Assembly (NCBI GenBank): GCA_040220235.1
Contig: JAVJTO010000118.1
DNA: 64,000 bases
Source of the DNA: Coleofasciculus sp. B1-GNL1-01
Lineage (GTDB): Bacteria; Cyanobacteriota; Cyanobacteriia; Cyanobacteriales; Coleofasciculaceae
Strand: one strand, 5' to 3'
Under the pieces are notes generated by a model. It ran no database searches. It was given only the letters and a program-made list of their open reading frames with translations, and was not told where the DNA came from. This document shows positions 1-64,000 of this stretch, piece by piece. A program made the position numbers and the translations under genes. Numbering within the stretch: position 1 is the stretch's first letter; each line of letters opens with the position of its first letter.

Positions 1-171
1 CCTTGCCGTAGTGCGTTTAGCGAAGCCATGCCGCAGGCTTTGCATCTTGCTCGCTACATTGAGCATCTTGCTCGCTACATTGAGCATCTTGCTCGCTACA
101 TTGAGCATCTTGCTCGCTACATTGAGCATCTTGCTCGCTACCCATTCCCAATTTAAATGCGTGACAGCTTA
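1..171. repeat. MITE-like element (AAGCTGT...ACAGCTT family), left end outside window, containing five 21-bp tandem units (GCATCTTGCTCGCTACATTGA) at 42-141
   Basis: Direct tandem repeat with period 21; ends in TTTAAATGCGTGACAGCTTA; homologous to 13427-13577 and (inverted) 17268-17392. Confidence 0.8.
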
Positions 172-296
172 ATCACCTTGATGGGTAAGGGCTTCTTCAC
201 TTGTGCAGCAAGCCCGAATTAACCTTACGCCCGGAAACCTTAGGGAACCCACGCTTTGCGCCCGATTCAATAGTAAAATCTATCCCTCCCAGAGGT

Positions 297-674
297 TTAT
301 CCTCCGAAGCGTTGAATTTCAATGAGATAGCCATTGGGATCACGCAAGAAGCAGTGGTAAATCTTGTACGTTTCATTGAACGTCGGCGGCTTTTCAAAGA
401 CAACACCGTGCTGCTGAAGATAGTCAAACCACTCGTCCACCTGTGGTGTTACCAAGGTAAAAATTACATTTGATTGCTTGTCAGTGAGTGGTGTTTTGGT
501 GCCGCTACTTTGGCACACACCCACGTACCCATCACAACTCACCTGATAAATCCGACAACTGCCTTGATCAAGCCATAACTCCAAACCCAACACATCTTCG
601 TAGAACCGTGCCGACATGTCAAGGTCATGGGTGTAGAAAAAGGTGATTGAAGACTCAATCGGCGGGTGGGACAT
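297..674 (-). CDS. VOC/glyoxalase-bleomycin resistance family protein
   Basis: DLDMSARFYEDVLGL and FLRDPNGYLIEI motifs typical of the VOC fold. Confidence 0.85.
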   Translation of the reverse strand: MSHPPIESSITFFYTHDLDMSARFYEDVLGLELWLDQGSCRIYQVSCDGYVGVCQSSGTKTPLTDKQSNVIFTLVTPQVDEWFDYLQQHGVVFEKPPTFNETYKIYHCFLRDPNGYLIEIQRFGG

Positions 675-805
675 CGCTTCACTTGTTCCAATAACTGGTC
701 AGATAATCGAAAGCAGCAATCAGTCTGTTATTTGTTCTCCAAAAGTATTAAATACCCACCAGCCAACATTAAATTTCACTGGTGGGATATGTTCGCTACG
801 AAGGT

Positions 806-1354
806 CTAGCTTTTTTTCATAAAGCCCAACGTTAAGCTATCCGGTGCGAGGAAATGGTTCAAATGATAAGCCCGTTCCTCCGTTTTCAACAGGATTTGTT
901 CATACAAATAGCGGGTGGCGCGATCGCCTAAACTTTCCGCTTGTGACGCCTGACGCCGAATTAACTGGATTATAGCTTGCTCGGCTGCCAAGTCATTCTC
1001 GATCATCTGACGCGATGAAAAAATGCCATCGGCTTCTGGAGAGAAGCAACATAACTGCGCCAGGGTGCTAAAACTAGCGGCGGGAACTCCACCTAATCCA
1101 TTGAGTCGTTCTCCCAAATCGTGGACATATTCCTGCGCCTGTTCGTAGCTTTCTTGAAAGAAGTCATGCAGGGAAGAAAATTCTGCACCTTCTACGACAA
1201 AGTGATGTTTTTGGTATTGCAGATAGAGGGCTTGGAAGCTTGCTAATGCAATATTTAGTCCTTCACAAACCGGAGCGGTGACTCCTTGCTCCAGTAGGAT
1301 GGGATTATCGTGGACTTCACCAAATGCCTGGACTAAACCCTGAGTATCTGGCAT
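806..1354 (-). CDS. dps: Dps family DNA starvation/stationary-phase protection protein (ferritin-like)
   Basis: [20 protein letters not shown] and [13 protein letters not shown], cyanobacterial Dps-type motifs. Confidence 0.9.
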
Positions 1355-1530
1355 GGTTGTGTTCTCCTTCTCATTAAGTTGGCGTTATTGCCAGTGTCTA
1401 GAGTTACTTTAGCACGCTTGTTTGAATCAGGTTAGTAACTAAGGGAAGAGATTGGGAGAGGAGAGATGAGGGAGAGGGGCTTCCACCCTCCCGCTCTTTC
1501 CTGTGAGAGAATAAGAGACGGTGTTCTCCT

Positions 1531-2190
1531 ATGTCAGCAGCAACTATGCAAACCAGCGATCGCACAGCTATCAATTCCCAGTCTCAGCATCCTCTATTCC
1601 CCGCCCGGACAGCAACCGTGAGACGTACCACGGGTGAAACCGATGTCCAGGTTAGCCTGAATTTCGATGGTACAGGAACTTGTCGTGCGGACACAGGTAT
1701 CCCCTTTTTGGATCACATGTTGCATCAGCTATCCTCTCATGGGTTAATTGATTTAGACGTGAAAGCCACGGGTGACATCGAAATTGATGATCACCATACC
1801 AACGAAGACGTGGGCATTACACTGGGACAGGCGTTTGCTCAGGCATTAAGCGATCGCAAAGGGATTGTCCGCTTTGGTCATTTTATCGCCCCCTTGGATG
1901 AGGCATTAGTCCAAGTGGCACTGGATTTTTCGGGGCGTCCTCATTTAAGCTATGGCTTAGAGATTCCCACTCAACGGGTTGGCACCTATGACACGCAACT
2001 GGTGCGGGAATTCTTTGTTGCATTGGTGAACCATAGCCAAATGACGTTGCACATCCGCCAACTGGATGGAATTAATTCTCATCATATTATCGAAGCCACG
2101 TTTAAAGCCTTTGCGCGATCAGTCCGTATGGCAACAGAAATCGATCCCCGTCGTGCTGAAATGATTCCCAGTTCTAAGGGGGTTTTGTGA
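1531..2190 (+). CDS. hisB: Imidazoleglycerol-phosphate dehydratase
   Basis: [22 protein letters not shown] and [14 protein letters not shown] signature motifs. Confidence 0.97.
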
Positions 2191-2704
2191 CTTAATGGTC
2201 ATTTGTCTTATGTCGTTTGTCAAGACTATTTTCGAGCCAGAGAAATAGAGTTATCCTCTAATCATCGACTTGTGATGCAAACCGATACTTGTCAAGACGA
2301 AATGATAAATCATCATATAAATCATCAAAAGTTATACAGTATATAATATATGCTTAGAATTCACGATCAGGTTTTGCTGACGCCAAGCTAACCTCGTTTT
2401 CTCTCTAAATTTTAAATTCTCATTCCTGCCAATAATGAGTAATCCCATATAGTCAATTGATCGGCTATTAAATCTGTTTTCATAATCATTTGTCTTTTCC
2501 AAGTCATCAAGCTTCCAAAACCAATCTATGATTTGGCTAATTTGCTATGAGCAAAGACTTCCAATCTCTCTTTCATCAAAATATCTAATATTTCGATTTG
2601 TGTAGATAACTGGTCACTTAATTGGCTTGGGTCGCCCTCTCTCCATGTTAACCCAGATAATAAAGGGTTGATGACAGGTAATCAAGTATAAACTATAGGT
2701 AACC

Positions 2705-3949
2705 ATGGAGAATTGGCAACATTTCTTTTTTCTCTTGAGGAAGCGAGTCAACTTCACTCTTGTAGCACTCTTAACTTTTTGGCTTATACTCTTAATCGGA
2801 ATTCGAGGTGACACCATTCTAGAAATTGATATCCTTCAAAACGCAGCCAACCAAGCCGCCTACTATCTGGTTCAACAGACAAAAGATGATGGCAGGTTTG
2901 AGTATCGTCTCAACATGAATTCTGCCGTGAAAGTCAAGGAAAAGTATAATATTCTCCGTCATGCTGGCACAATCTACGCCCTAGGGATGTATTATCAGCG
3001 ACACCCCGATCCCCAGGTGCGTTCTACCCTAGAAAAAGCCAGTCAATATCTGCGAGATGAATCTATTTATCCTCTACCGGATCAGAATAACGTATTAGCG
3101 GTTTGGTCAGATCCCAAGGTTAATCACAGCGGAAACCCCCTCCAAGCCAAGCTAGGGGGGACAGGACTTGGGTTAGTCGCTTTATTAAGTATGGAGAAAA
3201 TTCAGCCCGAATTTACCCCCCTCTCCGATTTACAAAGGTTAGGGCAATTTCTCGTGTATATGCAAAAAGAAGAGGGCAATTTTTACTCAAAATATATCCC
3301 GTCGCAGGGAGGACGTTGGAATAAATGGCAATCGCTTTATTATCCGGGTGAGGCGGCTTTAGGACTAGCGATGCTTTACGAACAGGATGGTTCTGAAATT
3401 TGGCTTAATGCGGCGGCTAAAGCGTTAGCCTATCTCGCTCATTCTCGTGAAGGGCAAACGAATATATCAGCGGATCATTGGGCTATCCTGGCGACGGCTA
3501 AGCTATTCTCCCTAACTAATCAAAAGAACTTACCTGTATCGAGAGAATTGTTAGTGAATCATGCTATCCAGATTTGCGAAACGATACTCCAAGAGCAAAT
3601 TAAAGATCCTCAGCATCCTAACTATCACGGCGGCTTTTCCAAACAGGGTAAAGTTACTCCCACCGCCACCCGTTTAGAAGGATTGCAAGCGGCTCTGACG
3701 TTCCTTCCGGCTAGTCAGGAAATACGACAACGTATTGAGTCTACTATACCTGATGGTCTAAACTTTTTACTCCGCGCCCAGGTTAAGGACTCAAAATTCC
3801 TCGGCGCTTTTCCTAGGGCTGTCGATCAAATAGCCGCAGATACTCCTGATGCCGAAAAGTTTAATCGTCGCGTTACTGAAGTACGAATTGATTATGTACA
3901 ACATGCATTGAGTGCGATCATTCAATATTTAGAATTAGTAGAAGGCTAA
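2705..3949 (+). CDS. Membrane-anchored hypothetical protein, probable (alpha/alpha) toroid fold
   Basis: 414-aa ORF with N-terminal hydrophobic helix; motifs YNILRHAG, YYPGEAALGL, DHW, VRIDYVQHALSA; function not assignable. Confidence 0.6.
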   Translation: MENWQHFFFLLRKRVNFTLVALLTFWLILLIGIRGDTILEIDILQNAANQAAYYLVQQTKDDGRFEYRLNMNSAVKVKEKYNILRHAGTIYALGMYYQRHPDPQVRSTLEKASQYLRDESIYPLPDQNNVLAVWSDPKVNHSGNPLQAKLGGTGLGLVALLSMEKIQPEFTPLSDLQRLGQFLVYMQKEEGNFYSKYIPSQGGRWNKWQSLYYPGEAALGLAMLYEQDGSEIWLNAAAKALAYLAHSREGQTNISADHWAILATAKLFSLTNQKNLPVSRELLVNHAIQICETILQEQIKDPQHPNYHGGFSKQGKVTPTATRLEGLQAALTFLPASQEIRQRIESTIPDGLNFLLRAQVKDSKFLGAFPRAVDQIAADTPDAEKFNRRVTEVRIDYVQHALSAIIQYLELVEG

Positions 3950-3969
3950 GCTAGCATGAAAATCCTATA

Positions 3970-4560
3970 TCACAGAGCAGGATTGAGAATTTGGGCGGCG
4001 GTTAACCGCAACGCTTTGAATGTAGGCGATCGAATTTCATCACTACCCAAAAACTCTGTGGTATCGTAGAAGCCTTCCACCAGTTGACAAATTGTGATTT
4101 TATTCGCTAAGGGATCAACTACCCAGTATTCGGGAATTCCTAATACGGTGTACTCAGCGCGTTTGGCTCGATAATCTACAGTCTTAGTTGATTCGCTTAC
4201 CACCTCAACAACTAGTAAAGGGGGGGGTTCATCCAACGTAATGACCGCTTCTTTTTTATCACGTAGCTGTTGCCATTGTTCTAGAGGTAAAACGGTTACA
4301 TCAGGAATGCGAGAGGTGTGCCATTGTCCCCGTTGCGGCGACTGAATACCAACCGTCATTTGTTTACCTGTCCAGGGAAGTCCTAGCCGTTTAATTTCAG
4401 CGCGAAACTCGTCGTGTAGAAATTCCGCAATATCACCATGTAAACCACTACCAAGACTCATCGGAATTAATTTACCCTCAACTAGCTCATAAACCGTATC
4501 GGTTCCATCTGTATAGGTTAGATATTCTTGAAAGGTTAGCCGCTGGAGTGCAATTACCAT
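3970..4560 (-). CDS. Uma2 family (PD-(D/E)XK-like) endonuclease-domain protein
   Basis: [25 protein letters not shown] and [10 protein letters not shown] motifs. Confidence 0.9.
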
Positions 4561-4666
4561 CTTTATCCCTCTAGCGTATTCCGGACTATGATGAATCCAT
4601 TATAGTTTTGTACCGTTTCGTTGACAAATGACGAATGACGTAGCTTGCTTCTCGATGAAAGCGAGT

Positions 4667-4745
4667 ATGACAAATGACAAATGACAAATGACAAATGACA
4701 AATGACCAATGACAAATGACCAATGACAAATGACCAATGACCAAT
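4667..4745. repeat. STRR heptamer tandem repeat (TGACAAA/TGACCAA)n
   Basis: About 11 tandem 7-mers; cyanobacterial short tandemly repeated repetitive sequence. Confidence 0.9.
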
Positions 4746-5974
4746 TAAGCCATTGGCGGAATCGTTAATCCTTTAAGCGATCGCGCTTTTTCCAGACTCA
4801 ACCCCTTACCCTGCACTAGCACTGTAAAACCGCCCAATCCCGTGGGGTCAATCAGTTGATGTAATGCATCCCGACGCTGCATAATTCTAATCACATCCTG
4901 CGCCCCCGCGATCGCTTGTCCCTGATGGCTTCCTAATCCTGACAATGCCGAGATGCGATCGCCTAATCCTAATGCCATTAAAAATAATCCTTGTTTGGTC
5001 AATTCTACGGTTTGTAATCCAGACAATTCTCCTTGCCGTTCCAATGCCGTAAAATTCACATGAGCGGTAATATCTTGCTGTCCAATATTTACATAAGGAT
5101 TATCATGATGGCGGTGACGATAATAGCATTTTAATGTTCCCTGATGTCGGACGGGTAAATAATAGCGATCGGCAGAATACCCATAATCAATCGTGAGCAA
5201 AAACCCTTGTTTCAGCTTATTAGCAATTGTCTTGATCCAATCCAACGCTGCCAAATTCACTTCAGTTCGATAGCCATCTGGATACGCCCCCGAATATAAA
5301 TTAATTCCCATCCATTGAAAATACTTGTTTAACTCCAGTGTAGAAAGATCATCGATAACTTCCCCCAAATGAATCTCATTGGTTTCCGTCGTTACCGTTG
5401 TCACATACACTTCCTGAAGCTGTCCCTTCTCCAGCACAACTTGATGCACTGGAAATGCATCGACGAGTTCATTAGAAAAACAACACCCGATGATTGAGTT
5501 GTCTAATATTTCATCAAAGGTACACCAGCGTAACGGTAAACCAGGTAAGTTCAACTGCTTGAAAACTTGCTGCTGTTTACTGATCAATCCCGCTGCTTTT
5601 TCAACAATGATATAGTCTAACGCCGCAAAACAGTCTGGATACTGTCGATATAAATGACTCAAAACATCAGCCGCAACCAATCCTTGACCCGCCCCCATTT
5701 CCACCAATGTAAAGGGTTCGGGGTGTCCCAGAATCTGCCAGATTTGGGCAAACTGTTCCGCCAGTAACTCACCAAAATCATGACCCAGATGGGATGAGGT
5801 AAAAAAGTCTCCTTCAGAGCCAATATTAACTGCACCCGTAGCATAATATCCCTGTTGGGGATGATAGAGGACTAAATCCATATATTCGGCAAATGAAATA
5901 CGCCGATTTGGTGTCGCCGCAATTTTATTAGCAATTAGGTGTCTCAAGGATTTCTCTTGGGGGGATAATGACAT
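4745..5974 (-). CDS. SAM-dependent methyltransferase, MidA/NDUFAF7 family
   Basis: ISFAEYMDLVLYHPQQGYY, GDFFTS, LVEMGAGQG, SNELVDAFP, IDYG, QDITAHVNF; start placed at MSLSPQ because the longer ORF runs through REP repeats. Confidence 0.9.
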   Translation of the reverse strand: MSLSPQEKSLRHLIANKIAATPNRRISFAEYMDLVLYHPQQGYYATGAVNIGSEGDFFTSSHLGHDFGELLAEQFAQIWQILGHPEPFTLVEMGAGQGLVAADVLSHLYRQYPDCFAALDYIIVEKAAGLISKQQQVFKQLNLPGLPLRWCTFDEILDNSIIGCCFSNELVDAFPVHQVVLEKGQLQEVYVTTVTTETNEIHLGEVIDDLSTLELNKYFQWMGINLYSGAYPDGYRTEVNLAALDWIKTIANKLKQGFLLTIDYGYSADRYYLPVRHQGTLKCYYRHRHHDNPYVNIGQQDITAHVNFTALERQGELSGLQTVELTKQGLFLMALGLGDRISALSGLGSHQGQAIAGAQDVIRIMQRRDALHQLIDPTGLGGFTVLVQGKGLSLEKARSLKGLTIPPMA

Positions 5975-6347
5975 GAGTGCAGATTGGGTAACGAAGTAGC
6001 AATGTAGAGACGTGCCATGGCACGTCTGGGAGATGGGGGAGATGAGGGAGTTAGCTGAAAACTTAATCAGGGCGGGTTTAATACCATTAAGGTGACAAAA
6101 AAGGATAATAGTCAAACCCACCCCTACAAGCCCTTTTTAATACCTGTTCCCTGTTCCCTAACCCATGACGAATATTGTCAATCCGCCAAATAGCTGAAAA
6201 AAGTTACGAGAAATGGCTGAGGCAGTCGCATCCGGATGCCGAAGACAATTATAGATAACTTTCTTAACAAACTGAAGAATTAGTATCAGGGTTTTCTTTT
6301 TTCAGAGCTATATCATTCCTATAAAGTGTATCTGCTGTCGCCAGTAA

Positions 6348-6884
6348 TTGCTTCCTTACCCCATAATAAAAATGACAACTGAAGGAAAAGTCCTCGCTAT
6401 TCTTTTGATGCAATTTAGTCTTCCTCCTGTCCCCGCCATGAAAGCTGTGGACGCTTGGTTAAAAGAGCATCCCCAGGAAAATTGGGACAGGTTGAAAGAA
6501 TTATTACACCAGAAAAAAATAACCCTGGTTAACGGAAAGCTGGCAACAATAACCCAACAGAGTGTCCCAAATTCAGGTAAGGGTGTCACCCCCTCTCAAG
6601 GGAAGCAAGCTGTCCATTATTCTCAGTCACGACAACCTCAGCCACCATCGGTTAAAACATTTCGATTTCGTGGGGTCACGTATCATAAAGTTGAAATGCC
6701 TCCAATTCAGCACTTTACGATGATTGATCCAACCATTCCACCGGACGTTTCCCAACCCAACCCTAATGATGATATACCCGCCTCTGATCCTCAAATCGTG
6801 AACTTTCATGAATACGCAGAACGCAAGAAGCGATCGCAGGAAAATCAGTTGAATCAGACAGAGCGATCGCAACAACAGGGGTAA
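6348..6884 (+). CDS. Hypothetical protein (true start probably 6372 or 6408)
   Basis: 178-aa ORF between convergent genes; low-complexity Q/P-rich sequence with an FRFRGVTY motif. Confidence 0.55.
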   Translation: MLPYPIIKMTTEGKVLAILLMQFSLPPVPAMKAVDAWLKEHPQENWDRLKELLHQKKITLVNGKLATITQQSVPNSGKGVTPSQGKQAVHYSQSRQPQPPSVKTFRFRGVTYHKVEMPPIQHFTMIDPTIPPDVSQPNPNDDIPASDPQIVNFHEYAERKKRSQENQLNQTERSQQQG

Positions 6885-6898
6885 TCACAGGGAAACCG

Positions 6899-7885
6899 TT
6901 ACCCGTTTTCTTTGAGAAATGCGTCCACCTCGCGTCGGGTTGGTTGAGCCGCGATCGCACCGGGTTTGAGTGTCGTTAGTCCACCCACAGCACTGGCGTA
7001 TTTGACCACATCTCGTGCTGACTCTGGCGTCGCTAGACATTTTAATCCCTTCTGACACAGTTGGTGAATCAAGCCCGCGACAAAACCATCACCCGCCCCT
7101 GTGGTATCTTGCACATTCATAGTAAAGGGTGAGAATGTACCTTCCTGTTCACCGAGACAGTAGGTTATATCTTGATCTCCATTCGTCACCAACACACCTT
7201 CCACTGAATCCAGACGATGGGTAATCGCCCCTGCATCCGAGGTATCAAAGAATAACTCCCCTTCTTCTTTGGCTATTTTGAGAAAATCGATTTCCTTGAC
7301 AAATTCTTCAATCAGTGGTTTTGCTTCACTGGGATCTGACCAAAACATGGGACGCCAGTTAATATCCACTAAAACTTTGACATCGTAGCGATTGGCGAGA
7401 TCCAAGGCTTGGTAAATCGCTTGTCGGGTTTGGGGATAGGCTAACTCCAGGGTACCCAAAACTAAATAATCAGCTCCCTCAAATAAGGATTCGGGTAACT
7501 TAGACACATCAAGGAAAGAGTCAGCAAATTGGGAAGTGTCAAAATCACCAAATCCAGCAAATTCGCGATCGCCCTTTTCTGAGCGCAGGACGTAAACCTG
7601 TCGGGTTGGTGCGGTAGGATGGCGCTGGACACCACTACTATCCACCCCGACATCTTCTAATAATTGGACAAGCTGGTTTCCTGGCTCATCAACTCCCACA
7701 GCTCCGATAAACGCCGCTGGGGTTCCCAACTTAACCAATGCACAAGCCACATTCGCTGGCGCTCCCCCAGGATAAGGTGTCCAGGATTCGACTTGTTCTA
7801 GGGATCGCCCCACCTGATTAGCTAGGCGATCGAATAAAATTTCACCGAGGCAGAGAACACGAGGATTAGTCACGGCAATATACAC
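6899..7885 (-). CDS. PfkB family carbohydrate kinase (fructokinase-like)
   Basis: GGAPANVA and DTTGAGDGF PfkB signatures. Confidence 0.92.
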   Translation of the reverse strand: MYIAVTNPRVLCLGEILFDRLANQVGRSLEQVESWTPYPGGAPANVACALVKLGTPAAFIGAVGVDEPGNQLVQLLEDVGVDSSGVQRHPTAPTRQVYVLRSEKGDREFAGFGDFDTSQFADSFLDVSKLPESLFEGADYLVLGTLELAYPQTRQAIYQALDLANRYDVKVLVDINWRPMFWSDPSEAKPLIEEFVKEIDFLKIAKEEGELFFDTSDAGAITHRLDSVEGVLVTNGDQDITYCLGEQEGTFSPFTMNVQDTTGAGDGFVAGLIHQLCQKGLKCLATPESARDVVKYASAVGGLTTLKPGAIAAQPTRREVDAFLKENG

Positions 7886-8028
7886 CTCAACGTTTCCCTC
7901 AGACTACCAGAGGCTTAACCTTTGGTTAAAAAGAATCTCTCAAACCAGGATGAGTTATGGCGTGTAGGTATCCCATAGTTCGTTAGAATTAAAAAGGTAT
8001 AAGTAGATTTACCAAGGGCAAAATACCT

Positions 8029-8313
8029 ATGGCTGGTGGCAAGTCGGATAAGTCTGTTTCTCTCTCAGACCGGGAATTACAAATTGTAGACCTGGTCGCC
8101 GCTGGTTTAACCAATCAGGAGATTGCCCAGGACTTGGAAATCAGTAAGCGCACTGTCGATAACCATATTAGTAATATTTTGCAGAAGACCCATACCGATA
8201 ATCGAGTCGCACTGGTGCGTTGGGCGTTGCAGTGGGGTAAAGTTTGTTTGAATGATATTAACTGTTGTACCTTACCTCCCAAGCCCAATAATAATGATGA
8301 GGTGGTTTCCTAG
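8029..8313 (+). CDS. pedR: Small LuxR-type HTH regulator, PedR-like
   Basis: LSDRELQIVDLVAAGLTNQEIA...TVDNHISNIL plus C-terminal WGKVCLNDINCC cysteines as in cyanobacterial PedR. Confidence 0.8.
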   Translation: MAGGKSDKSVSLSDRELQIVDLVAAGLTNQEIAQDLEISKRTVDNHISNILQKTHTDNRVALVRWALQWGKVCLNDINCCTLPPKPNNNDEVVS

Positions 8314-8488
8314 AACAGAGAGCCGGGGGAGCCATCACGAGACGCGCCATGACCCATCTATGTGTAGGGGCGGGTTTAGGGACAATATTGAATGTTATCC
8401 CCAGCTTGGCTACAAAACCCGCCCTGTCTAAATTATGTTGTATTCCCTGTTCCCTGTTCCCTGTTCCCTGTTCCCTGTTCCCTGACAA

Positions 8489-9541
8489 ATGACTCAACTA
8501 TCGAGCAAACCGTGGTGGAAAATTCCTCTATTAAATCGCTCCGGAGCCATCCGACTCGCTATACTGAGTATCATTCTCTTGATTGTCATTGTTGGCGCGT
8601 GGTTCCTAATGATCCGAATGCCTGGAGAAAGTTATAACGGTGAACTCCCACCCCTAACCCAGAAAGAAATCGCCTTGCAAAATGCGCTTCAGCAAGATGT
8701 GGAAAAACTGGCGGGGGAAATTGGGCGACGCAACTATTTGCACTATGACGGTTTAATCGCGGCGACTGATTTTTTGGAACAGCATCTATCAGAATCTGGG
8801 TATCAAGTCAAGCGACAAGGATACGAGATTGATAATCAAACGTATTACAATCTTGAAGTCGAAATTATTGGCACTGAAAAACCCCAGGAAATCGTTGTCG
8901 TTGGCGGTCACTACGATTCAGTCTATACCAGTCCGGCGGCGAATGATAACGGTACTGGCGCAGCCGCAACCTTAGAGTTAGCGCGTTTATTTGCCGGAAA
9001 ACAGCCAGCTAGAACGCTGCGGTTTGTGGAGTTTGTCAATGAAGAACCGCCATTTTTCCAGACGGATCAGATGGGGAGTTTCGTCTATGCTAAACAATGC
9101 CGCGATCGCAATGAGAATATTGTGGCGATGCTGAGTTTAGAAACGATGGGATATTACTCCGATAAAATTGGGTCTCAGCGCTATCCGTTTCCCTTAGACA
9201 AGATTTATCCCTTACAAGGAAATTTTATCGGGTTTATCGGTAATTTAGGGTCAAGAAAACTCGTTCACAACGTCGTTGAATCCTTCCGCCGCCATGCCAA
9301 ATTTCCCTCTGAAGGTGCGACGTTACCCCCGATGATTCCGGGTGTGGGTTGGTCAGATCAGTGGGCATTTTGGCAGCAGGGGTATCCGGGTGTAATGGTT
9401 ACGGATACAGCCCCCTTTCGCTATCCTTACTATCATACTGACGAAGATACACCCGATAAAGTAGACTATGAACGATTAGCGCGAGTTGTTGCTGGGTTGG
9501 AGCAGGTAATTACAGAGTTAGCTGGAAGTAAAGTTCCCTAA
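8489..9541 (+). CDS. M28 family metallopeptidase, membrane-anchored
   Basis: GGHYDS, ANDNGTG, NEEPP, SDQW and YHTDEDTPDK motifs; N-terminal TM helix. Confidence 0.88.
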   Translation: MTQLSSKPWWKIPLLNRSGAIRLAILSIILLIVIVGAWFLMIRMPGESYNGELPPLTQKEIALQNALQQDVEKLAGEIGRRNYLHYDGLIAATDFLEQHLSESGYQVKRQGYEIDNQTYYNLEVEIIGTEKPQEIVVVGGHYDSVYTSPAANDNGTGAAATLELARLFAGKQPARTLRFVEFVNEEPPFFQTDQMGSFVYAKQCRDRNENIVAMLSLETMGYYSDKIGSQRYPFPLDKIYPLQGNFIGFIGNLGSRKLVHNVVESFRRHAKFPSEGATLPPMIPGVGWSDQWAFWQQGYPGVMVTDTAPFRYPYYHTDEDTPDKVDYERLARVVAGLEQVITELAGSKVP

Positions 9542-9551
9542 TAAAAATTCT

Positions 9552-10400
9552 TCAGGGATTATAGCAGACAAACTCAGGAAGACGGTTCTGAATCGCATTC
9601 CATTCCCTGGCTAGATTCGTTTCCCCCGGACGAATTTTGCGTTCATTAAGTTCAGGATGACGGGCGTAGAAAACGGCATCAGCAACTTCATTCGGATTAT
9701 AATTAACCACATCATATCCATCCGACTCAGGCGGTTGTTCACAGTCTCGTGGCGTCCACCTAACTTTATCCGCGATCGCGCGACGAATAGCAACCCACTC
9801 TTGCTGTAATTGAGTTTGGGAAGGTTGAAGTTTCTCGCCTTGCATTTGGGGGTAAAGGCGATAGAAGAAAAAATCTGTCCAAGCGTTAACAGCGGAGGAA
9901 GGTGCTTCTGCTAAGAGTCTTCTACATTCATAAAGAATTTGTTGAAAATCAATATTAGATTGAATGTTTTCTAATGGTATTTTTTTGTAGTTGTTTAGAT
10001 TGATGTTTTCGTTCTCATCAAATTCCCATGATTCACGGACAGAGTTAACAATTGGTTTGGCTGACGCAGCATCAGTGACGAAGTTGCCGTTTGCTGTGCC
10101 TCGCCAACAATAACTCAATTCAGTTCTATATTTATAGGTATAACCAACGACTAGGTTGCCTCTTTTTTCCAAAATCAGATAATTTTGGTCATCGGAAATG
10201 TCTCGGAAAAAATGAAAGCCGCTTGGTAATGCGTCAAGATTAACGCCTCCTCCTGATTGAGCCAACAGATCGCCTCCAGATTGAGCCACCCCAGGTTGAG
10301 GCTGGAAACCTTGGCTACTCGATTTGGCGGGCGCGATCGCGATCGCAGTAGTCAGGCTCAGGACAATGAGAGAAAGTTGGGTGATTGCGCGGGTGTTCAT
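9552..10400 (-). CDS. Secreted hypothetical protein with C-terminal duplicated module
   Basis: Signal-peptide-like N-terminus; two similar D-x-x-FY-x-x-[YH]P...EW-x-AI segments. Confidence 0.65.
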   Translation of the reverse strand: MNTRAITQLSLIVLSLTTAIAIAPAKSSSQGFQPQPGVAQSGGDLLAQSGGGVNLDALPSGFHFFRDISDDQNYLILEKRGNLVVGYTYKYRTELSYCWRGTANGNFVTDAASAKPIVNSVRESWEFDENENINLNNYKKIPLENIQSNIDFQQILYECRRLLAEAPSSAVNAWTDFFFYRLYPQMQGEKLQPSQTQLQQEWVAIRRAIADKVRWTPRDCEQPPESDGYDVVNYNPNEVADAVFYARHPELNERKIRPGETNLAREWNAIQNRLPEFVCYNP

Positions 10401-10481
10401 GTTTCAGCACCCCCATTACTGGACGACAACAATACTTTTACAAGTATATATATTCTACAATGAATCTCTATTTATCGAAAC

Positions 10482-11399
10482 TCAGTAGTTCATAATCAAC
10501 AATTCATTAATCTGTCCTCGCTGCATTGCCTTACTATTAATATTACGTTTCGCTTTTACTCGTTTTATAGCGTATCCTGCATAAGCACTGTCAAAAAACT
10601 CATCTGTCGAATCTTCATTTTTGGGGTCAGAGTTACTCAAAATTAACTTAGCCCCCTTCTGATCAAGCACTTGAAAAAAATCTCGTAATCTTAATTGTGA
10701 CGAATCATCGAAAATTTCTTGAGAATAGGACGTAAAATTTGCCGTTTTGCTTAGAGGTCTATAGGGAGGATCGAAATAAACTAGAGAGTGATTATCCACA
10801 AACGCTTCAGAGTCGGTGAAATCTCCATAATGAATCTGAGTATTTTTCAGAATTTGAGCCACCGCTATCAGGTTATCTGTCTGACAAATTTTTGGATTTT
10901 TATAGCGACCGATTGGAACATTAAATTCTCCTTTGGAATTAACTCGGAACAATCCATTAAAACAGGTGCGGTTGAGAAAAATTAGGTGAGCGGTTCTCTC
11001 AACCCAGTCTGGATAATAGGTATGAAAGTCTATTTGTTGACGCTGTAGATTGAATTGAGAGCGGATTTGATAGAAATATTGCTTTCGTTCTTCGGCATCG
11101 AAAGATAAATATTTGTCTTGAAGCTTTGACAAAAGTTTAATCAAGTCTTCTACATTTTTCTGAATCGTCTTATACGCTAGAATGAGTTCAGGATTAATAT
11201 CACAAATAAAAAACTCTTCAATTTTACCCAACTGGGCAATATATAGAAATACTGCCCCACCACCGACAAAAGGTTCAATATATCGATTGATTTTTCCCTG
11301 ATTCAACTCCTCAGGCAAATTTTTATCAATTTCTTTAATGAGTTGGCTTTTCCCACCTGCCCATTTTAAAAAGGGTCTGGCTTGCATGGAATTTTTCAT
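10482..11399 (-). CDS. dam: Dam-family (D12 class) DNA adenine methyltransferase, orphan
   Basis: PFLKWAGGK, YIEPFVGGGAV, FNGLFRVN and DPPY motifs; no cognate endonuclease adjacent. Confidence 0.9.
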   Translation of the reverse strand: MKNSMQARPFLKWAGGKSQLIKEIDKNLPEELNQGKINRYIEPFVGGGAVFLYIAQLGKIEEFFICDINPELILAYKTIQKNVEDLIKLLSKLQDKYLSFDAEERKQYFYQIRSQFNLQRQQIDFHTYYPDWVERTAHLIFLNRTCFNGLFRVNSKGEFNVPIGRYKNPKICQTDNLIAVAQILKNTQIHYGDFTDSEAFVDNHSLVYFDPPYRPLSKTANFTSYSQEIFDDSSQLRLRDFFQVLDQKGAKLILSNSDPKNEDSTDEFFDSAYAGYAIKRVKAKRNINSKAMQRGQINELLIMNY

Positions 11400-11566
11400 T
11401 AACTAGAGAGATAAGATATAATTTTTCCGAGAATAGTGAAACCTGTTTTATTTTAGAATAAAATTCTAAATAATGAAAGCAAGGCTTTACCCAAAATTTA
11501 CACATAAACAAATCAGTCAATATTTGAGGAAGGGCGACCCGAAAAAATTGAGTGGATTGGAATTTC

Positions 11567-11842
11567 TCATTGGTGCGGCGGGTCGCCCCTACATATCTTA
11601 ATTTTATTAAATTCCTGGAAACTGTGGAAGAGATTGATACCTCGGACAGTACCGCCTTTAATGATATCAATCTGTCCAACAAGAGTAACAATGGAACGTT
11701 CTACCCCCAATGTGTCATCCGGTGTAATCTGAGTCAGGGTGGGATCAGGGAAAGACGCGATCGCACTCAACATCCCCAAGCCCCCAATTAACCACCAGCA
11801 CCAGGATTGGCGGATTGTAGCTGCTGCACTTTTGATATCCAT
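11567..11842 (-). pseudogene. Truncated filamentous-haemagglutinin N-terminal (TPS domain) gene fragment
   Basis: QITPDDTLG...IKGGTVRGINLFHSFQEFN matches the FHA N-terminal motif also seen at 30598 (GANLFHSFQEFG); frame ends inside a REP element at 11531-11592. Confidence 0.7.
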
Positions 11843-11991
11843 GTTTCGGCTTTTGCACCCTCAGTGAAGATCTGGATTTGCGATCGCCTATTGCGATACT
11901 CTGTTATTTTGCGGTTATCGAAGTAATGAAGTATACTTGTTTTCTTTGTTCCCCGTTCCCTATTCCCTAAATCTTAAACCTTTATCTCTAG

Positions 11992-13353
11992 ATGTTCGCG
12001 TTTCTGCCCATTTTTCACCTCGCCCAAGCTACCCCTACACCTCCACCCCCAGTGGAGATTGTACAGTCGCAAGATGTGCGTCCGTTACCGGGACAATTGG
12101 ATCAGGTTCCGGTTTTCAATAGCAATAGTCCCGAACTTGTGCAAACCGAGGGAATTTTACTCTCGACATTTCCTGGAAACAACAAAGCCACTCCTAGCGC
12201 CCACTTAAACTTTCCCTTTCAGGGGCGTTTTGATATCTTTGCCCATCATGTTGCTAAAGCGCCAACACCGGATGATTTACGGACGCTATATTTGGGACTA
12301 CTTGTGCATAATCCCGGTGAAGAATCGGTCACGGTTGATATTCTGCAAGCGGCTAGTTACTTAAGTCAACCCGATGCACCGTTTATCCAGTTACCGTCTC
12401 AGGTTAAGAATCCCCAAGGTACAGTATATGCAGGTCCTGGTAGTCGGGTAATGAGTGATATATTGAGAGGCTATCGCCAAGCCGAGTTTCCGCCGCAAGT
12501 GGTGATTCCGCCTCAACAAAGCCGCCTATTACTCAATTTACCGATTCCAGTGAAATCCTTGGAACCGCCAATTAATGGGCGTTCCACGTTAATGCGGTTA
12601 CGCAGTAATGGACAGGTATATCTAGCCAGTCTCGCCCGTTATGCACCCACCGATGAGACGGGAAATGAACGCGCCCCCACCCTGGTAGAATGGCAACAGC
12701 TATTGGATACAGGGGAATTAGCTAGACCACGCGATCGCGCCCCAACTCCACCAGACTCAACTACGGGTAATATTATCTATGGGCGGGTTGCAGGTGTGGC
12801 TCAAGGATCACAGTGGCAAACTCAGTTAACTGATAGTCCGAGTTCCCAGGTTTTGACGATTCCTGAACCGGGAAAAGCCTTTTCTTATGGATTAAGTACC
12901 TTACCCGGTGGACGTTTAGGTACTGATCAAAGCCAGAGTGCGAGGATGCTGGTACGTTATCCTGATACTGCCTATTTTGCCCATGGTAATTATGGCGTGC
13001 AATATAGTTTAACCTTACCGTTGGTGAATCCAACTCAGGAGACAAAAACAGTTACCGTATCCTTACAAACGCCTCTAAAACAAGAAGAAATTGAGGACGG
13101 ATTACGGTTTCTAGAACCTCCAGCCAACCAAGTCTTTTTCCGAGGAACAGTGCGACTCCGCTATAACGATGATGCGGGAGTTCCGCGCACAGGATATTGG
13201 CATTTAGTTCAACAGCGAGGACAAGAGGGGGAACCGTTAGTGACGCTAAAAATGCCCCCATCCAGTCAAAGATTAGTGCAATTTGATTTTTTGTATCCAC
13301 CCGATGCAACGCCACCACAAGTTTTAACAGTGGAAACGTTAGGTGTTAAGTAG
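11992..13353 (+). CDS. DUF3370 family cyanobacterial protein
   Basis: VPVFNSNSPE, GILLSTFP, IYGRVAGVAQGS, AHGNYGVQY and YPPDATPPQVLT motifs. Confidence 0.85.
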   Translation: MFAFLPIFHLAQATPTPPPPVEIVQSQDVRPLPGQLDQVPVFNSNSPELVQTEGILLSTFPGNNKATPSAHLNFPFQGRFDIFAHHVAKAPTPDDLRTLYLGLLVHNPGEESVTVDILQAASYLSQPDAPFIQLPSQVKNPQGTVYAGPGSRVMSDILRGYRQAEFPPQVVIPPQQSRLLLNLPIPVKSLEPPINGRSTLMRLRSNGQVYLASLARYAPTDETGNERAPTLVEWQQLLDTGELARPRDRAPTPPDSTTGNIIYGRVAGVAQGSQWQTQLTDSPSSQVLTIPEPGKAFSYGLSTLPGGRLGTDQSQSARMLVRYPDTAYFAHGNYGVQYSLTLPLVNPTQETKTVTVSLQTPLKQEEIEDGLRFLEPPANQVFFRGTVRLRYNDDAGVPRTGYWHLVQQRGQEGEPLVTLKMPPSSQRLVQFDFLYPPDATPPQVLTVETLGVK

Positions 13354-13683
13354 GGCTTACTGCACAACCCGGAAACCCTGATCCATCAATACTTTGAGGC
13401 GTCTGGACAGTGGATAAAGTGCTAAGTAAGCTGTTCGGCATTTAAACCTTAATGTCAATAATGGTGAAATCCTTGTAGTGCGTTTAGCGAAGCCATGCCG
13501 AAGGCTTTAGCGAAGCCATGCCGCAGGCTTTGCATCTTGCTCGCTACTAATACCCAATTTAAATGCATAACAGCTTATGGCATCACCTTGCTCAGGGAAA
13601 ATGTACCCTTGCTCCCCCAGCTCCCCCAGCTCCCCCAGCTTCCCCTGCTCCCCCTCACCTCACCACTTATTCAGCAAGCCCTA
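13351..13683. mobile_element. Nested MITE-like elements (outer TAGGGCTTACTG...CAGCAAGCCCTA; inner TAAGCTGT...ACAGCTTA at 13427-13577)
   Basis: Two pairs of terminal inverted repeats; the inner element is homologous to 1-171 and 17268-17392. Confidence 0.65.
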
Positions 13684-13723
13684 AGTAGGTGGGGACAATT
13701 AAAGTTGTTATTTGTCTTATGTC

Positions 13724-15136
13724 TTATGTCATTGTTTTTTGATAAAATTGCCAGGTTTGTTCGATATCCTGTCTCATGCGCTGTCGCAACTCATTCGGGA
13801 ACATGACTTCTACCTTGGGTCCCCAAGCGCGGAGTCGCATGATTACGGTATTGTCCTGATGCCGATAGCGAAGTGCGTAATAAGCGGCATCAGAATAGGT
13901 GTGAATATGAGCTAGGATCTGTCGGGGATTGGGTAAGTTTAAGTGTTCAATTAATACCAGTGCTTCTTGGTAACTATCCAGTTTCTCAAAAGTCGGATGA
14001 CGGAAGGAGTTGTCGATGTAACGCTGGGCAAAATCAGCATCAAACCGCAGCAGGGTTAAGTCGGATTTTTCATAGAAATCAAAGCCATAAGCGGCGTCTA
14101 ATTCCTGTTGAATATAAGCAGGCGCATAGTTTTCCGGATGGTTGATAATCTCTGATTTTGAGAAAGGGAGATCGGGAGTATCCCAAGGCAGTTTTTGATA
14201 CTTGCTTATCCGTTCTAAACGGTAGTTATACCATCCCACTGGCGCTTGGGTTGCTGTTTTATGCGGTCTTTGACCAAAGGCGCAGAGGTAGTAAGCTCTC
14301 TGATAATAATACAGGCAAACTGGATAAATGGTGTAGTTTTTAGTTTGATTTAAGGAAGCACTGTGATAGGCAATTTGCAGCGGTGGGGTAGGCGTCTCTT
14401 GCCAAATTTCTTTGAGGCGATCGGCTAAATCCGCTGAGGTTTCCCGCAATTCTTCCTTAACTACATAGTCATGATGGATAAATAAGCGTTGTTCGCCATT
14501 AATTTTTGTGAATAACAGTTGGGCAATAGTCGATACATCATTGGTAAAAAATCCTAAGGTTCCTGCATAGGAAAAATTAGGGTCGGTCGTGAATGGTTCA
14601 AGGATAGCAGCCGTTGACCGTTTGCGGAATTTGTGAATTGGCTTTTTGGTTGTTGTTTGGGGATTGATCAGTTGTCGCTCTAGGAACGGAGTTTTAAGTT
14701 GAGACAACTGAGTTAGGTGATTGCGTAAGGTACGGTCAGTTGCCGAAAAAATGGCAGTTGATAAGAGTTTGTCAATATCATTTCCCTCTAACGTATATCG
14801 AGATTTTAAGGTAGCAATGAATTGATTGGTGAAGGATTCGGTATATTCGGGAAATAGCCAATCGGAGAAAGAACGAGTTTTATAATGATCAACTTTTTCC
14901 TTGAACTTCTTTAACCAATCCGCACAGTTAAAGAGTTCAGTTTCAAATTCGATAAAGAAGTGACTATCGCGGTCATACAACGACCGGATCATGACCCACC
15001 GTCGAGCGTCACAGGCTAAAAGTGTGAGGCAATTTTTGGATTGGGTTGGAGCCGATGGATGATTAGAAACTTGCAATAGTTCTGGTACAAGGGTTTCTAA
15101 GCAGTGGACGGTGGGCAGAAATTCTTCAGCAGACAT
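13724..15136 (-). CDS. CRISPR-associated WYL-domain regulator (cyanobacterial TIGR03985/Sll7078-like)
   Basis: HTH-like TDRTLRNHLTQL; WYL region YPVCLYYYQRAYYLCAFG...WYNYRLERI; C-terminal MRLRAWGPKVEV; divergent from the cas operon; start chosen at ATG (MSAEEFLP). Confidence 0.8.
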   Translation of the reverse strand: MSAEEFLPTVHCLETLVPELLQVSNHPSAPTQSKNCLTLLACDARRWVMIRSLYDRDSHFFIEFETELFNCADWLKKFKEKVDHYKTRSFSDWLFPEYTESFTNQFIATLKSRYTLEGNDIDKLLSTAIFSATDRTLRNHLTQLSQLKTPFLERQLINPQTTTKKPIHKFRKRSTAAILEPFTTDPNFSYAGTLGFFTNDVSTIAQLLFTKINGEQRLFIHHDYVVKEELRETSADLADRLKEIWQETPTPPLQIAYHSASLNQTKNYTIYPVCLYYYQRAYYLCAFGQRPHKTATQAPVGWYNYRLERISKYQKLPWDTPDLPFSKSEIINHPENYAPAYIQQELDAAYGFDFYEKSDLTLLRFDADFAQRYIDNSFRHPTFEKLDSYQEALVLIEHLNLPNPRQILAHIHTYSDAAYYALRYRHQDNTVIMRLRAWGPKVEVMFPNELRQRMRQDIEQTWQFYQKTMT

Positions 15137-15336
15137 GGAGTGATGGGAGGTAATGACTAGCTTCTGATTATAGTCGTTGCTGGTAGCCCCCTTTTCCAAC
15201 AGATTTAATGTCTATATGTAGTGGACTGACACACAGGACTTACGCAAAAACGCTACATATAGTAGGGGCACGGCAATGCCCATTGGTGTCAACTTAAGCT
15301 CAACCCCTCTCCCCCAGCCCCTCTCCCACGCCGGGG

Positions 15337-16795
15337 CTATGCATTACCCACATCTTTCTTAAACATTGTGCGATCGCGTCGCGATCTGGCTGGACTGAGC
15401 AGAGTTGTGCAGTCTAAGTCAGTACAGTTTCTGGTTTTGGGATGCGATCGCGTTTCGGGATGGGATTGCCTGACTGGATGTATCAGGAGCCAGAGCCTAT
15501 AATTCCTGCTTGTGGCATTCGCATCTGAAAATAAATAAATGAAAGAACTTCGATGGGCAGCCCAAGAATTGCGGTACACCAACTTAGGTGATGCTCGGCG
15601 AAATCAACGCCTGGTTAAAATTGTCGAAGACTTAGCCGAACAGCCTAATGAAAGCATTCCAACGGCTTGTGGAAATTGGGCAGCAACCAAAGCTACCTAC
15701 AACTTGTGGAAATCACCACGCATCAAACCCGATGACATCCGTTCGTCTCATCAAATCAGTACTGTGGAGCGGTCAAAAGAGCATAGTATTGTCTTGGCAA
15801 TACAAGACACAACAGATCTCAACTTCACTCACCATGAAAGTCAATGCTGGCTAAGTGCTTCCGTTGCGACCGAGTTAGCCTTACCTGAAGACATAGAGGT
15901 GGTGACGATTGCCGATCGCGAAGCGGATATTTACGATTTATTTGCCATGACTCGTCAAACGCGATCGCATCTATTGATCCGAGGTACTCATAATCGTCGT
16001 GTTGACCATCAAGCCAAGTATTTGCACGCCAGCATTGAGCAAGCGCCAGTAGCTGGATTTGTCACCATTACTGTACCTCGTAACGGGAGGGCGACCCCAG
16101 AGGCAAGCTACCCTAACCGTTCGCTTTGCTACCCTAGATATACAACCACCTCGCCATCATCTTCAAAGAGCTAAACTCTCTCCAGTTACTCTTCAAGTGG
16201 TATTAGCCACGCTCATCTAATCCACCCAAGGATACCACACCCATTTGCTGGTTATTGTTAACAACCCTACCTGTCAATAGTTTTGATGAAGCTGTCCAAT
16301 GTATACGATGGTACTCTTTTCGCTGGCTGATTGAACGCTATCACTACGTTCTTAAAAGCGGTTGTCACCTCGAACAACTACAATTGGAAACACGAGAGCG
16401 TATTGAGTGTGCTTTGGCTACTTATTCCATTGTTGCTTGGCGCTTATTGTGGCTCACTTATCAAGCTCGCTCTAGTCCTGATACACCTTGCGATACGGTT
16501 TTACAGACCCATGAGTGGCAAGCTCTCTATTGTACTATTCACTCTCAACCTATACCTCCACAACAACCTCCTTCTCTCCGGCAAGCCGTTGGTTGGATTG
16601 CTCAACTCGGCGGTTTCTTAGGGCGTAAACATGATGGTGAACCTGGAGTCAAAACTATTTGGCGCGGTGAAGAGAGACTACAAGATATCGCTGCTACCTG
16701 GCAGTTACTTCACTCCTAGCTATTAAGTTCCATTTTAACTAACGGCTTGAAAACGCGATCGCACAATGTTTAAGAAAGATGTGGGTAATGCATAG
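15337..16795 (+). mobile_element. IS4-family (IS50/Tn5-like) insertion sequence, decayed
   Basis: 43-bp perfect terminal inverted repeats CTATGCATTACCCACATCTTTCTTAAACATTGTGCGATCGCGT (15337-15379 / 16753-16795). Confidence 0.92.
15539..16719 (+). pseudogene. IS4-family transposase pseudogene (internal deletion and frameshifts)
   Basis: LGDARRNQRL, QDTT, ADREADIY, RWLIERYHYVLKSG and LGGFLGRKHDGEPG motifs split over two ORFs (15539-16174, 16255-16719); the segment between QDTT and ES.WL is unusually short. Confidence 0.88.
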
Positions 16796-17267
16796 CCCAC
16801 CAGGGGAGAGGGGAGCAAGAAAGATAAAAGGGTGTTCTTTTCCCTGATACTAGAAGCGGTTTTATGTAATGGTTCCCCTTCTTTCCCCCCCCATTTCAAA
16901 GAGGTAGAAAGAAGAGAGAGGAGAGCAGCGATAACCTTTCAACACTATCCGCCCTTGCCTAAATTAGCAGTAGATTGGGTCGGAAATAATCGACAATAAA
17001 CAAGAATTTATTTCAGCCTCAAAGAAGCGAAAAATTTGTGATAGCTTGCGCTTTTTTTAGGGGACGATGGAACAATAAGTAGTCGGACAAAAGAAAACGG
17101 TACGCTCCAACAAGTGCAAGTAAATCGCCGTCAAACCCTTACTGTTCCCGGTTAAGAGTTCCCTAATCTCATTTGAGTAACCGCCGCTACACAGACCGAA
17201 TCCGTGATTTTTTTCTATTTCCGCGTCGGCGGACTTTTTTGGTAGGGTTCCGCGATTTTAATGGCTA

Positions 17268-17491
17268 AAGCTGTAATGCATTTAAATGGGGTATTAGTAG
17301 CGAGCAAGATGCTCAATGTAGTGAGCAAGATGCTCACACTACGACAAGGATCTCGCAATTCTTGACATTATGGTTTAAATGCCGAACAGCTCAAAGCTTT
17401 GTCAACACTGACATCATCTAGGTTCGTAGTCAGCACTTTAGTGCCTTAAGCGCTGAAGCGCTGACTACAAACTTTTAAATTAGCGACATTC
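17268..17491. mobile_element. Two adjacent MITE/REP-like elements (17268-17392 AAGCTGT family; ~17401-17491 GTTCGTAGT...CTACAAAC family)
   Basis: Homology to 13427-13577 (inverted) and to 37431-37505 and 40645-40734. Confidence 0.7.
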
Positions 17492-17587
17492 ACCTCCTAA
17501 CAAGAGGTTATGACCCGACATTCGGATGTTCGTCAAGGCTGACTTTGCCAGGTTTTAACACCTTTACCTCCTCACAGAGGTCGTGAC
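17492..17587 (-). CRISPR. Minimal CRISPR array: one intact 36-nt repeat (GTCACGACCTCTGTGAGGAGGTAAAGGTGTTAAAAC, 17552-17587), one 37-nt spacer (17515-17551), one degenerate truncated repeat (17492-17514)
   Basis: Repeat has GT...AAAC ends and an ACCTC/GAGGT hairpin; the second copy matches 19 of 23 aligned positions at 73-bp spacing; abuts a leader-like sequence and cas genes. Confidence 0.7.
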
Positions 17588-17770
17588 CCCTCCATTTAAA
17601 ACCCTTACCCCGCCTAATGTCCAGAGGCAGTTTGCGAAGCTTACCGATTTTGTCCTTCCAAACCCCCCACAATTCCCGAAAAAAATCGCTAGAATCCTTA
17701 CCAGACAAGGCGGCGAAGTTTCCAACGAAAGAATAGGCATTTCAGCGATTTTGGTTAACCCTCGCAATTT
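17588..17770 (-). promoter_or_regulatory. CRISPR leader-like sequence
   Basis: Directly adjoins the repeat; resembles cyanobacterial leaders (TTCGCAAACTGCCTCTGGACA...GTAAGGGTTTTAAA on the minus strand); has a diverged homolog at 24505-24665. Confidence 0.6.
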
Positions 17771-17852
17771 GTGCAATGGTCACAAGACCCGAAACAACCC
17801 ATTGAGTCAAGCTATAGTTGAAAAAGTATCATCCGGCTACCCCCCAACTATC

Positions 17853-19373
17853 ATGCTACCCTTACCCACAGAACTCCCCCAGTGGTACACCGTTGAACCC
17901 ACAGAAGAGAAAGGATGGACTCCCAAAACCAGTGACATTCTAGAAAAGCCGGAAAATCAAGATATCATTCAGGCGTGGAAAGGAACATTTGAACCAAACC
18001 CCTCCCATACCTACACCATTCGTCTAGATAACCTACAAGTTATCAGTCCCATTCAAGTCGGAGGTGGACGCTTTCCTGAAGGTGGCATATTACCCGCCCA
18101 AATTAGCGGTGTTCCCTATATTCCGGGTTCCAGTGTTCGAGGTGCTTTCCTGCATTGGCTACAGGTGAAATGGCAGGATTTATCCACGGCTGAACAAGAA
18201 TTTTGGTCAACTCTATTGACCGCTAATCGCCAAAGCTGGCAACCGCGAACGATTCGATTTGAAAGTATTCGTTTAAAAAACCTTAAACCCTTTCCCCTAA
18301 ATCCGCAACAACCCTGGCAGGTTTTCAATCAAAAAAGCAACAAACTAGGGATACAATGGCAAGTTTCCCCTCACCATCCGCTTCGTCCTAGTCCCGATAG
18401 ATTCTGTCTGCAAGTCTTACTCCACGATAATCCCACTCCTGAACAAAAATCTTGGCTGGAAAACCGACTCACAGAAATGTTACAAGAACAAGGACTTGGA
18501 CGAGGTACAGCTTCCGGTTTTGGTCGCTTAGCCAAATCTGTACCATCGGGACAGTGGGAACTCCAATTAACTGGAATGAAACCCGGTGTTCAACCCCACA
18601 GTCCCAAAGATAAACAAATAGGCAAATATCGTTGGAGTCCGCAAGTGCTACGGGCTAACTTACGCGGTTATTTTACTCGTTTAGCCCTTTATTTATTAAA
18701 CCGCGATCGCGCCGAAAAATTGACGAGTATAATTTTTGGGGGGTTGGGGTGTCCGGCTCAATTAAGGTTAACCAGTTACCTGAAGCAGGTTGTCAAACCC
18801 CGTCCTGGAGATATACCCAGCAATAGTTACACCAATATTCCCGCCCAAGATGCTCATCAAACCTGGCGAATTTCTGTTAACTGTAATTCCCCCTTTCAAG
18901 ACTTAGTGGGTGGATTACTGGATTTAGCGAGTCGTTTGGGGGGAATGGGTCCGGGTTGGCGCAGACCCCCGCATCAGTTGGAACGGTTTAATGGGTTTCG
19001 GGGGAGTGAATTTACCGTCACGCCTGCGAACTCTGAGCAACTGTTAAATGAGTTAATTGATTCTCTCAAAGATGTGATTAGGAATTTGGCGCAAAGGTAT
19101 GGCTTACGGCTTTTGCCTAATCCAGTTTCTGTTCCAGGTAGTATTATCAGCATTTGGCGGGGAAAATCAGACCAGTGGCGCGATATTGTCCATGGTGTTT
19201 GCAGTACCACGGCTAAGAATCGTCCGGATTGGTGTGGAAATACTCAGAATCGCCCGTCGGGTTATGCTGTGCGACACTATGAAAGTTATTGTCTGATTAC
19301 TGTATTTGATTCTAGGGTGGAAGCGACGTTAAGACGACAAGGTTTTCAGTCGATTTGGTCGGGGATATCTTGA
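17853..19373 (+). CDS. Type III-B RAMP fusion protein, Cmr6-like plus Cmr1-like (two Cas7-group domains)
   Basis: N-part SPIQVGGG...GVPYIPGSSVRGAF...QGLGRGTASGFG; C-part LRANLRGYFTRLAL...IFGG...LGGMGPGWRRP. The upstream extension from 17583 runs through the leader, so the start is set at ATG 17853. Confidence 0.8.
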   Translation: MLPLPTELPQWYTVEPTEEKGWTPKTSDILEKPENQDIIQAWKGTFEPNPSHTYTIRLDNLQVISPIQVGGGRFPEGGILPAQISGVPYIPGSSVRGAFLHWLQVKWQDLSTAEQEFWSTLLTANRQSWQPRTIRFESIRLKNLKPFPLNPQQPWQVFNQKSNKLGIQWQVSPHHPLRPSPDRFCLQVLLHDNPTPEQKSWLENRLTEMLQEQGLGRGTASGFGRLAKSVPSGQWELQLTGMKPGVQPHSPKDKQIGKYRWSPQVLRANLRGYFTRLALYLLNRDRAEKLTSIIFGGLGCPAQLRLTSYLKQVVKPRPGDIPSNSYTNIPAQDAHQTWRISVNCNSPFQDLVGGLLDLASRLGGMGPGWRRPPHQLERFNGFRGSEFTVTPANSEQLLNELIDSLKDVIRNLAQRYGLRLLPNPVSVPGSIISIWRGKSDQWRDIVHGVCSTTAKNRPDWCGNTQNRPSGYAVRHYESYCLITVFDSRVEATLRRQGFQSIWSGIS

Positions 19374-19382
19374 TTGAGCAAC

Positions 19383-19501
19383 GTAATAGGTTTCTAATGT
19401 AAATTAGGATGGGTGGCGAAGACAGCGCTTACTACGAACGCCTAAGTAATAGGTCTCTAGTGTAAATTAGGACAAGTAGCGCTAAAGCGCTTACTACGAA
19501 C
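19383..19501. repeat. Imperfect tandem duplication, period 63 bp, each unit ending in a REP-like AGCGCTTACTACGAAC
   Basis: GTAATAGGTYTCTARTGTAAATTAGGA...AGCGCTTACTACGAAC at 19383 and 19446. Confidence 0.8.
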
Positions 19502-19512
19502 GGAGTTTGATC

Positions 19513-20973
19513 ATGCCACGTTATTTAATTCTGCAAGTTTTGGGGAGTAGCGATATTCTTGTCGATTCGGAATCAGGGACTAAAAAGTTAGAGGCTTGTT
19601 ATACTTTGGCAGATGTCCAGGCGGCACAACAATGGAATGATGAGGACTTTATTCATCAACTCGAACGGGTGGATTTTCCTCTGATTCGCCAAGTTTGGCA
19701 AGAACAGAAAAATCAGGCTGAACTGTATTGGGGAATTATTTTAACCAATCAGGTGGACTGGATGCAACACCAGGATGAGTCGGGTGAAGGGTGGAATGAT
19801 ATTGTTACCTCGGATGGATATTGGTGGCGCAATATCTTAGAAAACTGGTGTCAGCAGCAGGGGATTAATTATTATCCGATTTTCCTTAATGTTGGTGCTG
19901 ATATTCCCAAAGGGGCGGCGGATTGGGACGGAATGGCAAAGCAGATTGATCCTTTATTAAACGGATTAATTCAATTTGAGTCGAGTCGGATAGTTTTTAC
20001 TCCCCCAGCGGGACAAACAATTCCAGTTGATCAGATTCTTGTCCAGCACAGCAGTGGAACTCCGGCTTTGAGTAGTGCGCTGTACCTTTGGGGAATTGAG
20101 CAAAAGTTAGCTAAACGAGAGATTGAATTTATCTATATTTCTCGACAAGACTCAATTTCGTATTTCCATTCTGGCACTCATTGGCAGTGGCGATTAAAAG
20201 TGCCTCAAATTAGGCAGTTGTTGGCAATTCAAGATTTCGCTGGGGCGAATGAATTGTTAGCGGATCATCCCGATCAAACGCTGCGGGAAACCTGCCAATA
20301 TCTCGATCGCGCGGTCTCCTTTAATCTCGCCCAACTCAATCTAGGCTTAACTCCCCAAGATGAAGTCATCGAACGGATCAGTATTGCTTTGTGGAGTGAA
20401 CAAGCCTTTCGCGATCGCGGACAGTGGATGCATTGGTATTTGAGAGTGGCGGGGGCGTTTGAACTCGCGATCGCTTGTTTAATTATTCAGCGAGGATCGG
20501 GGAATTATCGATGGAATAAAGAGAAGGGTAAGACGTTCTTAGAGTACACTGACCCGAATACAGGAAATACGGATAAATTTAATCGGAATATTGGCATTAA
20601 AAAGAGAGTGACTGATTTATTAAGTCACGGATCAACGTCAAAATATAAGGTTGACAAAATTCAGTCTAACCCCGATTGGGATAAGTTCAAGGAGTTTTAC
20701 TGTGATAACCAGTGGCAACTCGATGCTCAAACCCAAAACAGTTTTATCTATCTCAGAAATGACTTATACCATGCTTTGCTGGGGGACAGTATTGATAAAA
20801 TTTTAGATGCTCAAAAAGAAGCTTGCGGATCAGTCAATCATCCCGATCATCCCTCAGAAGTTGCCGTGCAGCAACTGCGCTATATTATCGAATTGGCGGG
20901 GTTATCGTCCCAGGTACAGCAGCGAGTTCAGGCGTATGAATGTAAGGTTAATGATATTAAAATATGCCTCTAA
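19513..20973 (+). CDS. CARF-HEPN type III accessory ribonuclease (Csx1/Csm6-like)
   Basis: Rossmann-like start ILQVLGSSD, CARF-type HSSGTPALS loop, C-terminal R-x4-H motif RNDLYH (20755-20772); lies inside the cas operon. Confidence 0.75.
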   Translation: MPRYLILQVLGSSDILVDSESGTKKLEACYTLADVQAAQQWNDEDFIHQLERVDFPLIRQVWQEQKNQAELYWGIILTNQVDWMQHQDESGEGWNDIVTSDGYWWRNILENWCQQQGINYYPIFLNVGADIPKGAADWDGMAKQIDPLLNGLIQFESSRIVFTPPAGQTIPVDQILVQHSSGTPALSSALYLWGIEQKLAKREIEFIYISRQDSISYFHSGTHWQWRLKVPQIRQLLAIQDFAGANELLADHPDQTLRETCQYLDRAVSFNLAQLNLGLTPQDEVIERISIALWSEQAFRDRGQWMHWYLRVAGAFELAIACLIIQRGSGNYRWNKEKGKTFLEYTDPNTGNTDKFNRNIGIKKRVTDLLSHGSTSKYKVDKIQSNPDWDKFKEFYCDNQWQLDAQTQNSFIYLRNDLYHALLGDSIDKILDAQKEACGSVNHPDHPSEVAVQQLRYIIELAGLSSQVQQRVQAYECKVNDIKICL

Positions 20974-21067
20974 GGTTAAAATACCAGAGGACGACCTGAC
21001 CCCATGGAAAGGGCGACCCGATCCCATTGAACTGATATCTTGTACCTTTTTCAGTAAGCCCTAACAT

Positions 21068-21311
21068 CCGCCAAGAACTCAAGTTCTTGGCTAAAAGCTC
21101 AAGTCCACTAAAGTGGACTCAAATTCTTAAGTAGTCGGATAAAAGAAAACAGGACTCATGAAGTTTTGTAAATAGCCCCTAAACCCTTAACAATGACGTA
21201 GCTTCTGGCGAAAGCAATTTCTCCACTGTTAACTTTAATGATATCCACTTACTTATCTAGTCAGCTTTAGCTGACTTTAGCTTTCAGCCTTGGGTTTAAA
21301 CCCAAGGCGGT
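21068..21311. repeat. Pair of oppositely oriented double-hairpin REP-like elements in the CARF-cas10 intergenic gap
   Basis: GCCAAGAACTCAAGTTCTTGGC plus AGTCCACTAAAGTGGACT, and AGTCAGCTTTAGCTGACT plus GCCTTGGGTTTAAACCCAAGGC; same family at ~45892-45943. Confidence 0.7.
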
Positions 21312-21371
21312 TGGTGAGACTTTTTTCTCCCATCTCCCTAATCCAAATCAACCTGATCTAAATCAAAGCCA

Positions 21372-23870
21372 ATGAATCTGCAAGATTGGTTAATTAAGCA
21401 GCAAAACTTATATCCAATTCTTCCGCAAGCCGAACCTCTCCTATCTACCCATCCCGTGAGTGGAGAATGGCAAAATTCCTCTCATCTAAAAAACCAGGTT
21501 TGGTGGGGAGGTGGGGCGAGTCAGGAGGCTTGTCAGCAAATTGATTTGGGCAATACTCCTACCCTGACCCAGATTGGAGTAATTAGCTTTGGTCCAGTTC
21601 AATCCTTTCTGGGGGGTGGACAACGGCTGAGAGATTGGGCGGTGGCGTCTTGGTTGTGTCATTACCTATCTGCTGTTCTCATTTATCGCTGGGAGGAGTG
21701 GGGTGGTAAGGTGTTGTTACCCCTGCACCATTCCTCCCCCTTGGTCAATTGGTTGCGAGGTTCTACCTCAGTTGATCAGCGGTTTTGGCGTCCGGAATTG
21801 CCCAATGTGGTGACGGGAGTATTTCCCGAATCCGATAGTTGGTTAGAGAACGTCCAGTCACTGATCCAACAGGAATGGGGACGATTACTCAAAGGTTTAG
21901 AACAAGCCGCGATCGCACACAATTCCCAACTCCTCAATGGGATTGGCTGGCGGGTGATTCATCGCGATCATCAATGTCTGTGGTCAGTTTACACTGAGTC
22001 TACTCCCATCCGCGTGGGACAGATTGTTGAGGATATCGCCAACCTACACCAAGGAATTGAATCTCAGAAACTGGGTCGCGATTGGCAAGGAACCTGGTGG
22101 GGGGGACGAACTAGCCCAAGTGCAGGTCATTTATCCATTTGGCATCCCGGCTTGCAACCGATTGACCAAGGCGGAACCTGGGGATTAGAGAAACCCATCC
22201 TGGATCAATGGTGGGAACGGGCGGCAAAAGAGAGTAAACTCAAAGGACTCTTTTCAGAAAGCGATCGCCTCAACAGTATTGAAATGCTGAAGCGGTTAGC
22301 CTCAGTGCCAGATATTATTGTGCCAACCCTAAAACAACTCTGGGGGAAAACGCCACCGGATTGTCCTTGGGGACAATTTCCCGATCGCACAGCGGCGGCG
22401 GCGGCTTGGATACCCACCCAGCCTCAGGTTAATCTCGATTTGTGGAATCAAACCCTGCAAGGGCTAGAACGGGATTATTTTTCAACCTTACCCCAAAAAA
22501 CCCAATGGGGTATGCCCAGGGCAGATCAAAACGGACAATTTACTCATCCCCGTAGCTTAGAACGGCGCAATATAGAGGATAAAGAACTCTTAGAAATTTG
22601 GCAAAGCGACATCCCCAACAGTTGGCAAAGCACCATTGAATGGACAGTCGGCTGGCGGGGAGATGGGGACAATATGGGCAAATGGCTGTCTGGCAAACAG
22701 TATCAAACCCTGAAATTACCTTGGTCAAAATGGCATCCGAACGCTGAACAGATCACCCACTATAACTTAGGCATCCAACCGCCGAACGTACCCAACCAAG
22801 CCCGACAACTAGAGTTACCCCACATCCTCGACTTGTCCCTATTATTCAGTTTATGGAATGAACTTCTCTATGCTTTAACCGAAGTGCATCACGATAGCAA
22901 AGTCATTTTTGCTGGTGGGGATGATTTCCTCTTACTCGGACCCCTCACCGAAGCCATTTCCCTAACCCATGACCTACACGCCCTTTGGACAGGCAAACCC
23001 TCTCCCTTAATTCAACCTCTCACTCCCCCAGTAGACGGCTGGGTACAGTATCAGGATCAACTCTATCCGATACCGGGGGAAAAAATGCACTTCAGCTTAG
23101 GTATTGTCATTGCCCAACGGCGAATTCCCCAATCCCTTTGGCATCGCGGCTTAAATCAGGCATATAAACAGGCAAAATCTCAAGGACGTAACCGCGTCTG
23201 TATCCAAGTTTTATTTAATAGTGGTCAATCATTACAGTGGGTTTGTCCCTGGTCTTTATGGAATTTACTCATGCCCATTGAACCCACAAAAGAAGGCAAA
23301 ACCGAACTCAATGCTTGGGAGAAACTATTAACCTATTTGGAAAGCACCCGCTTGCGGGATGTATCTATCTTTACAGTGGGAGACTTAATCGATACTCTCT
23401 GGGCGAGTGTGGGTATTCCCCTCACCTGGGAACAGGTATTAACAGTAGGTCGCCGCGATTATCATGTTTATCTGCGCTGGTTGAAATTAAACAATGTCCA
23501 GCATTGCACCGATACTTTACCCCGACCCGAACAAATCCCCAATAATCGGCTGATTATAGTACCCGATGATAGCATTAACATCATCGTCGATATGGGATTA
23601 GTGCGGCAACCGAGGGTCAGTTTAAAAAACCTGGATGAGATTGATCAAGCCGCAGAACGTCAAGAGAATCCCGATGAAAACACCAGTTTAGTCAATAATC
23701 TGTTTTCAGTCGAAGGCTTTCCTCCAGGGGCAGTCTTTCTGATTAGTTGGACACCCAGGGGTAAGGTGGAAGAGATAGAGAAATGGGAGAAATTTCTCGA
23801 CGATGAACATTTTCTGGGGGGATTGTGGAGTGTGGGGTATGGGCGAATTCAGATTTCTCAGATTGAGTAG
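21372..23870 (+). CDS. cas10: Cas10/Cmr2 (no HD domain, intact GGDD) fused in frame to the C-terminal half of a Cmr4/Cas7 RAMP
   Basis: ISFGPVQSFL...RDWAVASWL (Cmr2 N-term), GDGDNMG, VIFAGGDD (22914-22925), AKSQGRN; the last ~135 aa (LVRQPRVSL, NLFSVEGFPPGAVF, FLGGLWSVGYGR) are Cmr4-like. Confidence 0.85.
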   Translation: MNLQDWLIKQQNLYPILPQAEPLLSTHPVSGEWQNSSHLKNQVWWGGGASQEACQQIDLGNTPTLTQIGVISFGPVQSFLGGGQRLRDWAVASWLCHYLSAVLIYRWEEWGGKVLLPLHHSSPLVNWLRGSTSVDQRFWRPELPNVVTGVFPESDSWLENVQSLIQQEWGRLLKGLEQAAIAHNSQLLNGIGWRVIHRDHQCLWSVYTESTPIRVGQIVEDIANLHQGIESQKLGRDWQGTWWGGRTSPSAGHLSIWHPGLQPIDQGGTWGLEKPILDQWWERAAKESKLKGLFSESDRLNSIEMLKRLASVPDIIVPTLKQLWGKTPPDCPWGQFPDRTAAAAAWIPTQPQVNLDLWNQTLQGLERDYFSTLPQKTQWGMPRADQNGQFTHPRSLERRNIEDKELLEIWQSDIPNSWQSTIEWTVGWRGDGDNMGKWLSGKQYQTLKLPWSKWHPNAEQITHYNLGIQPPNVPNQARQLELPHILDLSLLFSLWNELLYALTEVHHDSKVIFAGGDDFLLLGPLTEAISLTHDLHALWTGKPSPLIQPLTPPVDGWVQYQDQLYPIPGEKMHFSLGIVIAQRRIPQSLWHRGLNQAYKQAKSQGRNRVCIQVLFNSGQSLQWVCPWSLWNLLMPIEPTKEGKTELNAWEKLLTYLESTRLRDVSIFTVGDLIDTLWASVGIPLTWEQVLTVGRRDYHVYLRWLKLNNVQHCTDTLPRPEQIPNNRLIIVPDDSINIIVDMGLVRQPRVSLKNLDEIDQAAERQENPDENTSLVNNLFSVEGFPPGAVFLISWTPRGKVEEIEKWEKFLDDEHFLGGLWSVGYGRIQISQIE

Positions 23871-23917
23871 GCTACGTTTCACTTACATTATAAAATGGTC
23901 TTATTTTAATTATTGAT

Positions 23918-24358
23918 ATGCCCAGAAAACCTGTCGAAACCTATGAATTAGATCGAGAAGTCTTTCAACGGCTTAAACAAGGAAAAGATACCTTTGATGA
24001 TTGGCAGGGGGCAGCTAGTGGGATTGGGGATTATGTCGCGAGTTGGGGTGTAGAACGCTTCTGGGCGATGTCTCGTTCGCCAATTTTACGAGGAGGAGAA
24101 ACCTCCAAAGAAAAGGATGAGAACGAGGGGCGGCGTTATTTTGCCTGGGGAGTGGCGCGAGAAGTCTTATGTAAAATTGTCGGGAATGATTTAAGAATTC
24201 GTCAGGATATGACGACAGAAGAGTTTCAGAATCGATTTAGAGATTTGGAGTTTAATCAGCAGGTTTTGTTAACGGATTTACTCATGGAAATTTCTGAAAC
24301 GATTCAGTTTTGGACGATGCGATTAAAAGATGCCCGTGAGAGTAAAATTGAGCCTTAG
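23918..24358 (+). CDS. cmr5: Type III-B small subunit Cmr5 (Cas11), cyanobacterial type
   Basis: 146-aa helical protein with YELD, WGVERFW and terminal IQFWTMRLK motifs; directly after the Cmr4-like segment. Confidence 0.7.
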   Translation: MPRKPVETYELDREVFQRLKQGKDTFDDWQGAASGIGDYVASWGVERFWAMSRSPILRGGETSKEKDENEGRRYFAWGVAREVLCKIVGNDLRIRQDMTTEEFQNRFRDLEFNQQVLLTDLLMEISETIQFWTMRLKDARESKIEP

Positions 24359-24504
24359 TCGGTCAGTAATTGTAGGTTGGGTTGACGAAGGAAACCCAAC
24401 TTATTAGCAACAGAAGCAGAATATCTCTCAAATTAGGAAACTGGCGACCAACCCAAGCCGGGACAAATTTGTTACCTGTTCCCTGTTAAGAGTTCCCTTT
24501 CCTA

Positions 24505-24665
24505 ACCAAAATGTCCAGCCCTCATGGGCGAGGGGGTCTGATTTTGTGCCGACAAATGCCCAAAAATCTGCTCCAAAAATCGCTGAAACCCTTACAGGAC
24601 AAGGCAGCGAGAGAGTCTACGAAAGAATCAGCCTTTCAGCCATTTGCCCACCCCCTCGCCGAAAC
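24505..24665 (-). promoter_or_regulatory. Second, orphan CRISPR leader-like sequence
   Basis: AAAAATCGCTGAAACCCTTACAGGACAAGGCAGCGA...ACGAAAGAAT...TTTCAGC...CCCTCGC is colinear with 17681-17765; no repeat found next to it. Confidence 0.55.
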
Positions 24666-24778
24666 TCTACTCTATGCGCGATCGCTCCCTATAGATACAA
24701 CTTTCTCACCTCTAGGTTATTGCCAAGATTACATCCCAGGTGGCAAAATTAATTTAATCTATCAATTCAACGAAAACA

Positions 24779-25057
24779 ATGCTGAAAGCCGTAGTTGTAG
24801 TTCTAGTGGTGGCAGAGCTAGTATTATTGACTGCGTTCCGACTAGCTCCAGCGCAAGCAACACCCTCTGATTCCCAAGTGTATACCTGGGGATTTTTACG
24901 TCCCGGAAGTCAACAATTAGTTTGTAAGCAGATTACTATCCATCCTGAAAAAGAGGTTGTTTCCCAAACCTCGCACCATAAATCGATAAAGATGTCCTCT
25001 AAATCTAAAATTGTTGAGGATAGCTACTGTTCCCATTTAACCAAACCGTTTGCATAG
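24779..25057 (+). CDS. Small secreted/membrane-anchored protein, possibly a Csx21-like type III accessory protein
   Basis: Hydrophobic N-terminus with AQA cleavage-like site, two Cys; position at the end of the cas locus; family assignment is from recollection only. Confidence 0.55.
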   Translation: MLKAVVVVLVVAELVLLTAFRLAPAQATPSDSQVYTWGFLRPGSQQLVCKQITIHPEKEVVSQTSHHKSIKMSSKSKIVEDSYCSHLTKPFA

Positions 25058-25356
25058 CGTCGATTGTTGTAACAGGCGGTTGACAATACAAGCAGAGGAT
25101 GAACCAACTCCAGAAAAAGGGCGACCCGACCCCATTGAGTGGATTGGTGTTGTTCATTGATGCAGGCGGGTCGCCCCTACAGGTCGGATTAATTTGTATT
25201 ACACGCTACATTATCCTTCAGAGGCAAAATGCGCGATCGCAAGCCGTTTCTGTCTACTGAATGTAAGAATAGTTTGATAAGCTATCTAGGAAGCTGACCT
25301 AGGGTCAGTCCTAAAGTTTTCACGGCTCAAAAATCGGGTTGGGATTGAGAGACACC

Positions 25357-25986
25357 ATGGAATGGCACGGAACAGATGCTCAAAGTTTGGCAATTATCGA
25401 TCGCGAAATTGGCGCTCATACCTTTTCACCCGCCGAATACGAAATTGTGCGCCGGGTGATTTATGCAACAGCCGACTTTGAGTATCAAAAGCTGATTCGG
25501 TTTTCCGAACGTGCGTTACAAGCAGGCGCGGCGGCGCTAGCGGCTCGGACTACAATTGTGGTAGATGTGCCGATGGTACAGGTGGGAATTACGCCTCACA
25601 TTCAAGAAACCTTTGCCAATCCCGTCTATTGCAGCATGGAAGCCATCACCCGCCCGCAAAAAGACAAAACGAAGGCGGCTTGGGGAATTCAAACCCTAGC
25701 CAGACGTTACCCAGAGGGGATTTTTGTGGTGGGTCAAGCACAAACGGCGCTAACAGCATTGGTGGAACTGATTGAAGCAGAGGAAATCCGTCCCGCCTTA
25801 GTCATTGGCACACCTTCAGGATTTGTTGAGGTCGATGTTGCCAAATCCCGACTCGAAGATTCCTTAGTGCCTCATATTCGCATAGAAGGGCGTAAAGGGT
25901 CATCAGTTGTCGCGGCGGCTATTGTTAATGGACTGGTAGACTTAGCATGGCAGGCGTATGGGCAGGATAGTACCAGTGTAAATTGA
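25357..25986 (+). CDS. cobH: Precorrin-8X/cobalt-precorrin-8 methylmutase
   Basis: SLAIIDREIG, RRVIYATADF, PALVIGTPSGFV and GRKGSSVVAAAIVN motifs. Confidence 0.9.
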   Translation: MEWHGTDAQSLAIIDREIGAHTFSPAEYEIVRRVIYATADFEYQKLIRFSERALQAGAAALAARTTIVVDVPMVQVGITPHIQETFANPVYCSMEAITRPQKDKTKAAWGIQTLARRYPEGIFVVGQAQTALTALVELIEAEEIRPALVIGTPSGFVEVDVAKSRLEDSLVPHIRIEGRKGSSVVAAAIVNGLVDLAWQAYGQDSTSVN

Positions 25987-26005
25987 ATCCTTCGAGGGTA
26001 TGGGT

Positions 26006-26220
26006 TGTAGGGGCGGGTTTAGGGAATTACATTTCGTTGATTGATAATAACGTTTGTTCAAAACCCGCCCTGACCAATTTTGTAGGGGCGGGTTTTATTA
26101 CTATCGTTTCTTTCCTTACCCAAATGTAACTAAACCCGCCCTGACTAATGCAGCTTGGCAGAAATCATCAAACAGCTAAAACCTTCCCCGCTTCCCAGAC
26201 GCGCCATGGCGCGTCTCTAC
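26006..26220. repeat. Cluster of GTAG-type REP palindromes (GTAGGGGCGGGTTT...AAACCCGCCC x2; AGACGCGCCATGGCGCGTCTCTAC)
   Basis: Same families recur at ~6004-6126, 8363-8425, 27903-27931, 29436-29458, 34937-34963, 37624-37685, 42331-42539 and 60997-61056. Confidence 0.85.
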
Positions 26221-26233
26221 ATGCTTCCCCATC

Positions 26234-26932
26234 TCAACGCCGACGACGCCGAGTCTTGACCACACGGTTAGCTGGATAATCGTCCTCCTCGGTTTGAGTT
26301 AACTGGCGACTAACCTGATTAAACACAGTGCGCTGTACATAAGGATAGTCACTTACCCAGATATTCAAGCGAGGAATATAAATATCACTACTCTTAGCAA
26401 TACGGGATAAATCAGGCTGATTCGACATCACCACCATCTGGGCAATTTGACCAGGAACAATGCCTTTGTGAGTGCGGCGTAGCGGTGCTTGTAGCAGAGT
26501 GCTAAATCCGCTCTCGTCACCGACTTCTAAATTCAGGCGTCGCTCCCGATTTTCCACAATCACCAACTCGCCCCGATTGTTGACATTTTCTTCAGTACCA
26601 ATCAATTCTTCGGTGACAAAAACATCCAAGACTCGACCTTGCCAGAAGCCACTATATTTATAGCGACGTATCTCAATATTACGCCGACTTGCCCAGTAGA
26701 CCGGACTCCAAAACCAGTACAACCCAGCGATAATTCCTAAGAGAAAGAGCAAGGGATCAAACCCCTCACCTAACAAGAGTCCTAAGAGCAATACAACGAC
26801 AACAGCGACAACCGAAATCAGCAGTCGCTTTAAAAAGTCTGGGAATTTTCCCCAGTAATAAGCATACTGGGAACTTGTAGCAATCACAGGAATGAGTTGC
26901 TCAAAGCTCTGGCGGGTAAGTGGTACTAGCAT
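26234..26932 (-). CDS. Conserved cyanobacterial two-TM membrane protein
   Basis: MLVPLTRQSFEQLIP, two hydrophobic helices, GELVIVENRERRLNLEVGD; follows dapB. Confidence 0.8.
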   Translation of the reverse strand: MLVPLTRQSFEQLIPVIATSSQYAYYWGKFPDFLKRLLISVVAVVVVLLLGLLLGEGFDPLLFLLGIIAGLYWFWSPVYWASRRNIEIRRYKYSGFWQGRVLDVFVTEELIGTEENVNNRGELVIVENRERRLNLEVGDESGFSTLLQAPLRRTHKGIVPGQIAQMVVMSNQPDLSRIAKSSDIYIPRLNIWVSDYPYVQRTVFNQVSRQLTQTEEDDYPANRVVKTRRRRR

Positions 26933-26997
26933 GGGTTTTAGTCATTGGTCATTTGTGGCAGGGAACAGGGAACAGGGAACGGAGAATTCATTATTTA

Positions 26998-27825
26998 TTA
27001 CAATATTTTATCCAATCCGTAGACGAGAGATTTGAGCTGAGTCACTTGGCGAATAGCAAGCAAGACACCTGGCATATAACAAGAGCGATCGCTAGTATCA
27101 TGACGTAGGGTGTAGATTTGACCGGTAGCTCCAAAGATGACTTCTTGGTGAGCGATTAAACCGGGTAAGCGGACACTATGAATGCGAATGTTGTCATTGG
27201 CGACACTTCCCCTCGCCCCCGCCAGTTTTTCGGTTTCTTCTACTTTAGCGGGATTATAGGTTTTGCCGAGTCCGGCTAATTGTTGAGCGGTTTGAATCGC
27301 TGTACCGCTTGGGGCGTCGGCTTTTTGATTGTGGTGGAGTTCGATAATTTCAACGTGGTCAAAATACTGGGAGGCTTGAATGGCGGCTTGTTGCAATAAG
27401 ACCATGCCAATGGAAAAATTGGGAATGATTAGAGCACCTGTGCTAGCTTTTTCGGCAAATTCGCCCAAGTCTTTGATTTGATCACTCGTGAGTCCCGTTG
27501 TACCGACAACCGGACGAACCCCATAAGCGATCGCGGTGCGAACATTCTCATAAACGCTGTCAGGGTGGGTAAAATCCACCATCACCCCTTGCACTTGTTC
27601 CTGAGTCGCCATGACTAGCGTAGCTTGCAGATCATTCAGAATCGGAATTTCCAATGCACCACAACCTGCGATTTCGCCAACATCTTGACCCATATAGTTC
27701 GGGTTATGATCGACGGCACCAATCAAGGTCATATCATCGGCTTGACTGACCGCCTTAATCACTTCACGACCCATTTTACCCGCCGCACCGTTGACAACAA
27801 CGGGGATGGGAGATGCATTTGTCAT
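26998..27825 (-). CDS. dapB: 4-hydroxy-tetrahydrodipicolinate reductase
   Basis: [31 protein letters not shown] motifs. Confidence 0.97.
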
Positions 27826-27948
27826 GGTTTTGCTCTATCCTTGAGACTCGTCAAGGGAATTTTAGCTTCTTTTGGCGATAGGCGGCGTTGTAGAACACAA
27901 TGGTAGGGGCACGGCATTGCCGTGCCCCTACAGGTATTGCCGTGCTTT

Positions 27949-28413
27949 ATGTCCAAATCTTTATCCATTATCGGCTGGCGGGAACGAGTCGCCTTGCCGG
28001 ATCTAGGAATTTCCCAGATTAAAGCTAAAATTGACACCGGGGCGCGTTCCTCCGCCTTACACGCCTTTGATGTCGAAACCTTTTCACGGGATGACAAAAC
28101 CATGGTTCGGTTCAAAGTCCATCCCTATCAACGCGATACCCATCGCACCGTATCCGCCGAAGCGGAACTGATTGACCAGCGACAGGTTCGCAATTCTGGG
28201 GGTCACGCCCAGTTACGACCCGTGATCCAAACTATGGTAGAACTAAACGGGGAGCGCTGGTTGATTGAACTCACCCTGACGAACCGAGATGTCATGGGAT
28301 TCCGAATGCTGTTAGGGCGTCAAGCTGTCCGCAAACGCTTTTTAGTGGATGCGGGTCGGTCTTTTGTCCAAAGTGCAACCGGGAAGCGCAAACTTAAGCA
28401 AACGACTCTATAG
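27949..28413 (+). CDS. RimK-associated retropepsin-like protease (RimB / 'ATP-dependent zinc protease' family)
   Basis: [22 protein letters not shown] and RMLLGR motifs. Confidence 0.88.
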
Positions 28414-28421
28414 TTCTTGAT

Positions 28422-29327
28422 ATGAAAATAGCTATCTTGTCCCAAGATGCTTCGCTATATTCCACGCGACGCCTCAAGGAAGCGGGGGAAGCGCGGGGTC
28501 ATGACATGCGGGTGATTAATTACCTGCGTTGTTATATGAATATTACGTCTCATAAGCCCAAAGTGGTGTATCAAGGGAAAGTTTTGGAAGAGTTAGATGC
28601 GATTATTCCTCGCATCGGTGCGTCTAAGACGTTTTATGGGACGGCTGTGGTGCGCCAATTTGAAGTGATGGGGGTGTTTACGGCGAATGAATCCCAAGCC
28701 ATTTCTCGTTCTCGCGATAAGTTACGCTGTCTTCAGATTCTCTCCCGTGAAGGTGTGGGACTTCCGGTGACGGGGTTTGCTAATTCGACTCAAGATATTG
28801 ATGGGTTAATTGAGATTGTTGGCGGTGCGCCTCTGGTGATTAAATTGCTGGAAGGGACTCAAGGGATTGGGGTGGTTCTCGCGGAAACTCATCAAGCGGC
28901 GAAGTCGGTGATTGAGGCGTTTCGCGGTTTAGATGCCAATATTTTGGTGCAGGAGTTTATTAAAGAAGCGGGGGGTATGGATATTCGCTGCTTTGTGATT
29001 GATAACAAAGTTGTGGCGTCGATGAAGCGACAAGGCGCACCGGGGGAATTTCGTTCCAATCTGCATCGGGGTGGTAATGCTGCACAAATTAAGTTAACTC
29101 CTGAGGAACGTAGTACGGCGGTACGGGCGGCGAAAGCGATGGGATTGAGAGTGGCGGGTGTGGATTTGTTGCGATCTAATCATGGTCCGGTGGTGATGGA
29201 AGTTAACTCATCCCCTGGTTTAGAAGGGATTGAAAACGCGACGGGTGTGGATGTGGCGGGGAAAATTATTGACTTTTTGCAGAAAAATGCAGCATCAGGA
29301 AAAACCCGCGATCGCATTCAGTATTAG
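28422..29327 (+). CDS. rimK: RimK alpha-L-glutamate ligase (ATP-grasp)
   Basis: [34 protein letters not shown] and [12 protein letters not shown] motifs. Confidence 0.95.
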
Positions 29328-29466
29328 TTTGTCCTTTGTCCTTCGTCATTTGTCCTTTGTTGGTTGTATGCAAAAGTTTAGTTAAAGAAAGGGTGAGGGA
29401 AGAAATGATAATCGTGAAACCCGCCCCTACACACAGACGCGCCATGGCACGTCTCTACATTGAACT

Positions 29467-30423
29467 GTGAATCATGAAACTCTAACAATTGGTGGGATTA
29501 CGGTTGCGCCTGGAGAACGGAAGCGCACAGAAATTCCGGTTGCCCGCTTACCTACGCAAACGCTGCTTTCATTACCGATTACTGTGATTAATGGTGTGCA
29601 GGCGGGTCCACGATTGTGGATGAGTGCGGCGATTCATGGGGATGAAATTAATGGGGTGGAAATTATTCGCCAAGTCTTAGAACGGATTAATCCGTCTCAA
29701 CTTCATGGTGTCCTGATTGCGGTGCCAATTGTTAATGTTTTTGGCTTTATTGAACAATCCCGTTATTTACCCGATCGCAGAGATTTAAATCGTTCCTTTC
29801 CTGGTTCCCCCCGTGGTTCTCTAGCCTCTCGTTTGGCAGACTTGTTTATGACTGAAGTAGTGAGTCGCTGTACCCATGGGATTGACTTGCATACGGCGGC
29901 TCAACATCGCACAAATTTACCCCAAATTCGGGCGAATTTGGATGACTCAGAAACCTATTCCTGTGCTAAAGCCTTTGCTGCACCCCTGCTGATGCATTCA
30001 ACGGTACGGGATGGATCATTGCGTCAAGCGGTAACCAAGCGAGGTATCCCGATTCTCTTGTATGAGGGGGGTGAGGCGTTGCGATTTGATCCGGATGCGA
30101 TCGCAATCGGTGTAGAGGGTATCCTCCGGATGATGGTGGGGTTAAAGATGATTGAGTTGACGTTCTCTGAGTCTTTGCACCCATCACTAGAAGTTAAGCA
30201 AAGTAAGTGGGTACGAGCGCCTCGGAGTGGGATTTTGCGCCTCACTGTTAAATTGGGTCAGCGCGTTGACAAAAAGCAAATTTTATGCATTATTTCCGAT
30301 GCCTTTGGTGAGAATAGCATTAAAGCGTATGCACCCTTTGATGGTTTAGTGATTGGTCACACGCAGAATCCGTTGGTGAATCAGGGGGATGGGATTTTGC
30401 ATTTAGCGGTTTTGAGGGATTAG
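29467..30423 (+). CDS. Succinylglutamate desuccinylase/aspartoacylase family (M14-like) deacylase
   Basis: AAIHGDEING, DLNRSFPG, IDLHT and YEGGE motifs. Confidence 0.88.
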   Translation: MNHETLTIGGITVAPGERKRTEIPVARLPTQTLLSLPITVINGVQAGPRLWMSAAIHGDEINGVEIIRQVLERINPSQLHGVLIAVPIVNVFGFIEQSRYLPDRRDLNRSFPGSPRGSLASRLADLFMTEVVSRCTHGIDLHTAAQHRTNLPQIRANLDDSETYSCAKAFAAPLLMHSTVRDGSLRQAVTKRGIPILLYEGGEALRFDPDAIAIGVEGILRMMVGLKMIELTFSESLHPSLEVKQSKWVRAPRSGILRLTVKLGQRVDKKQILCIISDAFGENSIKAYAPFDGLVIGHTQNPLVNQGDGILHLAVLRD

Positions 30424-30597
30424 GGGGCAGGGAACACCTCGGCTTCGCTCGGTTTGTCTTAGGCAATAGGCAATAGGCAATAAAAGATGACACAACTCAT
30501 TTAAAACCGTTACATTATAAATTGTTTTAGCGTTTTTTAGATTTTTGTTGCTAGAGGAAAAATTAAGCCGAACACTGGGATAAAATTCAGTTGGTCT

Positions 30598-33500
30598 GTG
30601 CCAGGAACAATCAACCTGATGAAATCTACTCAGTGGTGCAAAATCTGCCTGTTAACTCTCTTAGCTGGAACAGTAAGACTGGTAATAGCTGCTCCAGTAT
30701 TGGCTCAATCCATTATCGAAGCCACAGGCGTTAACAGTACTGGAACAACTGTTATTCAAAATGGCGATAACTTTGATATTCAAGGTGGCAGTTTGTCAAA
30801 GGATGGAGCGAATTTATTCCACAGTTTCCAAGAATTTGGCATTGATTCAGATCAAATTGCTAATTTTCTGGCAACGCCGGAACTGAGAAATATTCTGGGA
30901 CGAGTGATTGGCGAAAATCCTTCTATTATTGACGGCTTGATTCAGGTAACCGGGGGAACAGCAAATTTATATTTAATGAATCCGGCGGGAATTATTTTTG
31001 GCGCGAATGCTCAACTGAATGTCCCGGCTGATTTTACCGCAACAACGGCGACAGGAATTGGGTTTGGCAATAACTGGTTTAATGCATTGGGTGATAATAA
31101 TTATCGGGACTTGGTTGGAGAACCCAGTCAATTTGCCTTTGATTTATCCCAACGGGGAATCATTATTAATGCAGGCAAATTAGCAGTTGAACCTGGACGG
31201 GATTTAGCCCTATTGGGTGGACAAGTGGTGAATACAGGAACGTTGACGGCATCTGGGGGAAGGATTGCAATCGCGGCGGTGCCGAATTCTCGTTTGGTGA
31301 AAATCTCTCAATCGGGACAAGTGTTAAGTTTTGAGGTGGAGTTACCGAGGAGTAATGCGGGGTTAATGTTACCGACAAACCCTCTGGATTTAGCCGCGTT
31401 GTTAACAGGTCCAGGGAATACCGTGGAAACTGGGGTCGAGGTAACCCCATCGGCAGAGATACAGACGGATGCTGGGGGAATTATACCGAATCAGGTTGGG
31501 GTTGCGATCGCGTCAGGAAAAGTTGAGTCGGGTACAGGTCATATTTCAATTATCGGTAGGGGTGGAACCGAGGAGAATACGATTTTAGGTATTCCCGGTA
31601 TCCAAATTAGTCAGGGTAGCCGTGTCGAAGCAATTGGACAAGGAACAATTACTCTCAACGGTACAGGAGGAAGCGGGGGAATTTTCAGCGAAGATAATCC
31701 AGGAAATCGGGGAATTTGGATTAAGAATACTACAGTATCTTCCCAAGATGGCACCATTCATTTCATTGGCACTGGGGGTTCTGGGGACAATGGCTTACAT
31801 TATGGTGTTTCTATTGGTAATCAGGGGGGAATTGTCCAGTCAACGGGAACAGGAACGATTATTTTTGAGGGGATTGGCGGGAATGGAGGAGAAGGCACGT
31901 TACATGGTAGTCAAGGGATCAAACTTGACCAAGCGGGTTTAGTTCGTACCCAAGATGGGGATATTCAGCTAATTGGTGAGGGGGGAACTGGTTCAAATCA
32001 ATTTAACCATGGGGTTGAACTGTTTCGCAGTTCTATTGTTGAGGTAACCGGAACAGGAAGTATTACGATTGAGGGAACTGCTGGCGCGGGAATAACAGAA
32101 AATCATGGGATTAGGGTTCAGGAAATAGATTCTAACCAGAGTAATACCTCTCGAATTACCGCCAGGAATGGTGCGATTTCTCTAATTGGTGTGGGTAAGG
32201 GAACAGGAGACAATAACTATGGCATTGATTTAAGAGGGGGTGGTGTGGAGACAACCGTCGGTGGAAATCTAACCCTTGAGGGAATCGGTGCTAATGGTGC
32301 AGCCGGAATTAATGTGCAAGATGGTTTTATTCAAGCCAGAGGAACGGGAGAGAGTACGACAACGTTGATTGCGGATCAAGTTCAGGTGATTGATGATCCG
32401 AATTTCCCGCAAACGCCACAAGTCCAAGGAACAGGAATGGTGGTGTTATCTCCTCTTGACCCGACTGTCGATATAACCATTGGAGATACAACGAATAGTA
32501 ATAGTAATACTTGGAATCTGGATGCCGAGAAACTGAATCTATTCCAAGATGGATTTGAGCAACTTGTGATTGGTGGGGAAGAGAATCAGGGTACAATTAC
32601 GGTGGCAGATGACATCACCTTTAAGGTTCCAGTAATTTTGCGATCGCCTGTTGGTTCAGGGGCAATTGATACCACAGGCTTCACGATAACGGGTACTCAA
32701 GATGCCACGATTACACTGCAAGCGAATCAACGGATTACGACAGGTACAATTATTAATCCAGGTCGGGCAATTACTTTAACCAGTAACGGGTCGATTGATA
32801 CTCGTAGCGGCATCCTCGATAGTCATGCTCAAACTAACAATGGGGGAACGATTAGTTTAAGCGCTGTTCAAGATATTACCACGGGCGATATTAATGCCAG
32901 TTCGGGAAATGGTCAAGGGGCAACGATTACATTAACCAGTCGTGATGGAGAAATTAATACGAATGATCTCAACAGTTCTGGATTCAGTGGCGGTGATATT
33001 TTAATTGATGCGGCGACAGCAATTACAACCGGAAAAATTAATAGTAGTGGTACTATCGGTGATGGTGGTAATGTTACTTTAGACCCTATTGGCGATATCC
33101 AAGTTACCTGGATCAACGCCCAAGGCGGAAATAATGGTCAAGGCGGTCAAGTTGATATCACTGCTGGTCAATTTTTCCGCGCTACGGGAACATTTATTGA
33201 CCGGAATGGGATTAGCGCTAGCATCTCTACGGCTGGAGGATTGGGTGGAGATTCTATCACGTTGAGACATGGTGGAAATGGTGTCATTCCCTTTATCGTG
33301 GGTGATGGGACAACGAATGGAACCAGGGGAACGATTACCAGTGGCGATTTCACGATTTCTCCAACTCAATCTTTTCTATTTACTCATCAGGTGGGCAATA
33401 TTCAAATTATCAGCGTTGATTCTCCACCAATTTTGCCTCCGGAGTCCCCCACTTCAGAAACTAACGCTTCTATCAATCCTGTTAATTTACTCAAACCTCT

Positions 33501-34821
33501 GACTGAACCCACTTTACCTCCCGACAAAGACGAACCGCCGGAAATCGAAATTGACACCCAGGTTGCTAAATGGGAGGAATCGTTAACCCGTGACTATGAA
33601 ACCTATTTAGGACTCCAAGATACTGCCATTTTGACTCTGGCAGATGCCCGGGCAACTTTACATCGTATCGAACAAGCTACAGGGGCTAAACCTGCACTTA
33701 TCTACGCCGTTTTTGTACCCACCACAGTAGCGCCCCAAACTCGCAGCCAAGACAGTCAATCTTCAGCCAAGGAGTCTCCCTCACGAGATAGTGATCAACT
33801 CGAAATTATCCTCGTCACCGCCAATGGAGAACTCATACGCCGCCCTATACCGGGTGCAACCCGCGAAAAAGTAATGGATACTGCCAAAAAATTGCGCCGC
33901 GCCGTTACGGATACTCGCATTCCTCGTCCCTATCAACGTTATGCCCAACAGTTGTATCAGTGGTTAATTGCACCCTTAGAAACAGAATTAAAGACGCAAG
34001 AGATTAATAATCTAGCCTTCATTATGGATCAGGGATTACGTTCCCTACCTCTGGCTGTTTTGCATGATGGGGATAAATTTATCATTGAACAATATAGTAT
34101 CGGTTTCATGCCTAGTCTTTCGCTTACCGATACCCGCTATCGGGATGTGAGAGATGTGCAGGTTTTAGCTATGGGTGCGTCTCAATTTACGGATCAAAAT
34201 CCCTTACCGGCTGTACCTACTGAATTATCCGCGATCGCGACTCAATTATGGCAGGGGAAATCGTTCCTTAATGAAACCTTTACCGCCGCTAATTTGAAAA
34301 CAGCCAGGGCATCTCAACCCTTTGGAATCATCCATTTAGCCACCCATGGTGAATTTAAATCGGGTCAACCCAGTTCTTCTTATATTCAGTTTTGGGATCG
34401 TAAACTCAGACTGAGTGATATCCGCCAATTGGGATTACATGACCCCACGGCTGAACTGATGGTATTAAGTGCTTGTCGGACGGCTTTAGGGAATGAAGAA
34501 GCGGAGTTAGGATTTACGGGATTAGCGGTACAAACTGGGGTTAAATCTGCCCTAGGAAGTTTATGGTATGTCAGTGATGAAGGCACGTTAGCCTTAATGA
34601 CAGGTTTTTATGAACAATTACAGCAATCACCTCTGAAAGCCGAAGCATTACGACAGGCACAATTAGCGATGATTCGCGGACAAGTGCGATTAAAAGATGG
34701 TTACTTGATCACGCCAAATCGTCGAATTGCTTTACCGCCAGCATTAGCTAATTTGTCAAAAAAGGAACTCACTCATCCTTATTATTGGAGTGCGTTTACT
34801 TTAGTTGGAAGTCCGTGGTGA
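30598..34821 (+). CDS. Filamentous haemagglutinin N-terminal domain / beta-helix protein with C-terminal CHAT (caspase-like) domain
   Basis: NLFHSFQEF, LYLMNPAGIIFG; Gly-rich repeats; IIHLATHGEF, VLSACRTA, SLWYVSD and HPYYWSAFTLVGSPW (start may be ATG 30619). Confidence 0.9.
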   Translation: MPGTINLMKSTQWCKICLLTLLAGTVRLVIAAPVLAQSIIEATGVNSTGTTVIQNGDNFDIQGGSLSKDGANLFHSFQEFGIDSDQIANFLATPELRNILGRVIGENPSIIDGLIQVTGGTANLYLMNPAGIIFGANAQLNVPADFTATTATGIGFGNNWFNALGDNNYRDLVGEPSQFAFDLSQRGIIINAGKLAVEPGRDLALLGGQVVNTGTLTASGGRIAIAAVPNSRLVKISQSGQVLSFEVELPRSNAGLMLPTNPLDLAALLTGPGNTVETGVEVTPSAEIQTDAGGIIPNQVGVAIASGKVESGTGHISIIGRGGTEENTILGIPGIQISQGSRVEAIGQGTITLNGTGGSGGIFSEDNPGNRGIWIKNTTVSSQDGTIHFIGTGGSGDNGLHYGVSIGNQGGIVQSTGTGTIIFEGIGGNGGEGTLHGSQGIKLDQAGLVRTQDGDIQLIGEGGTGSNQFNHGVELFRSSIVEVTGTGSITIEGTAGAGITENHGIRVQEIDSNQSNTSRITARNGAISLIGVGKGTGDNNYGIDLRGGGVETTVGGNLTLEGIGANGAAGINVQDGFIQARGTGESTTTLIADQVQVIDDPNFPQTPQVQGTGMVVLSPLDPTVDITIGDTTNSNSNTWNLDAEKLNLFQDGFEQLVIGGEENQGTITVADDITFKVPVILRSPVGSGAIDTTGFTITGTQDATITLQANQRITTGTIINPGRAITLTSNGSIDTRSGILDSHAQTNNGGTISLSAVQDITTGDINASSGNGQGATITLTSRDGEINTNDLNSSGFSGGDILIDAATAITTGKINSSGTIGDGGNVTLDPIGDIQVTWINAQGGNNGQGGQVDITAGQFFRATGTFIDRNGISASISTAGGLGGDSITLRHGGNGVIPFIVGDGTTNGTRGTITSGDFTISPTQSFLFTHQVGNIQIISVDSPPILPPESPTSETNASINPVNLLKPLTEPTLPPDKDEPPEIEIDTQVAKWEESLTRDYETYLGLQDTAILTLADARATLHRIEQATGAKPALIYAVFVPTTVAPQTRSQDSQSSAKESPSRDSDQLEIILVTANGELIRRPIPGATREKVMDTAKKLRRAVTDTRIPRPYQRYAQQLYQWLIAPLETELKTQEINNLAFIMDQGLRSLPLAVLHDGDKFIIEQYSIGFMPSLSLTDTRYRDVRDVQVLAMGASQFTDQNPLPAVPTELSAIATQLWQGKSFLNETFTAANLKTARASQPFGIIHLATHGEFKSGQPSSSYIQFWDRKLRLSDIRQLGLHDPTAELMVLSACRTALGNEEAELGFTGLAVQTGVKSALGSLWYVSDEGTLALMTGFYEQLQQSPLKAEALRQAQLAMIRGQVRLKDGYLITPNRRIALPPALANLSKKELTHPYYWSAFTLVGSPW

Positions 34822-35111
34822 GAGAGTTTTGAACCACCGCTAAGCCCTATTGCTGTCCAATATTATGGCAAATCAAACTAACAATTTAGCACACTAAGTA
34901 TAGCAACCGCCATAGCGGTTAGGACACATCATTTATGTAGAGACGCGCCATGGCGCGTCTCTACAATGGTGCTATTGCCTATTGCCTATTGCCTATTCCC
35001 TGGCGCGTAGCGCTATAACTGCTCTCGACTCGCCCTGCTCGCCCTGCCAAATGTGGTAGTTTCCGATAATTAATTATACGCAATTTAGGGTTACATAGAG
35101 AAAATTAACAC

Positions 35112-35229
35112 TTTATTTTTAGGCAATGGTTTATGTCGATTTTCCTTGGTTTTTCTGATACCTGATGTAGGGCGACCCGATAAAATTTATAGGTCAATTG
35201 TGTTCATTTTTGCAGCGGGTCGCCCCTAC
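35112..35229. repeat. ~120-bp REP-containing dispersed element; inverted copy at 57888-58005
   Basis: TTTAGGCAATGGTT...TAGGGCGACCCG...GCGGGTCGCCCCTAC is nearly the reverse complement of 57888-58005; related hairpins at 11531-11592 and 25118-25180. Confidence 0.75.
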
Positions 35230-35329
35230 CATTCAATAAACGCTTACCTGACAAGGGATTGAGCGATTTAAATTTTTCTTGATATGTCCTAACCTTAATG
35301 CGTAGTGCTATACATAAGAAGAATGACGA

Positions 35330-36631
35330 TTACTCCTCTGGATTAGTAATTAACCGAGTGCCACGATTCCGGGTGAAATAACTCCATGCCCATTGCACCA
35401 TAACGATGATTTTATTATCAAATTCAATTAGGAAAAAGATATGCACAAAAATCCAGCTTAACCACGCCAAAAAGCCGGAGAATTTCACAAATCCGAGATT
35501 CACCACCGCCGCATTGCGTCCAATCACGGCTAAACTACCATAGTCTGTATAGTGAAATTGAGGTAATGTTTCTCCTTTGAGACGTTTTTGGATTAAATTG
35601 GCTACATATTGCCCCTCTTGCATGGCAACGGGGGCGACACCGGGTAAGGGTTTGCCGTCGTCGTATTGGTGGGGGAAATTGGCTAAGTCACCGATGACAA
35701 AAATATTGGCATATCCTGGTACAGTCAGATCAGGATTAACAATTACTCGTCCAGCGCGATCGCACTCTACCCCTGTAGCCTTTGCCAGTACCTCTCCGAT
35801 GGGGGAGGCTTTCATCCCAGCAGCCCAGAGGATCGTTTTTGCGGTAATCTGTTCAGTGCGATCGCCGCTTTTAATCGTCACCTGATCCTCGTCTATATTG
35901 GTAACCAGCGTCTTTGTCTGTACCTGAACCCCTAAATGCTCAAGTTCCGCTTGCGCTTCGGCAGATAATTGGGGTGGATAGGGAGGCAATACTCGATCCA
36001 TTCCTTCTAATAAAATAATCTGAGTTTCTGCGGTATCAATGTGGCGGAAATCCTGGTTTAATGTACTATGAGCCAGTTCTGCTAATGCCCCTGCCAATTC
36101 TACTCCTGTCGGTCCACCGCCGACAATCACAAAGGTTAACCACGCCCGACGTTGATCAGGATCAGCTTCTTTTTCTGCCGTTTCAAATGCCGATAAAATG
36201 CGTCGCCGTATTTCTAACGCATCTTCAATGGTTTTTAATCCAGGTGCTTTCTCTGCCCATTGATCGTTGCCGAAATAGTGATGACTTACACCTGTCGCCA
36301 CAATTAAAGTATCATACTTAATCGTGTTACCATCCTTAAGTTTAATCAAGCAATCCTGAGGATTGATATCGATCACTTCTCCCATTAATACTTGCGTATT
36401 TTTCTGACGCTTCAGTACGGCGCGTAGGGGAGAAGCAATATCGCCAGGAGATAAACCACCTGTAGCCACTTGGTACAACAGAGGCTGAAATAAATGAAAA
36501 TTACGTTTATCAATTAACGTTACTTGAACCGATGCCCTCGCCAGCGATTGGGCGGCATAAAGTCCACCAAACCCACCACCTATAATTACTACATGTTCAG
36601 GGGATTGATTATCAATTGCTGCATTAACCAT
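35330..36631 (-). CDS. ndh: Type II NADH:quinone oxidoreductase (NDH-2)
   Basis: GGGFGG, FQPLLYQVATG, GGGPTGVELAG, IGD and PGVAPVAMQEG motifs. Confidence 0.92.
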   Translation of the reverse strand: MVNAAIDNQSPEHVVIIGGGFGGLYAAQSLARASVQVTLIDKRNFHLFQPLLYQVATGGLSPGDIASPLRAVLKRQKNTQVLMGEVIDINPQDCLIKLKDGNTIKYDTLIVATGVSHHYFGNDQWAEKAPGLKTIEDALEIRRRILSAFETAEKEADPDQRRAWLTFVIVGGGPTGVELAGALAELAHSTLNQDFRHIDTAETQIILLEGMDRVLPPYPPQLSAEAQAELEHLGVQVQTKTLVTNIDEDQVTIKSGDRTEQITAKTILWAAGMKASPIGEVLAKATGVECDRAGRVIVNPDLTVPGYANIFVIGDLANFPHQYDDGKPLPGVAPVAMQEGQYVANLIQKRLKGETLPQFHYTDYGSLAVIGRNAAVVNLGFVKFSGFLAWLSWIFVHIFFLIEFDNKIIVMVQWAWSYFTRNRGTRLITNPEE

Positions 36632-36729
36632 CAGTTATCGTTTCGTTCCTAACTCAGTTGGCAAAATTATAGGTTGTCATTTGTTCCTGGTAAGATATTG
36701 AACCCGTTTTAACGGGTTTAATGCTCTCT

Positions 36730-37395
36730 CTAACGCCGCTTCAACGCTAAAGTTAATCCATCAGCAATCGGGACTAAACTTAAAATAACCTGTTCATCTT
36801 GACTAATGGCTTGGTTAAATGCTCGAATCGCGGCGGTATTTTTATCTTGCATCTGAGGATCAGCAACTCGTCCCCTCCAAAGGACATTATCAATAGCAAT
36901 TAAACCCCCCGGACGAATTAATTGCAGCGATCGCTCATAGTATGCCAGATAATTTACTTTATCAGCATCGATAAACGCAAAATCAAACGTTTCTGCTTGC
37001 CCTGCTGCCAATAATTCATCCAAAGTCTCCAAAGCAGGCGCTAATCGTAAGTCTATTTTATCTGAGACTCCGGCGGCATCCCAGTAACGGCGGGCAATGG
37101 CGGTATAGTCTTCACTCACATCACAGGCGACAATCTTGCCATCCTTGGGTAAGGCTAAGGCGACAGCTAAAGCACTGTAGCCTGTGAATACGCCAATTTC
37201 TAAGGTTTTCTTAGCACCCATAAGCTGAATTAATAATGCCATAAACTGCCCTTGTTCTGGGGCGATTTGCATGGCGCTATCTGGATGGGTGGCGGTTTCT
37301 TGTCGTAATTTTTGCAGGATATCGGGTTCTCGCAAGGATACCGATAATAGGTATTTATACAGTGGAGTATCTAAACCGAGGGTTTTATTAGACAT
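36730..37395 (-). CDS. Caffeoyl-CoA-type O-methyltransferase (Methyltransf_3)
   Basis: MQIAPEQGQF, LEIGVFTGYSAL, FIDADK and IDNVLW motifs; the upstream ORF extension is STRR/MITE DNA, so the start is set at MSNKT. Confidence 0.9.
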   Translation of the reverse strand: MSNKTLGLDTPLYKYLLSVSLREPDILQKLRQETATHPDSAMQIAPEQGQFMALLIQLMGAKKTLEIGVFTGYSALAVALALPKDGKIVACDVSEDYTAIARRYWDAAGVSDKIDLRLAPALETLDELLAAGQAETFDFAFIDADKVNYLAYYERSLQLIRPGGLIAIDNVLWRGRVADPQMQDKNTAAIRAFNQAISQDEQVILSLVPIADGLTLALKRR

Positions 37396-37707
37396 AGGCA
37401 ATAGGGAACAGGGAATAGGGAGCAGGGGAAGCTGGGTTCGTAGTAGGCACTTTAGTGCCAGAAGCGCTTTAGCGCTTACTACAAACTCTAAAGTCAGTGA
37501 CATTCGACTTAAGGGCGTAGCCGCGATCGCAGGATGCAGATATTGATATCTATCCGATCTAACTCTGTTATGTTGACTTTTAGCATATTTTCCAATACAT
37601 GCCAATCTACCTAAGGGTCAAGTCAGGGCGGGTTTAGTTACATTGGGGTGAGATAAGACACAATAGTAGTCAAACCCGCCCCTACACCCTAGCCACTTTA
37701 GCGAGAA

Positions 37708-40700
37708 ATGGAACCACAAACCTACGCCCAACTTCAACAACGAAACCAACTCTTAGAGAATATTTATCAAGGCGTTGCTCATCCGATTATAGTAATTGAT
37801 GTTTTACCGTCTGGTGAATTTCGTGTCGTGGAGATGAATCGAGCATCTGAACGATGGATGGAAAAAAATCTGGCGGAGATGAAAGACAAGTCTCCTGAGC
37901 AAATTTTTCCGGCGGATGAAGCTACCGCTATTTTGGATAATTATACCCGATGCGTTCAAGAGGGACGTGTGATTGTCTATGAAACCTATTGCCAATCTCA
38001 AGATAGTTGGTGGTTAACCACGCTCACACCTTTGTATAATCAAGAGTCGCGGATTTATCGCCTAATTAGTAGTAGCCTGGATATTAGCGAACGCAGAAAA
38101 ACAGAAGTTAACGTCTCTCATTTTTTCAACAAGATATTGATATCTAACCTGAATCAACGCACCATTGATTTACGCCATACCAGTCAAAAACTGGTTCAAG
38201 AAATTCAATATTGTCAGCACGTCAACCGTAAACTCAAAGAAAATGAACAGAACTTGCGCCAAATTGCGGAAACCCTTCGGGAAGTCTTATTTATCCGCAC
38301 TGTTAATCAGATGATTTATGTTAGTCCAGCTTACGAAAAAATCTGGGGACTCTCTTGTGAATCTCTCTATCAACAGCCAGAATCTTGGCAAGATGTGATT
38401 CATCCAGACGATCGCGATCGCATAATTACCGAATGGCAAACTCACGTCTGGGACAAACCCTTTGAACAAGAATATCGGATTATCCAACCCAATGGTGAAC
38501 AGCGTTGGATTTGGGCGCGGACTTTGCCAATTCTCGATGACTTTGGACAAGTTAACCGCAATGTGGGAATTGCTGAAGATATCACCGATCGCAAGCAAGT
38601 TGAGGAACATTTACGTCAAAGCCAAGCCAAACTTGCTGAAGCAGAAGAAATGGCTCATCTGGGTCATTGGCATTATGATATGATGACTCATAAAATTACT
38701 TGGTCAGCCGAAACATTCCGGATTTTTGGTCGAGATCCGGATCACGGTGAACCAACTTATGCACAACTGGTACACCAGATTACTCATCCCGATGACCGCA
38801 AATATTTTACTCAAACCGTTGCCCATAGTATCCAATATAAACAACCCTATAAATTAGACTATCGACTGATTCGTCCCAATGGTTCGATTCGCCACATTTT
38901 CGCTAAAGGGAAACCGATTTTAAACTCAGACAACCAGATAATTGGTGTATTTGGTACAATTCTCGACATCACAAATCTCAAGCAAACTGAATCAGCATTG
39001 CGCCAGAGTGAAGAAACGTTCCGTCAGTTTGCAGAGAATATTCAAGATGTTTTCTGGATGACAAATGTAGAGAAAACCCAAAATATTTATATTAGTCCGG
39101 CTTACGAAACAATTTGGGGTCAACCCTGTGCTTCTTGGTATACTGATTGCCTATCATGGTTGGATACAATTCACCCCGATGATCGCGATCGCATCCGCAG
39201 CGCTATCAACAAAGAGGTATTAGGCGAGTATGATGAAGAGTATCGGATACTACGACCCGATGGAGAAATGCGTTGGATTTGCGATCGCGCTTTTCCCATC
39301 TACAATGAACAAGGTGAAATGTACCGCATTGCTGGAATTGCTCAGGATATCACCGAGCGTAAACAAACAGAACTTGCCTTACAAAAAAGTGAGCAACGAT
39401 TCCGGCAAATTTTTGATCATGCTCCCATTGGCATGTCTCTGATCAACTTTCATACCCATCAGTTTATTCAAGTCAATCCGGCTTATTATCAGACACTGGG
39501 ATATTCGGAATCAGAAATCATGTCGCTTACCTTTGACGATTTTACCCATCCTGATGATCTAGGGCATGATTTACACTACATGGAACAAATTGATCAGAGG
39601 GAAATCGATAGTTTCCGGATGCCGAAACGCTATTTTAAAAAGAATGGTGAGATTGTCTGGGCAAATCTAACCGTTGCGGTGCTGCGCGACTTGATTGGCG
39701 AACCTGTATTTTGTGTTGCCATGATCGAAGATATTAGTCACCAGCAACAGTTACAAGATGAATTAACCCAAAGTGAACAACGATTCCAAACCTCGCTGGA
39801 TAATATATTAGATTGCTTTGGGTTGTATAAACCTATTCGCGATGATTCGGGTCAAATTATTGATTTTGTCATTGAGTATGTCAATGATGCTACTAATCAG
39901 TATCACTGTTTTACTCAACCCGTACAAAGAGGTCAACGAATCTACTCGATTTTGCTTCCTCCTTATCAAGATGAGTTATTCGATGCCTACTGTCAGGTTG
40001 TGGAAACAGGTCAACCATTGGTTAAAGAATTACTCTTCTATGATGATTTATCCCATCCACAAAATTTGAGACAAGCCTTTGATATTCGTGCTGTTCGTTT
40101 CGATGAGGGGTTAGCCATAACCTGGCGCGATATTACCCAACGAAAGCAAGGAGAAGCGCAAATTAAAGCGTCCTTAATCGAAAAAGAAACCTTGCTCAAA
40201 GAAATTCATCATCGAGTCAAGAATAATCTACAAATTATCTCCAGCTTATTGCGCTTACAGGCAAGAAAAATGAAAGCACCCGAAATACTAGAACTCTTGC
40301 AAGAAAGTCAAAATCGCGTGCAAGCAATGGCACTGATTCACGAAAAACTATATCAGTCTGAGAATTTATCCCAGATTAACTTTGGCGCTTATATCCAAAG
40401 TCTGGTTGACTCTCTCTCTCGTTGCTATGGAGCAAGGCAAAAAGGAATTACCTTTAATCTGACAATTGCTCCCGTCTCGCTGTCGATTGATACCGCTATT
40501 CCCTGTGGATTAATTGTTAATGAATTAATATCCAATTCCCTAAAATATGCCTTTCCTGACTCTCGCAATGGTGAAATTAGCATCACTCTCCAGACGAGAG
40601 GAGGAACTAATGAAGGCGAAGGGGAGGATCAGGGAGATAGGGGGAATGTCGCTGACTTAAGCTGGGTTCGTAGTACGCACTTTAGTGCCATAAGCGCTGA

Positions 40701-40986
40701 AGCGCTGACTACAAACTCTAAAGTCAGTGCCATTGGAGATGGGGAAGATGGGGAAAACAACTTAACAAACGCCACTTCAGACTCTCTATCCTCTGTTCAC
40801 CAAAAACAATTATGCTTGACCATCGGTGATAATGGCATTGGTTTCCCAGAGGACGTGGATTTCAGGCAAACCTCGTCTCTAGGCTTACAGCTTGTGTGTC
40901 GGTTGACTAAGCAACTCAACGGTGAGATAAAACTTGATCGCAATCAGGGAACTTTATTTATAATAGTATTCAACCGGAGTTGCTAA
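37708..40986 (+). CDS. Multi-PAS sensor histidine kinase (HisKA_2/HWE-like class)
   Basis: Several PAS/PAC repeats (HPDD, DIT.RK); EIHHRVKNNLQ, NELISNSLKYAF, DNGIG and SLGLQLV motifs. Confidence 0.92.
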   Translation: MEPQTYAQLQQRNQLLENIYQGVAHPIIVIDVLPSGEFRVVEMNRASERWMEKNLAEMKDKSPEQIFPADEATAILDNYTRCVQEGRVIVYETYCQSQDSWWLTTLTPLYNQESRIYRLISSSLDISERRKTEVNVSHFFNKILISNLNQRTIDLRHTSQKLVQEIQYCQHVNRKLKENEQNLRQIAETLREVLFIRTVNQMIYVSPAYEKIWGLSCESLYQQPESWQDVIHPDDRDRIITEWQTHVWDKPFEQEYRIIQPNGEQRWIWARTLPILDDFGQVNRNVGIAEDITDRKQVEEHLRQSQAKLAEAEEMAHLGHWHYDMMTHKITWSAETFRIFGRDPDHGEPTYAQLVHQITHPDDRKYFTQTVAHSIQYKQPYKLDYRLIRPNGSIRHIFAKGKPILNSDNQIIGVFGTILDITNLKQTESALRQSEETFRQFAENIQDVFWMTNVEKTQNIYISPAYETIWGQPCASWYTDCLSWLDTIHPDDRDRIRSAINKEVLGEYDEEYRILRPDGEMRWICDRAFPIYNEQGEMYRIAGIAQDITERKQTELALQKSEQRFRQIFDHAPIGMSLINFHTHQFIQVNPAYYQTLGYSESEIMSLTFDDFTHPDDLGHDLHYMEQIDQREIDSFRMPKRYFKKNGEIVWANLTVAVLRDLIGEPVFCVAMIEDISHQQQLQDELTQSEQRFQTSLDNILDCFGLYKPIRDDSGQIIDFVIEYVNDATNQYHCFTQPVQRGQRIYSILLPPYQDELFDAYCQVVETGQPLVKELLFYDDLSHPQNLRQAFDIRAVRFDEGLAITWRDITQRKQGEAQIKASLIEKETLLKEIHHRVKNNLQIISSLLRLQARKMKAPEILELLQESQNRVQAMALIHEKLYQSENLSQINFGAYIQSLVDSLSRCYGARQKGITFNLTIAPVSLSIDTAIPCGLIVNELISNSLKYAFPDSRNGEISITLQTRGGTNEGEGEDQGDRGNVADLSWVRSTHFSAISAEALTTNSKVSAIGDGEDGENNLTNATSDSLSSVHQKQLCLTIGDNGIGFPEDVDFRQTSSLGLQLVCRLTKQLNGEIKLDRNQGTLFIIVFNRSC

Positions 40987-41176
40987 TCCTCTCAGATCAG
41001 AGCAGATAAACTTTAAGTGGTTTGGGTTTCCCTATGCTATGTATCAAAAAATACATCGATAGTTCTTTGGGTATTCATAAGATACTATAACTTATAGCAC
41101 CAACAATATAAAGCTGTCTAAAACAACCAATCTGAGTTAAGTTGACCAACTCTTTACTAGCAAGGAAACAATCATC

Positions 41177-42274
41177 ATGATATCGAATGCGAGGCTGCTT
41201 ATTGTCGAAGACGAAGAAATCGTGGCTTTTGATATTGAAACCACTTTGCAGACATTAGGGTATGACGTTGTGGGGATAGTGACGACGGGAGAAGAGGCGA
41301 TCGCCACGGCGACTCAAACTAAACCTGACTTAGTTCTCATGGATATTCGACTCCCCGGAAAACTGGATGGAGTTGAAGCGGCTGAGGAGATTAGTCAACG
41401 TCTGAATATTCCCGTCGTCTATCTGACTGCCCATGGTGATGGACATACCTTAGAGCGAGCCAAAATAACCGCCCCCTTTGGTTATCTGCTCAAACCCTTC
41501 CAAGAAGACGAACTGCAAACCACGATTGAAATTGCCCTCTCGCGCCATCAGTCTGAAGAACGGCTGCGGTTTGCCTTAGCCAAAGAAAAAGAATTAAACC
41601 AACTGAAAACACAGTTTATCGCCATCACCTCCCATGAATTCCGCACTCCTCTCACCACAATTAGTTCCTCAAACGATCTGCTGGAACGCTATTGTCGAGA
41701 TACCATGGATACTAAAAAAGAAAAGCATTTGCGGCAAATTAAACTATCTGTGAACCAGATGATTCAGTTGTTGGATGATGTTTTACTGCTCGGTAGAGCT
41801 GACTCGGGAAAAGTTGAACTACAACTTATTCCCGTAGATATCGTTGAATTTGGTCATAACTTAGTCGAAGAAATCCAGACCAATGCTGGGGAAGAATACC
41901 AAATTATCTTTAACCCCCAAGGTGAATTCACCGAGACTTGTCTGGATGTTAACCTATTGCGTCCCATCCTCTGTAATTTGCTGGCAAATGCGGTAAAATA
42001 CTCCCCCCAAGGTGGCGTGGTCAAGTTTAATTTATTCAGTAGCGATACAAGTGTCACGTTCCAGATTAAAGACAGTGGAATTGGCATTCCCCCAGAAGCA
42101 CAAAAGCACTTGTTTGAATCCTTCCATCGTGCCAGCAATGTCGGTAAAATTAAAGGAACAGGATTAGGACTTTCCATCGTCAAGCGCTGTGTGGACATTC
42201 ATGGCGGTGAAATTAGCGTAGAGAGTGAAGTTAATGTCGGCACAACCTTTACCGTTACCTTACCGTTGAAATAG
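41177..42274 (+). CDS. Hybrid receiver-histidine kinase
   Basis: VEDE/LMDI/KPF receiver; SHEFRTPL, NAVKYS, DSGIG and GTGLGL motifs. Confidence 0.92.
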   Translation: MISNARLLIVEDEEIVAFDIETTLQTLGYDVVGIVTTGEEAIATATQTKPDLVLMDIRLPGKLDGVEAAEEISQRLNIPVVYLTAHGDGHTLERAKITAPFGYLLKPFQEDELQTTIEIALSRHQSEERLRFALAKEKELNQLKTQFIAITSHEFRTPLTTISSSNDLLERYCRDTMDTKKEKHLRQIKLSVNQMIQLLDDVLLLGRADSGKVELQLIPVDIVEFGHNLVEEIQTNAGEEYQIIFNPQGEFTETCLDVNLLRPILCNLLANAVKYSPQGGVVKFNLFSSDTSVTFQIKDSGIGIPPEAQKHLFESFHRASNVGKIKGTGLGLSIVKRCVDIHGGEISVESEVNVGTTFTVTLPLK

Positions 42275-42568
42275 TGTTGATGGTTGATGGTTGATGGTTG
42301 ACCCATACCTTTGATGGAACCGGGTGTCTGTGTAGGGGCGGGTTTCACTACTATCGTTTCTCACTTCACCCAGATGTAACTAAACCCGCCCAGACCGCAC
42401 AACCTTTACCGTAACATCACCGTTGAAATAGTGTTGATTGTTGATGATTGACCCATACCTTTGATGAAGGTGTCTGTGTAGGGGCGGGTTTCACTATTAT
42501 CGTTTTTCACCTCACAACAGATGTAACTAAACCCGCCCAGACCATACAAGGTTTACCGTGACATCACC
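42241..42568. repeat. REP-anchored imperfect tandem duplication (units at 42241, 42398, partial at 42545) including the kinase gene's 3' end
   Basis: ACAACCTTTACCGT..ACCGTTGAAATAGTGTTGAT...GTAGGGGCGGGTTT...AAACCCGCCCAGACC repeated with periods 157 and 147. Confidence 0.85.
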
Positions 42569-42772
42569 CACGCCAGCCCTCACCCCCAGCCCCTCTCCCA
42601 AGCTTGGGAGAGGGGAGCAAGAGAATCCGATTTATCGCACTACGGGCATAGGTTAGGACATTCCCCTATTGCCTATTCCCTATTGCCTATTCCCTATTGC
42701 CTATTCCCTATTCCCTTTTTACCCAATTTTATTGTCCTAACCTCAATGCGTATTGCTATAACCAATGACAAA

Positions 42773-44032
42773 TCATTTCACACAATTAAGCATTCGCACC
42801 GTCGCCGCCGCCGCATAATTTCGTTGGGCTTGACTATTGGGATAAAAAGCACTCCCCCTTTCATTCAACGGAGACGCCACTCGACAATAAGCCGACATTT
42901 GAGTAATCAGGGCATCTGCCCAATGACCCTGAATATCGCTAAACTCTAAAGCAGACTGATTAGCTGTCAGCGTCGGTTGTTGACCTTGCAGGGTTAAGGC
43001 AAACTCCGCCGCCCGTCGTTCCATTGCCATCAGTTCAGCGCGAGTCACTGGTTGTGTAGGTCGAAATTTTCCATCCGCATAACCACTGATGATATTATTA
43101 TCCCGCGCCCATTGAATTTTTGCCGCACTCCATCGGGAGGGATTAACATCAGGATAAGGGGCAAAGGTCACTTGCTCAGGAAGTTCTAAATCGGCGTTGG
43201 GGAGTTGATTCAATGCTTCAAAAATAATCGAAACCAATTGTTCACGAGTTAACGCCGCTTGGGGTCTGAATGTGTTATCTTCTCTGAATCCAGCAATAAA
43301 TCCCATTGCCACGGCTTGCTGAATTTCATTGGCATAAATGTCATTGGCAACATCGGGAAAGGTTACGACTGGATTGCCAGTCCCTGAACCTGTGCCTGGA
43401 TTAGCACCTGTATTAGACCCCGTACCGGAACCTGTGTCTGGATTAGAACCTGTACCGGAACCGCCACCTGTACCAATACTGCTTAAGGGTTGACTACTTG
43501 CCAGATAAATATGACCCAATGGTTTACCTTGATAGGAACGTCGGGCAAAGTCCCAACCGGGTTCTAAAACTATCTTGACAAACCCATTGGCTAATCCTTG
43601 GGTTCTACCCACTATAACTTCTGGGGCGCTGCGATCGCGGCTATTGGTTCCTATCAGTACCAATTCACCATTGCGTTCAACGATTCTGAGTAAATAATCT
43701 AAGCCCAAATCTTCACCCGCCATGCGGATGGAATAGCCATTACTATCCGTACTACGTCCGCAAATCCCACTAAAGTCAAAGTTTAATAATAAGGGATCTA
43801 CGGTAACCGGATTACTGCCACTTTCACTCCAACACTGCCGCGCATTGCTTTTTTGTTCAATAATCAGCAGTTGATGGGAACTCTCGCCAAAAGGTGCAGC
43901 CACGGCAATAAATTTATTTTGATCAACTGGAATTTGCTCAAATGTCGCCGCCACTGATTTATTCGCGATTAGGCTAGATAGGGCGATCGTGGCTAGGGTG
44001 GCTACTTGTGTAAAAAATGCACGCTTTCTCAT
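42773..44032 (-). CDS. DUF3747 plus S-layer homology (SLH) domain protein
   Basis: LLIIEQ..RQCWSESG, VDPLLLNFDFSGICGRSTDSNGYSIR; Gly/Ser/Thr linker; SLH repeats (GFREDNTFRP, GYADGKFRP). Confidence 0.88.
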   Translation of the reverse strand: MRKRAFFTQVATLATIALSSLIANKSVAATFEQIPVDQNKFIAVAAPFGESSHQLLIIEQKSNARQCWSESGSNPVTVDPLLLNFDFSGICGRSTDSNGYSIRMAGEDLGLDYLLRIVERNGELVLIGTNSRDRSAPEVIVGRTQGLANGFVKIVLEPGWDFARRSYQGKPLGHIYLASSQPLSSIGTGGGSGTGSNPDTGSGTGSNTGANPGTGSGTGNPVVTFPDVANDIYANEIQQAVAMGFIAGFREDNTFRPQAALTREQLVSIIFEALNQLPNADLELPEQVTFAPYPDVNPSRWSAAKIQWARDNNIISGYADGKFRPTQPVTRAELMAMERRAAEFALTLQGQQPTLTANQSALEFSDIQGHWADALITQMSAYCRVASPLNERGSAFYPNSQAQRNYAAAATVRMLNCVK

Positions 44033-44278
44033 CTTGTCTACTTCGATCCTTTGATTGTGTAGTCCTTCAACTTTCCTCTGCACAAAGCCTTTGATGACTC
44101 TTGTGTATAAAAGTTTCCCAGATTCCTCGGTACTTAGCGTGTATTTAATATCTCGTAACAATCAACCGGATCAGGTGTACCCCTGTGAAACAAAAGAAAG
44201 TATCACAAGCTGAACCCCTGTCCCTGGAACCCTTACCCATGATCGGGGAAAACGTTTCACACTTACAGGTCACAGGAT

Positions 44279-45049
44279 ATGTTATTTAACTTTATCGGAT
44301 GGAGTGGCGCATTGGGAATCATCACCCTACTGATATTTGGCATCCTGCAATGGTTGCATATCAGCGCCGGACATTTTCTGGATTGGGTGATTGGAGTGGC
44401 TAGCTTTTGGTGGCTGTTGGTGGTTGTGACAGTTCCCTGGAATGTCCACTTTGAAGCCAAGTCGGTTTTGGCAGATGCGGCGCAATCGGCGGAAAAGGGG
44501 ATTCAGATAGACACCAAACAGGTTAATTATGCTCAAGTGGTAGCAACGCGATCGCTCTGGGTGGCGATAGCCTTACATATTCTATCTGCGATTGGGCTTT
44601 ATACGTTAGCGGCGATGGGGATTAGTGCGGTAGGGTATGTGAGTTCGGGTGCAGCATTGTTGTTAACCGCCTTACGCCCAGCGATTCGACTCTATGAGTA
44701 TTTAGCCGCCCGTTTAGCGATGATTCGCCAGGAGTTTAAGTATCCGCGTGAGGATGTGTACCAATTGCGCGATCGCGTCTCAAATTTAGAACAGGATATC
44801 AGACAGATTCAACCCCAACTCGATCCCGAAAATGAGCATTCCTGGGTGGCGATGCAGAACCGTAACTGGGAAGAAAGCCGTAAAGATATCGCCCGACTCC
44901 GCGCTTCTTTTGATCAACTCGAAGCCCAGAATGAGGCTGAACACAGGCGTTTAGCCCGGGAAGCCCAACAAGCGATCGCGCAATTAACCACAGATAGTCA
45001 ATTCCTGGATCATGTTCGCGAAATTATTCGCTTTTTCAAGACAGCTTAA
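44279..45049 (+). CDS. Conserved membrane protein with C-terminal coiled coil
   Basis: Four hydrophobic segments, VTVPWNVHFEA, heptad-rich C-terminus. Confidence 0.75.
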   Translation: MLFNFIGWSGALGIITLLIFGILQWLHISAGHFLDWVIGVASFWWLLVVVTVPWNVHFEAKSVLADAAQSAEKGIQIDTKQVNYAQVVATRSLWVAIALHILSAIGLYTLAAMGISAVGYVSSGAALLLTALRPAIRLYEYLAARLAMIRQEFKYPREDVYQLRDRVSNLEQDIRQIQPQLDPENEHSWVAMQNRNWEESRKDIARLRASFDQLEAQNEAEHRRLAREAQQAIAQLTTDSQFLDHVREIIRFFKTA

Positions 45050-45091
45050 TTTGTCATTCGTCATTCGTTATTTGGTTCAAATCGAAACGAC

Positions 45092-45783
45092 AAGAGGGCG
45101 GGTTTTGTTGATCAGTTGTGGGTACACCCGTTCAGTAAACGGCTAAACCCGCCCCTACAATTAACCGTCTCTAACCATCCAAATTAGAAATCCGAGAATC
45201 TGATCAACTGGGGGTAACGGATAATCAGTTAGCGCGATCGTTACCGTTTGTCCCTCCAGAAACAAAAAGAGGGCGGGTTTTGTTGATCAGTTATGGGTAC
45301 ACCCGTTCAGTAAACGGCTAAACCCGCCCCTACAATTAACCGTCTCTAACCATCCAAATTAGAAATCCCAGAATCTGATCAACTGGAGGTAACGGATAAT
45401 CAGTTAGCGCGATCGTTACTGTTTGTCCCTCCAAAAACAAAAAGAGGGCGGGTTTTGTTGATCAGTTGTGGGTAAACCCCTTCAGTAAACGGCTAAACCC
45501 GCCCCTACAATTAACCGTCTCTAACCATCCAAATTAGAAATCCCAGAATCTGATCAACTGGAGGTAACGGATAATCGGTTAGCGCGATCGTTACTGTTTG
45601 TCCCTCCAAAAACAAAAAGAGGGCGGGTTTTGTTGATCAGTTGTGGGTAAACTCGTTCAGTAAACGGCTAAACCCGCCCCTACAATTAACCGTCTCTAAC
45701 CATCCAAATTAGAAATCCCAGAATCTGATCAACTGGAGGTAACGGATAATCAGTTAGCGCGATCGTTACTGTTTGTCCCTCCA
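45092..45783. repeat. Tandem array of four near-identical 175-bp units, each with a REP hairpin
   Basis: GAGGGCGGGTTTTG starts at 45094, 45269, 45444 and 45619 (exact 175 period). Confidence 0.95.
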
Positions 45784-45955
45784 GCTTCTAACGTTCGGTT
45801 GAATACCCATAATTATGGTGAGGGGGTGAGGGGGTGAGGGGGAGAAGTTTTTATTATGGGTGATGAAGCCGGACAGCATATAACTTGTCCCAGTCCGTTT
45901 TAACGGACTTTAGCTATAAGCCTTTAAATTGATTTCAAGGCGGTGGAACTTATTT

Positions 45956-47308
45956 CTACTCTTCATTCAAATCTAGAGGAATCTCAATCACAAATTCTGT
46001 CCCTTTTCCCCGTTGACTATTCATCTGTAACTGACCTTTATGCTTTTCGACAATAATCTGATAACTAATAGCCAAACCTAAACCTGTTCCTGAACCCACA
46101 GGCTTTGTCGTAAAAAAGGGATCAAAGACTTGGCGTTTGACCTCATCCTTCATCCCTGAACCATTATCGGCAATTTTAATCACCACATTGGTATTGTCTT
46201 TAATTTCTGTACAAATCCAAATCGTTGGTGTTGGCGGATTCGATTCAAACCCATTGTTTCCTGTTCTCCATTTCTCTTTCTCCTGATCAATGGCTTCAAT
46301 GGCATTGGTGATAATAGACGTAAATACTTGGTTAAGCTGACCCCCATAACAGCCAATTTTAGGCAGATCGCTATACTCTTTAATCACTCGAATAGCTGGT
46401 CGGTCTGACTGAGATTTAAGACAGTGCTGTAACAAAAACAGGGTATTATCAATTCCTTGATGAATATCCGTTAACTTAAATTCTGATTCATCCAAATGGG
46501 AAAAACTCCGCAGCAACAGAATAATCTGACAGATTCGTTCCGCCCCCACTTGCATTGAGTTAAGGATTTTGGGTAAATCGGACTGCAAAAAAGCCAGGTC
46601 AATGGCTTCAGTTTCTGCAACAATCTCGGGGCTAGGATTGTTGTAGGTACGTTGATAAGAATGAAGTAAATGTAAAAGTTCTTCCAGATAAGTTTTTGTA
46701 ATCGAGGCATTACTGTAGATAAAATTCAACGGATTATTAATCTCATGGGCGATTCCGGCAACCATCCGACCCAAACTTGACATTTTTTCGGATTGAATAA
46801 GTTGAAGTTGGGTTTGTTGTAATTTCTTTAATGCCTGCTCAAGTTCTAAGGATCGTTGCCGTTCTTTCTCTTGTGAATATAATAGTTTTTGATTTTGGTC
46901 AAGGAGTCGCTTTTGTAGATTTCTCAAGGCGAGATGGGTTTGGACACGACATAATACTTCTTCGGGTTGTAGGGGTTTAGTGATATAATCAACCGCACCA
47001 ATTTTAAATCCTTGAACTTTATCGACGGTATCGGAGAGTGCGGTCATAAAAATTACGGGAATATCTTGAGTCGATGGATCAGATTTTAGACATTTACAGG
47101 TTGTAAATCCATCCAATCCCGGCATCATTACATCTAATAAAATCAGATCCGGCTGGGCATATTGCACTTGTTCAATCGCACTTTCTCCATCTAAGGCGAC
47201 TAAGACTTTGAAGTCAGATTTCGTTAAATACTCAAAGAGAAACCCTAAATTAGTGGGGTTATCATCGACAATAAGCAGTTTGCTTTTATCTGGAAGTTGA
47301 AGGATCAT
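45956..47308 (-). CDS. Hybrid receiver-histidine kinase
   Basis: VDD/LLDVMMP/KP receiver; QSEKMSSLG..VAGIAHEINNP, DNGSG, FFTTKPVGSGTGLGL; start set at MILQLP. Confidence 0.9.
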   Translation of the reverse strand: MILQLPDKSKLLIVDDNPTNLGFLFEYLTKSDFKVLVALDGESAIEQVQYAQPDLILLDVMMPGLDGFTTCKCLKSDPSTQDIPVIFMTALSDTVDKVQGFKIGAVDYITKPLQPEEVLCRVQTHLALRNLQKRLLDQNQKLLYSQEKERQRSLELEQALKKLQQTQLQLIQSEKMSSLGRMVAGIAHEINNPLNFIYSNASITKTYLEELLHLLHSYQRTYNNPSPEIVAETEAIDLAFLQSDLPKILNSMQVGAERICQIILLLRSFSHLDESEFKLTDIHQGIDNTLFLLQHCLKSQSDRPAIRVIKEYSDLPKIGCYGGQLNQVFTSIITNAIEAIDQEKEKWRTGNNGFESNPPTPTIWICTEIKDNTNVVIKIADNGSGMKDEVKRQVFDPFFTTKPVGSGTGLGLAISYQIIVEKHKGQLQMNSQRGKGTEFVIEIPLDLNEE

Positions 47309-47477
47309 AAGGAATAATAAATGATGAAACAAGCAACCAACCAAGACATATAGTGATTAATAGGGTAATGGTTTGGCTAAAAAGATGTAATTAAGAATTC
47401 CCAGAATACCCCTGATGGCTGAATAATGGATTTGCCTTAGAGGAGAAGGAATACAATGAACCATGAACCATAAACTA

Positions 47478-50400
47478 TCAACCATCACCAAGATGATCTT
47501 GAATCAGTTCCCGTAGTTGTTTCAATCGAAACCCTCTCGCTAACTGGCAAATTTGGCTGGTTAAGGGTTCAAATTGCGAATTGTGTTGGGCTAGAGATTC
47601 AGCGCGTTCGATAATGCCTTGGATATCCCCCATTTTAACTAAATCAGCTAACGCCTTAATTTCTGATGAAGGTAGGGAAATAATCGGCGTCTGCGTTAGA
47701 GTAGCCGCCTCAGTTGGGGAGGGGAATTGAGGTTGGGAATAAATCCATTCTAGGTTTAAATGGTGCGCGATCGCATCGAGAAGTTGCTGGGTTTCCACAG
47801 GCTTGGCGAGAAAACCTCGACACCCGGCGGCGAGACTCTCCTGCTGAATCTGGGGGTAGACACTGGCAGAAAGCGCGATCGCGACGATATCCTTATCCTG
47901 AAGTTGGGGTAATGCTAGCATTCGGCGTGTGGTTTCCAATCCATCCATTTCTGGCATCACTAAGTCGATTAAAATTAGATCAGGATAACATTCGACAACC
48001 TTCTGCAAACAGTCTAGACCATTAACCGCCTCTATTATTTCAAACCCTAAAGGCTTTAGCATCGCCCGCAAGAGAGTACGATTCACTCTATTATCATCTA
48101 CAATCATTAATTTCCGTTTGTCCCCTTTGAAGCCTGTAATCCGGCGTTTATTAGAAGGATTCGGTTCGTGCCATCCTGAGACTAAGGGTAAATTAATATC
48201 AAACCAGAATGTACTGCCGTTACCGGGAATACTCTTAACTTTAATTTCACTCCCCATCAGTTGAATTAATTTCTGGCTAATCGCCAATCCCAATCCCGTT
48301 CCTTCAGTCGCATGGCTATGATCACTGACTTGATGGAAGGGTAAAAAGATTTTGGTTAATTGACTCAAATCAATGCCCACACCTGTATCTTTAACTTGAA
48401 AACGAATGGTTTGAAAGTGTTGACCCTTCCCCACCATCGAGTAAACCGAGTTTGTCGGGGCGGGTTTAGGGACTTGATTGTGACTATTGATGGTATCCTT
48501 TGTATAAAACCCGCCCTGACTAAGTTTTGATTCAAGGGCAGAATTTCTACAAGCCGATTTTACATCGGTTCGATTAACAACACTCACCGTAAATGTTACC
48601 TCACCCCCATCCGTAAACTTAATCGCATTACTGAGTAAATTACACAGAACCTGTCGCAATCGTTTGTTATCTGCCATCACCCCATTAGGAAGTGGTGAAA
48701 GCACTTGATAGGTAAAGATAATATCTTTTTGTTGGGCACGTAACTGGAACAAATCAGCCAGACTATGGAGAAAGTTGGGCAAGTGAAACTCTGTGGGATA
48801 GAGTTCCATCTTTTGCGCTTCAATTTTAGCTAAGTCGAGAATGTCATTAATTAACGTGAGTAGGTGTTCACCACATTGGTGAATAATGTTCAAATTATGG
48901 TGCTGTGGATTGGTTAACGTTGTATCTTGTTTGAGCAGTTGAGCATACCCTAAAATACCATTCAATGGCGTGCGGAGTTCATGACTCATATTAGTCAAGA
49001 ATTCGCTTTTGGCACGGTTGGCAATTTCGCTGCGTTTGGCTTCTCGAACTGCCACTTCTTTCGCTTGCTGGAGGGCTTCTTCGGCTTGCTTGCGTTCGGT
49101 AATATCTAAATAGGCAACAACGACACCCGAATCGCGTAACGGAATCGGTGAAGCTGTCGCACTAATCCAGGTAATTTTTCCATCTGGCTTAACGATTCCA
49201 GCTTCATGGTTTTTGATCACTTGGTTTTGAATTAAGGCTTTGACATTGGCAAATTCTGATCGGGGCATTATTGTGCCATCGGGTCGGATCACGTTCAATT
49301 GTGGCGTCACATATTTAGCATTAATTCGGTCAGAAACCGATAAGCCTAAAATTTTCTCACTCGCCGCATTCGCTTCAATCAAATTCCCCTGTTTATCGGT
49401 GATTGAAATCCCAATCGGTAAGATTTGAAACAGGGTTTTATATTTTTGTTGGCTTTCCCGTAATGCCTTTTCCATGCGCTTGCGATCGCTAACGTCAATG
49501 TAGGCAATGGCAACGCCATAATCAGCGAGAGGAATGGGGGCGGCGGTGACGCTAATCCAAGTGATTTTATCCTTGGCTTTAACGATTCCCATTTCCATAT
49601 TTTCAATGACTCGGTTTTCGGTTAAAGCGCGAACACTAGCAAATTCAGAGGCTGGCATGGGCGTACCATCGAGTCGAATAATAGACCAATTGGGAGCATC
49701 ATAAGTGCGACTGGTGTGTTCTTGGCGGGATAATCCTAAAATTTCCTCACTGGCGGAATTGGCTTCAATAATATTTCCCCCTTTATCAGTAATGGAAATA
49801 CCAATCGGAAAGATTTGAAACAGGGTTTTATATTTCTGCTGACTTTCTCGCAATACTTCTTCCATTTGTTTGCGATCATTGATATCCTCACAAACCACGG
49901 CAATATATCGGGGTGAACCCTCTTCATCTTTAATCATCGATACCGTGATCCGCCCCCAAACACAAGCACCATCTTGGCGCAGATAGCGTTTATCAATGGT
50001 GTAGTTTGTGCGTTTTCCGCACACGATTGAATCAAATAAGTCGGTATCCAGAGATAAGTCTTCCGGGTGAGTCAAACCCGAAAAATGCATCCCGACGATT
50101 TCATCCGGGGAGTAGCCTAAGAACCGACAATTGGCTTCGTTTGCTGTCAGAATATACCCGTTGAGATCTAGCAGGGCAATTCCCACCGAGACATTCTCAA
50201 AAATAGATCGAAATTGTTCTTCACTCTCTCGTAACGTTTTTTCCGCCTGTTGGCGATCGCGAATTTCCCGTTTGAGTTCTTCGTTAGCTTGCTGTAAGGC
50301 TTCGGTGCGTTCTTTCACCCGTTGTTCTAATTCAGCATTCAAGCTTAATATTTTTGCTTCGGCTAATTTTATTGTGGTAATATCGGTAGCGACACCTAAA

Positions 50401-51179
50401 ATTTGTTGGGGTGTGCCATCGGGAGTTTTGGCAAACACTGTATCTCGGCTATAAAGCCAGCACCATTCCCCATTCGCCCGACGCATTCGGTATTCAGTTT
50501 CAATAATTTCGCGATCGGAAGCTGTCGCCAAGCGTTCAATTCGTGCCGACAATTTGGCTAAATCCTCCGGGTGCATCAGTTGAGGAAACAGGCTTTCTCC
50601 CATGGCTTGTACTGTTTCCGGAGAATAGCCCAAAATTTCAGTAATCGTCCGATTACTATAGATATTCCGCTGTTCGATGATGTCGTAAATATAAACAATA
50701 GCGGAAATAGATTGACTGATTTGTTCAACGAAATTCTGGGATTGCCGTAATGCCTTTTCCGCTTGCTGATGTTCAGTTACATCTCGCAACACTAATAGAT
50801 GATGATCCGGCAACATATTGGCAGTACCTTCTAACTCTACATCTCGTTGAGTTCCATCGGCACGCCACAGACAAAAGTTATAGGTGATTCGCCCTTGGGC
50901 GAGAAAGGAACGCCAGTTGTGAAGACTAATTGGAGTAGTTTCCACTATAGTGCGATGCAGCAGTTGATCCTCAGACAATTTAAATAACTCACCCGCCGCC
51001 CGATTGACTCTGAGGAATTTTCCCTGGCTATCAGCAACCACCATAGCATCCAGGGAGTCATTGAAGATTGCTAGAAACGCACAAGCCTCAGAATCCCCCT
51101 TTTGTTCCTGAAACGGGCATGACGTCGGGTTGGCGGGTTGGCTTTGACTGGGGTTGCTAGCAGAGTAATGGATAACCAT
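47478..51179 (-). CDS. Multi-PAS hybrid histidine kinase with C-terminal receiver
   Basis: PAS repeats; AKSEFLTNMSHELRTPLN, NAIKFT, DTGVG, GTGLGL; receiver VDD..D..KP. Confidence 0.92.
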   Translation of the reverse strand: MVIHYSASNPSQSQPANPTSCPFQEQKGDSEACAFLAIFNDSLDAMVVADSQGKFLRVNRAAGELFKLSEDQLLHRTIVETTPISLHNWRSFLAQGRITYNFCLWRADGTQRDVELEGTANMLPDHHLLVLRDVTEHQQAEKALRQSQNFVEQISQSISAIVYIYDIIEQRNIYSNRTITEILGYSPETVQAMGESLFPQLMHPEDLAKLSARIERLATASDREIIETEYRMRRANGEWCWLYSRDTVFAKTPDGTPQQILGVATDITTIKLAEAKILSLNAELEQRVKERTEALQQANEELKREIRDRQQAEKTLRESEEQFRSIFENVSVGIALLDLNGYILTANEANCRFLGYSPDEIVGMHFSGLTHPEDLSLDTDLFDSIVCGKRTNYTIDKRYLRQDGACVWGRITVSMIKDEEGSPRYIAVVCEDINDRKQMEEVLRESQQKYKTLFQIFPIGISITDKGGNIIEANSASEEILGLSRQEHTSRTYDAPNWSIIRLDGTPMPASEFASVRALTENRVIENMEMGIVKAKDKITWISVTAAPIPLADYGVAIAYIDVSDRKRMEKALRESQQKYKTLFQILPIGISITDKQGNLIEANAASEKILGLSVSDRINAKYVTPQLNVIRPDGTIMPRSEFANVKALIQNQVIKNHEAGIVKPDGKITWISATASPIPLRDSGVVVAYLDITERKQAEEALQQAKEVAVREAKRSEIANRAKSEFLTNMSHELRTPLNGILGYAQLLKQDTTLTNPQHHNLNIIHQCGEHLLTLINDILDLAKIEAQKMELYPTEFHLPNFLHSLADLFQLRAQQKDIIFTYQVLSPLPNGVMADNKRLRQVLCNLLSNAIKFTDGGEVTFTVSVVNRTDVKSACRNSALESKLSQGGFYTKDTINSHNQVPKPAPTNSVYSMVGKGQHFQTIRFQVKDTGVGIDLSQLTKIFLPFHQVSDHSHATEGTGLGLAISQKLIQLMGSEIKVKSIPGNGSTFWFDINLPLVSGWHEPNPSNKRRITGFKGDKRKLMIVDDNRVNRTLLRAMLKPLGFEIIEAVNGLDCLQKVVECYPDLILIDLVMPEMDGLETTRRMLALPQLQDKDIVAIALSASVYPQIQQESLAAGCRGFLAKPVETQQLLDAIAHHLNLEWIYSQPQFPSPTEAATLTQTPIISLPSSEIKALADLVKMGDIQGIIERAESLAQHNSQFEPLTSQICQLARGFRLKQLRELIQDHLGDG

Positions 51180-51594
51180 ACTGTATTCTTGCGATCGCGT
51201 GCGTAACGTTTGCCCAAACCCGGCATTCCGCCATTGATGCGGCAGATCCTGGGTCGAGGCATACTATTATCTACAGTGCGATCGTCATCGAATCCCTATT
51301 TTGACGCCCCAGTTTAACACTGTGACCCCTGAGCCGCCTGATTGCCTACCACAAAAATAAATGGAATAGCTTTTATTTAATATTCTTTTAATACTCTTGT
51401 CTAATTCGCTACAGTCAAGACACTATAAACTTTTGAAACAGCTTTGTATCCTCAGAATTTCCTCAGATTTCGGTTTTAGTCTAGAGATAAAGCAGAGTTG
51501 TCGTAGATTGTATCACACCCTACAGTCTCGTCAAACCACGCCAATAACGGTATCGTACCGGAATTGAACTCTACTGCAAATAGGAAGGAAAAAG

Positions 51595-51828
51595 ATGTTT
51601 AGTCATACTTGTCTTTGTTGTTCACACACCTTACTCAGGCACATTCGATCTCACCAAATTTACTGGTTCTGTCCCCATTGTTACCAATCCATGCCTGAAT
51701 CCATTGAACCCTACTCACGGCTGAATGCATCCCAGCTTTTCGAGCTTTCTGTTGTCAAATCTTATAAAGTTGGTAATAGCCCACGCCAACAAGTGACCCA
51801 AGTTCCTCAAACATGCAATGTCGCCTAA
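51595..51828 (+). CDS. Small Zn-ribbon-like cyanobacterial protein
   Basis: CLCC-x-x-x-LLRHIR...WFCPHC motif; AGGAAGGA RBS upstream. Confidence 0.7.
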   Translation: MFSHTCLCCSHTLLRHIRSHQIYWFCPHCYQSMPESIEPYSRLNASQLFELSVVKSYKVGNSPRQQVTQVPQTCNVA

Positions 51829-51961
51829 GGATGAAAACGTTAATTCAATCCTTTTCTTGAAAAATTAAGATCATATTCGGTTCAATATATATAATCGAAA
51901 CAAAGGAGAGAGCAGACAATCAATATCGTTTTTTAGGTTCCCCCATCGTCTAATCGTTGAT

Positions 51962-53692
51962 TCAACCTGGGGGAACGTTTTCTAAAATACAATCTGCCTG
52001 TAAAACCACAGTTTCCTCAGTTTGGAAAATCGTACACCGTTCCATCATTGTCGCCAAAACAGGTATTTTTCCTTGCTGCAATTGGGTCAATGCTTCAGTG
52101 GCAATCGGTTGATACTGTTGCAGCCAGCTATTATTCACTAAATAATCCGATGTAAAGGCTGAACGATCCAGTAACCAGAAGTCTATTTCATATTTTTTAA
52201 TCACGTCCTGTACCTGGGCTAAATCTGCACTATATTGAGCGGTTAGCAAATCGATCACTCGTTGACGAAACGGCTGGTAGTAGCCCTGATGATAAGGAAT
52301 TGCATATTCCCGACTCACCAAAATTGAGCGCCCAGAAAAGGTGGGTAAGTTATCCGCTTCTCGCGACAGGGAGGCGATCAGGCTATCCTGAGGCTGACTC
52401 GCGAAAAATTCGTAGAGTTCGGGGGCGTTTCCCTGTTTGTAAGCCGTTTTGGGAAACTCTTCGACAAAACTGGGATACCCAATCAGCAAAACTCCCACGA
52501 ATGCAGCAAATCCTAGCGCCAGCGATCGCGATCCGATTTTAGAAAGACGAGATTGGGTTGTTTGTGCCGCCCAATGGAAAATCCCATCCAATAAAATAGT
52601 CAAGGCTATCCCAGCCGCTAGGGAAAGAATCAGTCGGAAACTATGTTGAGTATAGCGACTGGGTAAATGCAGTTTGAAGAGTAAGGCATGAGCCACAAAA
52701 AACAGACTGAGGGAGACGAGGAGGGTTTGCGGTAAAAGGAATACCCCAGGTTTAACCCGCCGACTCAGAGGAAATTGAGACGGATATCGCAGCAGCAACG
52801 GCAAGAGAAACGCCGCGTAAAGCAGGATAGGCAGAGACTCGCGACGGGGAAGAATACCACTGCGATCGCCATTCAGCCAGAACTCCCAGAAATTATCCTC
52901 AAAAAAGGTAGTGCGTCCTCCGGGCAAAAACTCAGCCATGTTCCTCGCTTGAGTCGCACTAACAATTGGACCAAACTCCGAGGTTGTCAAAGCATAGGGT
53001 AACATAACCACAAATGCTACAACCAATCCCGACAGACAAAATAGATAATCCCCCCGTTTTTGAGACCAATGAATTCTCCCCCCTTCCCACTTAAATAGCT
53101 GTAGAATCAGTATTCCGGCTGAAATGAATACTGTTTGAGGATAAAACAGTCCTTGCAGCGCCAATGCGCCTAGACAAGGCAGGAGCGATCGCCGTAGACA
53201 ATAGTACCAAAATGCCAACAGCAACGGATAAACAAACGCCCTAGGTGTAGCTGATACTAAATCATTGTAACTCCACAGCGTTTGATTTAACAGCAGTGAG
53301 CTAATAAATGCGGCTATTGGTACAGGTATTATTTGTAAAATAAACTTAAAACAGTAACCTGTAGTAATCAGCGTCAGGAATAGGGGCAGAAATTTGTTAA
53401 AAATCAGAGGTTCAATTCCAATACCTGCCATGAATCGATACAGGCTAGTATACCCAGTCGGTGCCACAGATTGAAAATAGTTAGCAATCCAGTTATCCGG
53501 AAATAGCTGGGGTTCTAAAAATCGCTGCATCCAAAATACATGTTGTCGTGCATCATCTTGAACAACATACGGACTACTGAATGCTTGCTGTAATCCTAAA
53601 ATTCCATAGACTACTGCAACGGTTAGGCTTAAAGTAATCCAGAACTTAGTTTTTGATTTGTTAGAGAATTTTAATATTGAACAAATGTCCAC
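51962..53692 (-). CDS. Polytopic membrane protein, putative GT-C-type glycosyltransferase/glycan-modifying enzyme (paralog 3)
   Basis: QDDARQHVFWM loop after TM1, many TM segments, LHLPSRY, soluble C-terminal domain; EPS-cluster context. Confidence 0.7.
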   Translation of the reverse strand: MDICSILKFSNKSKTKFWITLSLTVAVVYGILGLQQAFSSPYVVQDDARQHVFWMQRFLEPQLFPDNWIANYFQSVAPTGYTSLYRFMAGIGIEPLIFNKFLPLFLTLITTGYCFKFILQIIPVPIAAFISSLLLNQTLWSYNDLVSATPRAFVYPLLLAFWYYCLRRSLLPCLGALALQGLFYPQTVFISAGILILQLFKWEGGRIHWSQKRGDYLFCLSGLVVAFVVMLPYALTTSEFGPIVSATQARNMAEFLPGGRTTFFEDNFWEFWLNGDRSGILPRRESLPILLYAAFLLPLLLRYPSQFPLSRRVKPGVFLLPQTLLVSLSLFFVAHALLFKLHLPSRYTQHSFRLILSLAAGIALTILLDGIFHWAAQTTQSRLSKIGSRSLALGFAAFVGVLLIGYPSFVEEFPKTAYKQGNAPELYEFFASQPQDSLIASLSREADNLPTFSGRSILVSREYAIPYHQGYYQPFRQRVIDLLTAQYSADLAQVQDVIKKYEIDFWLLDRSAFTSDYLVNNSWLQQYQPIATEALTQLQQGKIPVLATMMERCTIFQTEETVVLQADCILENVPPG

Positions 53693-54057
53693 TTCACCTC
53701 ATTTTAATTTTAGAAATAGAATAACAATGATACCAAGCTTGAGCGCATCAAGATAATTGGCTTGTACCTGTCGTTTCTTTTTGTTGAAGGGGACTAATTG
53801 TCTCATATAGTATCTGCACCGTAGCCGTCATATCATGTTCTGATTGATGATTTGATTGGATTGCCCCTAGTTGCAACGCCCTATACCAAGGAGTTTGAGC
53901 CATTTTCATTGTAGTTGACATGAGATGCGATCATTTGACATAATCAAAGTCAATATTTGAGACTTTATCTGGCATCATTTCAGAGTAAGTTAATGTTATG
54001 TAGACTGGGCAATAGTGAGCCATTTTTGAAAACTTATGTTGTCATTAGTTATGCCTG

Positions 54058-55746
54058 CTATTTTTGAGTAGATTTAACTATACATTTTGTTTGTAAAACA
54101 ACCAAGTTTTTCGTTTCAAACACCGAGCATTTATCCAGAAAACCAGACAAGACTGGTAGAGTTCCTTGCTCAAGAGTTGCCACGGCTTCTCTTGATACGG
54201 AAAACTGCATCAGCCAATTATTCCCCCTAATATATTCAGGTGTAAACGCTCTACGATTCAACAACAAAAAATCTACTCCATAAGTTTTAATAAACTGTCG
54301 CACATCAGTTAATTCTGGACTATACTGAGCGCGAATTAAATCAACTGTTCGTTGACGAATCTGATTGTAGTAACCGACATGATAGGGAATCGCATACATT
54401 TCACTGACTAAAACCGGCTGCTGGGAAAACGTCGGCAAATTATTAGCTTCTTCATCAAGGGAAGCAATCAGACTCGGCTGCGGTTGTTGAGCCAAAAATT
54501 CGTATAAACTAGGATATTGACCTTGTTTATATCGGGTAAACGGGAAACTCACAAAACAGGGATAGAAAATCAGTATCATCCCCAAAACTGCTGTAACTGC
54601 CCAGGCGAAGTATCGTCTAAAGCGGTGAGAGGTAACCCTTGCCCAATAAACCAATGCATCTACGACTACCACAAACGCGATCGCACTCGCCAATGCCATG
54701 ACGATTCGCAGGCTATGGGTAGTATACCGAATCGGCAGATGCAGCCTAAACAAGAAGATGTGGGCGAGAATAAACGTCACACCCGCCGTTATCACCATCT
54801 GAGGTAAAATCGCCACACCCCTCCTCACCTGTTTCACCAACCGGAAGCGGGAAGGATAGCGCCACAGCAGCGGAAGTAGCAACCCCAGATACAGTAACGG
54901 CGGTAGAGACAATCCGCCCAAAAAACTACTACGCTTACCAAACAGCCAAAACTCCCAAGGATTCTCATCAAAAAAAGGGGTTCTCCCCTCCGGCATAAAT
55001 TCCGGTAACCCTCTCGCCACAGACGCCGCGATCGCAGGTCCAAATTCATTAGACTGTAAAGCGTAGGGTAGCAGTACCAGAATCGCCACCGCCAATCCCA
55101 ACCCGCCCAACCAATAATCCCAGCGATTCCCCGAAAGCCGCCATCGCCCCCCTTGCCAGTCTCCCATCTGTAAAAGCATGATTCCCGCACAGATCAACAC
55201 ATACTGAGGATAGAATACCCCCAAAAGCGCGATCGCACCCAGACAAGGAAATAGTGAACGCCGCAACACATAGTACAAAAACGCCAACACAATTGGATAA
55301 ACAAACGCTCTCGGCGTACCCGAAATTAGAGTATAGGTTGTCCAAAGATTTTGATTCAGCAGTAGAGATGCCGTAAATCCAGCAATTGGCACAGGTAACA
55401 ATTCCAAACCAATACCAAAACAGTAACCCGTAGTAATCAACCCCAAAATAGTCGGCACCAGCTTATTAAATACCAAGGGATGAATCCCAAAACCTGCCAT
55501 AATCTGATACAGCGTTGCATATCCAACTGGCGCAACCGACTGATGATAATCGGCAATTAAATCATCGCCGAATAGCCCTGGCTCTAAAAACCGTTGCATC
55601 CAGAATACATGTTGTCTGGCATCACTATCCACCAAATAGTCACTACTAAACGCCTGCTGAAGTGCCAAAAGACTATAAACCACAGAAAATGTCAAACTGA
55701 GACTTAACCAAACGATAATCTGAGAACGGGATACCTTATTTGTCAT
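54058..55746 (-). CDS. Polytopic membrane protein, putative GT-C-type enzyme (paralog 2)
   Basis: DSDARQHVFWM, LHLPIRY; colinear with its neighbours. Confidence 0.7.
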   Translation of the reverse strand: MTNKVSRSQIIVWLSLSLTFSVVYSLLALQQAFSSDYLVDSDARQHVFWMQRFLEPGLFGDDLIADYHQSVAPVGYATLYQIMAGFGIHPLVFNKLVPTILGLITTGYCFGIGLELLPVPIAGFTASLLLNQNLWTTYTLISGTPRAFVYPIVLAFLYYVLRRSLFPCLGAIALLGVFYPQYVLICAGIMLLQMGDWQGGRWRLSGNRWDYWLGGLGLAVAILVLLPYALQSNEFGPAIAASVARGLPEFMPEGRTPFFDENPWEFWLFGKRSSFLGGLSLPPLLYLGLLLPLLWRYPSRFRLVKQVRRGVAILPQMVITAGVTFILAHIFLFRLHLPIRYTTHSLRIVMALASAIAFVVVVDALVYWARVTSHRFRRYFAWAVTAVLGMILIFYPCFVSFPFTRYKQGQYPSLYEFLAQQPQPSLIASLDEEANNLPTFSQQPVLVSEMYAIPYHVGYYNQIRQRTVDLIRAQYSPELTDVRQFIKTYGVDFLLLNRRAFTPEYIRGNNWLMQFSVSREAVATLEQGTLPVLSGFLDKCSVFETKNLVVLQTKCIVKSTQK

Positions 55747-55997
55747 TTGTCAGTGAACAGTTAACAGTGAACAGTTAACAGTAACGAATGTCCTAACCTG
55801 CCTTAATACGGCTATAAAACCCGCTCCTAAACCAAAACATACCATTTTCATTGAGAACATCCTCCTCCCCAAAACCGCGACTCGCCCTATTAACATACCG
55901 CAAAAACCTCTGCGCCCCTCTGCGCTTCCCTCTGCGTTCCTCTGCGTTAAAAATAAAATCATGAGACAACAGACTTAACCCAACAAAATACTAATAA

Positions 55998-57755
55998 CTA
56001 ATCCCCCAAACAATCCGCCGACAAAACAACCAACCCCTCCCTCTCAAACACCCGACATCGTTCCATCCTTGCCGCCAAAACCGGAACCCCTCCTCCTTGC
56101 AAACTCAACCTCGCCCCCGTCGCCGCCGCCTCATACTCTTGAATCCAACGATTACCCATCACATACTCCAGCGTAAACGCCCCCCGTTCCACTAACCATA
56201 AATCCACCCCATACCGCCGAATAAAATCTTGCACCACTCCCTTATCTAAACTATACTGAGCCTCAATCAAATCAACCGTCCGTTGATACATTTCATCGTA
56301 ATAATCCAAATGATAAGGTAACGCATATCCCTCTCCCCCCACTAAAATCGAGCGCTGGGCAAACGTCGGTAAACTATTCGCTTCCTCCGTCAACGAAGCA
56401 ATCAGTGTATTTTTCGGTTGTTGTTGCATAAACTCATAAAGTTCTGGCATAGTTCCCACCGTATAACGACGTATCGGAAACGGATAATCATTGGCTTGCA
56501 AAAGACTGGGATAACCCAAAAGAATAGCCATCAAACCCCCCGTAAATCCAACCCCCAAAAGCGGTTTTCCTTTCGTTTGAGCCACCCGTAAACCCGCATC
56601 TAACAAAAGAGTCAGCGCCACAGCCGCCGCCAACGCCACCACAATCCGCAAACTATGTTCTGTATAACGATTAGGAAGATGTAACTTAAATAGAAACAAA
56701 TGAGCCGCGACAAACATACCCATCGATACCAGCAGCATCTGAGGTAACAGCCTAATCCCCCCACTCACCCGTTTAACTAAAGGAAACCGCGAGGGATAGT
56801 TCAACAAAAACGGCAACGAAAAACTCACCCAAACCTGTGGCGGTACTAAAAGAATCGAATACTTTGCCATCAACCGACACCATTCCGTTGGCAACATACC
56901 ACTGCGTTTACCACAAACCCAATAATTCCAGGGGTCATCATTAAAAAAACTTGACCATCCTTCCGCCGAAAAAGCCGATAATCTCCTCGCTTGTGTTACC
57001 GTAATTACAGAACCAAATTCCGATGGGTTTAAATAGGGGAAGAGAACCAAAAATGCGACTCCTAATCCCCACCCACAGAACCAATAATCTGAGCGCACTG
57101 GAGATAAACGAAACCGCCCCTGTTCCCACCGCCCTAGCTGAACAATCAATAATCCAGCCACAATAAAGACACACTGAGGATAAAATACCCCCAAAAGCGC
57201 GATCGCGACAAGAGTTGGTAGTAACAACCGTCGCAACCGATAATACAAAAAAGCGAGAAATAGCGGATAGACAAAGGCAACAGGTGTAGCCGATACCAAA
57301 TCATCTCTCATCCAGAGATTTTGATTCAACAGCAACGACGCGATAAATCCCGCCACGGGTACAGGCAAAAGTTGCAGAGTAATGCCAAAACAGTAGGCAG
57401 TAGCCACCAATCCCAACCCTAAGGGTAAAATCTTACTTAAAACAATCGGATCAATTCCTACCGTGGCAAAGAGGTGATAAAATGTTGCATATCCCCAAGG
57501 TGCAACTGATTGAAAATAATCGGCAATCAAATCCCCAGGAAACACCTGTGAGTCAAGAAACCGACGCATCCAAAAGACATGCTGCCGCGCATCATCCTGC
57601 ACAATATAATCATGACTCAACGCCTCTTGCAGTGCTGGATATGCATAAATAGCCGCAAAAGTCAAGCTCAAACTCAACCAAAACACCTGCTGAGTGCGAG
57701 AGACTTTGCCAGTAAGTAGGTGGGAAAACTTCAAGTTAACGGCTCTTATCGTCAT
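55998..57755 (-). CDS. Polytopic membrane protein, putative GT-C-type enzyme (paralog 1)
   Basis: QDDARQHVFWM, LHLPNRY; colinear with its neighbours. Confidence 0.7.
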   Translation of the reverse strand: MTIRAVNLKFSHLLTGKVSRTQQVFWLSLSLTFAAIYAYPALQEALSHDYIVQDDARQHVFWMRRFLDSQVFPGDLIADYFQSVAPWGYATFYHLFATVGIDPIVLSKILPLGLGLVATAYCFGITLQLLPVPVAGFIASLLLNQNLWMRDDLVSATPVAFVYPLFLAFLYYRLRRLLLPTLVAIALLGVFYPQCVFIVAGLLIVQLGRWEQGRFRLSPVRSDYWFCGWGLGVAFLVLFPYLNPSEFGSVITVTQARRLSAFSAEGWSSFFNDDPWNYWVCGKRSGMLPTEWCRLMAKYSILLVPPQVWVSFSLPFLLNYPSRFPLVKRVSGGIRLLPQMLLVSMGMFVAAHLFLFKLHLPNRYTEHSLRIVVALAAAVALTLLLDAGLRVAQTKGKPLLGVGFTGGLMAILLGYPSLLQANDYPFPIRRYTVGTMPELYEFMQQQPKNTLIASLTEEANSLPTFAQRSILVGGEGYALPYHLDYYDEMYQRTVDLIEAQYSLDKGVVQDFIRRYGVDLWLVERGAFTLEYVMGNRWIQEYEAAATGARLSLQGGGVPVLAARMERCRVFEREGLVVLSADCLGD

Positions 57756-58058
57756 TCGTCATTTGTCTTATGTTGATTGTTCATGGTTCATGGTTCATTA
57801 GTCTTATGTCTTATGTGTAAAGCAATGTCCGACTATTTTCTGCCACATTTGGCATACCCCATCAATTCTATTGATATCAATTGAACTGTAGGGGCGACCC
57901 GCTGCAAAAATGAACACAATTCACCCATAAACCTTATCGGGTCGCCCTGCATCAGTTATCAGAAAAACCAAGGAAAATCGACATGAACCATTGCCTAAAA
58001 TTAAACCGTTATAGCCTTACAAAGGCAGGTTAAGACATTCTGTACTATTGCCTATTGC

Positions 58059-59701
58059 CTATTCCCTATCTGAAGACCTAGCATAGAGAATATAGCGCGA
58101 ATTTTGATACGCGATCGCAAAATCTAGATGGTGAGTGGTACTTGTCAGCAGATAATCAGCGTCATCTTATTCATCAAAGCCTGGGCTTGGTCAGTCGTTA
58201 AGCTGTTATACCCCGCAATCAGCGCCTGCTCCATCTTACTGAATGTGACTCGTTCACCTGGTTGGGGCCAAGGGTTGAGAGTACCACTCAAGTCAGTAAG
58301 ACGTTCATACCAGTCCAGCACTCCCACCTTGGTTGGGGGGATAAACTTAAATTTGGCGACAGTGGGGCGTTCTGCTACCCAAGTAAAAGGGGTAAGTTCT
58401 GCGGGGGGTGTAACAATCAGCGCATCATCCGGTGTGTTAGTGCGAATCCAATCACTTATAGCTTTGCCTTCCGGCTCTATCTCCTGTTGTTCACTGGGAA
58501 ACTCAGATGGTGCAACTAAAGCTTGGTGAAATTGTACAGCCTGAACAGTACAAGCCCCACTCAATAGCACAATACAAACAAATAACAAAATGGGTCGTGC
58601 TTTACCGATAAAGCTTTGCTCCAGGGCGCAGGCAAACAGCAGACAAGTAGTTAGGGGGAGCATCACATCCCCCAGCCGAAACGGGTAATATTGTAAGAAC
58701 GTACCCTGAGCATCAAACGGCGCGATCGCAAGTCCTAAGCCAAAGGGTATCAACGTCAGCAGTGTGAACTCTGCCAGCCCCATCCGCACCGCATGTTCCT
58801 CAGACTGTCGCTTGCGCCAAAGTATTCCCACACTCAGCGCCAACACTAGTAAGTAAACAACAGGTTTTATCCACCACTGTGAAGACCAATCAAGAGGATT
58901 TAGGTGGTGAGGAGAACGGATAAATACGTAAACATAGGACGGTTCTACAGCGCCTCTGGGACTAGGAGTCCATAAATGTTCCACAACCGTGTAAATCGAT
59001 AGCGCGCTAGCTATTAGGTAAATCCCTACAACCGAACCCAGATACCGGATATTCCCAAAATGGCGGCGACGTCTGAGTAGCAACCATCCTCCTATCACCA
59101 AAAACGCCCACCCCCCGACAAGAGTGTGAAATGATGTGGCTAGCCCTAGCAAGAGTGCCATCACGCGATAGCGACCCGTTAACATTAGCCCAATCGCGAA
59201 CAGCAATAGACCATAAGCTACAACTTTCGGTTCAATTCCTCCCACCAACCATTCACGGGCAACTATACCTTGACGGTAATCTACATACAGAAACAAACCA
59301 ACCGCTAGCAGCAGCAAGGGCAAACTCAACCCCAGCTTTCGACCCAGAAAGACTAACCCTGAAGCCATCAAGGTGTAACACAACAGTCGTCCGATTAAAG
59401 ACGTGGCTAAAAACCCCCAAGCCGCTGCCATTGAGCCAAACAACGCCAGGAATGGTATCCGATAACCCGGGGGCTGATTGAGATACCAGTCTCCGGGAAT
59501 CCAAGTTGGTTCAGCATACTGTCTCGCAAAGGGTAAGATATCTACCTCGTTGTTGATACCCATATTGCCATCCAGCAGAAACCCCAAACTGAGAAATGCA
59601 GTTACTACCACAATTTGAACGCTGACTTTCTTCCAGTGGGTTTGGTTGTGCTCCACTGCATTGGTTGGAATGGAGTGGTTAGATATCATATTGTTGGTCA
59701 T
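58059..59701 (-). pseudogene. Polytopic membrane protein (DUF6798-like, distant relative of the three paralogs) with a 1-nt frameshift near the 3' end
   Basis: ORF 58145-59701 stops after LMNKMTLIIC; adding one base at 58165/58166 restores KYDADYLL...YQNSRYILYARSSDRE with stop at 58059. Confidence 0.65.
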
Positions 59702-59835
59702 TTGCGTGATACTTCCCAGAATTTAAACATTAATCGTTGCCGAGTATAGTATTGTCAGCGTATCGCGAATAACTTTCCCATTGGACGAGGTATATCAGTC
59801 TAACCAATCCCGACGTTTACAAGAGGAATTCAAGT

Positions 59836-60840
59836 GTGGTCAATGTTTTAGTTACAGGTGCAGCCGGCTTCATCGGATACCACCTCAGTCAACGGTTACT
59901 TGCCCAGGGTGATACCGTGATTGGACTGGATAACCTGAATGCTTACTATGATGTCTCCCTCAAACAAGCCCGACTCAAGCAACTGGAGAACCAACCGGGG
60001 TTTCGCTTTTATAAACTCGACCTAGCCGATAGAGAGGGGATTGCCCAAGTATTTGCCCAAGAATCTTTCGAGTGTGTTGTCCATCTGGCGGCGCAGGCGG
60101 GGGTTCGCTATTCCCTGAAAAATCCCTACGCTTATGTGGATAGTAACCTGGTGGGTTTCACCAATATCCTGGAAGGGTGTCGCCATTCCGATATTAAGCA
60201 TCTGGTGTTTGCTTCATCGAGTTCGGTGTACGGCGCGAATACGAAAGTGCCGTTTTCAGTACAGGATAATGTCGATTCTCCGGTTAGCCTTTATGCGGCT
60301 ACCAAGAAAGCCAATGAATTAATGGCTCATGCCTATAGTCATTTGTACAACATCCCGACAACAGGCTTGCGCTTCTTCACTGTCTACGGTTCGTGGTATC
60401 GTCCCGATATGGCACTCTTTCTATTTACCAAAGCTATCCTCGCTGAACAGCCGATTAATGTGTTTAATTATGGTCGGATGCAACGGGATTTTACCTACGT
60501 TGATGATGTTGTCGAGGGTGTGGTGCGAGTCATGGGTAAGATTCCGCCGCCGGAAGCATCAGGAAACGCTTCGCCTGGTTCGAGAAGTTCTGCACCTTAC
60601 AAACTCTACAACATTGGCAATAATCAACCGATTGAATTGCTACAACTCATCGAAACCCTAGAACAATGTTTGGGCAAAACGGCGGTGAAAAATATGCTAC
60701 CTATGCAACCGGGAGATGTGCCAATTACTTATGCGGATGTGGATGATTTGATGCAAGATGTGGGATTTAGACCGAATACGCCGATTGAAGTGGGTGTGGA
60801 ACGTTTTGTTCAGTGGTATCGGTCTTATTACAATATTTAG
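59836..60840 (+). CDS. NAD-dependent epimerase, UDP-glucuronate 4-epimerase type
   Basis: TGAAGFIG, HLAAQAGVRYS, YAATKKANE, RPDMA and MQPGDV motifs. Confidence 0.92.
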   Translation: MVNVLVTGAAGFIGYHLSQRLLAQGDTVIGLDNLNAYYDVSLKQARLKQLENQPGFRFYKLDLADREGIAQVFAQESFECVVHLAAQAGVRYSLKNPYAYVDSNLVGFTNILEGCRHSDIKHLVFASSSSVYGANTKVPFSVQDNVDSPVSLYAATKKANELMAHAYSHLYNIPTTGLRFFTVYGSWYRPDMALFLFTKAILAEQPINVFNYGRMQRDFTYVDDVVEGVVRVMGKIPPPEASGNASPGSRSSAPYKLYNIGNNQPIELLQLIETLEQCLGKTAVKNMLPMQPGDVPITYADVDDLMQDVGFRPNTPIEVGVERFVQWYRSYYNI

Positions 60841-61313
60841 GGGCTGTTGAATAAGAGGCAACAAGGAACAGGCAACAGGCAGCGGTTTCACCCCCCAGTA
60901 ATCACGAAGATTCTGCGATTAGCGAGAGCGCTTTGTTTTTATATCAAGTCCGTCTAAACAATGTTCCAGATGTAGACTGTTACGTTTGGAACAATCGGGG
61001 CGGGTTTAGCCGTATTTGGATGAGGGAATAAACGATAGTGTCAAACCCACCCCTACACAGACCTTAATTTTCACGGGATCTGGAAAACCTCTCTCCAAAC
61101 CTCTCTCCGAACCTCTCCCTAGCCCTCTCCTACAAGGAGAGGGAAGCGGAATATATTTTTTTATTTGGAGAGGCTTTGAATTCTCCCCCTTCCGTGCCAA
61201 AAAAGCAAAGCATCCTTTGTCATCCCCCATGCAAAAAAAAGTGAAACATCTTTTGTCCTCCCCCCTCGCAGGGGAGAACCGAGGCGGGTTGGGAAGGGGG
61301 CTGGGGGGTTAGA

Positions 61314-61604
61314 CTGAAGTTCCCCCCATACAGATGTACTGCACCCAGGCTAAAGCCTTATACCGTAATGGTTTGAACGCTCAACCCCCTCCAAAATCGT
61401 ACCCATGTAGCCCTTGCAAAAATACCGCGATACGTTCCTTCGGAACAGGCTCCGCCAACGCGGTATTTTTGCAATATGAAAAGAGATCGGCTGAAACCAA
61501 CGCCACATCAGGGTTTCAGCGATTGTACCCATGTAGGGCGGCTAAAAAATCGCGGAAAGCCGCACGGTGAGGCAGTTTTGATTTTTTGGTTGGGGGAACT
61601 TCAG
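61314..61604. mobile_element. 291-bp non-autonomous MITE with 13-bp TIRs and 6-bp target-site duplication
   Basis: TIR CTGAAGTTCCCCC / GGGGGAACTTCAG; flanked by GTTAGA at 61308-61313 and 61605-61610. Confidence 0.85.
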
Positions 61605-61692
61605 GTTAGATCTGATATAGATTTTTCTAGATGGCGTGAAAAGTCAGACACAGACGCCATTCCTGACGAACGCAGTGAACGTTAAACCTTTT

Positions 61693-63978
61693 TCATTGGT
61701 TATCCTTCTGGTTTTCGTCATCCGGCTGGATGTTTTCTTCCATCCGTTTCATCAAGAGCTGTTTGGCTTTGAGAATATCGGATTCGGTTCCATAGTGATT
61801 GTGATAGTAATAGTAAGATCGGGTGGTATACCCTTTAACGCCGTTGGCAACCACTCCTAACACGGTAGCGTTAGAAATTCTCATACTATCTAGGGCTTGC
61901 ATTAATGCCGAGCGATCGCTCTTACCCAAGCCCACTACCATCATCACACCATCAGCGTGAGCCGCCAAGAGACGACCATCTGCTAGTCCTAATACAGGTG
62001 GTGTATCGTAAATCACTAGGTCAAAAACCGCATGAAATTGTTCCATCAAATGTTGCATCTTCTTGGAACACAGCAGCCGACTGGGATCAGGGGGGACTTG
62101 TCCGGCGGTGAGAACATACAACCGATCCCACATCGGTAGGCGTTGGATTGCTTGTTTCGCCGTTAATCCAGTGGCAATGACGTTACTTAAGCCCACTTGG
62201 TTGTCTAGGTTTAAATAGTGATGAACTTGAGGGCGTCGTAAGTCCGCATCCACCAGCAACACTCGTTGACCCATGGCGGCGGCGGCTTGGGCGAGGTGGA
62301 CGGAAACAGTAGATTTTCCTTCTGAGGGGGTAGCTGAACTAATAATAATGGAGTGAACGGGGGTATCGCTACCCAGAAACCGAATATTCGTCTGTAGCGA
62401 ACGGAATGATTCTAAGAAGGGAGAAGCATTGTAGCTGCGGGATGAGCGGCGAGATTTTTCACCATTGGCGGAAGGGGAAGCTGATGCCACCTGGGTTAAG
62501 TTTGCCGTAGACATCATCTGTTGTTTGAGTTGTTTTTGGTAGGGGATAATGCCCAGTAGGGGAAGTTTGGTTAAGTCTTTAAGTTCATCGGGAGAATGGA
62601 AGACATTATCCAACCGTTCGATCAGCAACGCCACGCCCATGCCTAACAATAATCCCGCGATCGCACCTAATGTGATATTGCGCTGGGTATTGGGCCACAC
62701 GGGGATTTCTGGAACTTGCGGTTTGACGATAATCTGCCAGGGTAAGGCTTTCTGGGCGGCTTCAATTTCCAGATTTTCCCGCACCGCCAGAAAGCGATTT
62801 AAGCTATCGGTGGCGACTTGGAGTTCTCGCTGTAAGTCTGTGTAGCGGCGGGCGATGACGGGAATTTGTTTGACCTGGAGGTTGAGCATTTGAGCCGATC
62901 GCGCGATCGCACTTTGTTTGACTTGCAAGACTTGCAGTTGATTAGTCGCTTGCACCAGTTGCTGGGTCAAGTTTGTGCGAATCGAATTGGGGGAAGCACT
63001 GGAAACCCCAGCCTCGGTCAGGCTTGCGCCCAATACGTTTTGGGATTCTTGGTTGAGTAAGGGTAAGAGATTATCCCGTTTCTGGCGCAAGGCTTGCATC
63101 GTGGGACTTTGTGGCGTAAACCGCGCCGATTCGAGGGCGATCTGGGATTCAAGTTCCGCGAGTTGGTTGAGTAACTGTTGGTAGCGAGGGGCTTCACTGA
63201 GGGTTACAGTAGCAATGGCTTGCTGAGGTGATAATCCCAACTGTTGTAAGAGCGTGTTATAAAGCGATCGCGTTTCTTGATACTCAACCTGAGTTTGCAA
63301 CTGCTGCTGTTCGATCGCACTCACCCGTTCGGATAACTCTTGGGCTTGGATTTCCGGGTCGAGGAGGTTATGCTGTTGGCGAAAGGCTTGCAATTGTCCT
63401 TGCAGTTTATTCACGCGATCGCGCAGCACAGGTAATTGGTCATCCACAAACTGAATTCCCTGTTTCAGGTTCAGTTGTCGCTCTTGCAGGGAGTAGCGTA
63501 GATAGCCTCTAGCAACTTCATGTAAAACCCGCCGTACTCTTTCCGGCTCAGTATCCCGATAACGCCCTTCCAGAATCTTGGTGTCCCCCAGTCGGCTGAC
63601 AATTAGCTGACTCATTAAGGACTCGTAACCGACCTCAGGATAATGCTTATGGATCTCTTGGACAATAGCCTCCATTAGCTGAGGACTGCGTAACACCTGA
63701 ATCTGGGTATCATAATCCAGTGTGGAATTCCGTCCATCACCGCCACCCACCACGTCTGTGAGTTTGTCTAAGTCTCCTTCCTCCGTTACGGGTTCGACCA
63801 ACAGTTGAAACTTGCTCTCATACTTCGGTGTCTGATTCAACGTCCAAAAACTGATCCCCGAGGTCACTGCGATCGCGACTCCAGCAATCACTAACGCCCG
63901 ACGCCGAATCACGTTGACCAACTGTCGCAATGTCCATTCATCCGGTTCAGGTTCCGGAGGTGGAGTCCGGTAAACCAT
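61693..63978 (-). CDS. wzc: Wzc/GumC polysaccharide co-polymerase with BY-kinase domain (true start may lie beyond the window end)
   Basis: Wzz-like N-terminus, coiled coil, TM, ESFRSLQTN, Walker A SEGKST, DADLRRP, DTPP, Tyr-rich tail YYYYHNHY. Confidence 0.92.
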   Translation of the reverse strand: MVYRTPPPEPEPDEWTLRQLVNVIRRRALVIAGVAIAVTSGISFWTLNQTPKYESKFQLLVEPVTEEGDLDKLTDVVGGGDGRNSTLDYDTQIQVLRSPQLMEAIVQEIHKHYPEVGYESLMSQLIVSRLGDTKILEGRYRDTEPERVRRVLHEVARGYLRYSLQERQLNLKQGIQFVDDQLPVLRDRVNKLQGQLQAFRQQHNLLDPEIQAQELSERVSAIEQQQLQTQVEYQETRSLYNTLLQQLGLSPQQAIATVTLSEAPRYQQLLNQLAELESQIALESARFTPQSPTMQALRQKRDNLLPLLNQESQNVLGASLTEAGVSSASPNSIRTNLTQQLVQATNQLQVLQVKQSAIARSAQMLNLQVKQIPVIARRYTDLQRELQVATDSLNRFLAVRENLEIEAAQKALPWQIIVKPQVPEIPVWPNTQRNITLGAIAGLLLGMGVALLIERLDNVFHSPDELKDLTKLPLLGIIPYQKQLKQQMMSTANLTQVASASPSANGEKSRRSSRSYNASPFLESFRSLQTNIRFLGSDTPVHSIIISSATPSEGKSTVSVHLAQAAAAMGQRVLLVDADLRRPQVHHYLNLDNQVGLSNVIATGLTAKQAIQRLPMWDRLYVLTAGQVPPDPSRLLCSKKMQHLMEQFHAVFDLVIYDTPPVLGLADGRLLAAHADGVMMVVGLGKSDRSALMQALDSMRISNATVLGVVANGVKGYTTRSYYYYHNHYGTESDILKAKQLLMKRMEENIQPDDENQKDNQ

Positions 63979-64000
63979 CGGTGGTGAATACTGTGGCTGT

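Follow-up and report, generated by a model that had tools for sequence, protein, structure and literature searches.

Introduction

CRISPR3 of Synechocystis sp. PCC 6803, a III-Bv system, is described as having an 'unusual fusion of Cmr1-Cmr6' and no obvious Cas6 homolog (PMC6546367). A second account gives RNase E processing, with 13-14-nt handles, for the same system (PMC12464536). Here we analyse a 64,000-nucleotide stretch, the window, of contig JAVJTO010000118.1 from Coleofasciculus sp. B1-GNL1-01 (GCA_040220235.1; genome G000 below), in which a first-pass annotation had described a reduced III-B module (table 1). Our analysis makes it very probable that the locus is a cas6-less cyanobacterial subtype III-B variant that was recently disabled, a known kind of system caught in mid-decay. 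Two essential genes and almost the whole memory array have recently been lost from it.

Table 1. Features of the locus and its flanks, in window coordinates.
Feature	Position	Strand	Basis or remark
WYL-domain CRISPR-associated regulator (TIGR03985 family)	13724..15199	-	NCBIfam, PADLOC
Degenerate IS4/Tn5-like insertion sequence	15334..16798	+	Pfam Tnp_DNA_bind, DDE_Tnp_1 (C-terminal part), Dimer_Tnp_Tn5
120-nt MITE-like dispersed repeat, far (trailer) side of array remnant	17273..17392	.	absent from G005 here
CRISPR array remnant	17474..17588	-	repeats homologous to relatives' arrays
Cmr6-Cmr1 fusion, 506 aa from ATG 17853 (probable start)	17853..19373	+	PADLOC, AlphaFold2 model
CARF-HEPN (Csx1-like) predicted effector RNase gene, intact	19507..20973	+	PADLOC, motifs
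Window-specific 288-bp insertion between CARF-HEPN and cas10	21032..21319	.	small dispersed palindromic repeats
cas10/cmr2, HD-less, truncated	21372..23464	+	codons 1-697 of about 733
Deletion junction	23464..23465	+	1,717 bp of G005/L001 (3791-5507) missing
cmr4 3' remnant, in frame with cas10	23465..23870	+	residues 135-268 of 268
cmr5 (Cas11), intact	23918..24358	+	PADLOC PDLC01186
Window-specific 195-bp insertion downstream of cmr5	24367..24561	.	absent from L001, X1 record 6
Small ORF, 92 aa, signal-peptide-like N-terminus (by eye)	24779..25057	+	flanking gene

The family module

Synteny among cyanobacterial relatives defines a family module that runs csx1(CARF-HEPN)-cas10-cmr3-cmr4-cmr5, together with a cmr6-cmr1 fusion gene and an array. 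Separate cas10, cmr3, cmr4 and cmr5 genes were found in all 16 of the cyanobacterial loci L002-L017, while CARF-HEPN is present in 15 (the contig of the exception, L007, begins at cas10), as is cmr6-cmr1 (the contig of L011 stops after cmr5); no cas6 was found near the module among these 16 relatives. PADLOC names confirmed the gene assignments in each of the four loci scanned. A close relative, L001, carries CARF-HEPN through cmr5 on a 6.5-kb contig, and G005, a genome of the same genus with 95-97% nucleotide identity, has every gene of the module. Both the fusion of Cmr6 with Cmr1 and the CARF-HEPN in the operon are genuine family traits. The genes listed by the first-pass annotation are all there, but its reading of a 'further-minimised III-B variant' does not hold, since 16 relatives share a fuller module; likewise the CARF-HEPN gene does lie inside the operon, as a family trait rather than a sign of reduction. 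The annotation was right about the lack of cas6 at the locus and the resemblance to Synechocystis CRISPR3 (PMC6546367, PMC10243305), and about the lack of cas1 and cas2, which are not on the window's contig and both lie on contig C51 of G000. No cmr3 was found on the window's contig.

Cas10, whose placement the annotation had named as bearing on novelty, falls within an architecture already described; it matches PADLOC Cas10b (PDLC02053, 1,103 bits) over profile positions 1-683 of 717, and Cmr5, correctly called at the outset, matches the PADLOC profile 'Cmr5gr11, new subfamily' with 228 bits. Cmr5 shares 97% amino-acid identity with its L001 counterpart, with a dN/dS of 0.07. The CARF-HEPN protein matches the PADLOC profiles CARF1--CARF_HEPN (7.7e-19) and Csx1 (1.2e-11). 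Its HEPN motif, the near-invariant RNDLYH (417-422), and its CARF loop, QH.SGTP (180-186), are both kept. Its gene is the first of the operon, directly upstream of cas10 in 16 of the 16 relatives with sequence reaching there.

The large RAMP ORF was listed as 17583-19373 (596 aa, from a GTG at 17583), a frame that runs through repeat and leader. Alignments with relatives start only at about residue 86-94 of this ORF; its first 90 codons are probably non-coding and the true start is probably the ATG at 17853. PADLOC Cmr6 (PDLC01212) matches the fusion at 3.9e-20. In an AlphaFold2 model (mean pLDDT 70.3), VIA-align matched residues 37-229 with Cmr6 (9x25_I, Z 9.3; 3x1l_H, Z 9.1) and residues 233-505 with Cmr1 (9l7c_A, Z 14.5; 4l6u, Z 14.0; 4w8x, Z 11.6). 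As modelled, Cmr6 is the N-terminal half and Cmr1 the C-terminal half, in agreement with the fusion originally proposed.

A deletion joins cas10 to the tail of cmr4

The 832-aa ORF 21372-23870 consists of a Cas10 without an HD domain and a RAMP tail. The HD-less call stands: no HD domain was matched in the window Cas10, which has only ~69 residues ahead of Cmr2_N. At residue 515 this Cas10 retains an intact GGDD cyclase motif, which all 18 of the aligned sequences share without change. The 97% identity of cas10 to L001 breaks off at 23464. L001 and G005 align at 95-97% on both sides of 23464|23465 with exactly 1,717 extra bases between, which by frame arithmetic and translation correspond to the last 35 codons of cas10, the whole of cmr3 and codons 1-134 of cmr4. 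The two ends were joined bluntly, microhomology being absent, and the reading frame of cas10 now continues into what remains of cmr4. At the amino-acid level this remnant is 89% identical to the C-terminus of L001 Cmr4, and it covers positions 101-188 of 189 of the Pfam RAMPs profile; in related loci, the counterpart of query residues about 695-832 is in every case the Cmr4 C-terminus and in none Cas10. We conclude that the 'Cas10::Cas7 fusion' is a deletion scar, a chance in-frame Cas10(1-697)-Cmr4(135-268) chimera and no new minimal system, so that one of the two fusions among the 'three ORFs' first counted is a product of the deletion.

Contigs from three DNA metagenomes of three studies (X1, X4 and X10) match the window up to 23464 or from 23465 onwards and carry 130-426 more unmatched letters past the junction; no contig bridging it was found among the listed pieces from the three. 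For this strain, the evidence for the junction is the assembly; the best sequencing run contains 0.33 of the sampled words. G000 is a draft genome of 172 contigs and short-read assemblies often collapse CRISPR arrays, so both the 1,717-bp gap and the short array could in principle be mis-assemblies of a locus that is really intact in the strain. We find this scarcely credible. The missing segment is unique sequence whose ends show neither repeats nor microhomology, and the assembler therefore had no reason to skip it; by tblastn, the family's cmr3 and cmr4 5' sequence is nowhere else in the assembly, in a genome scored 100% complete; and three private insertions mark a distinct haplotype.

The chance of an in-frame outcome for such a deletion is 1/3, which counts against the deletion-scar reading.

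Array remnant, flanks and inserted elements

The mini-array reported initially is present, with two repeats: a degenerate terminal repeat (about 17474-17515) and, beyond one ~36-nt spacer, one intact 36-37-nt repeat (17552-17588). No further copies of the repeat were found in the 8.66-Mb genome G000 at up to 9 mismatches. The G005 array shares its degenerate repeat and first spacer with the window and goes on with 6 intact repeats, against one intact and one degenerate in the window, and both outer flanks of the array are common to the two genomes. The array is probably transcribed on the minus strand, where its reverse complement ends ...GTTAAAAC; we orient it so because of the ...GAAAC repeat end, which we take as a guide to direction, and the degenerate repeat at the far end. 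On that orientation the leader would lie between the array and cmr6-cmr1.

The WYL protein scores 335 bits against NCBIfam TIGR03985 (cut-off 60) and 414 bits against PADLOC WYL. No relative at E<=1e-5 was found in 17 related loci. The genus genome G003 has an ortholog with 93% identity and shares its left-flank synteny with the window; beyond WYL, G003 has a csx3-like gene, a cas1 and arrays built on another repeat, a module that is absent from G000. The window follows G003 to 15158 and G005 from 16796, which places the synteny breakpoint at the IS4/Tn5-like remnant. This element, a single copy in G000, has 46-nt perfect terminal inverted repeats (I1) and a transposase frame broken into ORFs of 211 aa and 154 aa. 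WYL is an orphan outside the module, beside the III-B locus only through rearrangement at the IS remnant; the gene was correctly recognized at first, and its assignment to the module is contradicted by its absence from the 17 related loci and by the synteny break. The same applies to the small secreted protein, whose signal-peptide-like N-terminus (by eye) stands while its membership does not: the ORF or a paralog occurs in genus genomes without cas genes at the site (G003, G004 and G006), and further paralogs lie left of the cassette in G005 and on contig C93 of G000.

The 120-nt MITE-like repeat has 120 copies at ≥80% length in G000, and metagenome contigs at 17268/17391 have loose ends with very high summed depth. 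G005 has 42 bp in place of the 288-bp insertion, which X1 record 5 skips, as does L001. The first 40 nt of the 195-bp insertion have ~51 occurrences in G000. The IS4/Tn5-like remnant and the three repeat-element insertions were missing from the first-pass annotation.

Probable course of decay and alternative readings

Elsewhere in the genus the loss at this site has gone further: what is left is 65 nt of cas10 plus 171 nt of cmr5 in G002 and about 190 nt of cmr6-cmr1 and CARF-HEPN in G007, while in G004 and G006 the site is empty and the two flanking paralogs adjoin. Pairwise dN/dS across the genes ranges from 0.07 to 0.54. Polarised amino-acid changes number 9 in the window lineage versus 13 in its sister, with no excess on the window branch in a relative-rate test that has little power at ~3% divergence, and the lack of stops bounds neutral divergence since the deletion at <~0.9% per site. 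The earlier argument from open frames to ongoing selection thus has no force; the frames are open because the deletion is young and too little time has passed. An RNA library (X20) held short contigs 97-99% identical to four of the genes, which come from a relative and are no evidence of window transcription.

One blunt 1,717-bp deletion took out cmr3, which encodes the Cas5 subunit, and, from the gene for the Cas7 backbone subunit, cmr4, the N-terminal half; the array collapsed to a single spacer, apparently via loss of units between repeats; dispersed repeat elements entered at three places; and an IS-associated rearrangement swapped the original left flank for the unrelated orphan WYL gene. 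From the established architecture of the Cmr complex we infer that, with neither Cmr3 nor full-length Cmr4, no crRNA-guided complex would form and Cas10 would not be switchable by target RNA, and that the locus would give no immunity by itself. Other systems in G000 make the loss tolerable: C143 has a complete III-B locus, with its Csx1 and 10+11 repeats, C101 has another III-B locus, and C51 carries I-B genes that include Cas4-Cas1, Cas2 and a Cas6 found by PADLOC. The GGDD motif, HEPN motif, CARF loop, cmr5 and cmr6-cmr1 are all intact, and residual or trans activity is conceivable.

The first-pass annotation had offered two options, a locus in mid-decay and a further-minimised, signalling-only system. 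Under the second, Cas10-Cas7, Cmr6-Cmr1 and Cmr5 would form a crRNA-guided sensor whose cyclic oligoadenylate activates the CARF-HEPN RNase, in keeping with five frames that are all open, intact GGDD and HEPN RN...H motifs, an in-frame fusion and the one spacer and intact repeat left. Yet the Cas10-Cmr4 fusion occurs in none of 17 related loci and none of three metagenomes, Cas10 is shortened by 35 residues, and the Cas5 subunit is gone along with the N-terminal half of Cmr4, where the catalytic Asp of Cmr4 homologs lies. The junction is blunt, with no lineage history, and the same locus has been lost piecemeal in same-genus genomes. We regard this option as very improbable; it is mid-decay that agrees with the 1,717-bp deletion, the separate cas10, cmr3 and cmr4 in 16 of 16 relatives and the staged loss in the genus.

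A partial salvage is unlikely too, if less so. Here the effector would be dead and CARF-HEPN, possibly with cmr5 and cmr6-cmr1, would be kept and activated in trans by cOA from the III-B loci on C143 or C101. In other organisms, non-cognate type III systems are known to activate CARF effectors in trans, G000 does have these two further III-B loci with Cas10, and the CARF and HEPN motifs are intact. However, C143 already has its own Csx1, dN/dS is higher for CARF-HEPN (0.54) than for any other gene of the set, and CARF-HEPN has been lost with the rest in G002 and G007.

Comparison with known systems

The locus resembles CRISPR3 of PCC 6803 in its Cmr6-Cmr1 fusion, the absence of cas6, its cyanobacterial host and its III-B backbone. 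It differs in that the window clade opens its operon with CARF-HEPN, and in that the window copy lacks cmr3 and full-length cmr4 and keeps one spacer. No PCC 6803 plasmid is among the matches listed for Cas10 or Cmr6-Cmr1 in tblastn against the plasmid collection, where the only close match listed is Synechocystis sp. B12 (53% identity for Cas10, 49% for Cmr6-Cmr1), so that sll7085-sll7090 are at most candidate orthologs. With the canonical III-B Cmr systems of Pyrococcus furiosus, Archaeoglobus fulgidus and Saccharolobus (Cmr-beta), the relatives share a Cas10/Cmr2 with GGDD palm and Cmr3, Cmr4 and Cmr5, and the two halves of the fusion model superpose on Cmr1 (C-terminal, Z 9.9-14.5) and Cmr6 (N-terminal, Z 8.0-9.3). 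Unlike them, Cmr1 and Cmr6 form a single polypeptide, Cas10 is HD-less and cas6 is missing; the copy in the window has in addition lost its Cas5 and Cas7-backbone subunits to the deletion. Degraded and orphan CRISPR-Cas loci are a general phenomenon, and the window shares with them an incomplete cas operon, an array that has eroded, inserted IS and MITE elements and redundancy with further systems of the same genome. What sets it apart from degraded loci in general is a near-identical, intact same-genus reference, which maps the single disabling event to the base, and further genomes of the genus, which supply later stages of the same loss.

Gene content and family of the III-B locus

Genes in the window were called from ORF listing and family scans with Pfam, NCBIfam and PADLOC, which recovered every part that the first-pass annotation had assigned to a reduced III-B module, from the WYL protein to the small secreted protein. 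The Cas10 portion of the 832-aa ORF also matches the Pfam models Cmr2_N and Cas10-Cmr2_palm2 and carries a GGDD cyclase motif at residue 515, invariant in 18 aligned Cas10 sequences, the window's included; an HD domain is absent from Cas10 in every family member aligned. The CARF-HEPN protein retains the QH.SGTP CARF loop and a HEPN motif of the R-X4-6-H type (RNDLYH, residues 417-422), whose columns are conserved in at least 16 of 17 sequences; its Pfam CARF match falls below the cut-off (17 versus 27.5 bits). Two further ORFs, 24511-24870 (119 aa) and 20807-21064 (85 aa), were treated as spurious, having no family matches and overlapping window-specific insertions or conserved non-coding sequence. 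Rfam yielded no match at the gathering threshold across window 13000-26000.

Features of the III-B locus and its surroundings in the window
Feature	Coordinates	Strand	Evidence
WYL protein, TIGR03985	13724-15199	-	335.4 bits (cut-off 60); Pfam WYL 25.8 versus 21.8 bits
IS4/Tn5-like insertion sequence	15334-16798		46-nt perfect terminal inverted repeats; unmentioned in the first-pass annotation
Private insertion	17273-17392		120-nt MITE; 120 copies of at least 80% length in the genome
RAMP ORF (596 aa from GTG 17583)	17583-19373	+	Best match is a long Cmr6 profile
CARF-HEPN/Csx1 protein	19507-20973	+	PADLOC CARF1--CARF_HEPN 7.7e-19, Csx1 1.2e-11
Private insertion	21032-21319		Mosaic of small dispersed repeats
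832-aa ORF	21372-23870	+	Residues 4-697, PADLOC Cas10b PDLC02053 (1,103 bits); 725-826, C-terminal half of Pfam RAMP model
Cmr5 (Cas11)	23918-24358	+	PADLOC PDLC01186 'Cmr5gr11, new subfamily', 228 bits
Private insertion	24367-24561		Starts with a 40-nt dispersed repeat
ORF92 (92 aa)	24779-25057	+	Hydrophobic N-terminus
cbiC	from 25339		Downstream of ORF92

A search of species-representative genomes for the 832-aa protein gave 79 loci, of which 17 are cyanobacterial (53-97% identity). All 17 match the protein only over residues 1 to ~700, and its residues 695-832 always map to the C-terminal half of a separate Cmr4 gene. When all window proteins were compared with these loci by tblastn, one conserved module emerged, consisting of CARF-HEPN, Cas10 (~733-755 aa), Cmr3 (present in 17 of 17), Cmr4, Cmr5, an array of 3-27 repeats by a crude k-mer scan, and a large RAMP gene that is mostly convergent and beyond the array, lying on the same strand in three loci. 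PADLOC upheld the gene names in all four loci that were fully scanned (L004, L008, L010 and L012). The reported lack of cas6 proved correct: Cas6 was found neither among the window ORFs scanned nor within ±10 kb in any of these four relatives, where PADLOC (E ≤ 1e-5) returned no WYL protein either. Pfam PF01881 detected no Cas6 in the source genome, and the sole Cas6 detected there lies in a I-B locus on contig C51. The locus is thus a cas6-less III-B variant with a Cmr6-Cmr1 fusion, from a clade already captured by existing profiles.

Several relatives show peculiarities of their own. The CARF-HEPN gene of Scytonema sp. PCC 10023 (L003 8299-9983) matches in two pieces (query residues 6-340 and 359-484) with a ~240-nt gap, and may be interrupted in that strain. 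In Planktothrix paucivesiculata PCC 9631 (L008 12196-13790), a 362-aa ORF without a PADLOC match lies on the opposite strand between cas10 and cmr3 and is an insertion into the operon. Laspinema palackyanum (L012) has an 860-aa CorA-like accessory gene directly upstream of CARF-HEPN (5874-8453; PADLOC CorA, 204 bits) and a Cas1 gene downstream, and ORFs resembling TnpB/Cas12f are found on the flanks of the L004 (split) and L008 loci.

The apparent Cas10::Cas7 fusion marks a deletion

The first-pass annotation had described a three-ORF minimal effector with a Cas10::Cas7 fusion. Comparison with L001 (contig C376) of G005, a close genome of the same genus with an intact locus, settled this question. 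Positions 1646-3790 of L001 correspond to window 21320-23464 and positions 5508-6409 to window 23465-24366, with 95-97% nucleotide identity in the blocks; the 1,717 bases separating them in L001 contain the end of cas10 (35 codons), cmr3 in full (341 codons) and the start of cmr4 (134 codons). No microhomology is common to the two deletion ends. The reading frames happen to agree across the junction, 23464|23465, giving Cas10(1-697)-His-Cmr4(135-268), in which Cas10 is without its last 35 residues and Cmr4 is reduced to residues 135-268. The fusion is therefore the footprint of one 1,717-bp deletion relative to G005, and not the real biology of a system. Synteny with the relatives, one of the checks proposed in the annotation, revealed separate cas10, cmr3 and cmr4 genes and supports its other option, a system caught in mid-decay. 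Deletion chimeras of this kind can pass for new domain architectures in annotation pipelines and in sequence-only reading.

Contigs from three DNA metagenomes of three studies (X1, X4 and X10) have matches that stop at 23464 or begin at 23465 and carry beyond them a further 130-426 letters foreign to the window, and among the contigs listed there is no piece across the junction; environmental relatives therefore carry the undeleted form. An assembly artefact would also leave a 1,717-bp gap, and the junction is read from the assembly, as the best of the sequencing runs searched for source reads contained only 0.33 of the sampled words. Three points speak against an artefact: the missing segment is unique sequence, tblastn found no other copy of cmr3 or the 5' part of cmr4 of this III-B variant family in the assembly, and the assembly scored 100% complete. 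We consider that these points argue for a genuine deletion.

Successive stages of loss across the genus

The locus was compared by BLAST with 20 related genomes, and fetched regions were inspected at the site upstream of ORF92-cbiC. At this site G005 is intact and the window carries the core deletion, while the remains in G002, joined directly to the flank, amount to just 65 nt of cas10 and 171 nt of cmr5. G007 has the left flanking paralog, ~190 nt of scraps of cmr6-cmr1 and CARF-HEPN, and then cbiC; in G004 and G006 the two ORF92 paralogs are direct neighbours, without any cas sequence in between. One genus thus documents, at a single chromosomal site, successive stages in the loss of a III-B locus, providing a base-resolved natural time series of type III dismantling: intact, core deletion, scraps and empty site.

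The ORF92 genes are tandem paralogs at ~83% nucleotide identity (window 24745-25080; C93:2383-2835 in the source genome; fetched regions L088 4746-5197, L091 and L092). The layout of the site, with the III-B cassette enclosed by them in G005 and the two adjoining each other in G004 and G006, places the cassette between tandem paralogs of a small secreted-protein gene and suggests that it was inserted, or is excisable, there. ORF92 had been counted as a member of the module; given its cas-free arrangement in G004 and G006, it is flank.

In an RNA library (X20), coverage of cmr6-cmr1, CARF-HEPN, cas10 and cmr5 was limited to short contigs of 190-342 nt at low depth, accompanied by joints 23208>24112 and 24282>25085 that are typical of the G002-like scrap form. 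We rejected these contigs as proof of transcription, as the sequences come from relatives.

A collapsed array

A repeat finder at default settings detected no direct-repeat family in 15000-17700, and the two-copy array was recognized only against the repeat of relatives (for example L004), which is clearly homologous to window 17552-17588. No second copy of that repeat occurs in the genome (8.66 Mb) when up to 9 mismatches are allowed. In the window, the array comprises a degenerate repeat, one spacer and one intact repeat; contig C104 of G005 has the same left flank, degenerate repeat and first spacer, then six intact repeats with five more spacers, and the same right flank into the RAMP gene. 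Such a remnant is what would be left if the units from between the first and the last intact repeat had been lost. Under the usual repeat conventions it is probably transcribed on the minus strand, starting from a leader that separates the array from the RAMP gene, because the repeat, when reverse-complemented, ends in ...GTTAAAAC and the degenerate copy is at the far end. The 596-aa RAMP ORF traverses repeat and leader, and relatives align only from residue 86-94 onwards, which makes ATG 17853 the most likely start of the gene (506 aa).

The WYL gene and mobile elements

The WYL gene had also been read as part of the III-B module. No WYL relative was found in the 17 related loci at E ≤ 1e-5, and a 93% identical ortholog in another genome of the genus, G003, sits in a different CRISPR context. 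Its left synteny is common with the window (Dam methylase, DUF3370, WYL), and to its right lie a csx3-like ORF, a 354-aa Cas1, an NYN-domain ORF and three short arrays (L102, contig C18 of G003, 10600-19400) with a different 36-nt repeat ending in ...GTTGGAAAC; neither this repeat nor this Cas1 is present in the source genome. Synteny with G003 stops at window 15158 and synteny with G005 starts at 16796, the interval being filled by the IS remnant, and the left flank of G005 is found on another contig of the source genome, C93. By these synteny breaks, the lack of WYL in relatives and the missing G003 module, the WYL gene is an orphan of another CRISPR module, since lost, and was moved beside the III-B relic by rearrangement; a functional link between the two finds no support. 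No reciprocal IS-mediated product was found on C93, where the G005 left flank abuts a different transposase-like insert and not the 15334-16798 IS copy. In the shared left flank, the genes for the Dam-type N6-adenine methyltransferase and DUF3370 (window 10482-11399, L102 2371-7025) are syntenic with G003, which has ~3.5 kb extra between them.

The IS transposase (Tnp_DNA_bind 80.5 bits, Dimer_Tnp_Tn5 57.5 bits) is split into ORFs of 211 and 154 aa, so this copy is probably inactive. Metagenome contigs carry IS4-like copies differing by one base at window 16090 and others internally deleted (window 15594-16442), with joints skipping 847 or 1,405 nt, which suggests that the element family also exists as MITE-like derivatives. 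The three private insertions are missing from G005 and from the metagenome contigs. The terminal inverted repeats of the 120-nt MITE-like element are imperfect, a 19-nt stretch inside it is tandemly duplicated, and many more copies are present in same-genus genomes.

Selection and the age of the deletion

Pairwise dN/dS against G005, another of the checks proposed, ranged from 0.07 for cmr5 through 0.14 (cas10), 0.26 (cmr6-cmr1) and 0.38 (the cmr4 remnant) to 0.54 for CARF-HEPN. When changes were polarized with 15-16 outgroups, 9 fell on the window branch and 13 on the G005 branch, with 69 unpolarized; this test, which is of low power, therefore gave no sign of relaxed constraint on the window branch, nor of special constraint. 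The open ORFs had been taken to be compatible with ongoing selection. Approximately 5.5% of random substitutions in these frames would yield a stop, so that the absence of stops only bounds neutral substitutions since the deletion to fewer than ~53, or ~0.9% per site, compared with 6-17% for dS between the source genome and G005. A young deletion leaves frames open in just this way.

Function of the remaining locus

In the proposed course of decay, the observed steps are the 1,717-bp deletion with its chimera, the collapsed array, the insertions, the broken synteny and the genus series; their functional outcome is inferred from the established Cmr architecture. Cmr3 and Cas10 together hold the crRNA 5' handle, and the Cmr4 backbone, on which crRNA and target pair, passes activation on to Cas10. 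Judging from Cmr structures and biochemistry, the remaining proteins, without Cmr3 and full Cmr4, would form no guided sensor, and hence the Cas10 cyclase would lack a trigger and its cognate CARF-HEPN a signal. We conclude that the locus is recently disabled and being lost: of the two options in the first-pass annotation, decay stands, while a minimized, signalling-only system does not, as cmr3 and the 5' part of cmr4 are deleted relative to G005.

The chimera could conceivably keep some activity, since its GGDD palm is intact and an intact CARF-HEPN gene lies immediately upstream. We do not favour this, and think it highly improbable that the chimera acts as an unregulated or differently regulated source of cyclic oligoadenylate, or as a poison subunit titrating Cmr5 and Cmr6-Cmr1. 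If true, a single deletion would have made a natural 'orphan' Cas10-CARF/HEPN signalling pair. Nor do we favour trans-activation of the CARF-HEPN protein by the other III-B systems of the genome. One of these looks complete (C143:1-14000, L105), with Cas10, Cmr3, Cmr4, Cmr5, a 592-aa Cmr6-type protein, Csx1, CARF-WYL and arrays of 10 and 11 repeats. The other gene set (C101:8000-24000, L106) has gaps between genes, and the match of its Cas10 to a profile of 875 positions is confined to positions 2-594; this locus may also be damaged. The I-B locus on C51 encodes Cas4-Cas1, Cas2 and Cas6.

The window locus, in our reading a disabled relic, is being lost while two other III-B loci persist in the genome. 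It adds nothing new to CRISPR mechanism and will be unsurprising to a specialist, and is useful for studies of defence-system turnover. It also documents a well-populated cyanobacterial clade of cas6-less III-B systems with a Cmr6-Cmr1 fusion and an operon-encoded CARF-HEPN.

The Cmr6-Cmr1 fusion and comparison with Synechocystis CRISPR3

When the Cmr6-Cmr1 profile was searched against PDB sequences, the only matches were weak ones to Cmr6 (best E 8e-4). The protein was modelled with AlphaFold2 from a 13-sequence alignment (mean pLDDT 70.3, pTM 0.65) and compared with PDB chains. The two-domain build of the protein kept Foldseek TM-scores low (up to 0.50), and the identity of the domains was resolved by the ranges from VIA-align: full-length Cmr1 is matched by residues 233-505 (A. 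fulgidus 9l7c_A, Z 14.5; 4l6u, Z 14.0; P. furiosus 4w8x, Z 11.6), and residues 37-229 superpose on Cmr6 (9x25_I, Z 9.3; 3x1l_H, Z 9.1) and on Csm3. The modelled halves agree with the Cmr6/Cmr1 fusion originally proposed, which is real and a family trait.

In tblastn searches of a plasmid collection with Cas10 and Cmr6-Cmr1, a plasmid of Synechocystis sp. B12 matched at 53% and 49% identity, respectively, and no PCC 6803 record was among the matches listed, the presence of pSYSA in the collection being unconfirmed. Orthology to sll7085-sll7090 of PCC 6803 is accordingly putative. For Synechocystis CRISPR3, two reports describe RNase E-dependent crRNA maturation with a 13-14-nt 5' handle (PMC12464536, PMC3575380), and two others a Cmr6-Cmr1 fusion (PMC6546367, PMC10243305), a feature that, as described there, is common to that system and the family of the window.

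Follow-up and report, generated by a model that had tools for sequence, protein, structure and literature searches.

Does the 832-aa open reading frame that begins as Cas10 and ends as Cmr4/Cas7 in Coleofasciculus sp. B1-GNL1-01 encode a new compact type III effector, or is it what remains of an ordinary operon after an accident? The preliminary description of the locus had put forward both possibilities. Our analysis of the window (the whole 64,000-nt stretch of DNA) strongly favors the accident: the ORF is very probably a chimera that arose by chance from a recent, strain-specific inactivating deletion of a type III-B operon, and the locus is most likely an ordinary broken defence locus with no new compact effector. 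As reference for the intact locus we used a contig (L001) from a sister Coleofasciculus genome, while the junction evidence for the source strain comes from one assembly. The features of the locus are as follows.

13724..15199, minus strand: WYL-domain CRISPR-associated protein of the TIGR03985 family (NCBIfam TIGR03985 2e-100, above cut-off)
15539..16719, plus strand: broken IS4-family transposase gene (ORFs of 211 and 154 aa), separating the WYL gene from the cas genes
17583..19373, plus strand: large RAMP protein of 596 aa, with a Cmr6-like N-terminal domain and an extension (Pfam RAMPs 2.2e-10)
19507..20973, plus strand: Csm6-like CARF-HEPN accessory ribonuclease, 488 aa long (494 aa in L001)
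21372..23464, plus strand: cas10/cmr2 part of the chimera, codons 1-697 and two bases of codon 698
23464..23465, plus strand: deletion junction, blunt, with 1717 bp gone relative to L001 3791-5507
23465..23870, plus strand: 3' part of cmr4, beginning at the third base of codon 134 and ending with the stop codon of a 268-aa Cmr4-type RAMP
23918..24358, plus strand: intact gene of 146 aa at the cmr5 position, 97.3% identical to its L001 orthologue
24367..24561, no strand assigned: segment missing from L001, 195 bp in the window against 16 bp there

Cas10 is joined in frame to the C-terminal half of a Cmr4-type RAMP

The ORF at 21372-23870 on the plus strand is uninterrupted over its 832 aa and contains all the motifs first quoted for it. 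Pfam recognizes Cmr2_N at residues 70-173 (1e-9), the Cas10/Cmr2 palm2 domain at residues 430-610 (1.2e-11) and then the C-terminal part of the RAMP profile at residues 725-826 (8.3e-5, above gathering score), in agreement with the early proposal that Cas10 is joined to the C-terminal half of Cmr4. Both palm motifs are intact (GDGDNMG at 430-436, GGDD at 515-518), GRRDYH (693-698) and VYLRWLK (699-705) flank the junction, and the tail carries LVRQPRVSL (743-751), NLFSVEGFPPG (776-786) and LGGLWSVGYGR (815-825). The RAMP match in the tail spans profile positions 101-188 of 189, the domain being cut by the join at about position 101, and tblastn of Cmr4 against its own genome matched only residues 131-268 at this locus. 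Residues 1-702 of the chimera are 97% identical to the 733-aa homologue P0002, and the Cas10 part scores 33 bits with NCBIfam Cmr2, for which the cut-off is 79. In the Cas10 of the intact relatives' family Pfam did not report an HD domain. Pfam, NCBIfam and a comparison of 17 related loci agree that the locus has neither cmr3 nor a whole cmr4, as had been noticed at the outset.

A blunt 1717-bp difference separates the window from its sister genome

Alignment with the sister genome located the event exactly. L001 1646-3790 corresponds to window 21320-23464 with 97.2% identity and L001 5508-6409 to window 23465-24366 with 95.5% identity, and these two blocks abut directly in the window, with the genes intact in L001. 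The in-frame deletion of the end of cas10, all of cmr3 and the 5' half of cmr4 that had been offered as one explanation is thus what this comparison shows; the switch between the two proteins, first placed at about nt 23460, lies close by, and the exact breakpoint is 23464|23465. Since cas10 and cmr4 sit in different frames, the frame arithmetic takes cas10 codon 698 to cmr4 codon 134 as an in-frame join, and the 3' part of cmr4 is read in frame with cas10. Comparison of the two breakpoints revealed no microhomology (0 nt) and no sign of a repeat-mediated deletion; the region's dispersed repeats lie elsewhere, at L001 3901-3956 and 5014-5113. A search of the 8.66-Mb genome found the deleted DNA nowhere else, returning only paralogues of 23-31% identity and short dispersed repeats.

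The piece missing relative to L001 holds the last 36 codons of the 733-aa cas10 parent, an ORF of 341 aa and the first 401 nt of a RAMP/Cmr4-like ORF of 268 aa (Pfam RAMPs 7.8e-21; best NCBIfam model Cmr4, full length, 3.6e-12, under cut-off). The 341-aa protein folds like Cmr3/Csm4 by PDB fold comparison, with 9x25_C (2.8e-7), 3x1l_B (4.6e-7), 3w2v_B and 4h4k_A as top matches, and the III-D fusion chain 8s9x_A is also among its fold matches; the alignment of its family gave no PDB sequence profile match at E <= 1. From cmr4 the first 133 codons are gone, including the invariant N-terminal motifs. In the orthologue alignment the lost half contains 60 invariant positions, among them Asp18, likely the residue that cleaves target RNA, as well as invariant glycine-rich and PGSSLRGALR motifs. 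Conservation also marks the lost Cas10 C-terminus, where 11 of 36 residues are invariant in 17 orthologues.

We therefore propose that the ancestor carried the usual operon, csm6-like, cas10 (733 aa), cmr3-like (341 aa), cmr4 (268 aa) and cmr5-like (146 aa), and that one blunt deletion would have produced the present fusion, at the cost of the conserved C-terminus of Cas10, all of Cmr3 and the N-terminal half of Cmr4. Cmr3 is the Cas5 subunit, which pairs with Cas10 and holds the 5' handle of the crRNA in solved Cmr complexes. Without Cmr3 and the Cmr4 backbone, a crRNA-guided complex would presumably be unable to assemble, and therefore the synthesis of cOA by Cas10 upon target RNA and the activation of the Csm6-like RNase would both be expected to be lost, a loss of function that we infer from what is known of Cmr complexes.

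The intact arrangement prevails among relatives and in metagenomes

In all 17 related cyanobacterial loci, L001 among them, cas10, cmr3-like, cmr4 and cmr5-like are separate, consecutive genes, and cmr3 together with Cmr4 residues 1-130 is missing only in the window. The idea of a real compact Cas10-Cas7 fusion finds no counterpart there (0/17), nor among 94 protein homologues, of which none covers the tail and none spans more than 85% of the query. Most of these homologues (92) are close (E <= 1e-119) and mostly 695-824 aa long, with some shorter fragments, and public records name close relatives 'type III-B CRISPR-associated protein Cas10/Cmr2'. Within the chimera's own 90% protein cluster, the nine members include four full-length forms of 732-733 aa and one of 832 aa, the latter on a single contig that is the window's own. 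In other assemblies of the same cluster, which also includes pieces of 240 aa and 472 aa, cas10 is cut at a different place, residue 230, which hints at repeated loss of the Cmr module in Coleofasciculus.

The check for relatives with near-identical flanks and intact cas10-cmr3-cmr4 returned L001 and also metagenome contigs, drawn from at least two independent data sets, in which both breakpoints are spanned in the undeleted form. On L001 coordinates, the pieces of metagenome X1 cover 1615-3894 and 5101-5922 and those of X2 cover 1221-3915 and 5084-5753; the figures of X2 and X4 are identical, and the two are probably one data set. Among the eight joints listed when the contigs of X1-X4 were placed on L001, the deletion joint 3790>5508 does not occur, which is no proof that the allele is absent, contigs being prone to drop rare variants. 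A separate scan of JGI metagenome contigs gave 0 matches to the exact 26-nt junction and also 0 to the control, the intact left boundary, so the scan was powerless.

The neighbouring csm6-like and cmr5-like genes look intact, and no array follows

We also considered the genes that flank the chimera. The Csm6-like ribonuclease gene is apparently intact: the AlphaFold model of its product has a mean pLDDT of 89.1, its top Foldseek matches in the PDB are Csm6 chains (6tug at 4.2e-10, 8pe3, 5fsh), and the family alignment keeps an invariant QHSSGTPA stretch and R417-N418-x-L420-x-H422, which we take to be the HEPN R-x4-6-H motif. By sequence the likeness is fainter, with a Pfam Csm6_CARF match at 0.005, below gathering score, a weak match to the same model in 6 of 13 alignment members, and no PDB sequence profile match for the alignment at E <= 1. 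The chimera had been described as directly followed by cmr5; this stands as to position and orthology, the 146-aa gene coming after cmr4 in all 17 loci, but not as to family, since neither Pfam (alignment members included) nor NCBIfam nor PDB sequence profiles at E <= 1 gave a match, and the gene is called cmr5 by position and orthology alone.

A CRISPR array directly follows cmr5 in the seven relatives checked (7/7). The window contains none, nor did its 97.6-kb contig yield one, and the relatives' repeat is missing from the whole genome at up to 3 mismatches. The 195-bp segment after the 146-aa gene opens with a short repeat that is dispersed in the genome (blastn gives 55 rows across the genome, most of them to the first ~40 nt of the segment).

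Results showed that the retained genes carry the mark of purifying selection, with omega against L001 of 0.135 for cas10 and 0.067 for the cmr5-like gene; the value for the cmr4 tail is 0.38 (13 non-synonymous and 9 synonymous changes), counts that are too small to conclude from. Derived changes are balanced between the window and L001 lineages, with 4 and 6 in cas10, 1 and 0 in cmr5, 1 and 2 in the csm6-like gene and 3 and 2 in the cmr4 tail, where two of the window's three are junction residues. Neither derived changes nor dN/dS against L001 gave positive evidence of decay other than the deletion, which fits a recent loss or a retained function of the remaining parts. Because the remaining genes show no extra decay, the deletion is probably recent.

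Alternative readings of the junction

The strain might instead have an intact cas10-cmr3-cmr4, with the contig wrongly joining points 1.7 kb apart, an assembly artefact that we regard as improbable. In its favor, the deletion allele is unseen among the joints listed for the four metagenome runs, and the best public sequencing run holds 0.34 of the sampled words, none holding half or more. On the other hand, the breakpoints have no homology and are not at repeats, and because they are non-repetitive an assembler would have no reason to collapse the stretch unless reads span the join; the junction is 23 kb inside its contig; and deleted DNA present in the reads should have assembled somewhere, while none of the other contigs carries it and the genome is rated 100% complete. 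The exact 832-aa protein is moreover listed under NCBI, Logan and UniRef, which may represent a second assembly, one contig being counted.

Could the fusion be genuine and functional, a compact Cas10-Cas7 protein still able to make cOA though no longer able to cleave RNA? The open ORF, the intact palm motifs and the intact Csm6-like RNase and cmr5-like genes next to it speak for this, and still we judge it very unlikely. It would be unique to one contig, without parallel in the related loci, in the homologues or in the rest of its own cluster (1/9). Its parent form is only about 3-5% diverged in DNA, which leaves no time for adaptation of a fusion. It would have to work without the 11 invariant Cas10 C-terminal residues and without the RAMP half that bears most of the invariant Cmr4 motifs, the remaining half domain being unlikely to fold alone, and the locus has neither Cmr3 nor a CRISPR array. 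There is similarly little chance that the chimera, as a Cas10 cyclase core with half a RAMP for a tail, is expressed and kept, signaling with the intact Csm6-like RNase, cmr5-like protein and large RAMP, either without a Cmr3 and Cmr4 of its own or with ones borrowed from two paralogous Cmr loci; if true, this would be a natural type III system rewired by one deletion.

The earlier call for a search for cmr3 and cmr4 in trans was answered as follows: the genome has two further Cmr-type loci with their own paralogues, one with cas10 (708 aa), Cmr3 (362 aa), Cmr4 (311 aa) and a Cmr6-like protein (650 aa) (C101) and one with cas10 (580 aa), a Cmr4-like (331 aa) and a Cmr6-like protein (592 aa) and CRISPR arrays (C143), while copies specific to the present locus are absent. 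That the deletion is real and the remaining genes work with Cmr3 and Cmr4 borrowed from these loci is the least probable reading of all, since, despite the presence of C101 and C143 and the low dN/dS of the retained genes, the paralogues share just 23-31% identity with the proteins that were lost, subunits of type III complexes normally make contacts specific to their own system, Cas10 is without its own conserved C-terminus, and the low dN/dS would mostly reflect the time before the deletion.

Relation to other type III systems

The intact relatives can be compared with type III-B (Cmr) systems. As in those systems, their Cas10 has Cmr2_N, palm2 and GGDD; a Cmr3-fold protein and a Cmr4-type RAMP accompany it, a small protein occupies the Cmr5 position, and a Cmr6-like RAMP, a Csm6-like CARF-HEPN RNase and a neighbouring array complete the set. 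The window, by contrast, is without Cmr3 and array and has half a Cmr4 (its C-terminal part) on a C-terminally truncated Cas10. The family differs from typical type III-B in that all its NCBIfam Cmr2, Cmr4 and Cmr6 scores are under the curated cut-offs and in that neither its Cmr3-like nor its Cmr5-like protein has a match to a sequence family. This parent family is already annotated as type III-B; well conserved yet divergent in sequence, it may be of interest to CRISPR specialists.

Type III fusions do exist in nature, as in III-E Cas7-11/gRAMP and in the III-Dv Cas7-Cas5-Cas11 fusions; there, entire domains are linked, and the fusion is retained throughout the subtype. The chimera resembles them in having several type III subunits in one polypeptide but differs in combining a truncated Cas10 with half a RAMP domain on a single contig. 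We consider this a caution, as an in-frame deletion can mimic a new domain fusion and one close relative exposes it; the case also adds one more CRISPR-Cas locus inactivated within a species complex.

A cyanobacterial system can also be set beside this family. CRISPR3 of Synechocystis sp. PCC 6803 is subtype III-Bv, a Cmr system that has no cas6 and depends on RNase E and RNase J for crRNA maturation (PMC12464536, PMC3575380). The likeness, which lies in the cyanobacterial host and in a type III system built around Cmr2 beside its own array, is by description and serves as a lead only.

Genes at the edge of the locus

The WYL-domain protein is a probable regulator at the locus edge; in addition to its TIGR03985 match, it has Pfam WYL at 1e-5, above gathering score, and WCX at 1e-3 (19.8 bits against a gathering score of 23.9). 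In the IS4-family remnant, Pfam recognizes Tnp_DNA_bind and Dimer_Tnp_Tn5, and the best stretches on NCBIfam transpos_IS4_3 are profile positions 112-203 for the first ORF and 256-405 of 405 for the second; the genome holds no second full copy of this transposase.

The 596-aa RAMP matches NCBIfam Cmr6 TIGR01898 at 1.9e-4 (21.7 bits against a cut-off of 51.1) and has orthologues in 15 of the 17 related loci, locus L013 being left out of the alignment for 3 stop codons in the matched stretch. Because these orthologues align from about residue 90, its true start is probably the ATG near 17853. In locus L002 the orthologue is a RAMP of ~505 aa on the opposite strand, next to a dissimilar ORF of 745 aa.

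A 1717-bp deletion created the chimeric cas10 ORF

The ORF at 21372-23870 (+ strand) is open over 832 codons, and this open frame together with its Pfam domains, listed below, confirmed the preliminary description of a single protein with a Cas10 front and the C-terminal tail of a RAMP; every motif quoted for it was found, in the order stated. Its best NCBIfam matches were Cmr2 and Csm1, both below their cut-offs.

Pfam domains of the 832-aa ORF
Residues 70-173: Cmr2_N (1e-9)
Residues 430-610: second Cas10/Cmr2 palm domain (1.2e-11)
Residues 725-826: RAMP, profile positions 101-188 of 189, i.e., the C-terminal part only (8.3e-5, above the gathering score)

As had been described, neither cmr3 nor a complete cmr4 follows; the next ORF (146 aa, 23918-24358), called cmr5 by its position, had no family match in Pfam or NCBIfam.

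A search of 5.8 billion proteins found 94 homologues, with 92 close ones (E <= 1e-119) that are mostly of 695-824 aa, besides some shorter fragments. None of the 94 covered more than 85% of the query, and all matches ended near residue 700. The top homologue, a Coleofasciculus protein of 733 aa, shares 97% identity with the query across residues 1-702 and diverges completely beyond; it is encoded on L001, a 6561-bp contig of a sister genome with the intact operon. Two abutting blocks were aligned, window 21320-23464 with L001 1646-3790 (97.2%) and window 23465-24366 with L001 5508-6409 (95.5%), and therefore L001 3791-5507 (1717 bp) is absent from the window. This bears out the earlier proposal of an in-frame deletion of the cas10 end, cmr3, and the 5' half of cmr4, whose switch point, put at about nt 23460, lies within 5 bases of the true breakpoint.

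Genes of L001 affected by the deletion
1698-3899: cas10, last 36 codons inside the missing piece
3963-4988: 341-aa ORF, inside the missing piece
5107-5913: 268-aa ORF, first 401 nt inside the missing piece

At the join, cas10 stops at the second base of codon 698 and the 268-aa ORF enters at the third base of its codon 134, so that the frame was carried on by chance. Relative to all relatives, the 832-aa ORF was thus created by a 1717-bp deletion.

Short intergenic repeats lie inside the cas operon (L001 3901-3956 and 5014-5113; window 24367-24406), with many dispersed copies in all 8 genus genomes and some in other families, and they cause depth spikes in metagenome contigs. One such dispersed repeat opens a 195-bp segment (24367-24561) of the window that has no counterpart in L001.

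The fusion is restricted to a single contig

An assembly error at the junction is unlikely, because the breakpoints lie in unique sequence and share no bases, and because the missing DNA was found on no other contig of the genome (8.66 Mb, 172 contigs), where only paralogues 23-31% identical and short dispersed repeats were detected. In public metagenome contigs compared with L001 (X1-X4, X4 being a duplicate of X2), the left breakpoint was bridged in the intact form by pieces of X1 (1615-3894) and X2 (1221-3915), the right one by pieces of X1 (5101-5922) and X2 (5084-5753), and the cmr3-like gene was spanned by an X3 piece (3918-4993; all L001 coordinates); the 3790>5508 joint was absent among the 8 joints listed.

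The other reading, a real compact Cas10-Cas7 fusion that is conserved and functional, was rejected on comparative grounds: cas10, cmr3-like, cmr4, and cmr5-like genes are separate and consecutive in 17/17 related cyanobacterial loci (L001-L017; Cas10 identity 53-97%), and the 90% identity cluster of the 832-aa protein holds four full-length members of 732-733 aa, with the 832-aa form on the window's own contig only. At the DNA level, this locus was found in only one other species representative of the 8 in the genus sample, the L001 genome. A csm6-like gene stands before cas10 in 16 of the 17 loci (the L007 contig begins at cas10), and the large RAMP is present in 15 (the L001 and L011 contigs are short).

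Local lesions or insertions were noted in some of the related loci: in L008, cas10 and the cmr3-like gene are separated by about 1.6 kb (12190-13781), the large-RAMP match of L013 (17866-19479) has three stop codons, and the csm6-like gene of L003 (9303-9546) is matched as two pieces. The 90% cluster also includes pieces of Cas10 (P0098, P0101, P0096): two of 240 aa, from other Coleofasciculus assemblies, align with residues 1-230 and finish with an identical 10 foreign residues, and one of 472 aa spans residues 261-732. This suggests that in other strains the same cas10 was disrupted a second time, in a different way.

The lost parts and the predicted state of the locus

Pfam identifies the 268-aa ORF as a RAMP (7.8e-21), and its best NCBIfam match is Cmr4 over the full length (46.7 bits, below the cut-off of 87). 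The 341-aa ORF had no match in Pfam, NCBIfam, or a PDB profile search. An AlphaFold model of it from 13 orthologues (mean pLDDT 68.9, pTM 0.72) gave 9x25_C (2.8e-7), 3x1l_B (4.6e-7), 3w2v_B, and 4h4k_A as top fold matches (TM about 0.5), read as Cmr3 and Csm4 chains from type III complexes with solved structures. The lost Cmr4 residues 1-133 include 60 positions invariant in a 17-orthologue alignment, among them HIGG, Asp18, SRGNNNP, and IPGSSLRGAL; of the 36 residues that Cas10 lost, 11 are invariant.

A CRISPR array with a repeat of about 36 nt lies directly 3' of cmr5 in 7/7 relatives checked; L001 ends 160 bp past cmr5. No array was found in the window or on its 97.6-kb contig, nor did the relatives' repeat occur anywhere in the genome when up to 3 mismatches were allowed. 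Two further Cmr-type loci lie on other contigs and carry cmr3/cmr4 paralogues of their own; that on C143 has two CRISPR arrays.

Other Cmr-type loci of the genome
L093, C101:12580-22026: cas10 (708 aa), Cmr3 (362 aa), Cmr4 (311 aa), 131-aa ORF, Cmr6-like 650-aa ORF
L092, C143:991-13126: cas10 (580 aa), 380-aa ORF, Cmr4-like (331 aa), 139-aa ORF, Cmr6-like 592-aa ORF, 570-aa ORF

In Cmr complexes, Cas10-Cmr3 is the base that grips the crRNA 5' handle, target RNA is bound and cleaved by the Cmr4 backbone, and this binding activates the Cas10 cyclase. A locus that lacks Cmr3, a whole Cmr4, and an array would form no guided complex, and the Csm6-like RNase would be left without its activating signal. 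Most probably the window's Cmr locus is dead: a system of a known kind, inactivated in an ordinary way in this strain only.

Compared with L001, dN/dS was 0.135 for cas10 codons 1-697 and 0.067 for cmr5; the cmr4 tail, with 13 non-synonymous and 9 synonymous differences, gave 0.379. Polarised changes (15-16 outgroups) were balanced between the two lineages. Neither measure showed clear post-deletion decay, so the deletion is probably recent; the data also fit continued selection on the remaining genes.

The intact relatives belong to type III-B (Cmr), the name they already bear in public records, as a divergent branch. A link to the III-Bv of Synechocystis, a cyanobacterial system without cas6 (PMC12464536, PMC3575380), is a plausible lead.

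Flanking genes and other features of the window

The ORF upstream of cas10 (19507-20973) is, by its model (pLDDT 89.1; top fold matches Csm6 chains, 4.2e-10), a Csm6-like CARF-HEPN protein, with an invariant R-N-x-L-x-H motif and a weak Pfam CARF match. Further upstream lie the following, together with a WYL/TIGR03985 protein gene (Pfam, NCBIfam).

17583-19373: large Cmr6-like RAMP (Pfam/NCBIfam and orthologue alignment)
15539-16719: IS4-family transposase gene, broken into two ORFs (Pfam, NCBIfam); no second full copy in the genome

Two 36-nt direct repeats (19383-19481; 83% identical, 63 nt between them) sit between the large RAMP and csm6-like genes, and L001 starts inside this stretch. A 21-nt tandem repeat at the window start (42-141, 4.8 copies) recurs in reverse complement at 17297-17336 (1.9 copies), some 250 bp 5' of the large RAMP gene. 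Long-period tandem repeats were seen at 45084-45784 (175 nt, 4.0 copies, 97% match) and 42241-42568 (147 nt, 2.2 copies). A cluster at 27922-30423 encodes a RimB-like retropepsin, a RimK ligase, and a succinylglutamate desuccinylase/aspartoacylase-like protein (Pfam, NCBIfam), and is followed by a 1407-aa ORF (30598-34821).
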